NCBI RefSeq assembly: GCF_000025925.1
Contig: NC_014033.1
Coordinates: forward strand, 2,100,001-2,132,000
Length of the DNA stretch: 32,000 nt
Reading direction: 5' to 3'
Source of the DNA: Xylanibacter ruminicola 23
GTDB lineage: Bacteria; Bacteroidota; Bacteroidia; Bacteroidales; Bacteroidaceae
The notes beneath the pieces are model-generated. The model was not told where the DNA came from. It did not search any database and saw nothing but the letters and a program-made list of their open reading frames with translations. The position numbers and the translations under genes are program-made. Position 1 is the stretch's first letter. Each line of letters opens with the position of its first letter. Of this stretch, positions 1-32,000 are shown one piece after another.

Positions 1-2369
1 GAAGGATTGCATTCGATGGCAATATGCCTATTTTCAATCTTTTCTAACAATTGTTCCTGTATTTTTTCAAGCAATCTTACCCACTCTTCCCTATAATCTA
101 GAGGAATTGTTAGAGTATCACCAACATTCCCCTTATCTGCATATCTATCAGAATGATATGCATCGTAAAGTCGTTTTGCGCGTTCGTTGCGTAGTGCGAC
201 CTCAGTCCATTCATGATGATTGATGGCTGCCTTAACCCAAAGATAATCAATACCAGTCAAACTATTAAGATTCTTTGGTTCTAGATCCACACCAATTTTA
301 GGAGAATGGCCTCTTAACAACCATGATAAGTAATAGTCCCGTATATCATCCGATAGTTCATCTTCATTTTCTTCTGTAAAAAAGGAATCAATGATGCTCT
401 CACCTTCTTCCTCGTGATTCCTGTATATTTCTGTAAAATACTTCAAGAACATAATCTCTAACCACCCACATAGCTGTGTATATCCTGTCAAACGAATGCA
501 TTTATGGTAAAGCCAAGCAAGATTATCCAACACGACCTGTTTACTTGCACAGATAGAGAAGCTACGCTTTGTATAATACTTAAGCACATCTGTTCCAAGA
601 ACAAGAGCGTGGCCTAATCTGTCTCCATTCTTCAAATTTAGGAATATAAGCGCTTCTTCCACTGCTCTTAATCCATCTGCTATATCCATAAAATCCTCAC
701 CTATATGATAAGTAACGTTTAGGTCGTCAGGATAACTATCCACATTATTATCATTCTCGATTTTATGAGATCTAAGAAATCTAAAAGCCTGCGCATACAC
801 TTCTGGTCGGCAGAATATCTCAGAATTGGCAGCATCTAAGCCAACCACTTTACCTACCAGACAATTACCGTCTTTCCAATTATCCTTGTTACACCTAAAC
901 TGATATATAGCATAAGCCTGTCTTTTTATTTGCTGGCGCAGATCATAATGCCTATATGATTTGTTTTTCCTCTCATCTCGCTGTTTAATAAAATGGAATA
1001 TAAAATCATAGTTATCAGTATATTTAGGATCTATCTCTTTACATATATCATTAAGCATTTTCACTATACCTGCTTCGGTTTCTTTGGGTACAATTCTAGC
1101 CTCCAAATGTCGCTGGTTATTTTTATCCTTTTCCAAAAAGCCTTCTATGGCAGCTTTGTATAGCAGATGATAATATTCATCTTGTATGAAATCTGTTTTC
1201 TTCTCTTCATAACTGGCAAAGTTAGCAAAGCCTACACGTTCATTAAGCTGCAGAATGTCATTTCTAAAGTAATTCTTATATGCCAAATATGCAAAGAAAA
1301 GAGTCGCAAGGTCCTGCTTTTCATTCGTTTTATCATTAAATAAGGTTTTAAATACCATATACATTAATTTTCTCTCCGAAGCAAGAACTTTGTTTTCAAT
1401 AGACTCACCACTATAATGACTAATAGGTATATAATCTAGGACGTCTAATTCAGTCAGATTATCTTTAATGTTGGGATTTGTTTTCAACTTATTAAACTCC
1501 TCAATACTTTTCACTTGATTGCATTTCCTTGCTTCACTAACTAACCCAAATACATCTACCGGCTCTTGACTCTTAGTTTTATCGTAGGTAACGTTATTCA
1601 ACTCATTACATAATTGGCCTAATGTAATTATCTCTTTCACACAGCCTACGGCTCCTGCCAAATAATAGCGGATAAGTGCCGCCTTTCGCATCTTCTCATA
1701 TAAGTCCTTATCGCTATCTCTATATTTATGGAATGGATACTCCTTCTCAAAGTGGCGCTGCATACACCAAATATTATTCATCATGCATTGCCAACTCAAA
1801 TCGAAATTAAACGACGAACCCTTCAAATGCATATGGAGTTCCGCCATAGGCTTTTCAAAAAGGAAGTTAAGTTCTTTGCTGTTATGGCCCAAGAATGCAT
1901 CCCAATCAAAACTCTTACGTTCATATTCTATGGCCAAGTCTCTTGAAGCCAAGAAAGAAGTTGTCAGTAAATCCTCCCCGACCAACGTTGTTAGCAGATG
2001 CCATCTTAGCAAATAATCATAATTTACAAGAGGATCACCCGTTTTTACCAATAAACATTTGGACGTAAAATAGAGTAGCAAGTTAAATACCGATGGAGTC
2101 TCATGAAAGTTGAGAGTCATACAGGATTTGTCTTTCTCCATCCATTTAAATTCTACAATCTGGCCTAGCATTGATATTTGATCAATCGTTCTGCCTGCAT
2201 CCACTTTTAGCAATCTGTTTACAATCATAGACTCTTCAATTTCAGAATCAATATGCAAAGGATTTAGACAAGCAGATTTATCTTTCCACAAATAGCCAGC
2301 TCTTTCTAATATTTCATCTCCGCTTATTTTAACGAATATCGCTTTAATAGCAGTGCTTATATTTTCCAT
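1..2369 (-). CDS. Large adenosine/AMP-deaminase-fold metal-dependent hydrolase, 3'-truncated by the window edge (N-terminal 789 aa present). RdrB-like in size and motif spacing.
   Basis: Absent from the ORF track because no stop codon lies inside the window. My own translation of the minus strand from ATG 2369..2367 (MENISTAIKAIFVKISGDEILERAGYLWKD...) stays open to nt 1 (789 codons + 2 nt). Ordered amidohydrolase/ADA motifs are present: PMAELHMHLKGS (H179-x-H181, nt 1835..1827), TYHIGEDF (H555, nt 707..690), GDRLGHAL (nt 626..603) and IAIECNP (nt 23..3). The C-terminal part, including any SxxxDDP motif, lies outside the window. Confidence 0.7.
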   Translation of the reverse strand, partial: MENISTAIKAIFVKISGDEILERAGYLWKDKSACLNPLHIDSEIEESMIVNRLLKVDAGRTIDQISMLGQIVEFKWMEKDKSCMTLNFHETPSVFNLLLYFTSKCLLVKTGDPLVNYDYLLRWHLLTTLVGEDLLTTSFLASRDLAIEYERKSFDWDAFLGHNSKELNFLFEKPMAELHMHLKGSSFNFDLSWQCMMNNIWCMQRHFEKEYPFHKYRDSDKDLYEKMRKAALIRYYLAGAVGCVKEIITLGQLCNELNNVTYDKTKSQEPVDVFGLVSEARKCNQVKSIEEFNKLKTNPNIKDNLTELDVLDYIPISHYSGESIENKVLASERKLMYMVFKTLFNDKTNEKQDLATLFFAYLAYKNYFRNDILQLNERVGFANFASYEEKKTDFIQDEYYHLLYKAAIEGFLEKDKNNQRHLEARIVPKETEAGIVKMLNDICKEIDPKYTDNYDFIFHFIKQRDERKNKSYRHYDLRQQIKRQAYAIYQFRCNKDNWKDGNCLVGKVVGLDAANSEIFCRPEVYAQAFRFLRSHKIENDNNVDSYPDDLNVTYHIGEDFMDIADGLRAVEEALIFLNLKNGDRLGHALVLGTDVLKYYTKRSFSICASKQVVLDNLAWLYHKCIRLTGYTQLCGWLEIMFLKYFTEIYRNHEEEGESIIDSFFTEENEDELSDDIRDYYLSWLLRGHSPKIGVDLEPKNLNSLTGIDYLWVKAAINHHEWTEVALRNERAKRLYDAYHSDRYADKGNVGDTLTIPLDYREEWVRLLEKIQEQLLEKIENRHIAIECNP

Positions 2370-2434
2370 TTCTTTTTCCGTGAAGATTTAGTAATAATTA
2401 TTATGTATACGGGAATTTATATAAATTTCCCTTT

Positions 2435-2442
2435 TAAGTTTG
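2435..2442 (+). promoter_or_regulatory. Candidate -7 box (TAAGTTTG), back to back with the minus-strand box
   Basis: TAAGTTTG matches TAnnTTTG. There is no clean -33 TTTG (only TTTA at 2416-2419). It lies 189 nt upstream of ATG 2631. Confidence 0.2.
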
Positions 2443-2473
2443 CAAATATAATAAAAATCTCATTACCACCAAA
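2443..2473 (-). promoter_or_regulatory. Candidate Bacteroidetes-type promoter for the deaminase gene
   Basis: On the minus strand: TTTG (2473..2470), a 19-nt spacer, then TATATTTG (2450..2443). This matches the -33 TTTG / -7 TAnnTTTG consensus and sits ~74 nt upstream of ATG 2369. Confidence 0.4.
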
Positions 2474-2608
2474 CAAAATGCGCGAAAAATAACAGAAATG
2501 AGGTATATAACCATTCTGCTGACAGATTTGACTGTCTTAATTGAATGAATATCCCCCGATTTTGCGAAATAAAAATTTAGAAATACTATGAGTCTGAAGA
2601 AAATTGCG

Positions 2609-2616
2609 TATATTTG
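2609..2616 (+). promoter_or_regulatory. Candidate -7 box (TATATTTG) immediately upstream of the 775-aa ORF
   Basis: Perfect TAnnTTTG, but only 15 nt before ATG 2631 and without a -33 element at the proper spacing. Confidence 0.2.
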
Positions 2617-2630
2617 TCGGCAAAAAATAA

Positions 2631-4958
2631 ATGCAGATGATGGAGTTTGAAGAGGTAATCAATGATGAAATTTCTGTGGTAGTAGGTATAGTAACTGCCA
2701 TATTGGGTATATCGTATCCTTTACTCTTGCAGGTGATTGAGAGAATCGATACAAAATATAATTCGCGTGCCATAATATCCCTACTATGCAGATCCTATCA
2801 ATACAGATTGTTTGTAGGAATACTCTGCCTAGATGTTATGCTTCTATTTATATCGGTAATCTTACAAGAGTTTGCAGAACTAGAACTGATAGGAAATACA
2901 CTTAGATATGTTTCTATGGGAGGCTCTCTACTGTTAGTAGTATGCTTCTTCTCTCTTTGCAAAAAGATAATGATGTTTTATCGTGCAGATAAGTTAGCTG
3001 CCTATTTTGAAAAAAGCGACCATTATAAGTTCTCTATCATAAGGCTTCTAAATAACAAACATCATAAGCCATGTAGGTTGGCAAGAATTTGGCTAGCAAG
3101 GAATCTTCTTCTAGAAATTCCTAAAACGGAATTGGCTGCATGGACAGACTTTATGAAGTATCTTATTTCAACAGATTCTGGTGATTTAATTGTTGATAGC
3201 TATCAATATCTTTACTCTCGAATACGCCTCTATCGTTCTTGTTATGACAAAAAAGAACCTATTGTTTACAACAAATACATTAACAAGGCAGTAGTTGCGA
3301 TTAATTCTGCTATATGTAAATCATCAGAACGTCAATTCTCGTTTACAAACTCTGTAGCTATGTTGTCAGGTTATAGTGGGCAGTATGATGGAAAGATAAA
3401 TGGTGTTGAACTGAGGAATACCTGTTGGAGATGTCTTATAGAAATGATATATACCGACCGCATGGATTTGCTGTACGATTATTGGGAGTATGCCGACCAA
3501 AGATTAAGCCTATTTCTCAAAAGGAAACAAGGCAGTGAGAGTGATGAAAGATACATCGCGAAATATAAGGAGTTCTTTATATTCTTATGTGCGCATTTGT
3601 TATATAGCAAAAAGCACGAAGCGTTATCTAGATTGTTGTTTTATAGTCATAACATACCTCCTATGTACGATATGCTACCTAATAATTTTGTTGAGGTATT
3701 CAGGTGGTATACCAAACTTTACCAAGATTCTTTTCGTACAGGATTCATATACGAATCTCAGTACACATTCTATGATGACAGAGACCCATTAAGTTCGGGT
3801 ACTACAAGAAATGCAGCCTTGGACTATCTTGCAGTTCTTACCATGAGATTACTGTATATCCCTCCGATTTATTTCAATGATAATGTTTTTGTTTATAATG
3901 AAGAATACGAAAAGACTCCTATAGGTGTGAAGAGCTATATTGATGCGTGTAATGATTTGATTATAAGAGCGGAAGCATTGGATCAAAACATCCTTAATAA
4001 ATTATTCTCTAAGTCTCAGTATAAAAGCAATATGGTAGTTGTTGATTTCCTGAAAGGATATTTGCAGCATCTGAATTCTCAGGCTCAAATAATAGAGAAA
4101 ACTCAAGAGATAAGCCCTGATATCATTAAAAAGGACAAGACTATAGTCGCGGCTCATTTGGAGCGATATATTTCCGAGTTTAGTGTATTTCTGACATCAA
4201 ACACAATAATGCCGGAATTTGATGCGGAGAATGTTACTGATGCTTTCCACAAGTCGATACAAATGAATAGTTGTACTAGCAAGCAGATCTATCCTTCGAA
4301 TTATTTTAAGGAAGGCCAGATTGTTGGTATAGCCAACTTTGCAGAAGCCATTTCTGATGAGATTAATTATAATTTTGTTAGAGGTATTGATACATGGTTT
4401 ATGGCACTTGGTGGCAGCCCTATAAATATTTCTAGTCAAAATATGTATGAGGCAATCTATAAACTGTGCCCTGATGTGGATAATGATGTGCTTTTATATT
4501 TTGGTTATAAGGAGTCCTTTGTTCATCTAATGGGTAATCATTATAAAGAGGATGGTGGCGTGTCTACTGTTGATGACAGAGTGATATATTTCCTTCCGGA
4601 TATTATTCCGTTCAATAACAGGCTGATAGTGGTGGATAAACGAAAAATGCCCAAACTGGCATTACGCGAACCAAAAGAAGATACAAGGAGACTTTTCCAA
4701 TATGAAAGGATATCTGCGAATTATCCTATATATTGGGGATTGGTAGACCTAAAAAATGATTCTGTGTTACGAAAAGAACTATTGAATAAAAACTATGATA
4801 TTAATGATTTGAAATCACAAAGTTATTTAAGTATATACCTATATGCTGATTTCTACATACCTAGTGATTCCATCAGATGCCATATTGCAATGATTGATTC
4901 TTACTCATCAGAGAAAGATGAATTGGATAAAATCAGAAAGATAAAGTTAAATAATTAG
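2631..4958 (+). CDS. Hypothetical 775-aa membrane-anchored protein (about 3 N-terminal TM helices plus a large soluble domain of unknown function)
   Basis: Long ATG-initiated ORF. Hydrophobic stretches are VVVGIVTAILGISYPLLLQVI, LFVGILCLDVMLLFISVILQ and GGSLLLVVCFFSLC. I recognise no catalytic motif in the remaining ~650 aa. Confidence 0.8.
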   Translation: MQMMEFEEVINDEISVVVGIVTAILGISYPLLLQVIERIDTKYNSRAIISLLCRSYQYRLFVGILCLDVMLLFISVILQEFAELELIGNTLRYVSMGGSLLLVVCFFSLCKKIMMFYRADKLAAYFEKSDHYKFSIIRLLNNKHHKPCRLARIWLARNLLLEIPKTELAAWTDFMKYLISTDSGDLIVDSYQYLYSRIRLYRSCYDKKEPIVYNKYINKAVVAINSAICKSSERQFSFTNSVAMLSGYSGQYDGKINGVELRNTCWRCLIEMIYTDRMDLLYDYWEYADQRLSLFLKRKQGSESDERYIAKYKEFFIFLCAHLLYSKKHEALSRLLFYSHNIPPMYDMLPNNFVEVFRWYTKLYQDSFRTGFIYESQYTFYDDRDPLSSGTTRNAALDYLAVLTMRLLYIPPIYFNDNVFVYNEEYEKTPIGVKSYIDACNDLIIRAEALDQNILNKLFSKSQYKSNMVVVDFLKGYLQHLNSQAQIIEKTQEISPDIIKKDKTIVAAHLERYISEFSVFLTSNTIMPEFDAENVTDAFHKSIQMNSCTSKQIYPSNYFKEGQIVGIANFAEAISDEINYNFVRGIDTWFMALGGSPINISSQNMYEAIYKLCPDVDNDVLLYFGYKESFVHLMGNHYKEDGGVSTVDDRVIYFLPDIIPFNNRLIVVDKRKMPKLALREPKEDTRRLFQYERISANYPIYWGLVDLKNDSVLRKELLNKNYDINDLKSQSYLSIYLYADFYIPSDSIRCHIAMIDSYSSEKDELDKIRKIKLNN

Positions 4959-5025
4959 ATTTTGACAATATTACTTGCTTTATTACGCAAAAAAAACTTA
5001 TTAATTAAAAAAAATATTGATTAAT

Positions 5026-5058
5026 TTATATAATAATCAAAATAAAAATGTAACTTTG
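5026..5058 (+). promoter_or_regulatory. Candidate promoter for the 89-aa/345-aa gene pair
   Basis: TAACTTTG (5051-5058) matches TAnnTTTG, 42 nt upstream of ATG 5100. A TTTA (5026-5029) lies 21 nt upstream as an imperfect -33 element. Confidence 0.3.
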
Positions 5059-5099
5059 CAGCAAAATTGTAGCAATAATTCATTCATTCTAAGGCTATT

Positions 5100-5369
5100 A
5101 TGGGAAAAATGTCTATTGTTGATCCCGCATTAAACAAGGGGTACGGAATGCTTAGCGTTCTAGAGCAGAGTATTTCTCCTGCTGAGGTAAGGCGCTTGGA
5201 ACGTTTGGGGTATATTGAAAATGCAATATCTCCACAAGGAGCAACATGGCGACTTTCTGCAAAAGGAAAGCGTATGCGTAAGAATCTCATGAAAGGTAAT
5301 TCGTTTGCCATGCGATGCAGTGATTTCTTCTTCAAGCATGTGTTACGTTATAATGTGAGCTTGGAGTGA
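5100..5369 (+). CDS. Small 89-aa basic protein, possibly winged-helix-like
   Basis: ATG ORF whose TGA (5367-5369) overlaps the GTG (5366-5368) of the next ORF, suggesting translational coupling. The LERLGYIE...WRLSAKGKR segment resembles a wHTH recognition/wing region, but this is weak. I prefer it over the antisense ORF 5084..5335. Confidence 0.5.
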   Translation: MGKMSIVDPALNKGYGMLSVLEQSISPAEVRRLERLGYIENAISPQGATWRLSAKGKRMRKNLMKGNSFAMRCSDFFFKHVLRYNVSLE

Positions 5370-6403
5370 AAACGTATTATGTTTTATGGGTGCCCACATT
5401 GTCGGAACTAAAGCACCCCTTTTACTGCAGAGAAGAAGTTAATCATAAGTTAGAAGATTCAAAATGTCTTGGTGGTTATCATTTGAAGGGGCGAATAGAT
5501 TCGTCCCTTGATATTGAGATAGAGTACCGTAGGACGGGAGTCTATGGCCTATGGGAAAAGTTTATAGGCAAAAAGCCTGGTGTTATAAGACTGCATAAAG
5601 AGTCGGATATACTCAAAAGGGGATTTGTGCAGTATTCGAGTGAATTGCCAGAAACTGAACTCGATGAAATTCAAAAAGGATTGTGCGGAGTCCTAAAGTC
5701 GCCTATCTATCATTTTATAAAAGAATTCTTCCATAACCACACTCACCATCATGCTTCACAAGATAGCTTGTTGCAGGCATACGCAAGCCAGGAAATGGTG
5801 GATTTGAATTCTACATATGAAGAAATAACGCTTCACTATATCCATCAGTATCGGGATTTATTGATTGACTTCAATGAAGAGACTTCAGAACAGATTGTCC
5901 TTCTAAAAAATCGATTAAACCATGCTCGTCAAGTTAAGCAAAGCATAAATGCATTAGGCGATATCGTTAAGGCCGGCGACGACCTTAAGGGACAATTGGG
6001 TTATATGGATTTCCTGATACAGAGACTTGCTAGACCCTATAGCATACCGAAGGGATTGAGAAACGAGATTGAATTATTAAGAAACACAACTCGACAGATA
6101 TTAGATGATGCAAATACCTCATATAATGTGTCAACGGCAGCCTTGGGGATTAAATACGGCATTCAGGGTATTAGATTTGGATGTTGGGGCATAATTGTTA
6201 GCTGTGCGCTTTTTGCAATTTCTACCTATATCACCTGTAGCAACCATACTATTGAGGATGCTGTTGAGAGAGCTAAGCAGGAAATCATTAAGAGAGATAG
6301 TACTAATTATAAGCAAGTTACGGATTCAATACGAAACGACGTAAGCAAGGTAAAACACAATATTGATAAACTACAAAAGGAGGTCAGAAAACAAAGAAAG
6401 TAA
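5366..6403 (+). CDS. Hypothetical 345-aa protein with a His-rich patch, a C-proximal TM helix and a C-terminal coiled coil
   Basis: GTG start overlapping the upstream stop. HNHTHHH patch, hydrophobic segment FGCWGIIVSCALFAISTYI and a K/E/Q-rich tail. I recognise no family. Confidence 0.65.
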   Translation: MKTYYVLWVPTLSELKHPFYCREEVNHKLEDSKCLGGYHLKGRIDSSLDIEIEYRRTGVYGLWEKFIGKKPGVIRLHKESDILKRGFVQYSSELPETELDEIQKGLCGVLKSPIYHFIKEFFHNHTHHHASQDSLLQAYASQEMVDLNSTYEEITLHYIHQYRDLLIDFNEETSEQIVLLKNRLNHARQVKQSINALGDIVKAGDDLKGQLGYMDFLIQRLARPYSIPKGLRNEIELLRNTTRQILDDANTSYNVSTAALGIKYGIQGIRFGCWGIIVSCALFAISTYITCSNHTIEDAVERAKQEIIKRDSTNYKQVTDSIRNDVSKVKHNIDKLQKEVRKQRK

Positions 6404-6411
6404 TCTTCTGG

Positions 6412-6749
6412 TGCAAAAAACGGTCGATATCCACTCCACCCAATTAGCTAAATCGGAGCATGTTTTTAGGAACGGCCTCTGTCCTATACAAAAACAGATA
6501 ACGGCCAAAATTTTCTTCTGTTATTGCTGCCATTGTACTTAAATATTTAATTCGGCAGCCGCTCCAGCTATGCTGGCTTCGCTCGTCAAAGAAAGGTAAT
6601 CACTTTATTCAGCCCCTGCCGCTCGGCTATGCCGCTTTCATAAAGAAAGAATACGTCTTTTTTTCATGCTTACGCCATTAGGATGAACTAATCAGAAAAG
6701 TGAACGGATATCCCCGTTTTGGGTGGGTGGATATCGACCGTTTTTTGCA
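6412..6749. mobile_element. MITE-like non-autonomous element (~338 bp) with ~31-bp terminal inverted repeats
   Basis: TGCAAAAAACGGTCGATATCCACTCCACCCAA (6412-6443) versus its reverse complement at 6719-6749 (TTGGGTGGGTGGATATCGACCGTTTTTTGCA); one single-base indel. There is no ORF inside. The interior carries two related ~35-bp units (gccgctccagctatgctggcttcgctcgtcaaagaaagg / gccgctcggctatgccgctttcataaagaaag). Confidence 0.55.
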
Positions 6750-6750
6750 A

Positions 6751-6963
6751 ATGGACACCAACACACGTCTGGCCATGCTGCAGATACTAGAAGAAAGGTA
6801 TGAGAGGAAGTCCGTTATCATCGTCTCTCAGCTGCCTATTAATAAATGGTATGACTACATTGGAGATCCCACTCTGGCCGATGCCATCATGGACAGATTG
6901 GTGTCAAATGCGAATAAAATTGAATTAAAAGGTGATTCTATGCGTCAGAAAAAGAAAAAATAA
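6751..6963 (+). pseudogene. istB: istB remnant (C-terminal 70 codons only)
   Basis: Encodes MDTNTRLAMLQILEERYERKSVIIVSQLPINKWYDYIGDPTLADAIMDRLVSNANKIELKGDSMRQKKKK, identical to the C-terminus of the intact IstB (13108..13839). In the track ORF 6700..6963 the first 17 residues are read out of the MITE-like repeat. Confidence 0.85.
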
Positions 6964-7072
6964 TTATCTTTGCACCCAGTTAGGCAGAGTCGATGATCAT
7001 GGTACCGTTTGCAGCGATACGGACGGTACCGATTACAGTGTTACACTTGGTACCGATACAGCGATATCAGCA
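6751..7072 (+). mobile_element. Truncated IS21-family copy (istB 3' end plus istB-proximal terminal repeat region)
   Basis: Near-identical by eye to the reverse complement of 12976-13320 in the intact copy. I saw two substitutions plus the absence of one 23-bp subterminal repeat unit. It ends ...GATATCAGCA at 7072, like the intact element's terminus. Confidence 0.85.
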
Positions 7073-10000
7073 TCTAACTTCTCCCACAATATCTCTTTCC
7101 CCGTCCATTTCAAACTTTCCACGTTCCTTAAACCTTATATAGCAGGCATTAAACTTCTCCTTAGGCATCTTCTTTTTCAGCAACTCAAAGAAGTTCAAAT
7201 CATGTGTAGTCATCACAATCTGTCTATCAAGCGAGAATGCTACATTCCTCAGCAGGTCTATCATCGACAATATATTAATGTCATCCAACGCCTGTATCGG
7301 GTCATCTATAAAAACGCACCCTACATCCTGTCCGTCATCTGTCTTCGCAAATAGAGCCTTTGCCATAAATATACAGAACGAAAGAATATTTACCTGGGCT
7401 GTACTAAAGTATAACGTCGGGACAATAGTATCGTTCCCTTCCGTCTTATTTCTCATATAGACGTTCAGTCGTGGCTTCGTCAAACTAAAATCACATTCAA
7501 ACCGTATCTCTTTATATTCTGGATGTGGGTCTATCGTATTATATAATCGCTGAATTTGATCAACTTGGAAAAAATTGGCCACATAGTCTTTGAGATATTG
7601 CTGGAGTCTCTCAATTTCATCTGATACAGCCTCATGATTACTCTCACTCTGAGATATTCTTTCCTTCATCTCCTTGATATCTTTCTTCACCTGTTGCTGC
7701 TGGTTATATTTCCTCGCAATTCCTAACATCGTCAAATATTCGCCCAGCATTGTCAGTTTCTTCTCAATCAAAGCCGATTCCTGTCGAAGCTTTGTCTTGT
7801 TTTCTTCAAACAACTGCACAATATCCCCAGCCGCTGTATCACTCGTAATTTCAGCGACTTTACACTCTTTTTTTAAGAACCGTAGAGTCTTGAAATATCT
7901 TTCTGCCAGAATCTCTCTTTCTTTATTCTTTTTATCATACTCTTCTTCTAACGCCACTTCTTTACTCAAATCAGCATGTTGTTCCTCCTTCAACGTCTTG
8001 CATTCGGCATTTGCCTCATTGATTTGTTTGTCATATTGGGCTATCGTTTCCTTCAAGTCGTGTATACGCGAACTCCAAAAATGCAGCGTCAAATCATCTG
8101 CGGTATCGTTTCCCAAAATCCGCTGATACTCCAGATAATCTTCTTTATTCTGCGTCTCGCTTATTACTTTCTGAGCCTCTATGCGCTTCCCTTCTTTCGC
8201 TTTCTTTTTTCTCTCAAGCAATTCAAGCGCCTTATCATTTTCTTCAATAGACTTATCCCTCTCATGGATTTCTTTTGCCAACATCTCCTTACTTTCAGCA
8301 TACTGTTTCTCAACCTGCTCCTTTGTCAGGTCTTTGAATCTTGAGTACTCCCCATCCACCTGTTCTTGGTTCATTCTGATGACTTTGTCTGCTTCTCGTA
8401 AGGCAGCGTTCACCTTTTCTTGCTCCCCATTCAAACGATTCAATTCCTGAACAGCATTTGCCACAGCTTCATCGATGACCTTATCAAATTGTTGATACCA
8501 TACCTCTCTTTCTTGATGGTCACGTTTATTTGCCTCTTTCAATTCTTCCCTTTTGGCAATAGCTTGTGCAACAGCTTTAGGCACCGCTTTGTTGTCTTCA
8601 ATACTCCTCAACAGATGTTCCACATTGGCGTAGTCATGGCCGCACAGTGGGCATACGCCTGTCTTCAACTCACTCACCATTTCTCTCGAACGATTCACGA
8701 GTTGGCTTACCTGGTTCTGAAATGCAGTCTGCTGATCAATACTTTTGGTCAATTCCGCAATTTCCATGTCACGACCGGAAATTCTCTGGCTCAGAACCAC
8801 TACGCGTTTCGATTCCTCTTCAAATCCTTCAATCTCAGCATCCACTTTCCTGCCATACACTTTCTGTTGTATGCCGCGTAGGCGGTTCATCTCTTTATTC
8901 TTTGTATCAATGCTTACCTTTTTCTCTGCAATTATTCCCGACAGTTCTGTTTTTTCCTTCTGTTTCAGGCTAATCTCTTTCAGGCAGCTTTGATATTTTG
9001 CATAGTCTGTATCTAAACATTTTTTCTTATTCTCAACGATATCTAACTGTGCCTTCTGTTTCTTTCGAGTTTCTTCTATACTGCTGCGTTCTTTTTCCAG
9101 CTTAGAGATTTGCTCTGCTAATGTAATCAGTTCATTGTCGCATGCGGTTATTTCTTTTTTCTTGGTATCAATCACTGTCCACAACTCCCTATACTGAGGG
9201 TACTTTTCCACCAGTTTCTGTAGTCGCGTCAGTCCGTTTACATGGTCCTTCCGTTCATTTCCGAGTTTTTCAACAAGGGCCAACAATTCTTTCAGTCTGA
9301 CAATTTGATTCAATTGTGTCCGCAGAATGGATATTTGTTTATCAATCTCTCCAATGGCTTTCAAATGCTCCGAAATATGATCCACAGCTATCAGACCATC
9401 ATACTCTCTTTCAATCTTTTCGCAATTTTCTAGAGCGTCATCTACCTGTCTCTTCGTTGCGTTCTCCTTTCCGGTTTTCTGATCGACTTCCATCGCAAGT
9501 TTTGCCAGGTTGTCGGCATCTATCTTCTGCTTCCAGCCTAATTTAACGCCCAAACTATTAAGGTCTGCCGCCATCTTGTCAAGGCGCTCAACTATGTGTT
9601 CATCTATATCGTTCTGCAGTTGCTTTTTCAGGTTATTGAGTTCTCTCGTCAGCGCACCTTTCTCTAGGGCCAGAGATTTTAACTTGGTTTTCAATTGCGA
9701 ATGATAGTCCAACAGGTCTTGCGACTCATGAAAATTTTCCATAAACAACTTAAACCTCGTCTCTGCATTATTTACAGAGAGGAATTCTGAAAACCAGTCC
9801 TGCGACAGGATAGCCTCCGAGAAAAACTTATTATGTCCTTCGCCTGTTAGCAGACTCTTCTCCTCATCCTTTGAGATGATTCTGTCCACCACACCGTTCT
9901 TGTATCCTTCTATGTCTAGTCTTATATGAATATCCTCTTCAGGCAGTTTCTTGTTGTGTATAAAACTGCTGAATTCCGATAGGCGGTTCTCGTTCTTCAT

Positions 10001-10213
10001 ATTCTCACTGAAGTTACTCAACTTCAGGCGGCGAATATTACTAGTCATTCCGAACTCGATGGCGTCAAATAGTGAGGTCTTTCCAAATCCATTGGGCGCA
10101 TAGACCGACACGAAGTTGGCACAACCCTTGTCTGCAAAACGTTGGTTTACAAACGAGAGTTCCACATCATCAAACAGGCGGAAAGCCTTGATTTTTATTC
10201 CCTTTAGTTTCAT
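7067..10213 (-). CDS. SMC/Rad50/SbcC-like coiled-coil ABC ATPase with a central zinc hook (LmuB-like / ABC-3C ATPase). The 3' end is fused to the IS21 terminus.
   Basis: Walker A APNGFGKT (K45). About 700 aa of K/E/Q-rich heptad sequence. Central CPLCG (nt ~8655..8636). C-terminal signature-like FSTAQ, Walker B CVFIDDP, D-loop ALDD and H-loop MTTHD. The last Cys codon (7072..7070) and the TGA (7069..7067) lie inside the IS21 terminal repeat. Confidence 0.8.
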   Translation of the reverse strand: MKLKGIKIKAFRLFDDVELSFVNQRFADKGCANFVSVYAPNGFGKTSLFDAIEFGMTSNIRRLKLSNFSENMKNENRLSEFSSFIHNKKLPEEDIHIRLDIEGYKNGVVDRIISKDEEKSLLTGEGHNKFFSEAILSQDWFSEFLSVNNAETRFKLFMENFHESQDLLDYHSQLKTKLKSLALEKGALTRELNNLKKQLQNDIDEHIVERLDKMAADLNSLGVKLGWKQKIDADNLAKLAMEVDQKTGKENATKRQVDDALENCEKIEREYDGLIAVDHISEHLKAIGEIDKQISILRTQLNQIVRLKELLALVEKLGNERKDHVNGLTRLQKLVEKYPQYRELWTVIDTKKKEITACDNELITLAEQISKLEKERSSIEETRKKQKAQLDIVENKKKCLDTDYAKYQSCLKEISLKQKEKTELSGIIAEKKVSIDTKNKEMNRLRGIQQKVYGRKVDAEIEGFEEESKRVVVLSQRISGRDMEIAELTKSIDQQTAFQNQVSQLVNRSREMVSELKTGVCPLCGHDYANVEHLLRSIEDNKAVPKAVAQAIAKREELKEANKRDHQEREVWYQQFDKVIDEAVANAVQELNRLNGEQEKVNAALREADKVIRMNQEQVDGEYSRFKDLTKEQVEKQYAESKEMLAKEIHERDKSIEENDKALELLERKKKAKEGKRIEAQKVISETQNKEDYLEYQRILGNDTADDLTLHFWSSRIHDLKETIAQYDKQINEANAECKTLKEEQHADLSKEVALEEEYDKKNKEREILAERYFKTLRFLKKECKVAEITSDTAAGDIVQLFEENKTKLRQESALIEKKLTMLGEYLTMLGIARKYNQQQQVKKDIKEMKERISQSESNHEAVSDEIERLQQYLKDYVANFFQVDQIQRLYNTIDPHPEYKEIRFECDFSLTKPRLNVYMRNKTEGNDTIVPTLYFSTAQVNILSFCIFMAKALFAKTDDGQDVGCVFIDDPIQALDDINILSMIDLLRNVAFSLDRQIVMTTHDLNFFELLKKKMPKEKFNACYIRFKERGKFEMDGERDIVGEVRC

Positions 10214-10214
10214 G

Positions 10215-10634
10215 TCAGCCTTTATTTATCAGTTTCACTATCTTTGAACTCTTCTTGAAATCTTCCAACTCCATATAAACACTATCATCAAATGAATATT
10301 TGATATAGCGGCCTATCACCTCTTCAAAATCACCCATGCGATAATCCTTGGTTGATATGACTATCTTTCGCGACGAGACGGTGTCGTGTTCTATCTTATA
10401 TTTTAAGGATATATCGTTCGCTGCATCCTCTTCAGCAAGATAGAATAGATAGTGGTTCCAGCGTTCAAACTCGTCTTCTATCATTCGCTGGCGTTCGGCT
10501 ATGTCATTCCTGATGTCTTGCCATTTATCCCGCAAATCATCATGATTCAATGGCTTCGTGATAAACACATCTACCTTCGACTGGATGTCAAACACATCCT
10601 GATCAAACATTTCGTAAAACTCTGTTATATTCAT
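10215..10634 (-). CDS. Small acidic helical protein, 139 aa (middle-component / LmuC-like by position)
   Basis: Its ATG overlaps the upstream TGA as ATGA (10631-10634). Its stop is 1 nt from the ATPase ATG. D/E-rich with no recognisable motif. The assignment is positional only. Confidence 0.6.
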   Translation of the reverse strand: MNITEFYEMFDQDVFDIQSKVDVFITKPLNHDDLRDKWQDIRNDIAERQRMIEDEFERWNHYLFYLAEEDAANDISLKYKIEHDTVSSRKIVISTKDYRMGDFEEVIGRYIKYSFDDSVYMELEDFKKSSKIVKLINKG

Positions 10635-11896
10635 ATCTTGCTCGTTATCAAATTTCTGTAGTATTCCATCTTATCACCGTCATAATCCCTGATTTCGTCT
10701 GTAAACGCTACCATCGCATCCTTAAAAAAGTGAGCATTCACATATACAAAACCTCCCATGTTCTCTCTGCCGTTCCTCGCTATGTTAAACTCTTGTTTGG
10801 GCTCTAATCCTATGGCTATATCCAATATATCCTTACCCCTTACGTCCTGCTTGTATCCCTTGGACTGTATGCCTCCTACCACAAACACTACGTTCACGTC
10901 ACTCACGGTTCCAAGTACACTCGGGTCTAGTGCACTAGGCGCTGAGTAGATATCAAAGTCTTTTTCAGACTGCACATACTGAAATCGGGGAAACACTTCA
11001 TCCAGATTGTTGGCAGCATCCAATCCCCATACGGCTTTCAGTGCTACAATGAACTCTCCAAATTTTACCCAATCATCTTTCTGTAGTTCTGAACCCAACA
11101 GATAATTATTAGTTTTGCGGCTTTTCTGAAAAGCATCGTAGCATTGCAGTGGTGATAAGTCCAACATTCCTGCTCTATAATGAGACATCATCATGAGTAG
11201 AGTTTTCAGTTTCTCTTTGGCTCCAAGATTGTTGTCGAAATTGAACATCTCATTCATGAATACCTCAAAATTACACTGGTATATTGTTGGTAATCCATTC
11301 TCTGCTATCACTCGTTCAAAGCAACTCCATGGTATCATCACGTTCTTGCCCAGTTGCTCTTTTTCTTCGCTTGCTGCAAGTTTCATGTGTACGCCCAACA
11401 AGTGATGGTTGTCGTCAAATATTCCACCACCCGACATACCATTCAACTCTTCTTGCTTGATATGATTCGGATACTTATATTCCTCAAAGTTATGGTCATA
11501 CGTTCCTAACCATGTATTAAAGTCATGCAGTTTACAACTATTGGCCTTACCATAGCTGTTCTGGTTGTTTGGATAGCCAGTATGCCAGTGGACAGCACCG
11601 TTTTGGCGGATGTTACTTGGCACAAACTGCACTATCTCACTATCATCCTTTTCTACAATGAGAATAGCAGCATCAAGTTCTTCATTATAAATGATTCGTT
11701 TAGCCTTGACGGTCTTATTTGTGAATGGGGATGTGGATAGGAAGTCGAAGATTATTTCGTCAACAGTCTTTCCTTTCACCACATGATATGCAGTCAATAT
11801 ATAGAAACAGTCATCAGCCAATGGCTTTATGATTACGCCACTGCCATTGGCTACTCTGACCGTTACTGATTTCATCTCGTCCTGATAATTCATCAT
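10631..11896 (-). CDS. Trypsin/chymotrypsin-fold serine protease with a ~230-aa C-terminal domain of unknown function (LmuA-like protease-type effector)
   Basis: Catalytic triad in the canonical order and spacing: H38 (LTAYHVV), D75 (ELDAAIL), S155 (NGMSGGGIF). The ATG directly abuts the stop of the upstream MBL gene. Confidence 0.75.
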   Translation of the reverse strand: MMNYQDEMKSVTVRVANGSGVIIKPLADDCFYILTAYHVVKGKTVDEIIFDFLSTSPFTNKTVKAKRIIYNEELDAAILIVEKDDSEIVQFVPSNIRQNGAVHWHTGYPNNQNSYGKANSCKLHDFNTWLGTYDHNFEEYKYPNHIKQEELNGMSGGGIFDDNHHLLGVHMKLAASEEKEQLGKNVMIPWSCFERVIAENGLPTIYQCNFEVFMNEMFNFDNNLGAKEKLKTLLMMMSHYRAGMLDLSPLQCYDAFQKSRKTNNYLLGSELQKDDWVKFGEFIVALKAVWGLDAANNLDEVFPRFQYVQSEKDFDIYSAPSALDPSVLGTVSDVNVVFVVGGIQSKGYKQDVRGKDILDIAIGLEPKQEFNIARNGRENMGGFVYVNAHFFKDAMVAFTDEIRDYDGDKMEYYRNLITSKI

Positions 11897-12892
11897 TCAA
11901 AAGTACCTTAGTCGCTCCGCTAAGTCCGGATAATCCTGTTTATCTTGTTCAGTAAATATCTTCTCTGCCCTTTCAGGATAGTTAAACCACAGTTTGGCAT
12001 CGGTCTTACCCACTATATACGATATCACTTCTTTATCAGGGTGGCCGAACTTCAAGCCATTAGTTGAGACAATATAATTCTCTGCCACTATCTTCTCTAA
12101 TAGTTCTGGGGAAAAGTTGTTTTTGCTGCCATGATGCGACAGTTTTAACCATTTACATTTCAGAGGTAGCTCTATTCCTGCTGTATGTTCCAGTGTGTCC
12201 ATCACTACATCTATGTTGGCATCTCCCAGCAGTAAGCAGTTCTCGCCGTCCTTTGTTTGAAGCAGGAAAGCCATCGAAGCATCATTCTCTGGTGTGCAGG
12301 TGCCTCGTTCGTATGGCTCTTTCAATAGCTTTTTGATGTCCTCATCATAACGGTCATTTGTAGTGTTATTCAGTTCGTCACCAATGTCCTCCGCTATTTT
12401 GTTATGGGCTTCCGCCGTTGGTGCCAGAGCTATAAGTCTTCCCCATTCAAACTGAAATACTCTTCCTTTGACAATCTTATTTTCAAACGGCACATTGTTT
12501 TCTTCCAGTATTTCCTTTAGCGAAGCCACCTGTGCGGAAGTATTCTCCAATCCCTTTCCGATGTTTACTTCTACATCGTCGTTCATCCAAATCTGCTTCA
12601 CGAACTCCGATGATGGAATTTCTTCATGGTACCACGCCAATACGCCTCCCACATGGTCATCATCTACATGTGTAATGATTAGCAGGTCTATAGCCTTACC
12701 TGCTTTTTTCAGTTTTTCCAACTTTTGTTTCAGATTACCATCCTCTGTTCTTCCATATCTACCACGATGGATATAGGTCCTAGGAGTACCACCATCTATC
12801 ATGATGATATATTCTTTTCCATCATAACAGATTGTTACGAAGATACAGTCTCCGTAATATGCCTTTATCACTTCTATATCAACTGTTATCAT
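11897..12892 (-). CDS. Metallo-beta-lactamase-fold hydrolase, 331 aa (ComEC/Rec2-type MBL variant, putative nuclease)
   Basis: ITH75-V-D-D-D-H80-VGG (a variant of HxHxDH), LLLGDA and LSHHGSKNN motifs in the MBL order. It is the first gene of the coupled operon. Confidence 0.7.
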   Translation of the reverse strand: MITVDIEVIKAYYGDCIFVTICYDGKEYIIMIDGGTPRTYIHRGRYGRTEDGNLKQKLEKLKKAGKAIDLLIITHVDDDHVGGVLAWYHEEIPSSEFVKQIWMNDDVEVNIGKGLENTSAQVASLKEILEENNVPFENKIVKGRVFQFEWGRLIALAPTAEAHNKIAEDIGDELNNTTNDRYDEDIKKLLKEPYERGTCTPENDASMAFLLQTKDGENCLLLGDANIDVVMDTLEHTAGIELPLKCKWLKLSHHGSKNNFSPELLEKIVAENYIVSTNGLKFGHPDKEVISYIVGKTDAKLWFNYPERAEKIFTEQDKQDYPDLAERLRYF

Positions 12893-12969
12893 ACTATTTC
12901 CCTGCAGGCTCTTCTTGTCTTGTTTGCCGCTATGTCATAGCGTCCCATTTCATTTCTCTGCCGTTCACG

Positions 12970-12975
12970 GCTAAT
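12970..12975. repeat. Target-site duplication GCTAAT (left copy) of the intact IS21 element
   Basis: GCTAAT lies immediately outside the TGCTGATATC... terminus and is identical to 15648-15653. Confidence 0.75.
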
Positions 12976-13070
12976 TGCTGATATCGCTGTATCGGTACCA
13001 AGTGTAACACTGTAATCGGTACCATGCTAGCGCTGCAATCGGTACCGTCCGTATCGCTGCAAACGGTACC
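12976..13070. repeat. IS21 subterminal repeats, istB-proximal end (4 units of 23-24 bp, each ending in GGTACC)
   Basis: Units span 12976-12999, 13000-13023, 13024-13046 and 13047-13070. The truncated copy (7001-7072) has only 3 units. Confidence 0.8.
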
Positions 13071-13107
13071 ATGATCATCGGCTCTGCCTAACTGGGTGCA
13101 AAGATAA

Positions 13108-13839
13108 TTATTTTTTCTTTTTCTGACGCATAGAATCACCTTTTAATTCAATTTTATTCGCATTTGACACCAATCTGTCCATGATGGCATCGGCCAGAGT
13201 GGGATCTCCTATGTAGTCATACCATTTATTAATAGGCAGCTGAGAGACGATGATAACGGACTTCCTCTCATACCTTTCTTCTAGTATCTGCAGCATGGCC
13301 AGACGTGTGTTGGTGTCCATTGGTTGCAGTCCAAAGTCATCGAGTATAAGCAGGTCGTTCCGCTCAAGTGAAGTGATCATTTTCAGGAAGGTACCATCGA
13401 GCTTGCTGAGTGCCACCTTCTCTACGAAGCTGTTCATATTGAGGTAAGCCGTCCTGTATCCTAACATACAAGCCTGGCGCCCTAAGGCGCAGGCAATAAA
13501 AGATTTTCCACATCCGCACTTGCCCTGTATGAGCAAGTTCTCATGGCGACGTATAAAGGAGCAGTCTGCAAATGCTGCAAGATCGTCCTTCGTAAAGTTA
13601 CGGTCCGTGCCGCAGATAACGTCCTCTATCAGTGCGGTATATCTTAATCGACTAGTCTTGAGATACATCTCTGTCTTGCGGTTCCTTCTGTCCTGAGCTT
13701 CTGCCTCTGCCAGCCTGGCTATAGTTGCTTCCATTGCTGGGCGGTTCTGTACTGGCAGACTGAGGATTGACTCAAAAGCATCTGCCATGCCCTTGAGTTT
13801 GAGTTCTCTGAGTTGTATAACGGTTTCTTGTGAGTTCAT
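13108..13839 (-). CDS. istB: IS21-family helper ATPase IstB
   Basis: 243 aa. Walker A GKCGCGKSF and Walker B LLILDDFG. Typical size and position downstream of istA. Confidence 0.9.
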   Translation of the reverse strand: MNSQETVIQLRELKLKGMADAFESILSLPVQNRPAMEATIARLAEAEAQDRRNRKTEMYLKTSRLRYTALIEDVICGTDRNFTKDDLAAFADCSFIRRHENLLIQGKCGCGKSFIACALGRQACMLGYRTAYLNMNSFVEKVALSKLDGTFLKMITSLERNDLLILDDFGLQPMDTNTRLAMLQILEERYERKSVIIVSQLPINKWYDYIGDPTLADAIMDRLVSNANKIELKGDSMRQKKKK

Positions 13840-13855
13840 AATTATAATTTTGATG

Positions 13856-15409
13856 TTAGATATTAAATGCTTCTGCTCCCCTTACGTAGTCGTTCTGGGG
13901 CATCTGTGATACAGGTTCCTGATCGCCTGCCATGTCGAGGTTCTTCTCCAGGATATTCTTTATCATCGTATAGTTGACAGACCTATATCCAGCAAGCCTT
14001 TTGCAAGCATTCTCAAGTCTTATACTGCCATATCTGCGATTCAGACTGAGTACGCCATGACATGAGCCATAATTCTGCTCTACATGTCTGCTACGCTTAA
14101 GAATCGCCTCCATAGCCTGTCTTGTATAAGGCCCGATTTCTTCCGACTTTTCCAGGAAGTAGGCTGCATTGCACGCCTTTGTACGCATGTATTCCAGATG
14201 CTCGGGAGGCATATCTTCATCATGGGTAAAGGGATCCTTGATGCCATAACGGTCGTGCGTACTGATACGTGTATTGCCAGCGTAGACCTCCACAGTGTCG
14301 ATATCCCATACGACGGTAAGATGTTGTCCTACATACTGATATGGCACGCTATATTTACGGCCTGCCACTTGTACATGATAGTTACCTGACAGCTTGACCT
14401 CTTTGCGATAACGGAAGCGGAAAGGAGTATCAGGCAGTTCTCCAAGAGATGGTTTCTCTTCTGCCTCAAAAATGTCAAAACGACTTCTGCCTGTAACTTT
14501 CGATGGTTTTGAGTTAAAATCATCCAGCAGTTCTGAAATACGGCTGTTCATGCTGTTCAGGTCACTGATAACCTCATCATGAAGAGGCGCATAGATAGCG
14601 TTGTAGATTTTCCTGACTGCACCTTCTACAGAGCCTTTATCGCGAGGTTTCCTTACGCGACACGCTTCAAGCGTTGTGTCGTAGTATGCAGCCCATTCTA
14701 GCGCAGCGTCAGTGAAAACAGGTTCGTAACGGTCGTTCTTCTTTACCCATTGCTTCATGTTGTCACTCTTGGCTCTGCGCACTGTCCCTCCAAAATAGCT
14801 GAAGGCATCAGATAAACCTCCAAAGAAATACTCCATAGAGGCGTCAGGAAGTGCCTTTGCATAAGCCATTCCACTGAAAGGAAGCGTGCAGACTAACACC
14901 ACTACGCTGGTGATTTCGCCTGTCAGAGGGTCTGTTAGCCACAAGGCATCACCAGCAAAGTCAATCTGCATCTCTTCACCAGGCATATAGGTGTTATGAA
15001 AACTCAAGTTGTGGGCATACTGATAGTCACGGATAGCTTTCTTAAACTGAGTGTAACCATAGCCGTCGGGATGTTCACGCTTATAGTTCTCATGGAGATG
15101 CTGTATGGTCAGATAGCGGTTATGGGCCAGATCTGACACATAATCAGGAATCAGACCATCGAGGACAATTCTGGCATCAGATGGTGCTGATTCGGGTCTT
15201 GTTGACTTGAGGAACGACTCAAGGTCGACCTCGTTCATGCGGCCTCCATCTGCATACGACAGATGTCTTTCATCAGCCGCCTTCTTGTACTTGGCAAGTA
15301 CGCCACGTCCCATGTGCAGTTGTCCACAGATTTCGCGGTGTGGGATGCTTGCCGCCAGCATTTGAAATGCTCTTTTTAACTTGCTCATTGTTACATTTTG
15401 GTTTGCCAT
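13856..15409 (-). CDS. istA: IS21-family transposase IstA (HTH plus DDE domain)
   Basis: 517 aa. N-terminal HTH-like region (REICGQLHMGRGVLAKY). Integrase-core-like central region (QIDFAGD...). Located upstream of istB inside the inverted-repeat-bounded element. Confidence 0.88.
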   Translation of the reverse strand: MANQNVTMSKLKRAFQMLAASIPHREICGQLHMGRGVLAKYKKAADERHLSYADGGRMNEVDLESFLKSTRPESAPSDARIVLDGLIPDYVSDLAHNRYLTIQHLHENYKREHPDGYGYTQFKKAIRDYQYAHNLSFHNTYMPGEEMQIDFAGDALWLTDPLTGEITSVVVLVCTLPFSGMAYAKALPDASMEYFFGGLSDAFSYFGGTVRRAKSDNMKQWVKKNDRYEPVFTDAALEWAAYYDTTLEACRVRKPRDKGSVEGAVRKIYNAIYAPLHDEVISDLNSMNSRISELLDDFNSKPSKVTGRSRFDIFEAEEKPSLGELPDTPFRFRYRKEVKLSGNYHVQVAGRKYSVPYQYVGQHLTVVWDIDTVEVYAGNTRISTHDRYGIKDPFTHDEDMPPEHLEYMRTKACNAAYFLEKSEEIGPYTRQAMEAILKRSRHVEQNYGSCHGVLSLNRRYGSIRLENACKRLAGYRSVNYTMIKNILEKNLDMAGDQEPVSQMPQNDYVRGAEAFNI

Positions 15410-15485
15410 ATCTCGCTAAAGGTTTTGTATTTCCTTCGGCAAAGATAGTAATTAAACTTCAATGGCAGAACCGAAATGAACTTTT

Positions 15486-15647
15486 GGTACCGATTCGAGC
15501 GCTACAGCGGTACCGATTGGTGCGCTACGCTGGTACCGTTTGGAGTGCTATGATGGTACCGATTCAAGCGCTGCGGTGGTACCGATACAAGCGCTGCGGT
15601 GGTACCGATACAAGCGCTATGATGGTACCGTTTCGCCGATATTATCA
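15486..15647. repeat. IS21 subterminal repeat array, istA-proximal end (7 units with a 23-bp period, each starting with GGTACCG)
   Basis: GGTACC occurs at 15486, 15509, 15532, 15555, 15578, 15601 and 15624. These are presumed transposase binding sites typical of IS21-family ends. Confidence 0.8.
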
Positions 15648-15653
15648 GCTAAT
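15648..15653. repeat. Target-site duplication GCTAAT (right copy)
   Basis: Lies immediately outside the ...GATATTATCA terminus and is identical to 12970-12975. Confidence 0.75.
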
Positions 15654-15908
15654 CTCTCTGTACCGTATGCCCGATATCATCACGTCCTCCCCCATCTTCG
15701 CCCAAACACCAAAGAACACAAAGCTCAAAATCCCATTTTATAGTGAGTCATCGCCTCTATCGCATAAACGCGAGCCACCCCTTTGCATAGTAATTTTCCG
15801 CAAGGTGGATCTTAAGAGATTAAGATTCAACACTTTACGATACATTTTTAGTTTATTCACATTTATGTACTCAGGGTGATTTCAGATGTCGACATCCCTT
15901 TCCGTTGG

Positions 15909-15939
15909 CAAATATACGAAATATATCTGTAACGCCAAA
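15909..15939 (-). promoter_or_regulatory. Candidate Bacteroidetes-type promoter, probably the native promoter of the MBL-protease-ATPase operon, now separated from it by the IS21 insertion
   Basis: On the minus strand: TTTG (15939..15936), a 19-nt spacer, then TATATTTG (15916..15909). It lies just downstream of the terminator of the 205-aa gene. I found no other TAnnTTTG between it and ATG 12892 when the IS is ignored. Confidence 0.4.
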
Positions 15940-15975
15940 CAAAAACAAGAAAAAATAGAATTATTACCAAATATC

Positions 15976-16023
15976 TCAAAAATAACAAACCGCTAACCAA
16001 GCGTTTCTACTTAGTTAACGGTT
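15976..16023 (-). terminator. Rho-independent terminator of the 205-aa gene
   Basis: On the minus strand: AACCGTTAAC(TAAG)-loop-(CTTG)GTTAGCGGTT, a 10-14 bp stem with G-U pairs, followed by TTGTTATTTTTGA. It starts 30 nt after the stop at 16053. Confidence 0.55.
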
Positions 16024-16052
16024 ACCTTTCAATTTCTGGGTTCACTTCATAC

Positions 16053-16670
16053 CTATCTCTTGGCAAGAGGCAACGCTTCTTTCAACAAGCGCCTTTTCTC
16101 TTCATCGTATACCATTGAAATCTTACCAACCGGTTTTCCTCGGCCTTTTACATTTTCAAACAATTCTATCACAACATCTTCGGGCGAATAAATAATAAAG
16201 GCTCCTAACAATGTTCCATATACACATTTCAATTCCTTTCTAACAGGTTTTGGAGACACAAGAGACTTTAATCGAACTCTATCCTCATCGCGGTTTTTGA
16301 GGTTTTTCTTTTTCTTCATTTCAACAGCCAGGTAATTTGGCGCTTCACCTCTGCTTTGTATCAAAAGATCGCTCACCATATCTTTTGGCAGATGTTTACT
16401 ATTCTCGTATCTCTTAATTTCTCCATTACCCATACGATTATATTCTACATCTGCATAATACTTAGCAAAAAATGGTTTTTCTTTTCTCGCATCATATCTA
16501 CGCATAATGTTCTCCATATGAAGAGCCAATCTGGCGCAGATATTTCGTTCCGACACATCAAATTTGATATTCTCATAATCAAACTCATAAAGATACTGCA
16601 ATGCTGGTATCAATACCTCATCAAGAATAATCTCTTGTACGCTCTGTTCTCTAATTTTTCTTTCTTCCAT
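16053..16670 (-). CDS. 205-aa PD-(D/E)xK-like (restriction-endonuclease-fold) protein
   Basis: Motif arrangement: a helix with E (ERNICARLALHMEN), ...VSD-LLIQ..., ...YLAVEMKKKK (D...ExK). It shares its first 8 codons (MEERKIRE) and its leader with the 289-aa gene. Confidence 0.5.
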   Translation of the reverse strand: MEERKIREQSVQEIILDEVLIPALQYLYEFDYENIKFDVSERNICARLALHMENIMRRYDARKEKPFFAKYYADVEYNRMGNGEIKRYENSKHLPKDMVSDLLIQSRGEAPNYLAVEMKKKKNLKNRDEDRVRLKSLVSPKPVRKELKCVYGTLLGAFIIYSPEDVVIELFENVKGRGKPVGKISMVYDEEKRRLLKEALPLAKR

Positions 16671-16860
16671 AATTTTGATTTTTAGTTATTGAATATCAAT
16701 TATTCCTCACCTTTGCTTTTGTTAAGCAGGCCCCACTTGATTGATTGTATGAGAGTCATCCAAGTGGAGGCCTGCGTTATAACGAACTTTTTATATTGAT
16801 ATCTCACGACATCTCGTACCTTGATGCCACGAACCCGTCCCCTATCAGGATGGCGTGGTT
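16646..16860 (-). repeat. Leader repeat, copy A (~215 bp: upstream region plus first 25 nt of the 205-aa CDS)
   Basis: Aligns with 19843-20050 at roughly 90% or better identity by eye (about 11 substitutions and 2 short indels). Contains a 50-nt bulged hairpin at 16726-16775. Confidence 0.85.
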
Positions 16861-16936
16861 ACTGGGTTTATCTAAGTATTCCCATATCGCCACCTTTGGC
16901 AATTGAACCCTGTAAGCTTACAGAGTTCAACATATT

Positions 16937-17203
16937 CTACAGAGATTGCCCATCAAAAGGAACAAAATCTATATCATTAAAGTCACTGATAACGATCCTT
17001 ACATTGGGAGTATCAGAGTGTTCTTCCACAAAAGTGTTATGACCTTTTGTTCCAACATATTCTCTAACAGCATTGTCCATCACAGCATTGATTGCCGCAA
17101 TATTACTAGGATCACATGGCACATTAGCCCTAAAAACTGCAATCTTAAAACATTTGCCACTTTCTTGTTTGATAACAGTTTCAAATACATCAATTTTCTC
17201 CAT
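16937..17203 (-). CDS. Small 88-aa hypothetical protein
   Basis: ATG ORF, same strand, 100 nt downstream of the NdpA-like gene. No recognisable motif. Overlapping plus-strand ORFs look like antisense artefacts. Confidence 0.5.
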   Translation of the reverse strand: MEKIDVFETVIKQESGKCFKIAVFRANVPCDPSNIAAINAVMDNAVREYVGTKGHNTFVEEHSDTPNVRIVISDFNDIDFVPFDGQSL

Positions 17204-17303
17204 AGTTGTACAGTTTTAGTTAATAATTATTGTAATATAAAAAGCCGATTATATTGCTTTTTGTTTGTGAATTTCTTCGATTCTTTTTCAAGGTTATTAC
17301 ATT

Positions 17304-18329
17304 TTACTTCTCCTCCTTAAAATACAACTTATAGTATTTCATTCCTTTTTCTTCATCATAGCCTTTTTCCAGGAGATTCTCCCCACCTCGGATGCTGATG
17401 CCAAAATTATCATCCAGCTTGATGTTTGTCATATTGCCGAACGAGAGCTTCTTTAATGCCAGTGGTTCCGTTTTAAAATGGTCCACCACGCCATTACCAT
17501 CCTCTGTGATTGCATCTTGATTATACTTCAAAAAGCCCTGCGCGGTCTTTTCATCATCAAAAACACAGCCAACCATCTCTTTCAAGTCAAAATCGCCTCT
17601 TTTCAGAAAGTCCGTCAACCTATTGAGCATCATTGCCCTTTCATTCTTATCTACACTCTCTGTTAGCGACTTCACATAATCCTTACATACATTAATGGCC
17701 CTTTTCGTCTGATTATAACCATCATTTCTTGGAACCACATGCAAGAAGTCATCAATCCAGTATTTAGCTTCAGCACCACGTTTTGTCCTATCTACAACAG
17801 CCACAACATAACCATGTTCTTTTTCTATATTAAATATCAAGCAGCCTTTATCCAGTTTTTGCACATTTACCCCCATATCAAAATCAACAGACACATCGTC
17901 CTTTTCGTGCTTCACCTTCAAAAAACGTTCTTTATTCTCTGCTTTAAACAATCCTATCGCATCCACTAGTTTATGGTCTACTTCGCAGTTTTTAAACAGT
18001 ACCACAAAAAAATCACCTCCATTAATTTTTGGATGATTACTATGCTCATATAAACATCCTGCGATATCTATCGACTTCTCTACCAGAGTATTGTTGTCAT
18101 CAAAGATAGCAGAAACATGAGAATAAACCTCATTCATCTTTAACTCAGCCTCATGGTAGAAGTGGCAGAGAGCCTCAAGTTTAAATGGAGATAGGAAATA
18201 ATATTTTAGCATATTCTCCATCGCATCATCTATATACAACGAGTGGGAAGAGGTCTTTATCCCCTCTTCCGCCACTCTATTACCAACATAATGCACTATA
18301 GCGTTTGCTATTTTTATATTCTCATTCAT
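17304..18329 (-). CDS. Nucleoid-associated protein NdpA/YejK-like, 341 aa
   Basis: Resembles the YejK layout: N-terminal I-x-x-A-I-V-H-x-V-G-N, then GGDFFVVLF..., VNVQKLDKGCLIFN and AEAKYWIDDFLHV. This is pattern recognition from memory, not a search. Its start overlaps the upstream stop by 8 nt. Confidence 0.55.
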   Translation of the reverse strand: MNENIKIANAIVHYVGNRVAEEGIKTSSHSLYIDDAMENMLKYYFLSPFKLEALCHFYHEAELKMNEVYSHVSAIFDDNNTLVEKSIDIAGCLYEHSNHPKINGGDFFVVLFKNCEVDHKLVDAIGLFKAENKERFLKVKHEKDDVSVDFDMGVNVQKLDKGCLIFNIEKEHGYVVAVVDRTKRGAEAKYWIDDFLHVVPRNDGYNQTKRAINVCKDYVKSLTESVDKNERAMMLNRLTDFLKRGDFDLKEMVGCVFDDEKTAQGFLKYNQDAITEDGNGVVDHFKTEPLALKKLSFGNMTNIKLDDNFGISIRGGENLLEKGYDEEKGMKYYKLYFKEEK

Positions 18330-19011
18330 ATTTATTAAGATGATTTTTTAATACTCCAATTACCGCTTCCTTAATATCTTTCCACAAGCCATCCTCCTCA
18401 TTCTTGGTCATTTCTATATCCTGTCTTACGCAAAAATGAACAGTCTGCCCATAAGTAAAAAGATTCACAACCGTAGAACACAATAGAAGCATTGAAAACA
18501 GCCCAAAGAACAGAAGTGTAATATATATAAAGAAGTTTAATATTAAACAAACACATTCATTATCCACTGTCAGTTTCTGTTTCACAATCAAGTGAACACA
18601 AAACGCCAGTATCAAAGTAAAACATTGTATCAAAACCGATGATGCAAACACACAACTTGTGGTCTGAAAAAAACTCAGTTTCTGTTTGGTGCTCTTTAAT
18701 GGTTCCGACATACGTCCAATCAATTTCAAATCCGAAACGCCAATAATAAGCGCATACCCAGCAAGACTAAATCCTAGCAAACTAGGAAATGTTGATAGTA
18801 CGGTCGAGGCTAAATCATCTATATACTCAAATATCCGATTAGCCTCCCTGTTAAAAAAGAGCAAACATCCCCCAAACAGACAAGTTAAAATCAAACCAAA
18901 CTTAAACACAAAAGACTTTCGTATTTTGTCGATAGTATATCCATTACGGAATATCCCATCAATACTCACTTTGTGTCTCGTTCTCAGATCATTATCATCA
19001 TCCATTACCAT
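18322..19011 (-). CDS. 229-aa integral membrane protein (4 predicted TM helices)
   Basis: Hydrophobic segments are FVFKFGLILTCLFGGCLLFF, LSTFPSLLGFSLAGYALIIGV, SCVFASSVLIQCFTLILAFCVHLIV and VCLILNFFIYITLLFFGLFSMLLLCSTVVNLF. It overlaps both neighbouring genes (14 nt and 8 nt). Confidence 0.75.
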   Translation of the reverse strand: MVMDDDNDLRTRHKVSIDGIFRNGYTIDKIRKSFVFKFGLILTCLFGGCLLFFNREANRIFEYIDDLASTVLSTFPSLLGFSLAGYALIIGVSDLKLIGRMSEPLKSTKQKLSFFQTTSCVFASSVLIQCFTLILAFCVHLIVKQKLTVDNECVCLILNFFIYITLLFFGLFSMLLLCSTVVNLFTYGQTVHFCVRQDIEMTKNEEDGLWKDIKEAVIGVLKNHLNKYE

Positions 19012-19867
19012 TATTTCTAAATAAGTTCACCACTTGCGTCACTATATTCTTACGTAGAAGTGTCTCCTTGCATCTAATTGCAAGTGTTTTGGGGTGCCAA
19101 TCTGTAACAATCTTAGATGATACACCATCTTTTATAATTGAGGCCGTAACCTTTCCATAATGCTGAGCCAATCCGATAGCACCTTTAAGAATTCTCACAT
19201 TAACATCTATGTTACCGGTATTATCTGGAGTACCTTCTATTTTCAATCGTTTCATATGAGCAGCCTTCATCTGGTCATCCATAAATTCCATCGCTTCATC
19301 GCCATTGTCCTGATTACTATACGATACGTCAATCTCAAGTTTCTTTACGATATCAGCCTGGAATATCTGTTCAAAGTCCGACTCATCCTGTTCTTTTGTC
19401 ACCAAGAAATCCTCCCCTTCTTCTATAACCTGTGCTACAGCCTCATTTAAGAACTTCTCTACAGCATTTGCGCTGAAGCCACTTTTCATCACAAAAGCCA
19501 TTCGGTGTGCACCTGGTACAAAGAAGAAATCAGATTCCTTCAGATTGGGGAATGTATTTCTTGGAAGGTCAACACTCTCCACCTCCATATTCTCCAGATT
19601 AATCCAATCCTTGCCATCGATCACAGTATATGTTGAGATGCTTCCATACAATACGTCCCAGTTTCTGCCATTCACTTCAACCACATTATTAAACAGCGTA
19701 CGTAAAATCATATGCCTATCCCCTCTAATTGGGATCGAAACCTTTTCCTGGTTTATCTTCTTAATAATGTCAGTATAAGCAGCATCACCAGTACGGCTGT
19801 CCGACATCAACTTTACGTTAATCATCTGAACTTTATAGTTCAGTTCTCTAATTTTTCTTTCTTCCAT
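18998..19867 (-). CDS. 289-aa hypothetical soluble protein, first gene of the cassette
   Basis: ATG ORF with good coding texture. No motif recognised. Its N-terminus MEERKIRE and upstream ~190 bp are duplicated at the 205-aa gene. Confidence 0.75.
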   Translation of the reverse strand: MEERKIRELNYKVQMINVKLMSDSRTGDAAYTDIIKKINQEKVSIPIRGDRHMILRTLFNNVVEVNGRNWDVLYGSISTYTVIDGKDWINLENMEVESVDLPRNTFPNLKESDFFFVPGAHRMAFVMKSGFSANAVEKFLNEAVAQVIEEGEDFLVTKEQDESDFEQIFQADIVKKLEIDVSYSNQDNGDEAMEFMDDQMKAAHMKRLKIEGTPDNTGNIDVNVRILKGAIGLAQHYGKVTASIIKDGVSSKIVTDWHPKTLAIRCKETLLRKNIVTQVVNLFRNNGNG

Positions 19868-20050
19868 AATTTTGATTTTTAGTTATTGTACATAGATTAT
19901 TCCTCCCAGGTTTTGCTTTTGTTAAGCAGGCCCCACTTGAGTGATTGTATGAGAGTTATCCAAGTGGAGGCATGCGTTATGACAAACTTTTTATATTGAT
20001 ATCTCACGACATCTCGTACCTTTGATGTCACGTACCCGTCCCCTGGCAGG
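19843..20050 (-). repeat. Leader repeat, copy B
   Basis: See copy A. The hairpin is at 19926-19975. It starts ~30 nt downstream of the stop of the last polysaccharide-locus gene (20078). Confidence 0.85.
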
Positions 20051-20077
20051 GAGGCAGGGCGACATCCTAAATGCTGT

Positions 20078-21091
20078 TTACTCCAAGCACTGCTGCTTGT
20101 TGTCCTCATACCAATCTGCTAATGCTTCTTCGAATGTCCATTTCATTTGATAACCCGACGAAGCCATTTTCTTGCCACAGATGTTGGTTGAGATCTGCAG
20201 TTTCTTTACTCTTGCGGGACAGATGCCCATGGGGCTACCTACCATCTTAGCACAAACTGCCATTGGCATAATGATACTATTGGGGATATATGGCACTGAT
20301 TGCGACAGGCCTGTTACCTTTTTCATTGCCTTTACTATCTGCTCGATGGTATAGGCTGGTTCAAAGGTGCAGTTATAGATGTCAAACGATGTCTTACGCT
20401 CCTCTACATTCCATAGGATAAAGCGCACCAACTCTTTTACATACACACAGGCCTTGATGGTATCCTTACGACCAGGATAGGCAAATGTATGTTTGCGGAT
20501 GCCCCAATACAGTCGAGAGAAGTTGCCGTTTTCGCCACGACCGAATACCACACCTGGGCGAACGATTGTTAGTTTTCTGCCTTCACCCCCCTTCTGCCAT
20601 GCCATATGAATCTTCTCTGCCACCAGTTTCGATATACCATAAGGTGTGTTTGGTGTAGGCAGCGTATCCTCAGTCTTCAGTTGTTCAGAGGCGCCATATG
20701 GTGCTATGCTCGATGTAAACACCATATTCTTAATGCCATATTTCTCAGCAAATGCACACACGTTCTCAGCTCCACGGATATTCGTTTCAAAATACTCTAT
20801 ATCCTCGTGACCAGGTGTACGATGCACAGCTGCGAAGTTAAATATCACATCCTCTGCTGTCGGCGTAAAAGACAGTTCTCCTATTGGTTTCCTGATATCG
20901 CACTCTATATAAGTTGATCCCAGCTGCTCACCATCCCTAACCGCAGACTTATAGTTCTTCACTACAGGGTTAGGAGTTCCAGGCTTTACTATATCCAGAT
21001 TCCACACCTTGGCCTCTGGATGTACTTCGTTCAAAAGATTCGTCAGATGGGTACCAATAAAACCGGTACCGCCAGTAATAATATAATTCAT
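20078..21091 (-). CDS. NAD-dependent epimerase/dehydratase (extended SDR family)
   Basis: N-terminal GGTGFIG Rossmann motif and a YGISK (YxxxK) catalytic motif. 337 aa. Confidence 0.85.
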   Translation of the reverse strand: MNYIITGGTGFIGTHLTNLLNEVHPEAKVWNLDIVKPGTPNPVVKNYKSAVRDGEQLGSTYIECDIRKPIGELSFTPTAEDVIFNFAAVHRTPGHEDIEYFETNIRGAENVCAFAEKYGIKNMVFTSSIAPYGASEQLKTEDTLPTPNTPYGISKLVAEKIHMAWQKGGEGRKLTIVRPGVVFGRGENGNFSRLYWGIRKHTFAYPGRKDTIKACVYVKELVRFILWNVEERKTSFDIYNCTFEPAYTIEQIVKAMKKVTGLSQSVPYIPNSIIMPMAVCAKMVGSPMGICPARVKKLQISTNICGKKMASSGYQMKWTFEEALADWYEDNKQQCLE

Positions 21092-22203
21092 GATTTAAAC
21101 TCCTTGTATTTTTGCTCTACAAATTCTTTAATTTCTCTCTTAAAACGTTCTTCTGAAAAACCCTCAGCCCACTCTCTACAAACTCGTGGTGAGAAAGGCT
21201 GCTCACCCATACTCTCAAAATGCTTCACTGCCTCCATAATTGCCTCTGGCGTTTGCTCTTTAAAGAATAATCCTGTTTTACCATCACTTACAGTCTCCAG
21301 CGAGCCACCGTGACCATAAGCTATTACCGGTGTTCCGCAGCTCTCTGCTTCAATGGGTATCATACCAAAATCCTCGTCTGGTGCAAACACAAATGCTTTG
21401 GCATGCTGCATTTTCTCTTTTAATACATCAAAGGGCTGATAGCCCATTACTGTTACATTAGGGCCTGCAAGCTTTTTGTATTCTTCCAAATTAGGGCCAC
21501 CACCTATAACCACCAATTTCTTGTCTGGCATCTGATTAAATGCCTCTATAACAGCATCGATCTTTTTATATGCCACCAACCGACTACTGGTTAGGTAATA
21601 GTCTTGTTTATCCTCACATAGTTCAAATCGTGAGATATCAATGTTAGGGTGTATCGTCACAGAATCTCTACGGTAAGTCTCCTTAATTCGACGACCTACG
21701 TAGTCAGAGTTACTGATATAATAGTCCACACGGAAACTGCTCAGCATATCCCATTTTCTGATTCTATGCAACAGGTATCTTACCAACCAACTCTTTAAGC
21801 CCTCGGTCAAGTTCGACTCTTCCAGATACTCATTATACATATCCCAAACATAGCGTATCGGAGAGTGAACATAACTGATATGCAGTTGATCCTCCTTGGT
21901 TAAAACACCTTTTGCCACACAATGCGATGAAGAGATAACAACATCATACCCGCGGAGATCAAACTGCTCAATAGCAAACGGGAACAACGGCAGATAAGCA
22001 CGATGTTTCTTTGCACCAAATGGCATCTTCTGTATAAAAGATGTATGTACCTTTTCCCAAGGGATGCCCAATTCATCACAAATCTCTTTTTTGGCTACAA
22101 GCGTAAATATATCTGCATCAGGGAATACGTCATATATCGCCTTCACCACTTTATCAGACCCACCAACCGTAACGAGCCATTCTTGTATGATTGCTACTTT
22201 CAT
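21088..22203 (-). CDS. Glycosyltransferase family 4 (GT-B)
   Basis: C-terminal EDFGMIPIEAESCGTPVIAYGHGGSLETV (E-x7-E type motif). 371 aa. Overlaps the downstream gene by 4 nt. Confidence 0.8.
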   Translation of the reverse strand: MKVAIIQEWLVTVGGSDKVVKAIYDVFPDADIFTLVAKKEICDELGIPWEKVHTSFIQKMPFGAKKHRAYLPLFPFAIEQFDLRGYDVVISSSHCVAKGVLTKEDQLHISYVHSPIRYVWDMYNEYLEESNLTEGLKSWLVRYLLHRIRKWDMLSSFRVDYYISNSDYVGRRIKETYRRDSVTIHPNIDISRFELCEDKQDYYLTSSRLVAYKKIDAVIEAFNQMPDKKLVVIGGGPNLEEYKKLAGPNVTVMGYQPFDVLKEKMQHAKAFVFAPDEDFGMIPIEAESCGTPVIAYGHGGSLETVSDGKTGLFFKEQTPEAIMEAVKHFESMGEQPFSPRVCREWAEGFSEERFKREIKEFVEQKYKEFKS

Positions 22204-22210
22204 AATACCA

Positions 22211-23284
22211 TTAATTGATTAACTTCTCATATTCATCCATCAATGCATTTAGCATCTTCTCTTCTGTAAAATTGCTCTTAAAGAAATCCATAGATGCAGC
22301 AGACATTGCCTTATAACACTCCCTATCGGCCATAATGTTTTTTATAAGCTTTATTGCCTCTGTCTCGTTTTCAAATAAAAAGCCGTTATATCCATCTTTA
22401 ACTACTTCGTTGTTTCCTTTTACATTAGAAGCCACTATTGGCAATCCCACTGATGCAGCTTCAATCAATCCATAAGGTAGCCCCTCAAATCGCGATGTAG
22501 ATAAATACAAATCCGATGATAATAGATATTTCATAGGTTCAGTTGTAAACCCGACAAAGTCAATTGGTACATTTTCCTCTTTCGCCAGTTGTTCCAATCT
22601 CGTCTTATCCTCGCCATCGCCAACCCACACAAATCGTACATCCTTTGAACCAGCCCAATGTTTAGCAATCCTATACATACTATCCATATTCTTCTGATAG
22701 TCAAAACGAGATAATGTTACTATTGTCAATGGGCTGTGCAAAGCTTCATATTTATTATCGTATTGCGGAGCAGGGATACCATTGTATATAACAACGGTAT
22801 TATTACTTCTGGAAAACCTTCTGTCAAGAGCCATTTGCTTCTCGCCATTTGAAACACAAACATACAAATCAGCCAAAGGCGACAGCAATACACCAACTAT
22901 TTTTGACAAATAGAATTTTAGTATTGAACTATATACATCCGATATACCATGATATGTATGTACTACTTTCACTTTTGGATACAATACTTTCAGCATTCTG
23001 CTATACATCCCAGCTCCATTACCATGCGAGTGTATAATGTCTATTTTATTAGCCTTAACAAATCTCTTAAGCTCCAGCAAAGCCTTAACTGAGAAACTCC
23101 TGTACGGAATAAAAATTGTGCCCTTTATTCGCTTATCTGTCTTCCATAGTTCAGCATACGGATCGCCAACTTTAGGATAAGACATGTAAATTTCAACATC
23201 TGTTGGTAGATTCTTTACCAATTGATCTACATGCCGAGGTCCTCCGCCAAAGTCAGAGCGAACGGTAACAAATAGTATTTTCAT
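22211..23284 (-). CDS. Glycosyltransferase family 4 (GT-B)
   Basis: SRFEGLPYGLIEAASVGLPIVASNVKGNNEVV motif. 357 aa. Confidence 0.8.
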   Translation of the reverse strand: MKILFVTVRSDFGGGPRHVDQLVKNLPTDVEIYMSYPKVGDPYAELWKTDKRIKGTIFIPYRSFSVKALLELKRFVKANKIDIIHSHGNGAGMYSRMLKVLYPKVKVVHTYHGISDVYSSILKFYLSKIVGVLLSPLADLYVCVSNGEKQMALDRRFSRSNNTVVIYNGIPAPQYDNKYEALHSPLTIVTLSRFDYQKNMDSMYRIAKHWAGSKDVRFVWVGDGEDKTRLEQLAKEENVPIDFVGFTTEPMKYLLSSDLYLSTSRFEGLPYGLIEAASVGLPIVASNVKGNNEVVKDGYNGFLFENETEAIKLIKNIMADRECYKAMSAASMDFFKSNFTEEKMLNALMDEYEKLIN

Positions 23285-23376
23285 ATCATTATTCGATTCC
23301 TATTATTTATATCTAGAGTACCTCCCCCCAATATACAAACCACTAGCAGAAAAGAAAGTCCATAAAATAAAAACAG

Positions 23377-24300
23377 CTATAACTCAACTTGCATTTTTTT
23401 TATATCCCCGTCATTAACATTTCCTTTCAAGCGGCCTAGGAACCTTCTTCCTGATTCTTTATAATCAAAGAAAACTCGAGATAGGGGTGTTTGCCAGAAA
23501 TACATAACAAAAGCCGCAATGAACTTCCTCTTAGAAAGTCCTTTCAGGTTAAACAGTGGCCCTAAACGATTCATCCAATACTTTGTACTAATACCGTTTT
23601 CTTTCAAGAATCTGTTAACCGTTTCTACTACAAAAATGCGTGCCTCAACAATATCCAAGGTTAGTCTTGTGCATATTGAGCCTCGCCTCACAGTACAACA
23701 ATAAACCGCATCAGGGCAAAATTTAACCTTTTCTGCAAAGACCCCAGCGCACGCAGCAAAGAATGCATCATTAGAAGCAGCAACTTCCTGAAATTGAATT
23801 TTATGTTTTCTAATCATTTCGTGACGAAACATTTTCCCCCATACAGTATGATGACAATAACGTAGTATATTCTCGTCATAACGTTCCTTAAACATACTAA
23901 CAATATTTTCCCTATTTTCAACAGGGGCAAGAGTGTCAGACAAAACAGAATTTGTATCAAACACTATCAAATCAGCATCCGAACGGGTATATTCATCAAT
24001 AAAGTCAGAAAGACCTTTATTAAAGAAATCATCGGAATCTGCAAAGAGTATCCATTCTCCTTCTGCATGTCTTAAACCTACATTTCTGGCACCGCCCCCC
24101 CCCAAATCCTCTTTTGAAAACACATGGAATACGTTTTTCCTGCCTTTACCAGGAAAGTTATCGAAGTCTACAGAATTACGATCACTGTTATCATCGACAA
24201 TTACAATCTTGATATCATCCCTATTGGGAATTGAATCAATACAACGTTGAAGCAATGATGGAACGTTCTTGTGGGGTATAATAATTGTTATCTTGTACAT
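23377..24300 (-). CDS. Glycosyltransferase family 2 (GT-A)
   Basis: N-terminal IIIPHKNVPSLLQRCIDSI, VDDNSD and ADSDD (DxD) motifs. Contains a G9 tract (24095-24103 on the plus strand as C9). Confidence 0.8.
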   Translation of the reverse strand: MYKITIIIPHKNVPSLLQRCIDSIPNRDDIKIVIVDDNSDRNSVDFDNFPGKGRKNVFHVFSKEDLGGGGARNVGLRHAEGEWILFADSDDFFNKGLSDFIDEYTRSDADLIVFDTNSVLSDTLAPVENRENIVSMFKERYDENILRYCHHTVWGKMFRHEMIRKHKIQFQEVAASNDAFFAACAGVFAEKVKFCPDAVYCCTVRRGSICTRLTLDIVEARIFVVETVNRFLKENGISTKYWMNRLGPLFNLKGLSKRKFIAAFVMYFWQTPLSRVFFDYKESGRRFLGRLKGNVNDGDIKKMQVEL

Positions 24301-25145
24301 TTCCTAAAAACATATAATCTCGGACATAACGCATACAAATTTTGTATAAGAAAAACTCTCAATGCCTTGCAAACACCTAGGTGTCTCTTGCAAAATAAAA
24401 AAGACATTATTGCAGAGTATTTTTTAGAATAGAGTAAGTTTATCCTTTCGTGAAGCCTATATTTCGAATTAAGAAACGGTTCTATATCATGATCATGCCG
24501 TTCAGTAATTCCAACAAAATTAGTAGACAAAAAAACATTAAAGCCTTTTTTCAATGCTCTACACCCGTAGTCCCAATCTCCAAATGAATGTGAAAATGTA
24601 CCATCTATAATACCAATACGCCTCACTACTATAGCAGGAATAAGTACGAGATTTCCATTCATTAAGAAAATAGGTAGCATATTCCCATTAGGGGATAATA
24701 ATCGGTTATCTTGGTCTCGACCACCATATGAAGCTTTGCCTTCCATGTCACAAAAGGCCCCACTAATAACAGAGCCTCCACCTGATTTATAATAAGACTC
24801 GAACATAGTCACCAAGGCCCCTTCATATAAATCAGCATCATCATTAAACCAGAGAAAAAAATCATAAATTACACCTGATTCTATTGCCTCTTTCCAGGCC
24901 AAACGCATGCCGCCACTCCAAAATAAACTACCATTCCCTTGAATAATATGAACTGTCGGAAAACCATTAGCTACAGCTTCACTCGTACCATCTGTGCAAC
25001 CATCATCTACCATATAGATGTCAAAACTATAATCACCACCCAAGTAATCAATCGCATTGAATAACGATTGAAGTCCTTTGAGCGTAACCTCTCGTCTATT
25101 GAAGACTGTTAACAATACAGCAATTTCGTTTCTCTTCATGCTCAA
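24288..25145 (-). CDS. Glycosyltransferase family 2-like (GT-A)
   Basis: VLLTVFNRREVTLKGLQSL, VDDGCTDGTSE and NDDADL motifs. 285 aa. Overlaps the downstream gene by 13 nt. Confidence 0.75.
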   Translation of the reverse strand: MSMKRNEIAVLLTVFNRREVTLKGLQSLFNAIDYLGGDYSFDIYMVDDGCTDGTSEAVANGFPTVHIIQGNGSLFWSGGMRLAWKEAIESGVIYDFFLWFNDDADLYEGALVTMFESYYKSGGGSVISGAFCDMEGKASYGGRDQDNRLLSPNGNMLPIFLMNGNLVLIPAIVVRRIGIIDGTFSHSFGDWDYGCRALKKGFNVFLSTNFVGITERHDHDIEPFLNSKYRLHERINLLYSKKYSAIMSFLFCKRHLGVCKALRVFLIQNLYALCPRLYVFRKCTR

Positions 25146-25164
25146 GACTTTAATAGAAATCGTA

Positions 25165-26166
25165 TTATTTTGGCAAGCGAATCTTTATTTTATTCATTAA
25201 TTCTTCTCTTTCTCTATCACGTTCTTTCTTTGCATTTTTATTAACAACATAAGAGAAGATTTCACTAAAACTCATTTTGAGAAGTTTTTTTATCTGCTTT
25301 TTTTTATTCATTAAATAAAAAGACATATTATAAGGGAACATCGGCTGATGAAAAATTTCAAAAGAAGCCATATCCAAGTCGAAAGACATCTCACGCAAAT
25401 GCCTATCAGAAATATTCCGACCAGCGATAAATCCCGCTTCTCGAAATGTATTTAAATGCCTTGGTTTATATGCTGAAGGATGTTTGATAGCACAATAGTT
25501 TCCATATGTTTCAAATTCAGAAAAGGTTGGCAAAGGTGTACTGTAGTCTCCCGCTGCCATTATTTTTTCCACCCAGTCATCTCCTGCAACATCTGAAGAA
25601 TCGATTGCCTGTAACAACTCACGCATATATTCCGAAGAGAACATCATCGATTCTGAAATAAATGAATTGTCAACAACTTTTCCTATGCCCAACAATTTCT
25701 CCATCGCAACAAAGTAATTGGGATTATATTCCGATTTCGGGTTATAAAGGATACTTTCCTCATCAAAATAAGATATTGGAGCCAAAGGCAATGTATCACT
25801 ATCCCAACTAAGATAGAATTTTCCACATAATGAAGAAACAGAAAAACCCATTTTAAGAAATTGTTGGAAATACCATCCTGTCCTATTCACCCTATCAGGA
25901 GCGTATTTCACTAACAATTGTTTGACTCTGTCAAATGATAAATTGGGAATAAGATGATCTTCATCTATTATTTGACATTGTTCATATAAACTCAGTTTTT
26001 TCCCTACATAAGTTATATTTTTATTAGCAGTAATAATATATATATTGTTTATATTAACCAAGCAACGATTTATATATGAGACGACACGTGATATAAAACT
26101 AATATCATCTGGCCCCAGCGGTATAATAACGTCAAATATAACTTGAGAATCTTTTTGCTTACACAT
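25165..26166 (-). CDS. Hypothetical polysaccharide-locus protein, 333 aa, possibly a GT-A-like nucleotide-sugar transferase
   Basis: N-terminal FDVIIPLGPDD beta-alpha-beta-like start and a WDSDT (DxD-like) motif. The function is a guess from context. Confidence 0.6.
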   Translation of the reverse strand: MCKQKDSQVIFDVIIPLGPDDISFISRVVSYINRCLVNINNIYIITANKNITYVGKKLSLYEQCQIIDEDHLIPNLSFDRVKQLLVKYAPDRVNRTGWYFQQFLKMGFSVSSLCGKFYLSWDSDTLPLAPISYFDEESILYNPKSEYNPNYFVAMEKLLGIGKVVDNSFISESMMFSSEYMRELLQAIDSSDVAGDDWVEKIMAAGDYSTPLPTFSEFETYGNYCAIKHPSAYKPRHLNTFREAGFIAGRNISDRHLREMSFDLDMASFEIFHQPMFPYNMSFYLMNKKKQIKKLLKMSFSEIFSYVVNKNAKKERDREREELMNKIKIRLPK

Positions 26167-26204
26167 ACTTTTTACATATTAAAATATTGACAAAATATCA
26201 AATA

Positions 26205-27449
26205 TCACCTTTTATATAAAGGAATTGATGGCAATAAAGAGTTAAACCATTTTTCTATTTGTTTATCAGACAAATATCTAAATCGCTTTGAATAACACAT
26301 CGCAATTAGCAACCATAAATCAACATCATAAATAAGAAAGTTATTAACATCTTCAATCCAACCAAAAGACCATCTAAAAGCTACAAAACAACCTATCATT
26401 GGAACTATTTTATTTCTCGACTTATATAATGCCAAGTATGAACCTCTCATATATATTAGCGAGAAAAGGATTAGTCCAATAATCCCGCACCATAAGAAAA
26501 TATTTGCAAGTACCATCTCATTTTTATGACGTTCACCTTTATTAAAAGGATTATAACTATTATAACCATATTCAATCAATACCCAGCTGTAATTAACCTT
26601 AAATCCACGAGCCGGGCTGCACCCCCAAAGAATCTGGTTATTATCTTTCATCGATTGTATAATATCCACGTATAAGAGGCTACGTGTATCCTTAAATTCA
26701 TATTCTCTACTTTTATTATTATCTATAGATACCCAAGCATATGACCGACCTGTTAATGCATCCCATGTATCTGAAAAAGCAAATAGAAAGATAAATGCAA
26801 CCAATAAATAACCAATCAAATGAGAAACCTTTAATATCCGTTGATAATATATATATGATCTAAAACATAACCCTAATCCGATTGTCAACGCGACAAGTCC
26901 TTTAACAAATTGAGCACGAGCTTCAACAGCATTGACAAGCATATAAACCACACCAACAATTATTATAACATACTTTATCTTCCCTTTATATAAAGGAAAT
27001 GTACAAAATAACACAAGAAGCGGTGAGAAATAAAACTGAGTAAATTGGCAAGAGCTCCCGAACAAGACAAAATATAATAATATGGCATATGAATACCAAC
27101 ATCTAAAAATAGAGCCTGCAACCTTCGGATTATAAAACAAATATATATAAAGAGGCATCATCATGCCTATAGTTCCTACTGCCAATTGTTTATATTCACG
27201 TTCATTATCAGCCACTATAAAACCTCTAATTACCTCAAAAAACACCCAAATAAACCATATCTTAATTATTAACGGTTGTTCTCTTTTAGGGCACAGTGTA
27301 TCTTTAAATATGACGATTAAAATAATTATGGGGATTTGAACTGCAAATTGAACAGCCAAAGACGCCTCTCCTCTAATATTTAATGCCGATATTAGCGAAA
27401 GGAGAAGTATCAATATTTCGAAATAATAAACGAGTTTTCTATTTCTCAT
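26205..27449 (-). CDS. Polytopic membrane protein, O-antigen/capsule polymerase (Wzy)-like
   Basis: 414 aa with about 10 hydrophobic segments, sitting among glycosyltransferases. The assignment comes from topology and context. Confidence 0.6.
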   Translation of the reverse strand: MRNRKLVYYFEILILLLSLISALNIRGEASLAVQFAVQIPIIILIVIFKDTLCPKREQPLIIKIWFIWVFFEVIRGFIVADNEREYKQLAVGTIGMMMPLYIYLFYNPKVAGSIFRCWYSYAILLYFVLFGSSCQFTQFYFSPLLVLFCTFPLYKGKIKYVIIIVGVVYMLVNAVEARAQFVKGLVALTIGLGLCFRSYIYYQRILKVSHLIGYLLVAFIFLFAFSDTWDALTGRSYAWVSIDNNKSREYEFKDTRSLLYVDIIQSMKDNNQILWGCSPARGFKVNYSWVLIEYGYNSYNPFNKGERHKNEMVLANIFLWCGIIGLILFSLIYMRGSYLALYKSRNKIVPMIGCFVAFRWSFGWIEDVNNFLIYDVDLWLLIAMCYSKRFRYLSDKQIEKWFNSLLPSIPLYKR

Positions 27450-27502
27450 AAAACCAATTTTACCAATAACACCGTTATTCTATAGAAATGCAATACAAAA
27501 AC

Positions 27503-28696
27503 TCACTGCTTTAGTATCTTATAATATACATTCATAACATCATTCACAATTGTATTTGGATTGTGTCTATTGATTGCGACCTTACGTCCTTCTGTTCCTA
27601 TTCGTGTAGCCAAGTTCTTATCTGAGAATATATCTGAAACGTATGATGCAGACATATAAGGATCATTGGCTGGGAGTAAAATTCCATTCTCCATATGCTT
27701 GATTAGAGAAGACACCCCACCAACGTGATTTGCTATTACAGGTATACCCAACACTTGAGCCTCACAGACGGTATTTGGACTATTTTCAATATAGGAGGGG
27801 TGCACAAAAACGTCTGCGTCAGTCACTGCGTCTACTAATCCTACCGCATTAATAATGCCACAAATACATATATTTACATCTTTGGCTTTAATGCCACACA
27901 ACTTTTCCCAGACCTTCATGTCTTTCACACCATAGACCTTCCATTCAAAGTCAGCAGCAATATCTTCTTTCAATATTTTTGCAGTCCTCAATATGACATC
28001 TCCGCCTTTATAAATCGGTGCAGATATTACACTTACAATAATCTTTTTACTCCTGTCATGATAAGTCCAGATCTTGGGAGAATGATAAATCTCAGGTCTT
28101 AACATCTCACTACAATAGAAATACTTGCTGTCTGGAGACAGAATCGCAGAAACTCTTTTATCCATCTCTGTTCGTCCCATCAAAAATTTACAAGAATTGA
28201 GTATGCTTTTTTCTGTGGAACACCGATGCTGAATATATGCTCTCTCATTCCAATGTTTGGGACACATTCTAATATACTTTCCCCATGACATATTTTGTGG
28301 CAACCATGCTCCATAAAGGAAGTTCATTATCCCCTGAAGGTGGAGAACAACTGGTATTTTAGTTACAGATGCAACCATCCCCCCCGTGTGTTCGGAGCCA
28401 AAGACATGAATAATATCCGGTTGAAATTTGTCTACGATTTGTCTCATTACAAGTATCTGACTTTTCAATTTCCGTTGATAGCCAATACTTTTAAGCTTAA
28501 TGGTAGGAATGCCATAAATCTTTACGCCCCCTATTTGGTCTTCAAAATAATCCTTCCAAGGTATAGCCATCGCCAAATCCATTTCTGGGTGTTTCGCTAT
28601 TAATTCTCTAGCTAATGCGCCAGTCCAGCCTCCACCATTATATTTATTATCAGAAGCATATATTGCTCCATTACCAGGAAACCAAAGAACTTTCAT
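27503..28696 (-). CDS. Glycosyltransferase family 4 (GT-B)
   Basis: ENSPNTVCEAQVLGIPVIANHVGGVSSLI motif. 397 aa. Contains a G7 tract (plus-strand C7 at 28379-28385). Confidence 0.8.
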   Translation of the reverse strand: MKVLWFPGNGAIYASDNKYNGGGWTGALARELIAKHPEMDLAMAIPWKDYFEDQIGGVKIYGIPTIKLKSIGYQRKLKSQILVMRQIVDKFQPDIIHVFGSEHTGGMVASVTKIPVVLHLQGIMNFLYGAWLPQNMSWGKYIRMCPKHWNERAYIQHRCSTEKSILNSCKFLMGRTEMDKRVSAILSPDSKYFYCSEMLRPEIYHSPKIWTYHDRSKKIIVSVISAPIYKGGDVILRTAKILKEDIAADFEWKVYGVKDMKVWEKLCGIKAKDVNICICGIINAVGLVDAVTDADVFVHPSYIENSPNTVCEAQVLGIPVIANHVGGVSSLIKHMENGILLPANDPYMSASYVSDIFSDKNLATRIGTEGRKVAINRHNPNTIVNDVMNVYYKILKQ

Positions 28697-28699
28697 AAA

Positions 28700-29788
28700 T
28701 TATAAGAACAAAACCAATTTATTATACAATTTCCATATTATATAGGACATAATCCATGTTAAAAGAAGCCATGCTATAACACTATTAATTCCCGCGTAAA
28801 CTATTAGAGTATAGCAAATCCGAGCATGTAATAAATAGAAAAAATAGCTCATACCTCCTAAAAGCATAATGCTTTGACCTTTAACAACAAAGTGTCTATT
28901 AATTATTGCCCCCCCCAACAATAAACTTATGGCCATGAAGGAACCGAACAACATTATTTTGCTTTCCATTAATAAAGTTGTACAAAGCATAAAAGACATC
29001 AGCAGAGGAACCCACTTGTTCCTATATGTTTTCCATTTTGCAATAACATGACTTACAAAAAATATCCAACAATATCTAAAGAAGTGCCCTTCTGGTCTAC
29101 CAAAATAATAGAATGCCCAAACATAATAAAGACACATCAGGATGAAGAGGTATGTGGTTTGATTAAACCTAGTGTATCGCTCCAGCAACAGTGATAAATA
29201 AAATAAACTGTAAAATATTATAATGCATAGCACATACCAATCTTTCCATCCAAGCATATGAGGCCATATATTGTTTAGGCTATCTAATGATAGATGATGA
29301 AGATAATAGATGTCTTTAGACACCCATAGTTGTTCAAACTCGTCAAGCGAATATACTGATGGTAAAAATGCATACCCTATAGTGCATATTATACAACAAA
29401 ACAACAATGGCAAGTAAACTTTCTTTATTCTTCTTAGCCAAATAAAAATAATATTTTCATTGTCTTTCATCGTTTTCAAAGACAACCCATATCCAGAAAA
29501 AAACATAAACCATACCAATGCAATAGTTGCTAAAAAATGCTGAATTGCCCAGGAGACCCCCAAAGGCTGTTCCGTAACAAAACGTCGCTGCCCCCAATGT
29601 CCCATTAATATCATGACACATGCCATGCCTTTCATGGCCTGTGACATATTGATATCTATAGTGAATTCGCCTTGCAATGCCACTGTTCGCTTTGAGAGCG
29701 AACAAATAAGAAGCACTGCAAATACAGCAATAATCAGCAGATATTCTATATCATAGAATGTAAATGTATACATAATATTGATATACAA
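28700..29788 (-). CDS. Acyltransferase family 3 (membrane O-acetyltransferase)
   Basis: 362 aa, polytopic, with an N-terminal MKGMACVMILMGHWG-type motif. Contains a G8 tract (plus-strand C8 at 28909-28916). Confidence 0.7.
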   Translation of the reverse strand: MYINIMYTFTFYDIEYLLIIAVFAVLLICSLSKRTVALQGEFTIDINMSQAMKGMACVMILMGHWGQRRFVTEQPLGVSWAIQHFLATIALVWFMFFSGYGLSLKTMKDNENIIFIWLRRIKKVYLPLLFCCIICTIGYAFLPSVYSLDEFEQLWVSKDIYYLHHLSLDSLNNIWPHMLGWKDWYVLCIIIFYSLFYLSLLLERYTRFNQTTYLFILMCLYYVWAFYYFGRPEGHFFRYCWIFFVSHVIAKWKTYRNKWVPLLMSFMLCTTLLMESKIMLFGSFMAISLLLGGAIINRHFVVKGQSIMLLGGMSYFFYLLHARICYTLIVYAGINSVIAWLLLTWIMSYIIWKLYNKLVLFL

Positions 29789-29794
29789 ATGGAA

Positions 29795-30808
29795 TTAAGT
29801 GTTTTTATATCTGCGGGTTAAATTATCACCCACGTTTTCCCATGAATAGTTTTTCTGAATGAAAGTAGCCAAAGGAGTATTAGTCTCACTACTCATCGTT
29901 CGGATAATAGATGATAGTGATGCTTCAACCTTCATAGGACATAGCGACACGTATTGCTCTGGAATATAACTATTATCTTGGAAATCCGACGAAATTACGA
30001 TATTACATCCACATGCAGAAGCTTCTAAAAGTGAATTATTTGCCGTATACCGTTTTAACGGCAAAAACAGAACTGAGCAACGTTGATATAAGTCACGAAG
30101 CTCATCGTCTGATATCCCTGAAAGACACTGGATGCGAGAATCCTTCGTTAGGCATTCCACTCTTTTAGGCATTGCTACCACAACTATCTTCAGTTCACTA
30201 TCCTGCTTGAGCAATTGTTGATAGACTTTGTCTGCAAACTCATAGTCGCGAAGCCAATTGCCAACTGTTAACAGCATTCGCTCTTTCTTAATCATAGAGT
30301 CAGGACAATAGAAGTCTGTTCTGATGCCATGTGGGATAAACGTTACAATACCGTTACTGACAAGTTCACGGAAACCGTCAAGTTCGCTTTTCCCCACAAG
30401 AACAACTTCATCCATTGATTTCAGTCTCTTTTTCCAAAGGTTATTCTGAAACCATTCCAAGGGCTGATGTAATGTGCATACTATTTTATTACCTTTACGG
30501 ATAAAAGGTTTAATGTTGTAATAGATGTTTTCACCGTATATAAAATGAAATGTTACATCGTTTCTTTTTATGCCAAGAATGATACATTTCAAAAGGAACC
30601 ATGGTATTACAGGGCGAGATGTAAATTTCCATACAACATGCCTGAATATCCTATCGAAAATATTCTTAGGTTTTCTGCTAACATGTTCAATGAAACTACT
30701 ACAGTCTATCTTAACATCATAATCAACATAGTCAGCTATCTGATGATAGCCTGCATGTGTTCCTTTATGATGCTCAAACGGAAATCCTATGTATACTAAT
30801 TTTCTCAT
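29795..30808 (-). CDS. Glycosyltransferase, GT-B (GT4/GT1-like)
   Basis: C-terminal ANNSLLEASACGCNIVISS motif. 337 aa. Confidence 0.65.
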   Translation of the reverse strand: MRKLVYIGFPFEHHKGTHAGYHQIADYVDYDVKIDCSSFIEHVSRKPKNIFDRIFRHVVWKFTSRPVIPWFLLKCIILGIKRNDVTFHFIYGENIYYNIKPFIRKGNKIVCTLHQPLEWFQNNLWKKRLKSMDEVVLVGKSELDGFRELVSNGIVTFIPHGIRTDFYCPDSMIKKERMLLTVGNWLRDYEFADKVYQQLLKQDSELKIVVVAMPKRVECLTKDSRIQCLSGISDDELRDLYQRCSVLFLPLKRYTANNSLLEASACGCNIVISSDFQDNSYIPEQYVSLCPMKVEASLSSIIRTMSSETNTPLATFIQKNYSWENVGDNLTRRYKNT

Positions 30809-30827
30809 ATATATTTAGTTTTTACCG

Positions 30828-31010
30828 GTAAACTGTCAATTTTGACGTCCTGGCATGAAAACCACCATTGACTATTTGTCGAAACTGCTTGCGTTCGCAT
30901 TGTCCTCATTCTTAAAACGAGACCTCATCGTTTCTTTAGTACGCTTCGCTCGTCGAAGAAAGGTATCATTTTCCCACTTCATACACAAGACGTCAAAATT
31001 GACAGTTTAC
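30828..31010. mobile_element. MITE-like element (~183 bp) with perfect 21-22 bp terminal inverted repeats, in the wzx-GT intergenic region
   Basis: (G)TAAACTGTCAATTTTGACGTC at 30828-30849 and its exact reverse complement at 30989-31010. If the repeat proper starts at AACTG, it is flanked by TA on both sides. It shares the core gcttcgctcgtc[a/g]aagaaaggta with the element at 6412-6749. Confidence 0.5.
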
Positions 31011-31011
31011 A

Positions 31012-32000
31012 TTATTTCTGCGAAAAATTCAGGAATCGCGTCAACTTACTAGTAATATTTCTTCTTAAATATAACAAAACTGTCTTTCTTTCGATTGTAT
31101 TGAGGCCGATTATATATATAGCAAGAATGCTAGTAAAAAAACATGCAACACAATTGATCACTAACCTTGTAATACTTTCCCCTACCATATAACGTATAGA
31201 TATTGGGATAATAGCTACAACGCCTGTTGTAAAAAAACATCTTATAACAACGTCAATGATGTACTCCTTAAAAGGAAATCCCGTTTTATCATTAACAACA
31301 TAAAACCTCACAAATATTAGAGAAAATGATATGACAAAAGCAATAACAAAGCAGGTTATCGCCGGCATTCCATGATAAAATGCGAACCATGATAGTGGGA
31401 ACAACAAACTGTTTACCGCAGACGTTATTATTTGGTATTTTTTTATATCCCCATGTGCCATCTGTATATAGTACAAAATATTGGATATCACAGTTGTTAA
31501 ACTTGCTGCTATAGTCCAGCGTACGAACGGCACAGATTGATCAGGTGGGTTTTTTAGCCATATTTTCAAAATTATATCCGTTTCTGCCATAATCGGAAAC
31601 GCGAGTACAAATGTTAAAAAAAAAGCAAATTTAGAACTCATGCATGTTAGATTGAATGATGAATTTATTTCTCCAGAGGCGTATGACTTCGTTATCTGAG
31701 GTTGTGCCGCCATCACAAAGTTCGTAACAAATTGTTGTATTACGTTATTCACTTGCACCGCTATACCGCGTGCAGCGTTCACGGCAACTCCGAAATATAC
31801 ATTGATGAGTAGATTAATTCCTTGATTATTAATATATACCATACCGTTTCCCATAAAATTCCATCCTACGAAAGATAACATTTCTTTTAAAAGTGGTATA
31901 TCTATCGAAAACTGGTATTTGCATTCATCAAAATGCTTAGTACAATAATGTCCATATACTATACGAACTAACAAGGCTACAATTAGAAGAAGAACAGAAT
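31012..32000 (-). CDS. wzx: Polysaccharide flippase (Wzx, MOP superfamily), 5'-truncated by the window edge
   Basis: Polytopic C-terminal half typical of Wzx. The track start at 31974 is a TTG, and the frame stays open and hydrophobic (..SVLLLIVA) up to nt 32000, so the true start is outside the window. Confidence 0.65.
   Translation of the reverse strand, partial: SVLLLIVALLVRIVYGHYCTKHFDECKYQFSIDIPLLKEMLSFVGWNFMGNGMVYINNQGINLLINVYFGVAVNAARGIAVQVNNVIQQFVTNFVMAAQPQITKSYASGEINSSFNLTCMSSKFAFFLTFVLAFPIMAETDIILKIWLKNPPDQSVPFVRWTIAASLTTVISNILYYIQMAHGDIKKYQIITSAVNSLLFPLSWFAFYHGMPAITCFVIAFVISFSLIFVRFYVVNDKTGFPFKEYIIDVVIRCFFTTGVVAIIPISIRYMVGESITRLVINCVACFFTSILAIYIIGLNTIERKTVLLYLRRNITSKLTRFLNFSQK

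Follow-up and report, generated by a model that had tools for sequence, protein, structure and literature searches.

A four-gene operon of Xylanibacter ruminicola 23 is most probably a long-type Lamassu (ABC-3C) anti-phage/anti-plasmid system of the “Hydrolase-Protease” subtype, in which a trypsin-like protease would activate an MBL-fold pro-DNase; we put the probability of this reading at about 0.78. The operon lies in a stretch of 32,000 nucleotides (NC_014033.1:2100001-2132000), here called the window, and its features are collected in Table 1. Anti-phage systems of this kind have been catalogued before, and the operon adds one more ordinary example; we infer the cascade, in all its steps, by homology from other systems.

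Table 1. Features of the operon and its immediate surroundings, with positions counted from the first nucleotide of the window.
Feature	Coordinates	Strand	Basis or comment
Complete IS21-family element (IstA 517 aa, IstB 243 aa)	12976..15649	-	Pfam rve/Mu-transpos_C_2, IstB_IS21
Conserved cassette	7073..12939	-	blastn: 98.8% identical to IS-free metagenome contigs L001-L003
MBL-fold hydrolase gene (331 aa)	11897..12892	-	putative pro-DNase gated by loops; supplies the “hydrolase” in the subtype name
Predicted gating loop 1 (MBL residues 107-119; L115-E-N117-T-S)	12536..12574	-	pLDDT <50, conserved motif
Predicted gating loop 2 (MBL residues 167-176; L174-N-N176-T)	12365..12394	-	pLDDT <50 (167-175), conserved motif
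LmuA gene (421 aa): trypsin-like serine protease and CTD4	10631..11896	-	PADLOC, Pfam
LmuC gene (139 aa, acidic): ABC-3C middle component 1	10215..10634	-	Pfam, PADLOC
LmuB gene (1048 aa): zinc-hook SMC/Rad50-like ABC ATPase	7067..10213	-	PADLOC, motifs
Truncated second copy of the IS21 element, right end only	6750..7072	+	inverted repeats, sequence

ORF calls returned the four minus-strand ORFs with the coordinates and lengths given in a preliminary description of this DNA, and the tight coupling claimed there can be read at each junction: the protease start directly follows the MBL stop (TGAATG), the protease and LmuC genes share an ATGA overlap (ATATGA), and a single nucleotide separates the LmuC and LmuB genes (TGAcATG). 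The catalytic and ATPase motifs already noticed in the MBL, the protease, and the ATPase are all found in the translated proteins. The four reading frames are complete, their products being 95.7-98.8% identical to those of the IS-free copies. In the blastn comparison, the flanks of the three IS-free contigs are unlike those of the window, although the cassette itself is 98.8% identical; it is, in other words, found in differing genomic contexts at 99% identity.

PADLOC Lamassu models match all four proteins, with HMM matches far beyond chance, which bears out the Lamassu/ABC-3C class to which the ATPase operon had been assigned. LmuB matches the PADLOC LmuB model (PDLC03865, 3e-173) over its full length (residues 1-1035 of 1048) and carries a Walker A motif (K45), a Walker B motif (VFIDD, 967-971), STAQ at 937, and H1004. 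Its residues 166-900 are rich in E, K, L, and Q with only five prolines, a composition that fits a coiled coil, and a single C521-PLC-524 hook lies at mid-length. A hhhhDD Walker B and exactly one CxxC are the marks of long Lamassu according to Haudiquet et al. 2025; by motif and length, LmuB bears these long-type marks (VFIDD, single CxxC, 1048 aa). Hydrolase and protease are among the domains able to replace the LmuA endonuclease domain, and the Lamassu-like systems that were assayed lost defence when the effector domain or the SMC ATPase was mutated and when lmuC was deleted (Millman et al. 2022).

With its 1048 aa, central CxxC hook, and long coiled coil, LmuB resembles SbcC, it has weak NCBIfam matches to SbcC, Rad50, and SMC, and a descent of Lamassu from SbcCD has been proposed (Haudiquet et al. 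2025); one could thus take it for a housekeeping SbcCD/Rad50-type DNA-repair ATPase with unrelated neighbours. We consider this identity refuted for all practical purposes: the SbcC score is only 17 bits against a cut-off of 920, no SbcD/Mre11 gene is found among the operon ORFs, the PADLOC LmuB model matches over the full length, and an MComp1 and a CTD4-bearing partner always stand beside LmuB in a cassette that is mobile across contexts at 99% identity. The preliminary description was right in this respect not to see in it SbcC, RecN, or RecF.

The protease matches PADLOC LmuA (PDLC03855, 3.5e-46, residues 2-396) and Pfam Trypsin_2 (5e-13, residues 18-169), and its triad H38, D75, S155 is invariant among 16 homologues; its AF2 model (pLDDT 84.6) gives Foldseek matches to HtrA/DegS protease domains. 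The protein divides into a protease part (residues ~1-200) and a C-terminal domain (~200-421). These last ~230 aa had been called unrecognised, which has to be corrected: they correspond to the Pfam domain CTD4 of ABC-3C (PF20280), a match that is weak in this protein (E=0.0096) and found in 13 of the 16 homologues, with 5e-10 at best. LmuC (pI 4.8) matches Pfam MComp1 (PF20289, 2.7e-13) and PADLOC LmuC (PDLC03873, 2.9e-19), and its gene lies between the effector and ATPase genes in all related loci examined.

The MBL gene had been regarded as an extra outside the canonical layout; it is already part of the known layout, since PADLOC has a Lamassu “LmuA” model that matches the MBL (PDLC03854, 2e-78). 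Further matches are to RTasMBL (1.8e-47) and Avs1a (4e-32) in PADLOC, to Avs1a in NCBIfam (3e-47), and to Pfam Lactamase_B. The protein carries the motifs H75-V-D-D-D-H80 and S252-HHGS, and H75, D77, D79, H80, D224, H253, and H254 are invariant across 49 homologues. Its AF2 model (pLDDT 88.9, pTM 0.89) is a single compact domain without a docking domain, the CTD sitting on the protease instead; in Foldseek, the ComEC beta-lactamase-like domain comes out best (9ic4, E=4e-11), followed by Pce. From the HxDxDH motif to D224, the MBL has ~47 residues more than the ComEC MBL domain. The pLDDT falls below 50 in exactly two segments, residues 107-119 and 167-175, the rest of the model being confident, and both loops bear a near-invariant L-x-N-[T/S/A]: across the 49 homologues, L115 and N117 are conserved at 92% and 96% in loop 1, L174 and N176 at 98% and 96% in loop 2. 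Because each low-confidence loop carries this near-invariant Leu-x-Asn, cleavage is predicted after L115 and L174, the P1 residues being assigned by analogy.

The analogy comes from Hachiman and AVAST, where the MBL gene precedes that of a fused trypsin-like protease and its product is a pro-DNase with two gating loops, cleaved at a conserved I-[S/G]-N or KSS; the same studies name Lamassu/ABC-3C as a carrier of the trypsin-MBL module (Tuck et al. 2025, PMC12799240; Huang et al. 2025, bioRxiv 2025.09.03.673762). The homologous MBLs of the module are DNases that leave RNA uncut, and the Hachiman/AVAST protease cut no other proteins. Predicted loop 1 of the window MBL is the counterpart of the loops that are cut in HamM and Avs1a, and the motif found here resembles the published ones without being identical to them. 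As for the protease, activation by oligomerisation was shown in Hachiman with a protease-cJun fusion, and in Cap4-type Lamassu, the effector is activated by release and oligomerisation (Li et al. 2025; Haudiquet et al. 2025).

We propose that, at rest, an LmuB dimer, joined at its CPLC zinc hook, would hold LmuA, together with LmuC, via CTD4, the protease being then monomeric and inactive, while the MBL would be made as an inactive pro-DNase, with the flexible loops 107-119 and 167-175 covering a ComEC-like di-metal active site. Upon meeting abnormal DNA (ends, palindromes, fork structures) from a phage or plasmid in replication, LmuB would hydrolyse ATP; LmuA would then be released and would oligomerise through its CTD, which would render the protease active. 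The active protease would cut both MBL loops at the two predicted Leu-x-Asn sites, and the opened MBL would degrade DNA indiscriminately, resulting in abortive infection. As to the first of these steps, we infer sequestration by LmuB/LmuC in this subtype because the available Lamassu structures come from short-type systems and the long LmuA CTD is without similarity to known domains (Haudiquet et al. 2025).

Eight non-identical full loci from Bacteroidales, a Bacilli MAG, and a Shewanella conjugative plasmid (RefSeq-annotated) were compared; their identity ranges over 26-99%, and every one has the order MBL, protease-CTD4, MComp1, and ~1040-aa ATPase. The recurrence that the preliminary description proposed to look for is verified and, because synteny is conserved, its reading of the four genes as one system withstands the objections that homologues might not be syntenic elsewhere or that the MBL gene might be an unrelated neighbour. 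The MBL gene stands directly upstream of the protease gene in all related loci examined, and the four genes diverge together across loci. The Bacilli relative (L007) has the same gene order with an identity of only 28-45%. Plasmid pS19501 of Shewanella baltica OS195 encodes, in the same order and in overlapping genes, an MBL fold metallo-hydrolase, an ABC-3C protein, a middle component 1, and an ATPase (1059 aa); in this gammaproteobacterial system, the protease domain is 28% identical to that of the window, and loop 1 of the MBL is longer and reads G-S-N-T-S instead of L-E-N-T-S.

The preliminary description had left the choice between a dual-effector arrangement and a protease-activated MBL. 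The latter is the more likely and the former probably wrong, the same pair forming a cascade in Hachiman and AVAST; as for the statement that no substrate was defined, it no longer holds for the module, in which the protease cuts the partner MBL, and it holds for Lamassu, as the literature searched contains no demonstration of MBL cleavage in any Lamassu system. This last point is compatible with parallel effectors devoid of a proteolytic link, the protease acting on host or phage proteins and the MBL on nucleic acid or another phosphoester, and so are the complete catalytic residues of both enzymes and the fact that hydrolase and protease figure in Millman et al. 2022 simply as effector domains. 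We nevertheless hold such an arrangement to be improbable, as the homologous pair works as a cascade behind two unrelated sensors (Hachiman and AVAST), with a protease that spared other proteins, and as the window MBL has two low-confidence loops with a conserved motif in each, just as the gating model expects. Moreover, the MBL has no domain with which to couple on its own to LmuB/LmuC, and MBL and protease co-diverge. One may also picture the MBL as a phosphodiesterase or esterase whose substrate is a small molecule or the cell envelope, like the phosphorylcholine esterase Pce, rather than as a nuclease: the Foldseek matches to Pce (2bib, 1wra) are nearly equal to those to ComEC, and polysaccharide biosynthesis genes adjoin the locus. 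We give this very little weight, since among solved structures, only ComEC nuclease domains are found in sequence searches with the MBL, the alignment to ComEC includes the H-x-D-x-D-H motif and the SHHGS..GHP region, and the MBLs of the homologous module were shown to be DNases; Huang et al. 2025, whose methods include pNP-PC and nitrocefin assays, also concluded that the protein is a DNase.

Whether the operon is active in this genome is a separate matter, as IS21 elements bracket it. The complete copy (2.67 kb), with 23-nt GGTACCGAT repeats at both ends and a 4-bp target duplication (ATTA), has its insertion point 83 nt ahead of the MBL start codon; it may have cut the operon off from its native promoter, which makes expression in this genome uncertain. 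The truncated copy, 98-100% identical to the complete one, is one 23-nt repeat unit shorter and inverted; it lies directly against the 3′ end of lmuB and reads into the operon in antisense. The native lmuB sequence ends at 7073, and the IS end gives the last codon (Cys) and the stop (7067-7072), so the C-terminus reads ...EVRC* here and ...EIRG* in the 99% identical IS-free copies (compared with L001), a Gly to Cys change being the sole C-terminal effect of the IS on LmuB.

The locus could, thus, be a decaying, non-functional remnant, silenced or crippled in this genome by the IS21 insertions. No Bacteroides-type TAnnTTTG box occurs in the 83 nt that separate the ATG from the IS, two such boxes lying in the native upstream DNA beyond the IS, and the last lmuB codon is taken over by the second IS end, which is antisense to the operon; such cassettes do decay, since lmuB of the sibling contig L003 is frameshifted by a 145-nt deletion. 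We judge this outcome unlikely, if by no means negligible, in view of the four complete frames, whose products retain 95.7-98.8% identity to the IS-free copies with only the C-terminal Gly exchanged. Transcription might also come from the IS itself: a TAnnTTTG at 13099-13106 in its right end faces the operon (with a chance expectation of ~1 per 1.5 kb), and read-through from the same-strand istAB genes is possible. One has to keep in mind that decay would bear on activity in this host, not on the identity of the genes.

A capsule-type polysaccharide locus has at its 3′ end a defence hotspot to which the cassette belongs, and the hotspot entry, as well as each cassette inside, is preceded by a conserved hairpin-bearing element of ~180-210 nt. 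Polysaccharide loci are determinants of phage susceptibility in Bacteroides, and we know of no earlier description of a Bacteroidales defence hotspot at such a locus. The hairpin element may serve cassette exchange as a recombination site; alternatively, it could be a shared leader tying defence expression to the same-strand polysaccharide operon. As for the MBL, the clade that comprises the window protein with its 48 nearest homologues, Lamassu-linked wherever the context was examined, may use Leu at P1 in L-x-N-[T/S/A], once per gating loop. If this code is its own, distinct from the I-[S/G]-N and KSS of Hachiman and AVAST, protease-MBL pairs would be matched and not interchangeable between systems. 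That the clade with its own cleavage code and the hotspot with its hairpin element represent two modest novelties is a tentative proposal that we would not count on. For the field, little changes, since architecture, family assignment, and the likely cascade from protease to nuclease have all been published; the interest of the locus lies in offering a compact, intact long-type Hydrolase-Protease Lamassu of a gut or rumen Bacteroidales-like organism, with two predicted cleavage sites, usable for a first direct pro-nuclease test in Lamassu, in exemplifying IS21 elements that bracket a defence cassette, and in pointing to a defence hotspot attached to polysaccharide loci.

Among known systems, the Hydrolase-Protease Lamassu of Bacillus cereus B4077, experimentally validated by Millman et al. 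2022 according to the account of Haudiquet et al. 2025, has the same four genes, a long LmuB, one CxxC, and hhhhDD, as judged from its description and the PADLOC models; here, the host is Bacteroidales-like and the copy is flanked by IS21 ends. SbcCD/Rad50-Mre11, from which Lamassu is proposed to derive (Haudiquet et al. 2025), shares a zinc-hook coiled-coil ABC ATPase of equal length but has the SbcD/Mre11 nuclease, which the window operon lacks. HamMAB, the nuclease-protease Hachiman of Pseudomonas fluorescens (Tuck et al. 2025), and the Hachiman-trypsin-MBL of Huang et al. 2025 likewise possess a ComEC-like MBL with two motif-bearing flexible insertion loops; their sensor is a HamB helicase with an inactivated HamA nuclease, whereas an SMC-like ATPase and MComp1 take this place here, and the cleavage motifs shown in Hachiman are I-[S/G]-N or KSS instead of L-x-N. 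In AVAST type 1 (Avs1a MBL, Avs1b protease-STAND), the MBL precedes the protease as here, and the window protease matches Avs1b weakly, but AVAST type 1 senses the phage terminase through a STAND NTPase, and the window protease, with its 421 aa, has no NTPase domain. The window MBL was also considered as a true Avs1a and rejected (161 bits against an equivalog cut-off of 420), being a relative only. Short Lamassu with Cap4 (V. cholerae DdmABC; Salmonella LmuACB) follows a common logic, that of a CTD-held effector on LmuB2-LmuC, but its LmuB has ~600 aa instead of 1048, its CTD fold and LmuC family differ, and its effector is the nuclease itself, whereas here the protease would relay the signal to a separate nuclease.

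The positions of the four ORFs of the Lamassu cassette and the motifs quoted for them in the preliminary description were all borne out when ORF coordinates, junctions and motifs were re-read. Successive genes meet at TGAATG (start right after stop), ATATGA (a 4-nt overlap) and TGAcATG (a 1-nt gap). The MBL carries H75-V-D-D-D-H80 and SHHGS at 252, the protease an H38/D75/S155 catalytic triad, and the ATPase a Walker A (K45), C521-PLC-524 at its midpoint, a Walker B (VFIDD, 967-971) and H1004; in the alignments, the motif residues are invariant in 16 homologues of the protease and 49 of the MBL.

Features of the window and, where a contig handle precedes the coordinates, of contigs with related loci
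Feature	Coordinates	Strand	Remarks
MBL-fold hydrolase	11897-12892	minus	331 aa
Trypsin-like protease (LmuA)	10631-11896	minus	421 aa
LmuC / MComp1	10215-10634	minus	139 aa
LmuB ATPase	7067-10213	minus	1048 aa
Complete IS21-family element	12976-15649	minus	IstA + IstB; 23-nt GGTACCGAT repeats at both ends; 4-bp ATTA target duplication
Truncated second IS copy	6750-7072	plus	right end only; abuts lmuB
338-bp segment	6412-6749		32-nt inverted repeats, 88% complementary
Two ORFs	2631-6403	plus	775 aa + 345 aa; converge on the Lamassu cassette
205-aa protein	16053-16670	minus	weak PADLOC match to PD-Lambda-3_A (6.6e-07)
Trio of overlapping genes	17304-19867	minus	DUF4747 protein (289 aa), 229-aa protein, NA37 nucleoid-associated-like protein (341 aa); between two hairpin-element copies
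Polysaccharide locus, capsule-type	20078-31974	minus	GT1/GT2/GT4 glycosyltransferases, acyltransferase, epimerase; strand shared with the Lamassu cassette
Hairpin element (~180-210 nt), window	19862-20050; 16643-16851	minus	before the trio; before the 205-aa gene
Hairpin element, elsewhere	L031:174-353; L036:1227-1412; L038:3533-3741

At the level of sequence profiles, PADLOC is decisive for the family and assigns the cassette to Lamassu / ABC-3C, with Lamassu models matching all four proteins: the LmuB model PDLC03865 covers residues 1-1035 of the ATPase (3e-173), the 139-aa protein matches LmuC (2.9e-19), an LmuA model covers residues 2-396 of the protease (3.5e-46), and the MBL matches a separate model likewise called LmuA (2e-78), as well as RTasMBL (the MBL partner of DRT reverse transcriptases) and Avs1a (AVAST type 1). 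Pfam returned Lactamase_B for the MBL, Trypsin_2 and a weak CTD4 (ABC-3C C-terminal domain 4) for the protease, MComp1 (ABC-3C middle component 1) for the 139-aa protein and, below threshold only, SMC_N and SbcC_Walker_B for the ATPase. The Lamassu/ABC-3C classification proposed earlier was thus right; the C-terminal half of the protease, then called unrecognised, is CTD4: this domain matches in 13 of the 16 protease homologues, which identifies the half as the docking domain of ABC-3C/long-Lamassu effectors. The alternative of a housekeeping SbcC repair ATPase fails, since the NCBIfam SbcC model scores 17 bits against a cut-off of 920 and the window ORFs include no SbcD gene. By its hhhhDD Walker B, single CxxC and length, LmuB belongs to the “long” type that Haudiquet et al. 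2025 distinguish within Lamassu.

In the protease model (pLDDT 84.6), an HtrA/DegS-like protease domain precedes a C-terminal domain of mixed helices and strands, a predicted fold in keeping with how Haudiquet et al. 2025 describe long LmuA CTDs. Foldseek with the whole LmuA model retrieved HtrA/DegS protease domains only, the protease-family profile retrieved generic serine proteases only from the PDB, and LmuB, used as a sequence query against the PDB, gave no match at E<=0.01.

The MBL gene had been taken for a non-canonical extra; it is instead the defining feature of the catalogued Hydrolase-Protease subtype of Lamassu. Its order with the protease, LmuC and ATPase genes recurs in relatives from a Bacilli MAG to a Shewanella plasmid, which answers the synteny check suggested in the preliminary description. 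The four genes are found again, without the IS, in the metagenome contigs L001-L003 (protease 99% identical); order and tight spacing are kept in related loci at 65-73% identity (L006), 42-62% (L005, L029 and L033), 33-55% (L031) and 28-45% (L007, the Bacilli MAG), as they are in L035, and in the distant relatives the divergence of the four proteins runs in step. Shewanella baltica OS195 has the identical layout on its conjugative plasmid pS19501, annotated in RefSeq as MBL fold metallo-hydrolase, ABC-three component system protein, ABC-3C middle component 1 and AAA family ATPase; this was the one distant match in a tblastn search of plasmids with the protease. As the layout is kept across relatives, the MBL is a constant member of the unit rather than a variable neighbour. 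At E<=1e-10, the protease-CTD4 profile matched 457 cluster representatives (clustering at 50% identity), the majority 410-465 aa long, and protease-CTD4 is therefore a sizeable family. Scanning a genome collection with the protease alignment yielded four full-length relatives only; the other 20 loci, mostly cyanobacterial, have the protease domain alone in common and carry no information on Lamassu synteny.

An AlphaFold2 model of the MBL built on 49 sequences (pLDDT 88.9, pTM 0.89) is confident but for exactly two segments with pLDDT <50, residues 107-119 and 167-175. Its best Foldseek match is 9ic4, the beta-lactamase-like domain of ComEC (E=4e-11), followed by the esterase Pce, and a PDB sequence search found ComEC domains only; the stretch from the metal motif to D224 exceeds that of ComEC by about 47 residues. 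Within each low-confidence segment, a short, near-invariant motif stands out from variable sequence, G-L115-E-N117-T-S in one and E-L174-N-N176-T in the other (L conserved at 92-98%, N at 96%). The more distant MBLs of Shewanella and L025 have G-S-N-T-S or T-N-Y-T-S in place of the first motif, within a longer loop. By analogy with the I-[S/G]-N sites of other systems, we infer that the MBL would be cleaved after L115 and L174, a testable L-x-N prediction that could add slightly to the value of the locus.

Identity to the IS-free contigs runs over 7073-12939 at 98.8%, with different flanks on either side. Between the complete IS21 element and the MBL start downstream of it are 83 nt; the second copy is cut at 6750 within istB and has one 23-nt GGTACCGAT repeat unit fewer. 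The two copies are inverted, their right ends facing the cassette, an arrangement like that of a composite transposon in decay. This reading is not supported: a 4-bp duplication belongs to the full copy alone and indicates its simple insertion, and the other copy is without an outer end. Megablast of the IS against plasmids gave no match. At the other border, lmuB ends in ...GAA ATT AGA GGA TAA in the IS-free copies and in ...GAA GTT AGA | TGC TGA in the window; as the IS junction changes only the final residue (Gly to Cys) and leaves the length as it was, coding capacity is intact. The 338-bp segment, which may be a MITE-like element, directly borders the point where the second IS copy is cut, and about 100 nt of it (6576-6675) match the contigs L037/L038 at 74% identity. 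Beyond it, the 775-aa and 345-aa ORFs have no match in Pfam or PADLOC, and positions 1-2600 hold no ORF of at least 80 aa on either strand.

Judging from promoter motifs, the insertion may have altered transcription of the operon: the 83 nt left upstream contain no Bacteroides-type TAnnTTTG box, and the native upstream DNA past the IS contains two. An outward promoter borne by the IS was rejected, the sole TAnnTTTG match facing the operon from the IS end being within chance expectation. The 99%-identical contig L003 holds a naturally inactivated sibling of the cassette: a frameshifting deletion of 145 nt (window 7820-7964) leaves its lmuB (L003:4655-7656) as two ORFs, one of 766 aa and one of 250 aa.

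The cassette lies downstream of the capsule-type polysaccharide locus, and the trio and the 205-aa gene sit between the two. The 229-aa protein has no family match and PADLOC gave no match for the trio, which is possibly an uncharacterised defence cassette; in L005, a 61%-identical homologue of the 205-aa protein (18175-18711) follows the Lamassu cassette, downstream, at a distance of about 3.4 kb. In L029/L030 (1-15284), a related cassette is located inside a glycosyltransferase operon, where gaps of 25 and 111 nt suggest co-transcription with the polysaccharide genes. L033/L034 were grouped with L029/L030 and the window as loci with a polysaccharide-linked cassette.

A hairpin element (core GAGATGTCGTGAGATATCAATATAAAAAGT; strong hairpin GCAGGCCUCCACUUG...CAAGUGGGGCCUGC, fold z = -3.8) recurs in this setting. 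Both window copies reach into a coding sequence, covering codons 1-9 (MEERKIRE.) of a different gene in each case, and a scan of the whole window at Rfam gathering thresholds found no RNA family. In unrelated contigs the element follows polysaccharide genes and precedes various defence genes: in L031 a Lamassu variant of 35% identity, immediately behind the same epimerase gene that the window has; in L036 a Ppl-type PHP-ATPase; and in L038 a region with RdrA/RdrB-like (RADAR-like) genes. Directly 3' of the L031 variant, a 784-aa AAA_15/AAA_21 ATPase and a 355-aa protein (L031:6357-9786) are probably another defence pair. The pattern looks like a defence hotspot joined to the 3' end of polysaccharide loci, whose entry the element may mark as a recombination site or shared leader; this observation is the other point that could add slightly to the value of the locus.

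By homology, LmuB2-LmuC would sequester protease-LmuA through CTD4 until DNA sensing and ATP hydrolysis free it; activated by oligomerisation, the protease would cut both MBL loops, and the unmasked DNase would degrade DNA, leading to abortive infection. Holding of LmuA by LmuB2-LmuC through its CTD, with activation by release and oligomerisation, was shown for Cap4-type Lamassu (Li et al. 2025; Haudiquet et al. 2025). Millman et al. 2022, who defined the extended family, found the SMC ATPase, LmuC and effector each required in the systems tested and listed hydrolase and protease domains among possible replacements of the LmuA endonuclease domain. Our literature search found no report of MBL cleavage demonstrated in any Lamassu system; the sole validated long system, from B. 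cereus B4077, has Hydrolase-Protease effectors (Haudiquet et al. 2025). According to Tuck et al. 2025 (Science, PMC12799240), repeated acquisition brought the MBL and trypsin-like protease pair into Hachiman, AVAST, Lamassu and DRT. For the first two systems they showed that the MBL acts as a “gated” pro-DNase whose two disordered insertions are cut behind conserved isoleucines, and that forcing dimerisation of the protease domain by a cJun fusion suffices for toxicity; the equivalent Lamassu model was drawn as a proposal, without test. The conclusion of Huang et al. 2025 agrees; of their two MBL groups, one is cut at KSS sites and the other at I-S(G)-N, and ABC-3C is listed as a carrier of the module. 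The mechanism of the module is thus already worked out in other systems, and the Lamassu locus itself is a catalogued subtype.

Follow-up and report, generated by a model that had tools for sequence, protein, structure and literature searches.

A repeated ~210-nt leader ahead of unrelated anti-phage cassettes as a predicted mark of defence-gene swapping and stacking in Xylanibacter ruminicola 23

The window analysed here is a 32,000-nt stretch of the Xylanibacter ruminicola 23 chromosome (NC_014033.1:2100001-2132000), in which a polysaccharide operon is followed by a leader (copy B), a RexA-like DUF4747/4-TM/NA37/88-aa cassette, a second leader (copy A), a 205-aa nuclease-like gene and a terminator. 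The sense strand of the leader is the minus strand, and the features of the locus are given below in that direction.

20078-21091, minus strand: 337-aa NAD-dependent epimerase/dehydratase, last gene of the polysaccharide operon (Pfam PF01370, E = 1.1e-28)
20060-20069: stub TAGGATGTCG, ahead of module M1 in copy B
19843-20055, minus strand: leader copy B (repeat search, alignment, genome search), with M1 at 20014-20055, M2 at 19926-20013 (a small GAUGUC/GAUAUC hairpin and a 14-bp bulged hairpin at 19926-19975), M3 at 19868-19925 and M4 at 19843-19867
18998-19867, minus strand: first gene of cassette B, 289-aa DUF4747 protein starting MEERKIRE, RexA-like cytoplasmic component (Pfam PF15931, E = 3.9e-32; homologues)
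18322-19011, minus strand: 229-aa predicted membrane protein in the RexB position of Rex-like systems (gene order recurring in all homologous loci)
17304-18329, minus strand: third gene of cassette B, 341-aa NA37/NdpA-family nucleoid-associated protein (Pfam PF04245, E = 1.1e-29)
16937-17203, minus strand: 88-aa ORF, last gene of cassette B (ORF and neighbourhood comparison)
16646-16860, minus strand: leader copy A (repeat search, alignment, genome search), with M1 at 16814-16860, M2 at 16726-16813 (large hairpin at 16726-16775), M3 at 16671-16725 and M4 at 16646-16670
16053-16670, minus strand: single-gene cassette, 205-aa putative PD-(D/E)xK-like protein starting MEERKIRE (weak PADLOC match to PD-Lambda-3_A, E = 6.6e-7)
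15988-16023, minus strand: strong intrinsic terminator, 15-bp stem and T-run, 30 nt past the 205-aa gene
15909-15943, minus strand: canonical Bacteroidetes promoter, TTTG-N-TATATTTG, directed toward an IS21-interrupted Lamassu operon

The link of DUF4747 to RexA and CarolAnn is taken from earlier work (PMC7542560, PMC13373217). The gene for the 229-aa protein, in which the sequence-only reading had counted four TM helices, overlaps both of its neighbours, and the slot of the 88-aa ORF is occupied in relatives by SIR2_2, SIR2+nSTAND or TIR_2 proteins instead. The sequence of the 205-aa protein had no match in Pfam or PDB; its AlphaFold model (pLDDT 83.8) gave the restriction-endonuclease-like 3ijm as best PDB fold match (E = 5e-3, TM 0.43 by query and 0.58 by target length), and residues D101, E117 and K119 were invariant in 16 homologues. 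The protein is a candidate nuclease with a putative PD-(D/E)xK-like fold, a class marked by a restriction-endonuclease-like core with the motif D...(D/E)xK.

In a global alignment the two leader copies were identical at 193 of 220 columns and differed by 15 substitutions, the other 12 positions being gaps from 4 separate events. The repeat search broke the pair into three blocks of 111, 66 and 34 nt, with identities of 95%, 92% and 82%, lying 3197-3201 nt apart. The sequence-only reading had thus placed the direct repeat correctly but undercounted the differences, with about 11 substitutions and two indels, and had put copy B about 30 nt beyond the last polysaccharide gene, where the distance is 22 nt after the TAA stop at 20078-20080. 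Both copies end in the identical 25 nt ATGGAAGAAAGAAAAATTAGAGAAC, encoding MEERKIRE, and BLASTP detected no significant similarity between the 205-aa and 289-aa proteins past residue 8, as had been read from the sequence. There is no minus-strand ORF common to both copies, and a 70-aa ORF lies over copy B only, in agreement with the earlier view that the repeat is non-coding upstream of the ATG. Only these two copies were found in the 3.62-Mb genome (E = 1.3e-77 for the second), and a whole-genome search with nhmmer and fuzzy matching module by module yielded no third. A dispersed MITE- or REP-like repeat, taken as one having many genome-wide copies and terminal inverted repeats, was rejected, as the modules occur at two genomic sites only and the ends are not inverted repeats.

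The leader can be divided into an optional 5′ insert (M1), an almost invariant core with two hairpins including the 14-bp bulged one (M2), an A-rich translation initiation region (M3) and the eight codons shared by two gene families (M4), which belong to the DUF4747 coding sequence in copy B and to the 205-aa coding sequence in copy A. In both copies M3 ends in ..CTAAAAATCAAAATT directly before the ATG, with A at -3, -6, -12 and -13, the bases around the start codon stay unpaired in both the MFE and the centroid fold, and the ATG keeps the same position relative to M3 in three different genes. Experiments have identified adenines at these four positions as favouring translation initiation in Bacteroidetes, and an efficient initiation region is also unstructured around the start and free of an extra nearby AUG (PMC6847099). 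By these published properties M3 is predicted to be an efficient Bacteroidetes translation initiation region.

The TAnnTTTG box was absent from the sense (minus) strand of copies A and B, as the sequence-only reading had stated for the repeat as a whole; on the opposite strand that statement fails, since a TAATTTTG box spans each start codon (16670-16677 and 19867-19874) and TACCTTTG is present at 20017-20024 in copy B only. The strict -7 box was likewise missing from the sense strand of 19 of the 20 upstream regions examined, related leaders included. A canonical sigma-A promoter (TTTG at -33, TAnnTTTG at -7) was rejected for the leader for want of a sense-strand -7 box, by a strict pattern of limited sensitivity, and a non-canonical promoter may still be present. 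Between 32000 and 16023 the minus strand had no full promoter match; the promoter at 15909-15943, which restarts transcription, is the sole full minus-strand match between 32000 and 2477; because the strict pattern is insensitive here, with 2 full matches in 32 kb, the lack of a promoter is weak evidence. The terminator at 15988-16023 is the first convincing one on the minus strand downstream of the polysaccharide operon.

About 11 further leader copies were found in rumen metagenome contigs from Prevotella relatives, preceded by at least six different genes and followed by content of at least five kinds. The leader stood before the 205-aa gene, before DUF4747 in full or cut to a 5′ stump, before a 33-aa ORF with Lamassu, before a membrane protein with RADAR, or before nothing, in which case its hairpin and a T-run act as a terminator. 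Sequence identity among copies was 88-97% overall. The arrangements were as follows.

CPS epimerase, leader, 205-aa gene, Gabija-like genes (L036)
CPS, leader, 205-aa gene (L020-25, L054)
Window-type epimerase, leader, 33-aa ORF and a 40-codon stump of the Lamassu MBL gene (L039)
CPS, leader, 33-aa ORF, Lamassu (L038)
Non-CPS genes, leader, 200-nt DUF4747 stump, 81-aa homologue of the 88-aa ORF (L041a)
M3 only, then membrane protein-RdrA-RdrB (L041b)
M2 and TGCTTTTTTCTT, facing a convergent gene; terminator (L037)
Two-copy arrangement like that of the window, 95.6% identity, 8 samples (L052)

The single-copy state of CPS, leader and 205-aa gene (L036, L054, L020) and the stacked two-copy state (L052) thus both occur, and both the polysaccharide genes upstream of the leader and the defence genes downstream of it vary among loci. 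Copies also lie inside islands, between cassettes and beyond the CPS flank (window copy A, L041a, L041b). The leader was not found by BLAST in 400 other species genomes of the genus, 150 of which were also scanned with a covariance model, nor in 200 genomes from the family; being confined to one lineage, it is young, and it may have spread recently without selection. The check proposed with the sequence-only reading, asking which genes follow the unit elsewhere, therefore came out in its favour, the repeat not being unique to this genome and its downstream content being variable. The varied genes on either side and the occurrence of single-copy and two-copy states argue for the conserved module at which cassettes are exchanged or stacked that this reading had proposed, with the part played by homologous recombination staying inferential.

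Homology to other copies ends at no fewer than five positions, namely after codon 8, at the ATG, after ATGGAA, after ..ACAAAAGC and after ..GCCTGCTT. The genome had five PF00589 matches, with the nearest tyrosine recombinase ~200 kb away, and no PF00239 match that would indicate a serine recombinase. The lack of a nearby recombinase and the variable breakpoints are the two grounds, and the sole ones, that suggest homologous recombination; the exact A x B deletion or duplication product of the window locus was seen in no contig. DUF4747 genes at 64-90% identity carry the MEERK start without the leader (L032-35, L049, L050, L053, L026-31), and in the 205-aa family it is confined to the closest clade (≥74% identity). 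On these sequence comparisons the MEERK start is no part of the leader. The element is better described as a junction element than purely as a leader, because its distal core is tied to the 3′ ends of polysaccharide loci and stands alone as a terminator in L037.

Taken together, the comparisons suggest that the ~210-nt leader before unrelated anti-phage cassettes marks a spot of defence-gene swapping and stacking. We favour, with a probability of roughly 0.55, a lineage-specific junction and expression module whose promoterless cassettes are read through from the capsule operon, and which also acts as a homology anchor for cassette gain and loss. The leader would then be the 5′ boundary module of defence cassettes that have no recognisable promoter and are stacked downstream of a capsule/polysaccharide operon in one narrow lineage of rumen Prevotella, and it is present twice here because two module-bearing cassettes, the RexAB-like DUF4747/4-TM/NA37/88-aa cluster and the 205-aa nuclease-like gene, lie in tandem. 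Read-through from the polysaccharide operon would transcribe the cassettes, with M3 providing efficient translation starts, while the 150-210 nt at ≥90% identity could serve as a RecA substrate. Insertion may proceed by a single crossover with a circle or by a double crossover split across the leader, loss by a 3.2-kb deletion between copies A and B, and replacement likewise via RecA. The 205-aa clade may have gained its MEERK start from the 5′ end of DUF4747 by in-frame deletion, and the 5′ stumps in L041 and L039 may have been left by such deletions or replacements just downstream of the leader. A stronger and rather speculative version would be a recombinase-free, integron-like platform, in which a conserved structured junction at the 3′ end of the capsule operon gives promoterless anti-phage cassettes read-through and an optimised translation start, and in which RecA, acting on this junction in every cassette, stacks, deletes and swaps the cassettes in the population.

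The module might instead be a passive scar, which we regard as improbable though a serious contender: ordinary lineage-specific intergenic DNA bordering a defence-island hot spot on its left, duplicated once with the arrival of the DUF4747 cassette and serving merely as homologous DNA, followed by different genes only because turnover happens just downstream. Limitation to one species-level lineage fits such a scar, as do the 5′ stumps of earlier cassettes still attached in L041a and L039, which random downstream breakpoints would leave, and the placement of defence cassettes behind CPS genes also where the leader is missing (L026-31, L032, L045-47). Conservation can be read both ways, since the leader was more conserved than four-fold degenerate sites in the neighbouring gene in two of four comparisons (95% vs 82%, 90% vs 73%) and no better conserved than synonymous sites in the other two, which, with the lack of covariation, favours the scar. 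It accounts poorly, however, for the copies between cassettes within islands, for the shared ATG position in unrelated genes, and for an M2 that is still 96-97% identical to that of the window in copies without common flanks. Nor do the hairpin loop and the GAT(G/A)TCGTGAGATATCAATAT block vary in copies found via their proteins. Part of the core invariance in L037-L042 is due to their retrieval with a pattern that fixed 25 core bases.

The same hairpin raises the question of a cis-regulatory or processing RNA or an operator, its invariant 19-21-nt loop being recognised by a protein (RNase, RNA-binding protein or DNA-binding regulator) or a trans RNA that would govern stability, attenuation or induction of abortive-infection cassettes. 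Copy A folds stably at -54.9 kcal/mol with z = -4.0, and copy B has z = -2.3; conservation is higher in the loop than in the stem, most one-sided stem changes still allow wobble pairing, on the sense strand only (5 compatible vs 3 disruptive), a one-base deletion in L020 is paired across both hairpin arms, and this hairpin with a T-run makes the L037 terminator. Set against this, none of 21 pairs was changed on both sides and covariation equalled that of shuffled alignments (0.055 vs 0.056, among sequences whose 93% mean column identity leaves the comparison little power), copy B and L039 each carry one stem mismatch, the L041b junction works without the hairpin, and no regulator gene travels with the element. 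Rfam gave no match at the gathering score in the window, and at E ≤ 5 one irrelevant 15-bit match outside the element; a described Rfam family was rejected, as no curated covariance model matches. We consider a regulatory RNA or operator distinctly unlikely. Least probable by far is a site-specific recombination site like integron attC/attI, at which a dedicated recombinase inserts and excises cassettes. Co-oriented cassettes without a recognisable promoter and a hairpin-forming repeat between them would suit such a site, as would the upstream junction, which often opens with (T)AGGAT(G/A)TCGTGAGA a few bases past different stop codons, and the L052 contig, which starts and ends within the repeat. 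The overlap of the L052 ends by just 13 nt fits an assembly break at the repeat, however, and the scattered downstream breakpoints, the distance to any tyrosine recombinase and the missing serine recombinase speak against a dedicated enzyme, none having been called in the flanks of related loci with gene calls either; the repeats are conserved in sequence (≥90% identity), unlike attC, and R″/R′ core motifs are not in attC order.

Fast turnover of defence islands is known, and the locus bears on the insertion and expression of new systems at hot spots without mobile-element genes. Here a short non-coding module accompanies unrelated defence cassettes (RexAB-like, a small nuclease-like gene, Lamassu, RADAR) and lies at the very end of a variable capsule operon, with a strong-type Bacteroidetes translation start and no recognisable promoter. 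Should the favoured junction module with read-through be correct, surface polysaccharide and intracellular defence, two layers of phage resistance, would be transcriptionally and genetically linked, and a plain 200-nt homology block would do the job of integron attC sites; under the platform version, defence expression would be coupled to that of the capsule locus. Even a mere scar would be a clean natural case of cassette stacking by direct repeats, and it predicts the 3.2-kb deletion.

Integron arrays, CALINs included, consist of promoterless co-oriented cassettes behind one upstream promoter, with hairpin-forming repeats between them, and the flanking repeats permit cassette loss; in sedentary integrons many cassettes are defence genes. 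Their IntI tyrosine recombinase acts at a fixed crossover, the G/TT in the R′ core, so that cassette boundaries stay constant, and attC repeats, conserved in structure and diverse in sequence, lie 3′ of each ORF. The stacked, co-oriented, promoterless cassettes with hairpin-forming repeats described here resemble such arrays, but the repeat lies 5′ of each cassette and takes in the start of translation along with the first codons, and an integron cassette array with attC sites was rejected given no nearby integrase, variable boundaries and 88-97% identical repeats 5′ of the ORFs. Cassette B by itself is like the RexAB/CarolAnn/Sbash-type two-component exclusion systems in having a DUF4747 cytoplasmic protein followed by a membrane protein in the RexB position, and differs in always being joined to NA37/NdpA and a variable fourth gene (SIR2_2, SIR2+nSTAND, TIR_2 or the 88-aa ORF). 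Upstream regions reused before non-homologous genes have been described as 'putative mobile promoters' (PMC3575422), and the leader shares with them highly similar upstream regions before genes without homology to each other, whether in one genome or across related ones; the segment reused here has no recognisable promoter and instead comprises a junction hairpin and an initiation region, with eight codons in two families. In the minimal mobile elements of Neisseria, alternative cassettes occupy one site through homologous recombination in conserved flanks (PMC3082526). As in these elements and in capsule-locus switching, which likewise works by homologous recombination in conserved flanks, alternative cassettes are found here at one chromosomal site without dedicated mobility genes, but a non-coding module of 150-210 nt takes the place of conserved flanking genes as anchor, and it is also present inside the array, where it gives rise to direct repeats.

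The direct repeat recognised in the sequence-only reading was borne out by alignment and by a whole-genome search, with minor corrections only. A repeat search of the window resolved copy A (16646–16860) and copy B (19843–20055) of the leader into three collinear blocks (111 nt at 95%, 66 nt at 92% and 34 nt at 82% identity) with a spacing of 3197–3201 nt, and global alignment of the two copies gave 193 identities, 15 substitutions and 4 gap events. The whole genome holds exactly two copies (second copy E = 1.3e-77), and no further, more diverged copies were detected in this genome by nhmmer with a profile of the element or by fuzzy matching of each module. As that reading had also proposed, both copies end in an identical 25 coding bases (the eight codons MEERKIRE), and past residue 8 the 205-aa and 289-aa proteins are unrelated. 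The leader reads in the sense direction from high to low coordinates, and all genes concerned are on the minus strand:

20078–21091, minus strand, 337-aa epimerase, the final gene of a long polysaccharide operon
16937–19867, minus strand, cassette B, encoding a DUF4747 protein (289 aa), a membrane protein (229 aa), an NA37/NdpA protein (341 aa) and an 88-aa ORF, tightly packed or overlapping
16023–15988, minus strand, strong terminator after the 205-aa gene
15943–15909, minus strand, canonical TTTG-N-TAnnTTTG promoter, the only one of the stretch

Leader B begins 22 nt past the epimerase stop codon, and cassette B is followed by leader A and then by the 205-aa gene. Downstream of the promoter at 15943–15909 are an intact IS21 and a Lamassu operon (LmuA-MBL, LmuA-protease, LmuC, LmuB). 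Genes for an AAA_15/AAA_21 ATPase and a DUF4435 protein (7030–9145 of the flanking locus L051, or 39030–41145 with the window numbering continued) directly precede the polysaccharide operon in the same orientation, and the capsule locus thus has defence genes on both flanks. We take this pair to resemble PARIS AriA/AriB.

BLAST searches of 200 family species genomes and 400 genus species genomes did not detect the element, giving only weak 25–45 nt matches to its A-rich start region, and nothing was found with a covariance model over 150 genus genomes or in two exact-pattern scans of genome contigs. The element is present in rumen-type metagenome contigs, which were reached by two independent routes, via homologues of the DUF4747 and 205-aa proteins (protein route) and via a scan of metagenome contigs for an exact pattern in two parts (pattern route). 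The sequence-only reading had asked which genes follow the unit elsewhere, and in these contigs several different cassettes do so.

Related loci carrying the leader or its hairpin-bearing core (CPS, capsule/polysaccharide locus)
L036, protein route: CPS epimerase, leader, 205-aa gene 94.6% identical to the window at nucleotide level, then genes for AAA_15/OLD-TOPRIM, UvrD and phospholipase proteins
L020–25 and L054, protein route: other CPS loci, leader, 205-aa homologue
L056, protein route: leader, 205-aa homologue, putAbiC
L052, protein route: 3240-nt contig with 95.6% identity to window 16727–19939, in 8 samples
L039, pattern route: window-type epimerase, leader, 33-aa ORF, Lamassu MBL gene cut down to a 40-codon stump, then further genes
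L038, pattern route: other CPS locus, leader, same 33-aa ORF as in L039, complete Lamassu
L041 and L040, pattern route: non-CPS defence-like genes, leader, 200-nt DUF4747 stump, 81-aa homologue of the 88-aa ORF, then three ORFs, partial leader without hairpin, membrane protein, RdrA, RdrB
L042, pattern route: CPS, core, second copy about 65% similar
L037, pattern route: CPS, core then TGCTTTTTTCTT, adjoining convergent gene

Over all these contexts, what follows the element is of at least five kinds, and no fewer than six different genes precede it. Contig L052 starts and ends inside the leader, and therefore has the two-copy arrangement of the window. Its ends, which both lie in the leader, overlap by 13 nt and recur in 8 samples, are most likely due to the assembly having broken at the repeat, with a circular form of the cassette as a possible alternative. 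The 33-aa ORF between the leader and the Lamassu MBL gene is conserved (MQNPKFEFFRIKLNHKSGGFRTFR(D/N)FMVNNGNV; L038 9476–9577, L039 1407–1508), and in L039 this MBL gene is reduced to its first 40 codons. The L041 locus carries a RADAR-like pair (6582–12314; PADLOC, RdrA 2.9e-18 and RdrB 3.1e-27) behind a 237-aa membrane protein, the ATG of which occupies the usual start position of the leader, here in its hairpin-less form.

Comparison of the copies divides the leader into four modules. M1 is an optional module of about 46 nt (CCCTGCC..GGTACGA) that behaves as a small separate insert: copy B (window 20056–20069 and 20007–20013) and L039 have it between two copies of GATGTCG, with the short form reading TAGGATGTCGTGAGA, and it is tandemly doubled in L052 (3090–3160) and detached from M2 in L042 (7140–7180) and L056 (140–190). 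The core, M2, extends from GAT(G/A)TCGTGAGATATCAATAT to GGGGCCTGC and has two hairpins, one of 6 bp and one of 14 bp with a single bulged base; the loop ACTCTCATACAATCA is invariant in all copies, including those found by the protein route. M3 is the A-rich stretch ending at the ATG, and M4 comprises the 25 coding bases. Upstream genes stop 0–22 nt ahead of M2 or M1, the stop codon in L042 being the TGA within GTCGTGA, and three unrelated genes (MEERK.., MQNPK.. and METLG..) have their start codon at one and the same position after M3.

Upstream DNA unrelated to the leader precedes both the DUF4747 genes that are 84–90% identical to that of the window (L032–35, L049, L050, L053) and those that are 67% identical (L026–31), yet these leader-less genes still begin MEERK(I/V)(K/R)ELNYK; even homologues at 50% identity have a basic N-terminus of equal length. 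In the 205-aa family the MEERK start is confined to the closest clade (≥74% identity), with distant members starting about 10 residues later, and members at 74–76% identity (L045–48) retain only some 30 nt of A-rich start sequence and lack the core. Since MEERK is found in leader-less DUF4747 genes but only in the closest 205-aa clade, DUF4747 is the native home of the eight codons, and the 205-aa clade most likely acquired them from there, possibly by an in-frame deletion, which would have joined the start of a DUF4747 gene to the 205-aa gene. That rearrangements do happen just 3′ of the leader is clear from the 5′ stumps in L041 and L039.

M3 carries A at −3, −6, −12 and −13 and is unpaired in predicted folds; A at these positions experimentally raises initiation in a Bacteroidetes species without Shine-Dalgarno pairing (PMC6847099). 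The earlier statement that neither copy contains a TAnnTTTG box holds for the sense strand of both copies and fails for the antisense strand, where a box lies across each start codon. On the sense strand, a box was present in only one of 20 upstream regions of related cassettes, with or without leader. No full promoter match was found on the minus strand between the end of the window and the terminator that follows the 205-aa gene. This would fit co-transcription of the cassettes with the polysaccharide operon, but such an absence is weak evidence, as the strict pattern has just two matches in 32 kb. The antisense boxes (TAATTTTG, −7-type, plus strand, 16670–16677 and 19867–19874) point into the leader; no −33 TTTG was seen at the right distance, and −7-type boxes occur in the window at about chance frequency (43 found versus 35 expected).

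The folds of the two leaders exceed those of shuffled sequences in stability (z = −4.0 and −2.3). No pairs were changed on both sides and covariation scores equalled those of shuffles, the copies being too alike for more; one-sided stem changes are mostly wobble-compatible on the sense strand, with one base lost from each stem arm in L020 and one mismatch each in copy B and L039. Relative to four-fold degenerate sites of the adjacent gene, the leader was more conserved in two of four comparisons and not in the other two. A known RNA family was rejected, as there was no Rfam match. A 16-codon ORF on the plus strand (MRVIQVEACVITNFLY, 16749–16799), starting in the hairpin loop, has 3 synonymous to 1 non-synonymous change between A and B; it was rejected as coding because all copies together have about 5–6 synonymous to 10–12 non-synonymous changes and L020 has a frameshift. 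Also rejected were two ORFs that are each confined to one copy, of 70 aa over copy B and of 53 aa over copy A, and a Met-Ser-stop mini-ORF at GATGTCGTGA, which is missing from the GATATCG variants.

Downstream homology stops at at least five different points, 5′ stumps of earlier cassettes stay beside the leader, and no tyrosine recombinase was found within about 200 kb, nor a serine recombinase in the genome. Together these speak against site-specific recombination and favour a general, partly illegitimate kind, in which the leader would serve as persistent left arm. An integron attC site was rejected, given core motifs that are not in attC order, the lack of an integrase and the variable breakpoints; a mobile-element origin was rejected as plasmid and phage collections gave no match, and the nearby IS21 is unrelated to the repeat. 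Copies A and B share the private variant TTGGAT, all other copies having TTGAAT, and each has its own private changes, a pattern (Campbell-type hybrid test) that fits duplication, gene conversion and insertion alike. The two differ by about 8%, roughly equal to between-strain divergence in the group. Unstacked (CPS, leader, 205-aa gene) and stacked states both exist in the population, but in different CPS backgrounds, and the exact A × B deletion of the window locus was not seen in any contig.

DUF4747 is the domain that RexA has in common with the cytoplasmic components of two exclusion systems, CarolAnn and Sbash; these components are partnered with a membrane protein (PMC7542560), and "DUF4747/CarolAnn" is named as such in PMC13373217. 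The trio of DUF4747, membrane protein and NA37 genes is constant across the window, L026–31, L049, L050, L053 and L052, and the fourth gene varies, encoding SIR2_2 (1138 aa), SIR2_2 with nSTAND (841 aa), TIR_2 (760 aa), or HTH with a 699-aa protein, and in the window the 88-aa ORF only. The cassette, for which PADLOC has no model, gives the impression of a RexAB-like sensor core to which different NADase-type effectors can be attached. The 205-aa protein gave a weak PADLOC match to PD-Lambda-3_A, and the best PDB neighbour of its confident predicted model has a restriction-endonuclease-like fold, at E = 5e-3 only. In many Prevotella-like contigs (L020–25, L026–31, L032, L045–47 and L054), whether or not the leader is present, the last polysaccharide gene is followed directly by the first defence cassette on the same strand, often after a DUF6016 cupin gene. 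In this group the 3′ end of the capsule locus appears to be a general hot spot for defence genes.

As a pattern the leader is well documented, and the mechanism outlined here is an unproven proposal. The arrangement is similar in outline to an integron array, yet fails each defining integron feature. The two closest known phenomena are the reuse of upstream regions before unrelated genes (PMC3575422) and minimal mobile elements, in which cassettes are exchanged by homologous recombination at fixed sites (PMC3082526). Two things are new in the present case: what the reused piece contains (a junction hairpin, a translation start and, in some copies, eight codons) and where it lies, behind a capsule operon and ahead of several different defence systems.

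Follow-up and report, generated by a model that had tools for sequence, protein, structure and literature searches.

A candidate abortive phage defence module in Bacteroidales couples the genes of a RexA-like protein, a membrane protein with four helices and a YejK-like nucleoid-associated protein

In this study, we analysed a stretch of 32,000 nt from Xylanibacter ruminicola 23 (the window) and found three genes on its minus strand that are a coupled, conserved and co-inherited unit. Gene 1 (18998..19867) codes for a DUF4747 protein of 289 aa, gene 2 (18322..19011) for a four-TM membrane protein of 229 aa and gene 3 (17304..18329) for an NA37/YejK-like nucleoid-associated protein (NAP) of 341 aa. 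Because the products are RexA-like, a four-helix protein of the membrane and YejK-like, respectively, the trio most likely represents a tripartite form of two types of abortive phage defence that are already known, and not a wholly new one. By analogy with these systems, we favour the reading that the trio is an abortive-infection-type anti-phage module, in which a Rex-like pair has probably been combined with a recruited nucleoid-integrity sensor of the PANGU type.

The three ORFs overlap by 14 nt (18998-19011) and 8 nt (18322-18329), as had been stated in a preliminary description of this DNA. These overlaps fit translational coupling; the co-translation that was deduced from them is something that we infer rather than observe. 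Against close relatives, all three large ORFs have dN/dS values of 0.02-0.15 (0.02-0.04 for gene 1), which shows purifying selection, and thus they are real genes. Positive selection on the membrane protein gene was considered and rejected, since its excess divergence raises dS as well (0.26-0.33) and therefore looks like a recombination tract. The GC content of the cassette is 35-39%, compared with 44-47% in the flanking IS21 and epimerase DNA. The trio is kept as a unit in relatives, where the gene order and the start/stop overlaps are the same at 36-99% identity, and synteny persists to about 36% identity. Sequence identity varies in parallel across the three proteins (r=0.96-0.98, n=23, Bacteroidales), the nucleotide homology of the trio to other lineages spans exactly 19889..17305, and the insertion sites vary among relatives.

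The first protein, which had been described as lacking a motif that could be placed, matches the Pfam family DUF4747 (PF15931, E=3.9e-32) with 112.1 bits (gathering score 27 bits) over profile positions 10-250 of 257, and it also matches phrog_10040 (E=6e-25). In Foldseek searches with its AF2 model (pLDDT 84.5), the best PDB match was lambda RexA (8twq_B, E=1.1e-7, prob 1.00), followed by RdgC (2owl, E=8e-4) and then CENP-N/Chl4. RdgC and CENP-N/Chl4 are the same structural relatives that were published for RexA (PMC11077077). The predicted structure has the two-domain, RdgC-like fold by which the RexA component of RexAB-type systems is recognised. The RexA match is a match of the predicted structure, and its global TM-score is low (0.26), which we attribute to a differing orientation of the modelled domains. 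The same model matched gut phage proteins in BFVD with E=1e-18 and TM 0.77. The relationship to RexA was detected by fold search alone: PDB sequence searches with the 289-aa protein, the 341-aa protein and a 25-sequence DUF4747 profile gave only E values of 0.36-1.2 and missed RexA. No sequence homology to lambda RexA and RexB was detectable with hhalign (probability <1%), and the probability was also <1% for both CarolAnn gp44 and gp43. None of the trio proteins matched Pfam RexA (PF15969) or RexB (PF15968) at E<=1, whereas lambda RexA and RexB themselves matched these families at 1e-97 and 8.5e-92. CarolAnn gp44 has no Pfam match at E<=1, and its published connection with DUF4747 comes from a weak match in HHpred. 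A tblastn search of 50,697 GenBank phages with the 289-aa protein returned no match. We propose that gene 1 encodes a cytoplasmic DNA-binding sensor or activator.

The second protein was correctly described as a compact four-TM protein, with hydropathy peaks at ~34-54, 68-93, 117-142 and 155-186. An N-in/C-in topology is predicted from its K/R distribution, and its N-terminus and central loop are rich in K/R. Invariant polar residues are found in or beside the helices (Q116, S119, N159, N183, Q189 and H192), and Q129 is nearly invariant. The protein matches phrog_20580 (E=7.7e-10), belongs to no family in Pfam or PADLOC, and gave no significant hhalign match to RexB and CarolAnn gp43. Its gene overlaps gene 1 and takes the place, immediately downstream, of the small four-TM partner of RexAB-type systems. 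By analogy with RexB, we propose gene 2 as a candidate membrane effector.

The gene content had been thought to match no named system. This view had to be given up, since genes 1 and 2 have the architecture of RexAB, Sbash gp30-31 and CarolAnn gp44-43, and NA37-based defence has been named PANGU (bioRxiv 10.64898/2026.04.06.716658). In RexAB-type systems (lambda RexA/RexB, Sbash gp30/gp31, CarolAnn gp44/gp43, Butters gp30/gp31 and P. putida RexABpp), as in the trio, a cytoplasmic protein of ~280-370 aa with a RexA/RdgC fold or DUF4747 is followed by a small four-TM protein. The two genes are translationally coupled and lie in accessory DNA, and relatives of the DUF4747-4TM pair are present on prophage or viral contigs. 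DUF4747 has been tied to the exclusion systems RexAB, Sbash gp30-31 and CarolAnn gp44-43 (PMC6426596; PMC6426606; PMC13373217), and DUF4747/4-TM pairs act in defence in Sbash, CarolAnn and Butters. In contrast to these systems, the trio is located in a Bacteroidales chromosomal defence island and not beside a phage repressor, and it shows no detectable sequence homology to RexA, RexB, gp44 and gp43. Furthermore, it includes a third coupled gene, NA37, which is found in none of the Rex-like systems described, of which there are only five (PMC12894663).

The NdpA/YejK resemblance of the third protein was substantiated by profile and fold searches. It matches PF04245 (NA37) with E=1.1e-29 and 104 bits, and the sole significant PDB match of its AF2 model (pLDDT 87) in Foldseek is E. 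coli YejK (9BE2, E=2.3e-11, TM 0.52). Neither Pfam nor Foldseek revealed an HTH or other sequence-specific DNA-binding domain beyond the NA37 fold. Iml3 appeared among the Foldseek matches at E=1.5 only. Despite RdgC-like/Iml3-like echoes in both families, we do not claim that the DUF4747 and NA37 proteins are paralogues, because hhalign of the two profiles gives a probability of 0.5%. With a full-length NA37/YejK fold and no extra domain, the 341-aa protein might be taken for an ordinary nucleoid-associated protein whose gene merely lies beside a two-gene Rex-like system. Such a housekeeping role is extremely improbable and was rejected: the 8-nt start/stop overlap with the membrane protein gene is conserved in relatives, the NA37 gene co-varies with genes 1 and 2, the three genes occur together in unrelated genomic neighbourhoods, and their GC content is low relative to the flanks. 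In addition, the closest relatives outside the trio are operonic with GAPS4 or other genes; close NA37 relatives form the last gene of a GAPS4 module and of another operon type. E. coli YejK/NdpA and RdgC, which share their folds with gene 3 and gene 1, are standalone core genes, whereas the trio genes are operonic, accessory and horizontally mobile, and at the trio loci the 341-aa gene is not a standalone core gene in a conserved neighbourhood. The NdpA-like protein thus lies outside a housekeeping context, as had been suspected.

Membership in Kiwa, with which the trio had been compared, was rejected as well. Both have a four-TM membrane protein and a soluble DNA-binding partner, but the soluble partners in the trio have RexA-like and YejK folds, and no match to KwaA/KwaB was found in PADLOC and none to DUF4868 in Pfam at E<=1. 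The underlying topology, a small polytopic membrane protein together with proteins of DNA-binding fold in a defence island, is supported. As in PANGU, and especially in its type II (NAP plus TM effector), the trio has a YejK-like NA37 protein whose gene is tightly packed in an operon with genes for other proteins, including a membrane protein, and this operonic NAP lies near known defence genes in defence islands. In both cases, the NAP behaves as a module that is found with varying partners. PANGU systems are bicistronic (type I with toxSAS, type II with Pag2B), whereas the trio consists of three coupled genes, and neither partner in the trio matches toxSAS by Pfam. Pag2B, by its description, has a soluble DMK domain and a C-terminal TM, whereas gene 2 encodes a compact four-TM protein without soluble domain. 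Moreover, the NAP of the trio is the last of three genes and has been added to a pair that is common without it. The PANGU preprint (bioRxiv 10.64898/2026.04.06.716658) also mentions an untested "Cluster4", in which the NAP gene is preceded by two hypothetical genes and which, likened by description only, may have the trio architecture. NA37 proteins also defend in the DefensePredictor system D390. No model of PADLOC-DB v2 matches any of the trio proteins. By analogy with PANGU, we propose that gene 3 encodes a nucleoid-integrity sensor or regulator that was added to the pair of genes 1 and 2.

Relatives were surveyed via the membrane protein, which gave 64 metagenome loci and 31 IMG/VR viral loci, so that relatives of the gene 1 and gene 2 pair were also found in IMG/VR. 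Where a locus includes the upstream gene, this is almost always a DUF4747 gene directly 5' of the four-TM gene, and 25 of the 31 viral contigs have this arrangement. An NA37 gene follows the pair in 22 of the metagenome loci but on no viral contig. With the exception of one outlier, the systems that carry NA37 group into one clade, which is nested within the two-gene systems. Thus, a large DUF4747 and four-TM family exists in Bacteroidota and their phages, and one clade of it has been joined by a YejK-like nucleoid protein. A scan of genome contigs with narrow peptide patterns gave only 6 loci, and therefore our view of the taxonomic breadth of the trio is drawn mostly from metagenome contigs. 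We also considered, and rejected, a fourth effector gene that would be conserved behind NA37, as the next gene is variable, often belongs to an independent known system (DSR2-like, PDC-M62 or AbiEi) or is absent.

Most DUF4747-4TM systems consist of two genes and lack NA37, and such systems are also present on viral contigs; hence the pair would work without NA37. This opens the view that the pair is already a complete defence system and that NA37 is a negative regulator or antitoxin-like tether, which holds the DUF4747 protein or the operon DNA inactive, instead of an infection sensor. NA37 stands last in every module and is exchanged between different modules, which is often the case for accessory regulators. 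Furthermore, a gene with AlbA_2, HATPase_c_4 and HTH domains recurs directly after NA37 in three trio lineages and in one other NA37 operon, and hints at a regulatory layer. Against this stands that the NAP of PANGU is a positive activator of its effector (bioRxiv 10.64898/2026.04.06.716658) and that the 341-aa protein has no domain for sequence-specific DNA binding beyond the NA37 fold. We regard a negative role of NA37 as rather unlikely and prefer that of a sensor.

The defence-island context that had been described was upheld in part. The Lamassu genes LmuA/LmuC/LmuB (7067-12892) lie about 4.4 kb from the trio, followed by IS21 istA/istB (13108-15409) and a 205-aa gene that is weakly PD-Lambda-3_A-like and TnsA-like (16053-16670). 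The deaminase was not recovered among the complete ORFs scanned at 2631-6403. A search of NCBIfam gave no matches. Relatives of the trio have as defence neighbours DSR2-like SIR2, PDC-M62A/B, AbiEi, an AbiC-like gene plus helicase, and type I RM, and in gut Bacteroidales the trio is repeatedly found at the end of capsule loci. An 88-aa ORF (16937..17203, minus strand) does follow the trio after a gap of 100 nt (17304 to 17203), but it had been counted as a member of the cluster and falls outside the conserved unit. No other trio lineage has this ORF, and the homology to relatives with 77% identity ends at 17305. Exact copies are located +100 nt after the trio in the loci L027-L029, L031 and L032. 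The family shows 65-97% identity and no indels, its full-length members all have 88 aa, and it has no match in Pfam or PADLOC. The ORF is a real small gene that is not a core component and travels with the trio in its own lineage only.

The cassette of trio and 88-aa gene is bounded by direct repeats on the minus strand. Repeat R1 (~211 nt, 19840..20050) comprises the leader and the first ~9 codons (MEERKIRE) of gene 1, and R2 (16643..16849) is a second copy with 90.5% identity. From R2, the 205-aa neighbour gene has its upstream sequence and its initial ~9 codons, and the cassette ends downstream at this copy. Both repeats flank the cassette also in L029, L031 and L032, and of R1 only the part from 19889 downstream is common to the trio loci of other lineages. 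Presumably, R1 carries the operon promoter. A sigma-70 scan of the putative promoter, which does not cover Bacteroidota promoters, gave nothing above chance, and Rfam found no RNA family anywhere in the window, the 211-nt repeat included. Such bounding repeats, as well as the relatives of the pair on viral contigs, would also suit a function for a mobile element instead of phage immunity, namely exclusion, element stabilisation (addiction) or modulation of a lysis-lysogeny-type switch. Some trio copies adjoin resolvase or conjugative-element-type genes (HTH_17, DUF5712), and RexA is able to bias the switch of lambda without RexB (PMC11077077). Nevertheless, the neighbours of the trio, both in the window and in the majority of relatives, are limited to polysaccharide genes and further defence systems, with no gene of a phage or integrative element among them, and no copy with NA37 was among the viral contigs surveyed. 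We therefore judge a mobile-element function to be improbable, and return to phage defence as the preferred reading.

How might such a defence module operate? The core would be the Rex-like pair, in which the DUF4747 protein is cytoplasmic and shows the DNA-binding fold of RexA/RdgC and the coupled four-helix protein lies in the inner membrane, with the latter as effector by analogy with RexB, Sbash gp31 and CarolAnn gp43. Once activated, the membrane protein would dissipate the membrane potential, and the infected cell would stop growing. In one Bacteroidales clade the pair would then have acquired the third coupled gene. As in PANGU, the NA37 protein may reside on the chromosome of the host. 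Degradation of the nucleoid or damage to it by a phage might then release the NA37 protein, which would license the Rex-like module either via the DUF4747 protein or via the membrane protein, at the cytoplasmic N-terminus or the central loop of the latter. Exclusion by RexA does not strictly require DNA binding (PMC11077077), and the main effector of Butters is its cytoplasmic protein and not the one in the membrane (PMC7542560); because of this, the assignment of sensor and effector to genes 1 and 2 could be reversed. It is tempting to speculate further that bacteria use the YejK-like protein as a portable sensor of chromosome integrity, which has been attached to unrelated effectors and supplies the Rex-type trigger here. 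Besides the Rex-like pair, these would be GAPS4, a DNase triggered by DNA breaks, and the pair of an NA37-like and a 500-aa protein that is another setting of NA37. We put forward this wider idea only tentatively.

Rex exclusion is the oldest known phage-defence phenotype and a puzzle of 70 years. To our knowledge, the trigger of Rex-type systems has never been identified, and RexA activation and RexB opening are unsettled. If the nucleoid-associated protein gates a Rex-like effector, loss of the intact chromosome would be a concrete trigger, and nucleoid proteins would prove to be exchangeable sensor modules across unrelated effectors. If the portable-sensor idea is true, Rex exclusion would be linked to the sensing of nucleoid damage. 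For the gut Bacteroidales, the trio, which PADLOC v2 misses, would add a so far unrecognised defence module.

Four minus-strand ORFs make up the locus: a DUF4747 gene (289 aa, 18998..19867), the gene of a four-TM membrane protein (229 aa, 18322..19011), an NA37 gene (341 aa, 17304..18329) and an 88-aa ORF of a small family (16937..17203). Their coordinates agree exactly with the preliminary description, and so do the junctions (overlaps of 14 nt and 8 nt, then a gap of 100 nt before the 88-aa ORF). The three large genes are real coding genes, since dN/dS in comparison with close relatives was 0.02-0.15. The GC content of the cassette is 35-39%, whereas the DNA flanking it (IS21 on one side, epimerase on the other) has 44-47%.

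The 289-aa protein was wrongly thought to have no placeable motif; it matches Pfam DUF4747 strongly (112 bits, E=3.9e-32) and is also a member of phrog_10040. The top PDB match of its AlphaFold2 model (pLDDT 84.5) is lambda RexA (8twq_B, E=1.1e-7, probability 1.00), followed by RdgC and then by kinetochore CENP-N/Chl4 proteins, and the identical set of structural relatives was given for RexA in its crystal-structure paper (PMC11077077). The global TM-score against RexA is low (0.26); given that the RexA crystals captured a closed state, we infer that this reflects a different orientation of the two domains relative to each other. One member of the DefenseFinder RexA set maps to DUF4747, and the phrase 'DUF4747/CarolAnn prophage system' is already in the literature (PMC13373217). 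In the 229-aa protein four hydrophobic helices were seen, as initially called, and the abundance of Lys/Arg in its N-terminus and central loop predicts that both termini are cytoplasmic. It was assigned to no family in Pfam, NCBIfam or PADLOC. Across 13 diverse relatives, the polar residues Q116, S119, N159, N183, Q189 and H192, in or beside the helices, are invariant and Q129 is nearly so; this pattern is compatible with, rather than proof of, the lining of a pore. By its fold and its architecture the pair thus formed is Rex-like, but its sequences do not place it with Pfam RexA, Pfam RexB or the CarolAnn proteins. We regard it as a pair that works in the manner of Rex systems, outside the lambda Rex families. 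Membership of the trio in Kiwa, to whose KwaA/KwaB topology it had been likened, was rejected on Pfam and PADLOC searches.

The suspected NdpA/YejK likeness of the 341-aa protein was borne out: it belongs to the NA37 family proper (E=1.1e-29), and the sole significant PDB match of its model (pLDDT 87) is E. coli YejK (9BE2, E=2.3e-11, TM 0.52). Every relative of the DUF4747 gene with 48-90% identity belongs to such a trio, with unchanged gene order and the same tight junctions; these loci are from Dysgonomonas, from Alistipes timonensis and from many contigs of gut or rumen metagenomes. At the nucleotide level, other lineages are homologous to the window from 19889 to 17305 and no further. In a comparison of 23 non-identical loci, identity to the window's proteins co-varies among the three (r=0.96-0.98), which reflects co-inheritance and not independent events, because the loci are phylogenetically related. 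By these comparisons the trio is conserved as a unit. The four-TM protein is the fastest-diverging of the three in the same loci. Near-identical cassettes (loci L027, L029 and L035) differ from the window by a block of excess divergence in its gene (18322-19011; 7-10% nt, dS 0.26-0.33, versus 1.3-3.9% nt in the flanking genes), concentrated in TM1-TM2 (residues 36-71), and this block resembles a tract acquired by recombination with a diverged allele.

In the lineage to which the window belongs the 88-aa ORF comes after the trio, and it was found in no other trio lineage compared; its family shows 65-97% identity without indels, and all full-length members have 88 aa. Otherwise the gene after NA37 varies: it encodes a DSR2-like SIR2 protein, PDC-M62A/B, AbiEi, an AlbA_2-HATPase_c_4-HTH protein (three lineages) or a housekeeping radical-SAM-like protein, or is absent. 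Thus, the system was taken to comprise three genes, with neighbours as independent residents of defence islands. The SLFN_AlbA_2 + HATPase_c_4 + Fic-like_C/HTH gene lies directly after NA37 in four loci (L005:10521-11861, L008:10487-11992, L044:6584-8020 and L018:6060-7565), with gaps of 3-27 nt in three and an overlapping called ORF in L044; the linkage thus recurs, as these loci represent three trio lineages distinct from one another and one NA37 operon of another type.

A search with the membrane protein gave 64 metagenome loci and 31 IMG/VR viral loci. The gene directly 5' of the membrane gene is DUF4747 in nearly all loci showing an upstream gene, and an NA37 gene lies 3' of it in 22 of the 64 metagenome loci and in 0/31 viral ones. 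In a neighbour-joining tree of DUF4747, which carries no support values, NA37-bearing systems form a single clade (one locus, L068, excepted), which is embedded in two-gene systems of Ancylomarina, Rufibacter and Carboxylicivirga and of viral contigs. The DUF4747 and four-TM pair is thus the ancestral unit, onto which the nucleoid protein was recruited later. Nor is such recruitment confined to this pair: NA37 genes whose products share 43-46% identity with that of the window come last in a GAPS4a/GAPS4b module and also in an operon of a divergent NA37-like protein (346 aa) and an uncharacterised protein of 508-525 aa, in type I RM and SIR2-STAND neighbourhoods (L132:2946-6044, L018:2464-6032 and L133:2466-6032); in the NA37 tree, both kinds nest within trio-linked sequences. 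GAPS4 was reported as a DNase triggered by DNA breaks (bioRxiv 10.1101/2025.09.07.674715).

The current view of lambda is that infection prompts RexA to activate RexB, a membrane channel, so that the membrane potential collapses; Sbash gp30/31, CarolAnn gp44/43 and P. putida RexAB behave similarly, whereas in Butters, which departs from this pattern, the main effector is the cytoplasmic protein (PMC7542560). In PANGU, degradation of the host genome by T4 EndoII makes the YejK-like protein leave the nucleoid and bind and activate its effector, which is a membrane protein in type II PANGU (bioRxiv 10.64898/2026.04.06.716658). We propose that the DUF4747 and four-TM proteins would form a Rex-like sensor and effector pair to which the NA37 protein would signal nucleoid integrity, so that the trio would unite a Rex-like pair with PANGU-like sensing. 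Chief among the alternatives, NA37 would restrain the pair instead of triggering it.

Upstream of the trio lie capsule or polysaccharide genes. Several relatives are likewise found at the distal end of a polysaccharide locus, although the polysaccharide genes themselves differ, and others adjoin resolvase, conjugative-element-type or ordinary metabolic genes. Downstream, at lower coordinates, are a gene for a 205-aa PD-Lambda-3_A-like protein (a weak match, E=6.6e-7), an IS21 element and a complete Lamassu operon (LmuA MBL and protease, LmuC and LmuB; 7067-12892), as the preliminary description had suspected. A strong terminator-like hairpin (15 pairs, then a T-run; 15988-16023, minus strand) lies just past the 205-aa gene, and no comparable terminator was seen between the NA37 gene, the 88-aa ORF and the 205-aa gene; thus all five genes could share one transcript. 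The trio and 88-aa ORF are flanked by a direct repeat of ~211 nt (16643-16849 and 19840-20050, 90.5% identity) containing a start codon and the first ~9 codons, so that the DUF4747 gene and the unrelated 205-aa gene both begin with MEERKIRE. Proteins of the DUF4747 family begin in this way natively, so the leader of the 205-aa gene seems to derive from a DUF4747 gene, which suggests that cassettes are swapped while the leader stays in place. Loci L029, L031 and L032 have both copies too, and their assemblies break at the repeat. In L030 (ENA ERZ761557 NODE_86) the NA37 3' end and 88-aa ORF, 100% identical to the window, are joined to enterobacterial type III secretion genes; this contig, which breaks within the repeat, is probably an assembly chimera. 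Lamassu is flanked by an inverted repeat of 346 nt (6750-7072 and 12976-13321, 92.8% identity). Since its right copy and the 3' end of IS21 istB overlap, the left copy is an IS21 end fragment; IS21 may have moved or captured Lamassu. Five tandem 23-nt repeats (TGGTACCGAT...) at 15485-15645 match 12988-13088 in inverted orientation (74%), past the opposite end of the IS21 genes, and are thus most likely multiple terminal repeats of IS21 and not MITE debris. Beside Lamassu, two large plus-strand ORFs (775 aa, 2631-4958; 345 aa, 5366-6403) gave no Pfam or PADLOC family at useful thresholds and are possibly another uncharacterised island resident; the deaminase reported earlier was not seen among them.

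The initial view that the genes match no named system was not supported: the pair is Rex-like and a true DUF4747 member, and NA37-based defence has been published as PANGU (bioRxiv 10.64898/2026.04.06.716658) and as DefensePredictor system D390. The PANGU preprint names a candidate 'Cluster4' with two hypothetical genes upstream of the nucleoid-associated protein, which by its description may be the trio architecture. None of the papers searched describes the combination of the three genes, how it arose when a portable NA37 module was recruited, or how prevalent it is among gut Bacteroidales.
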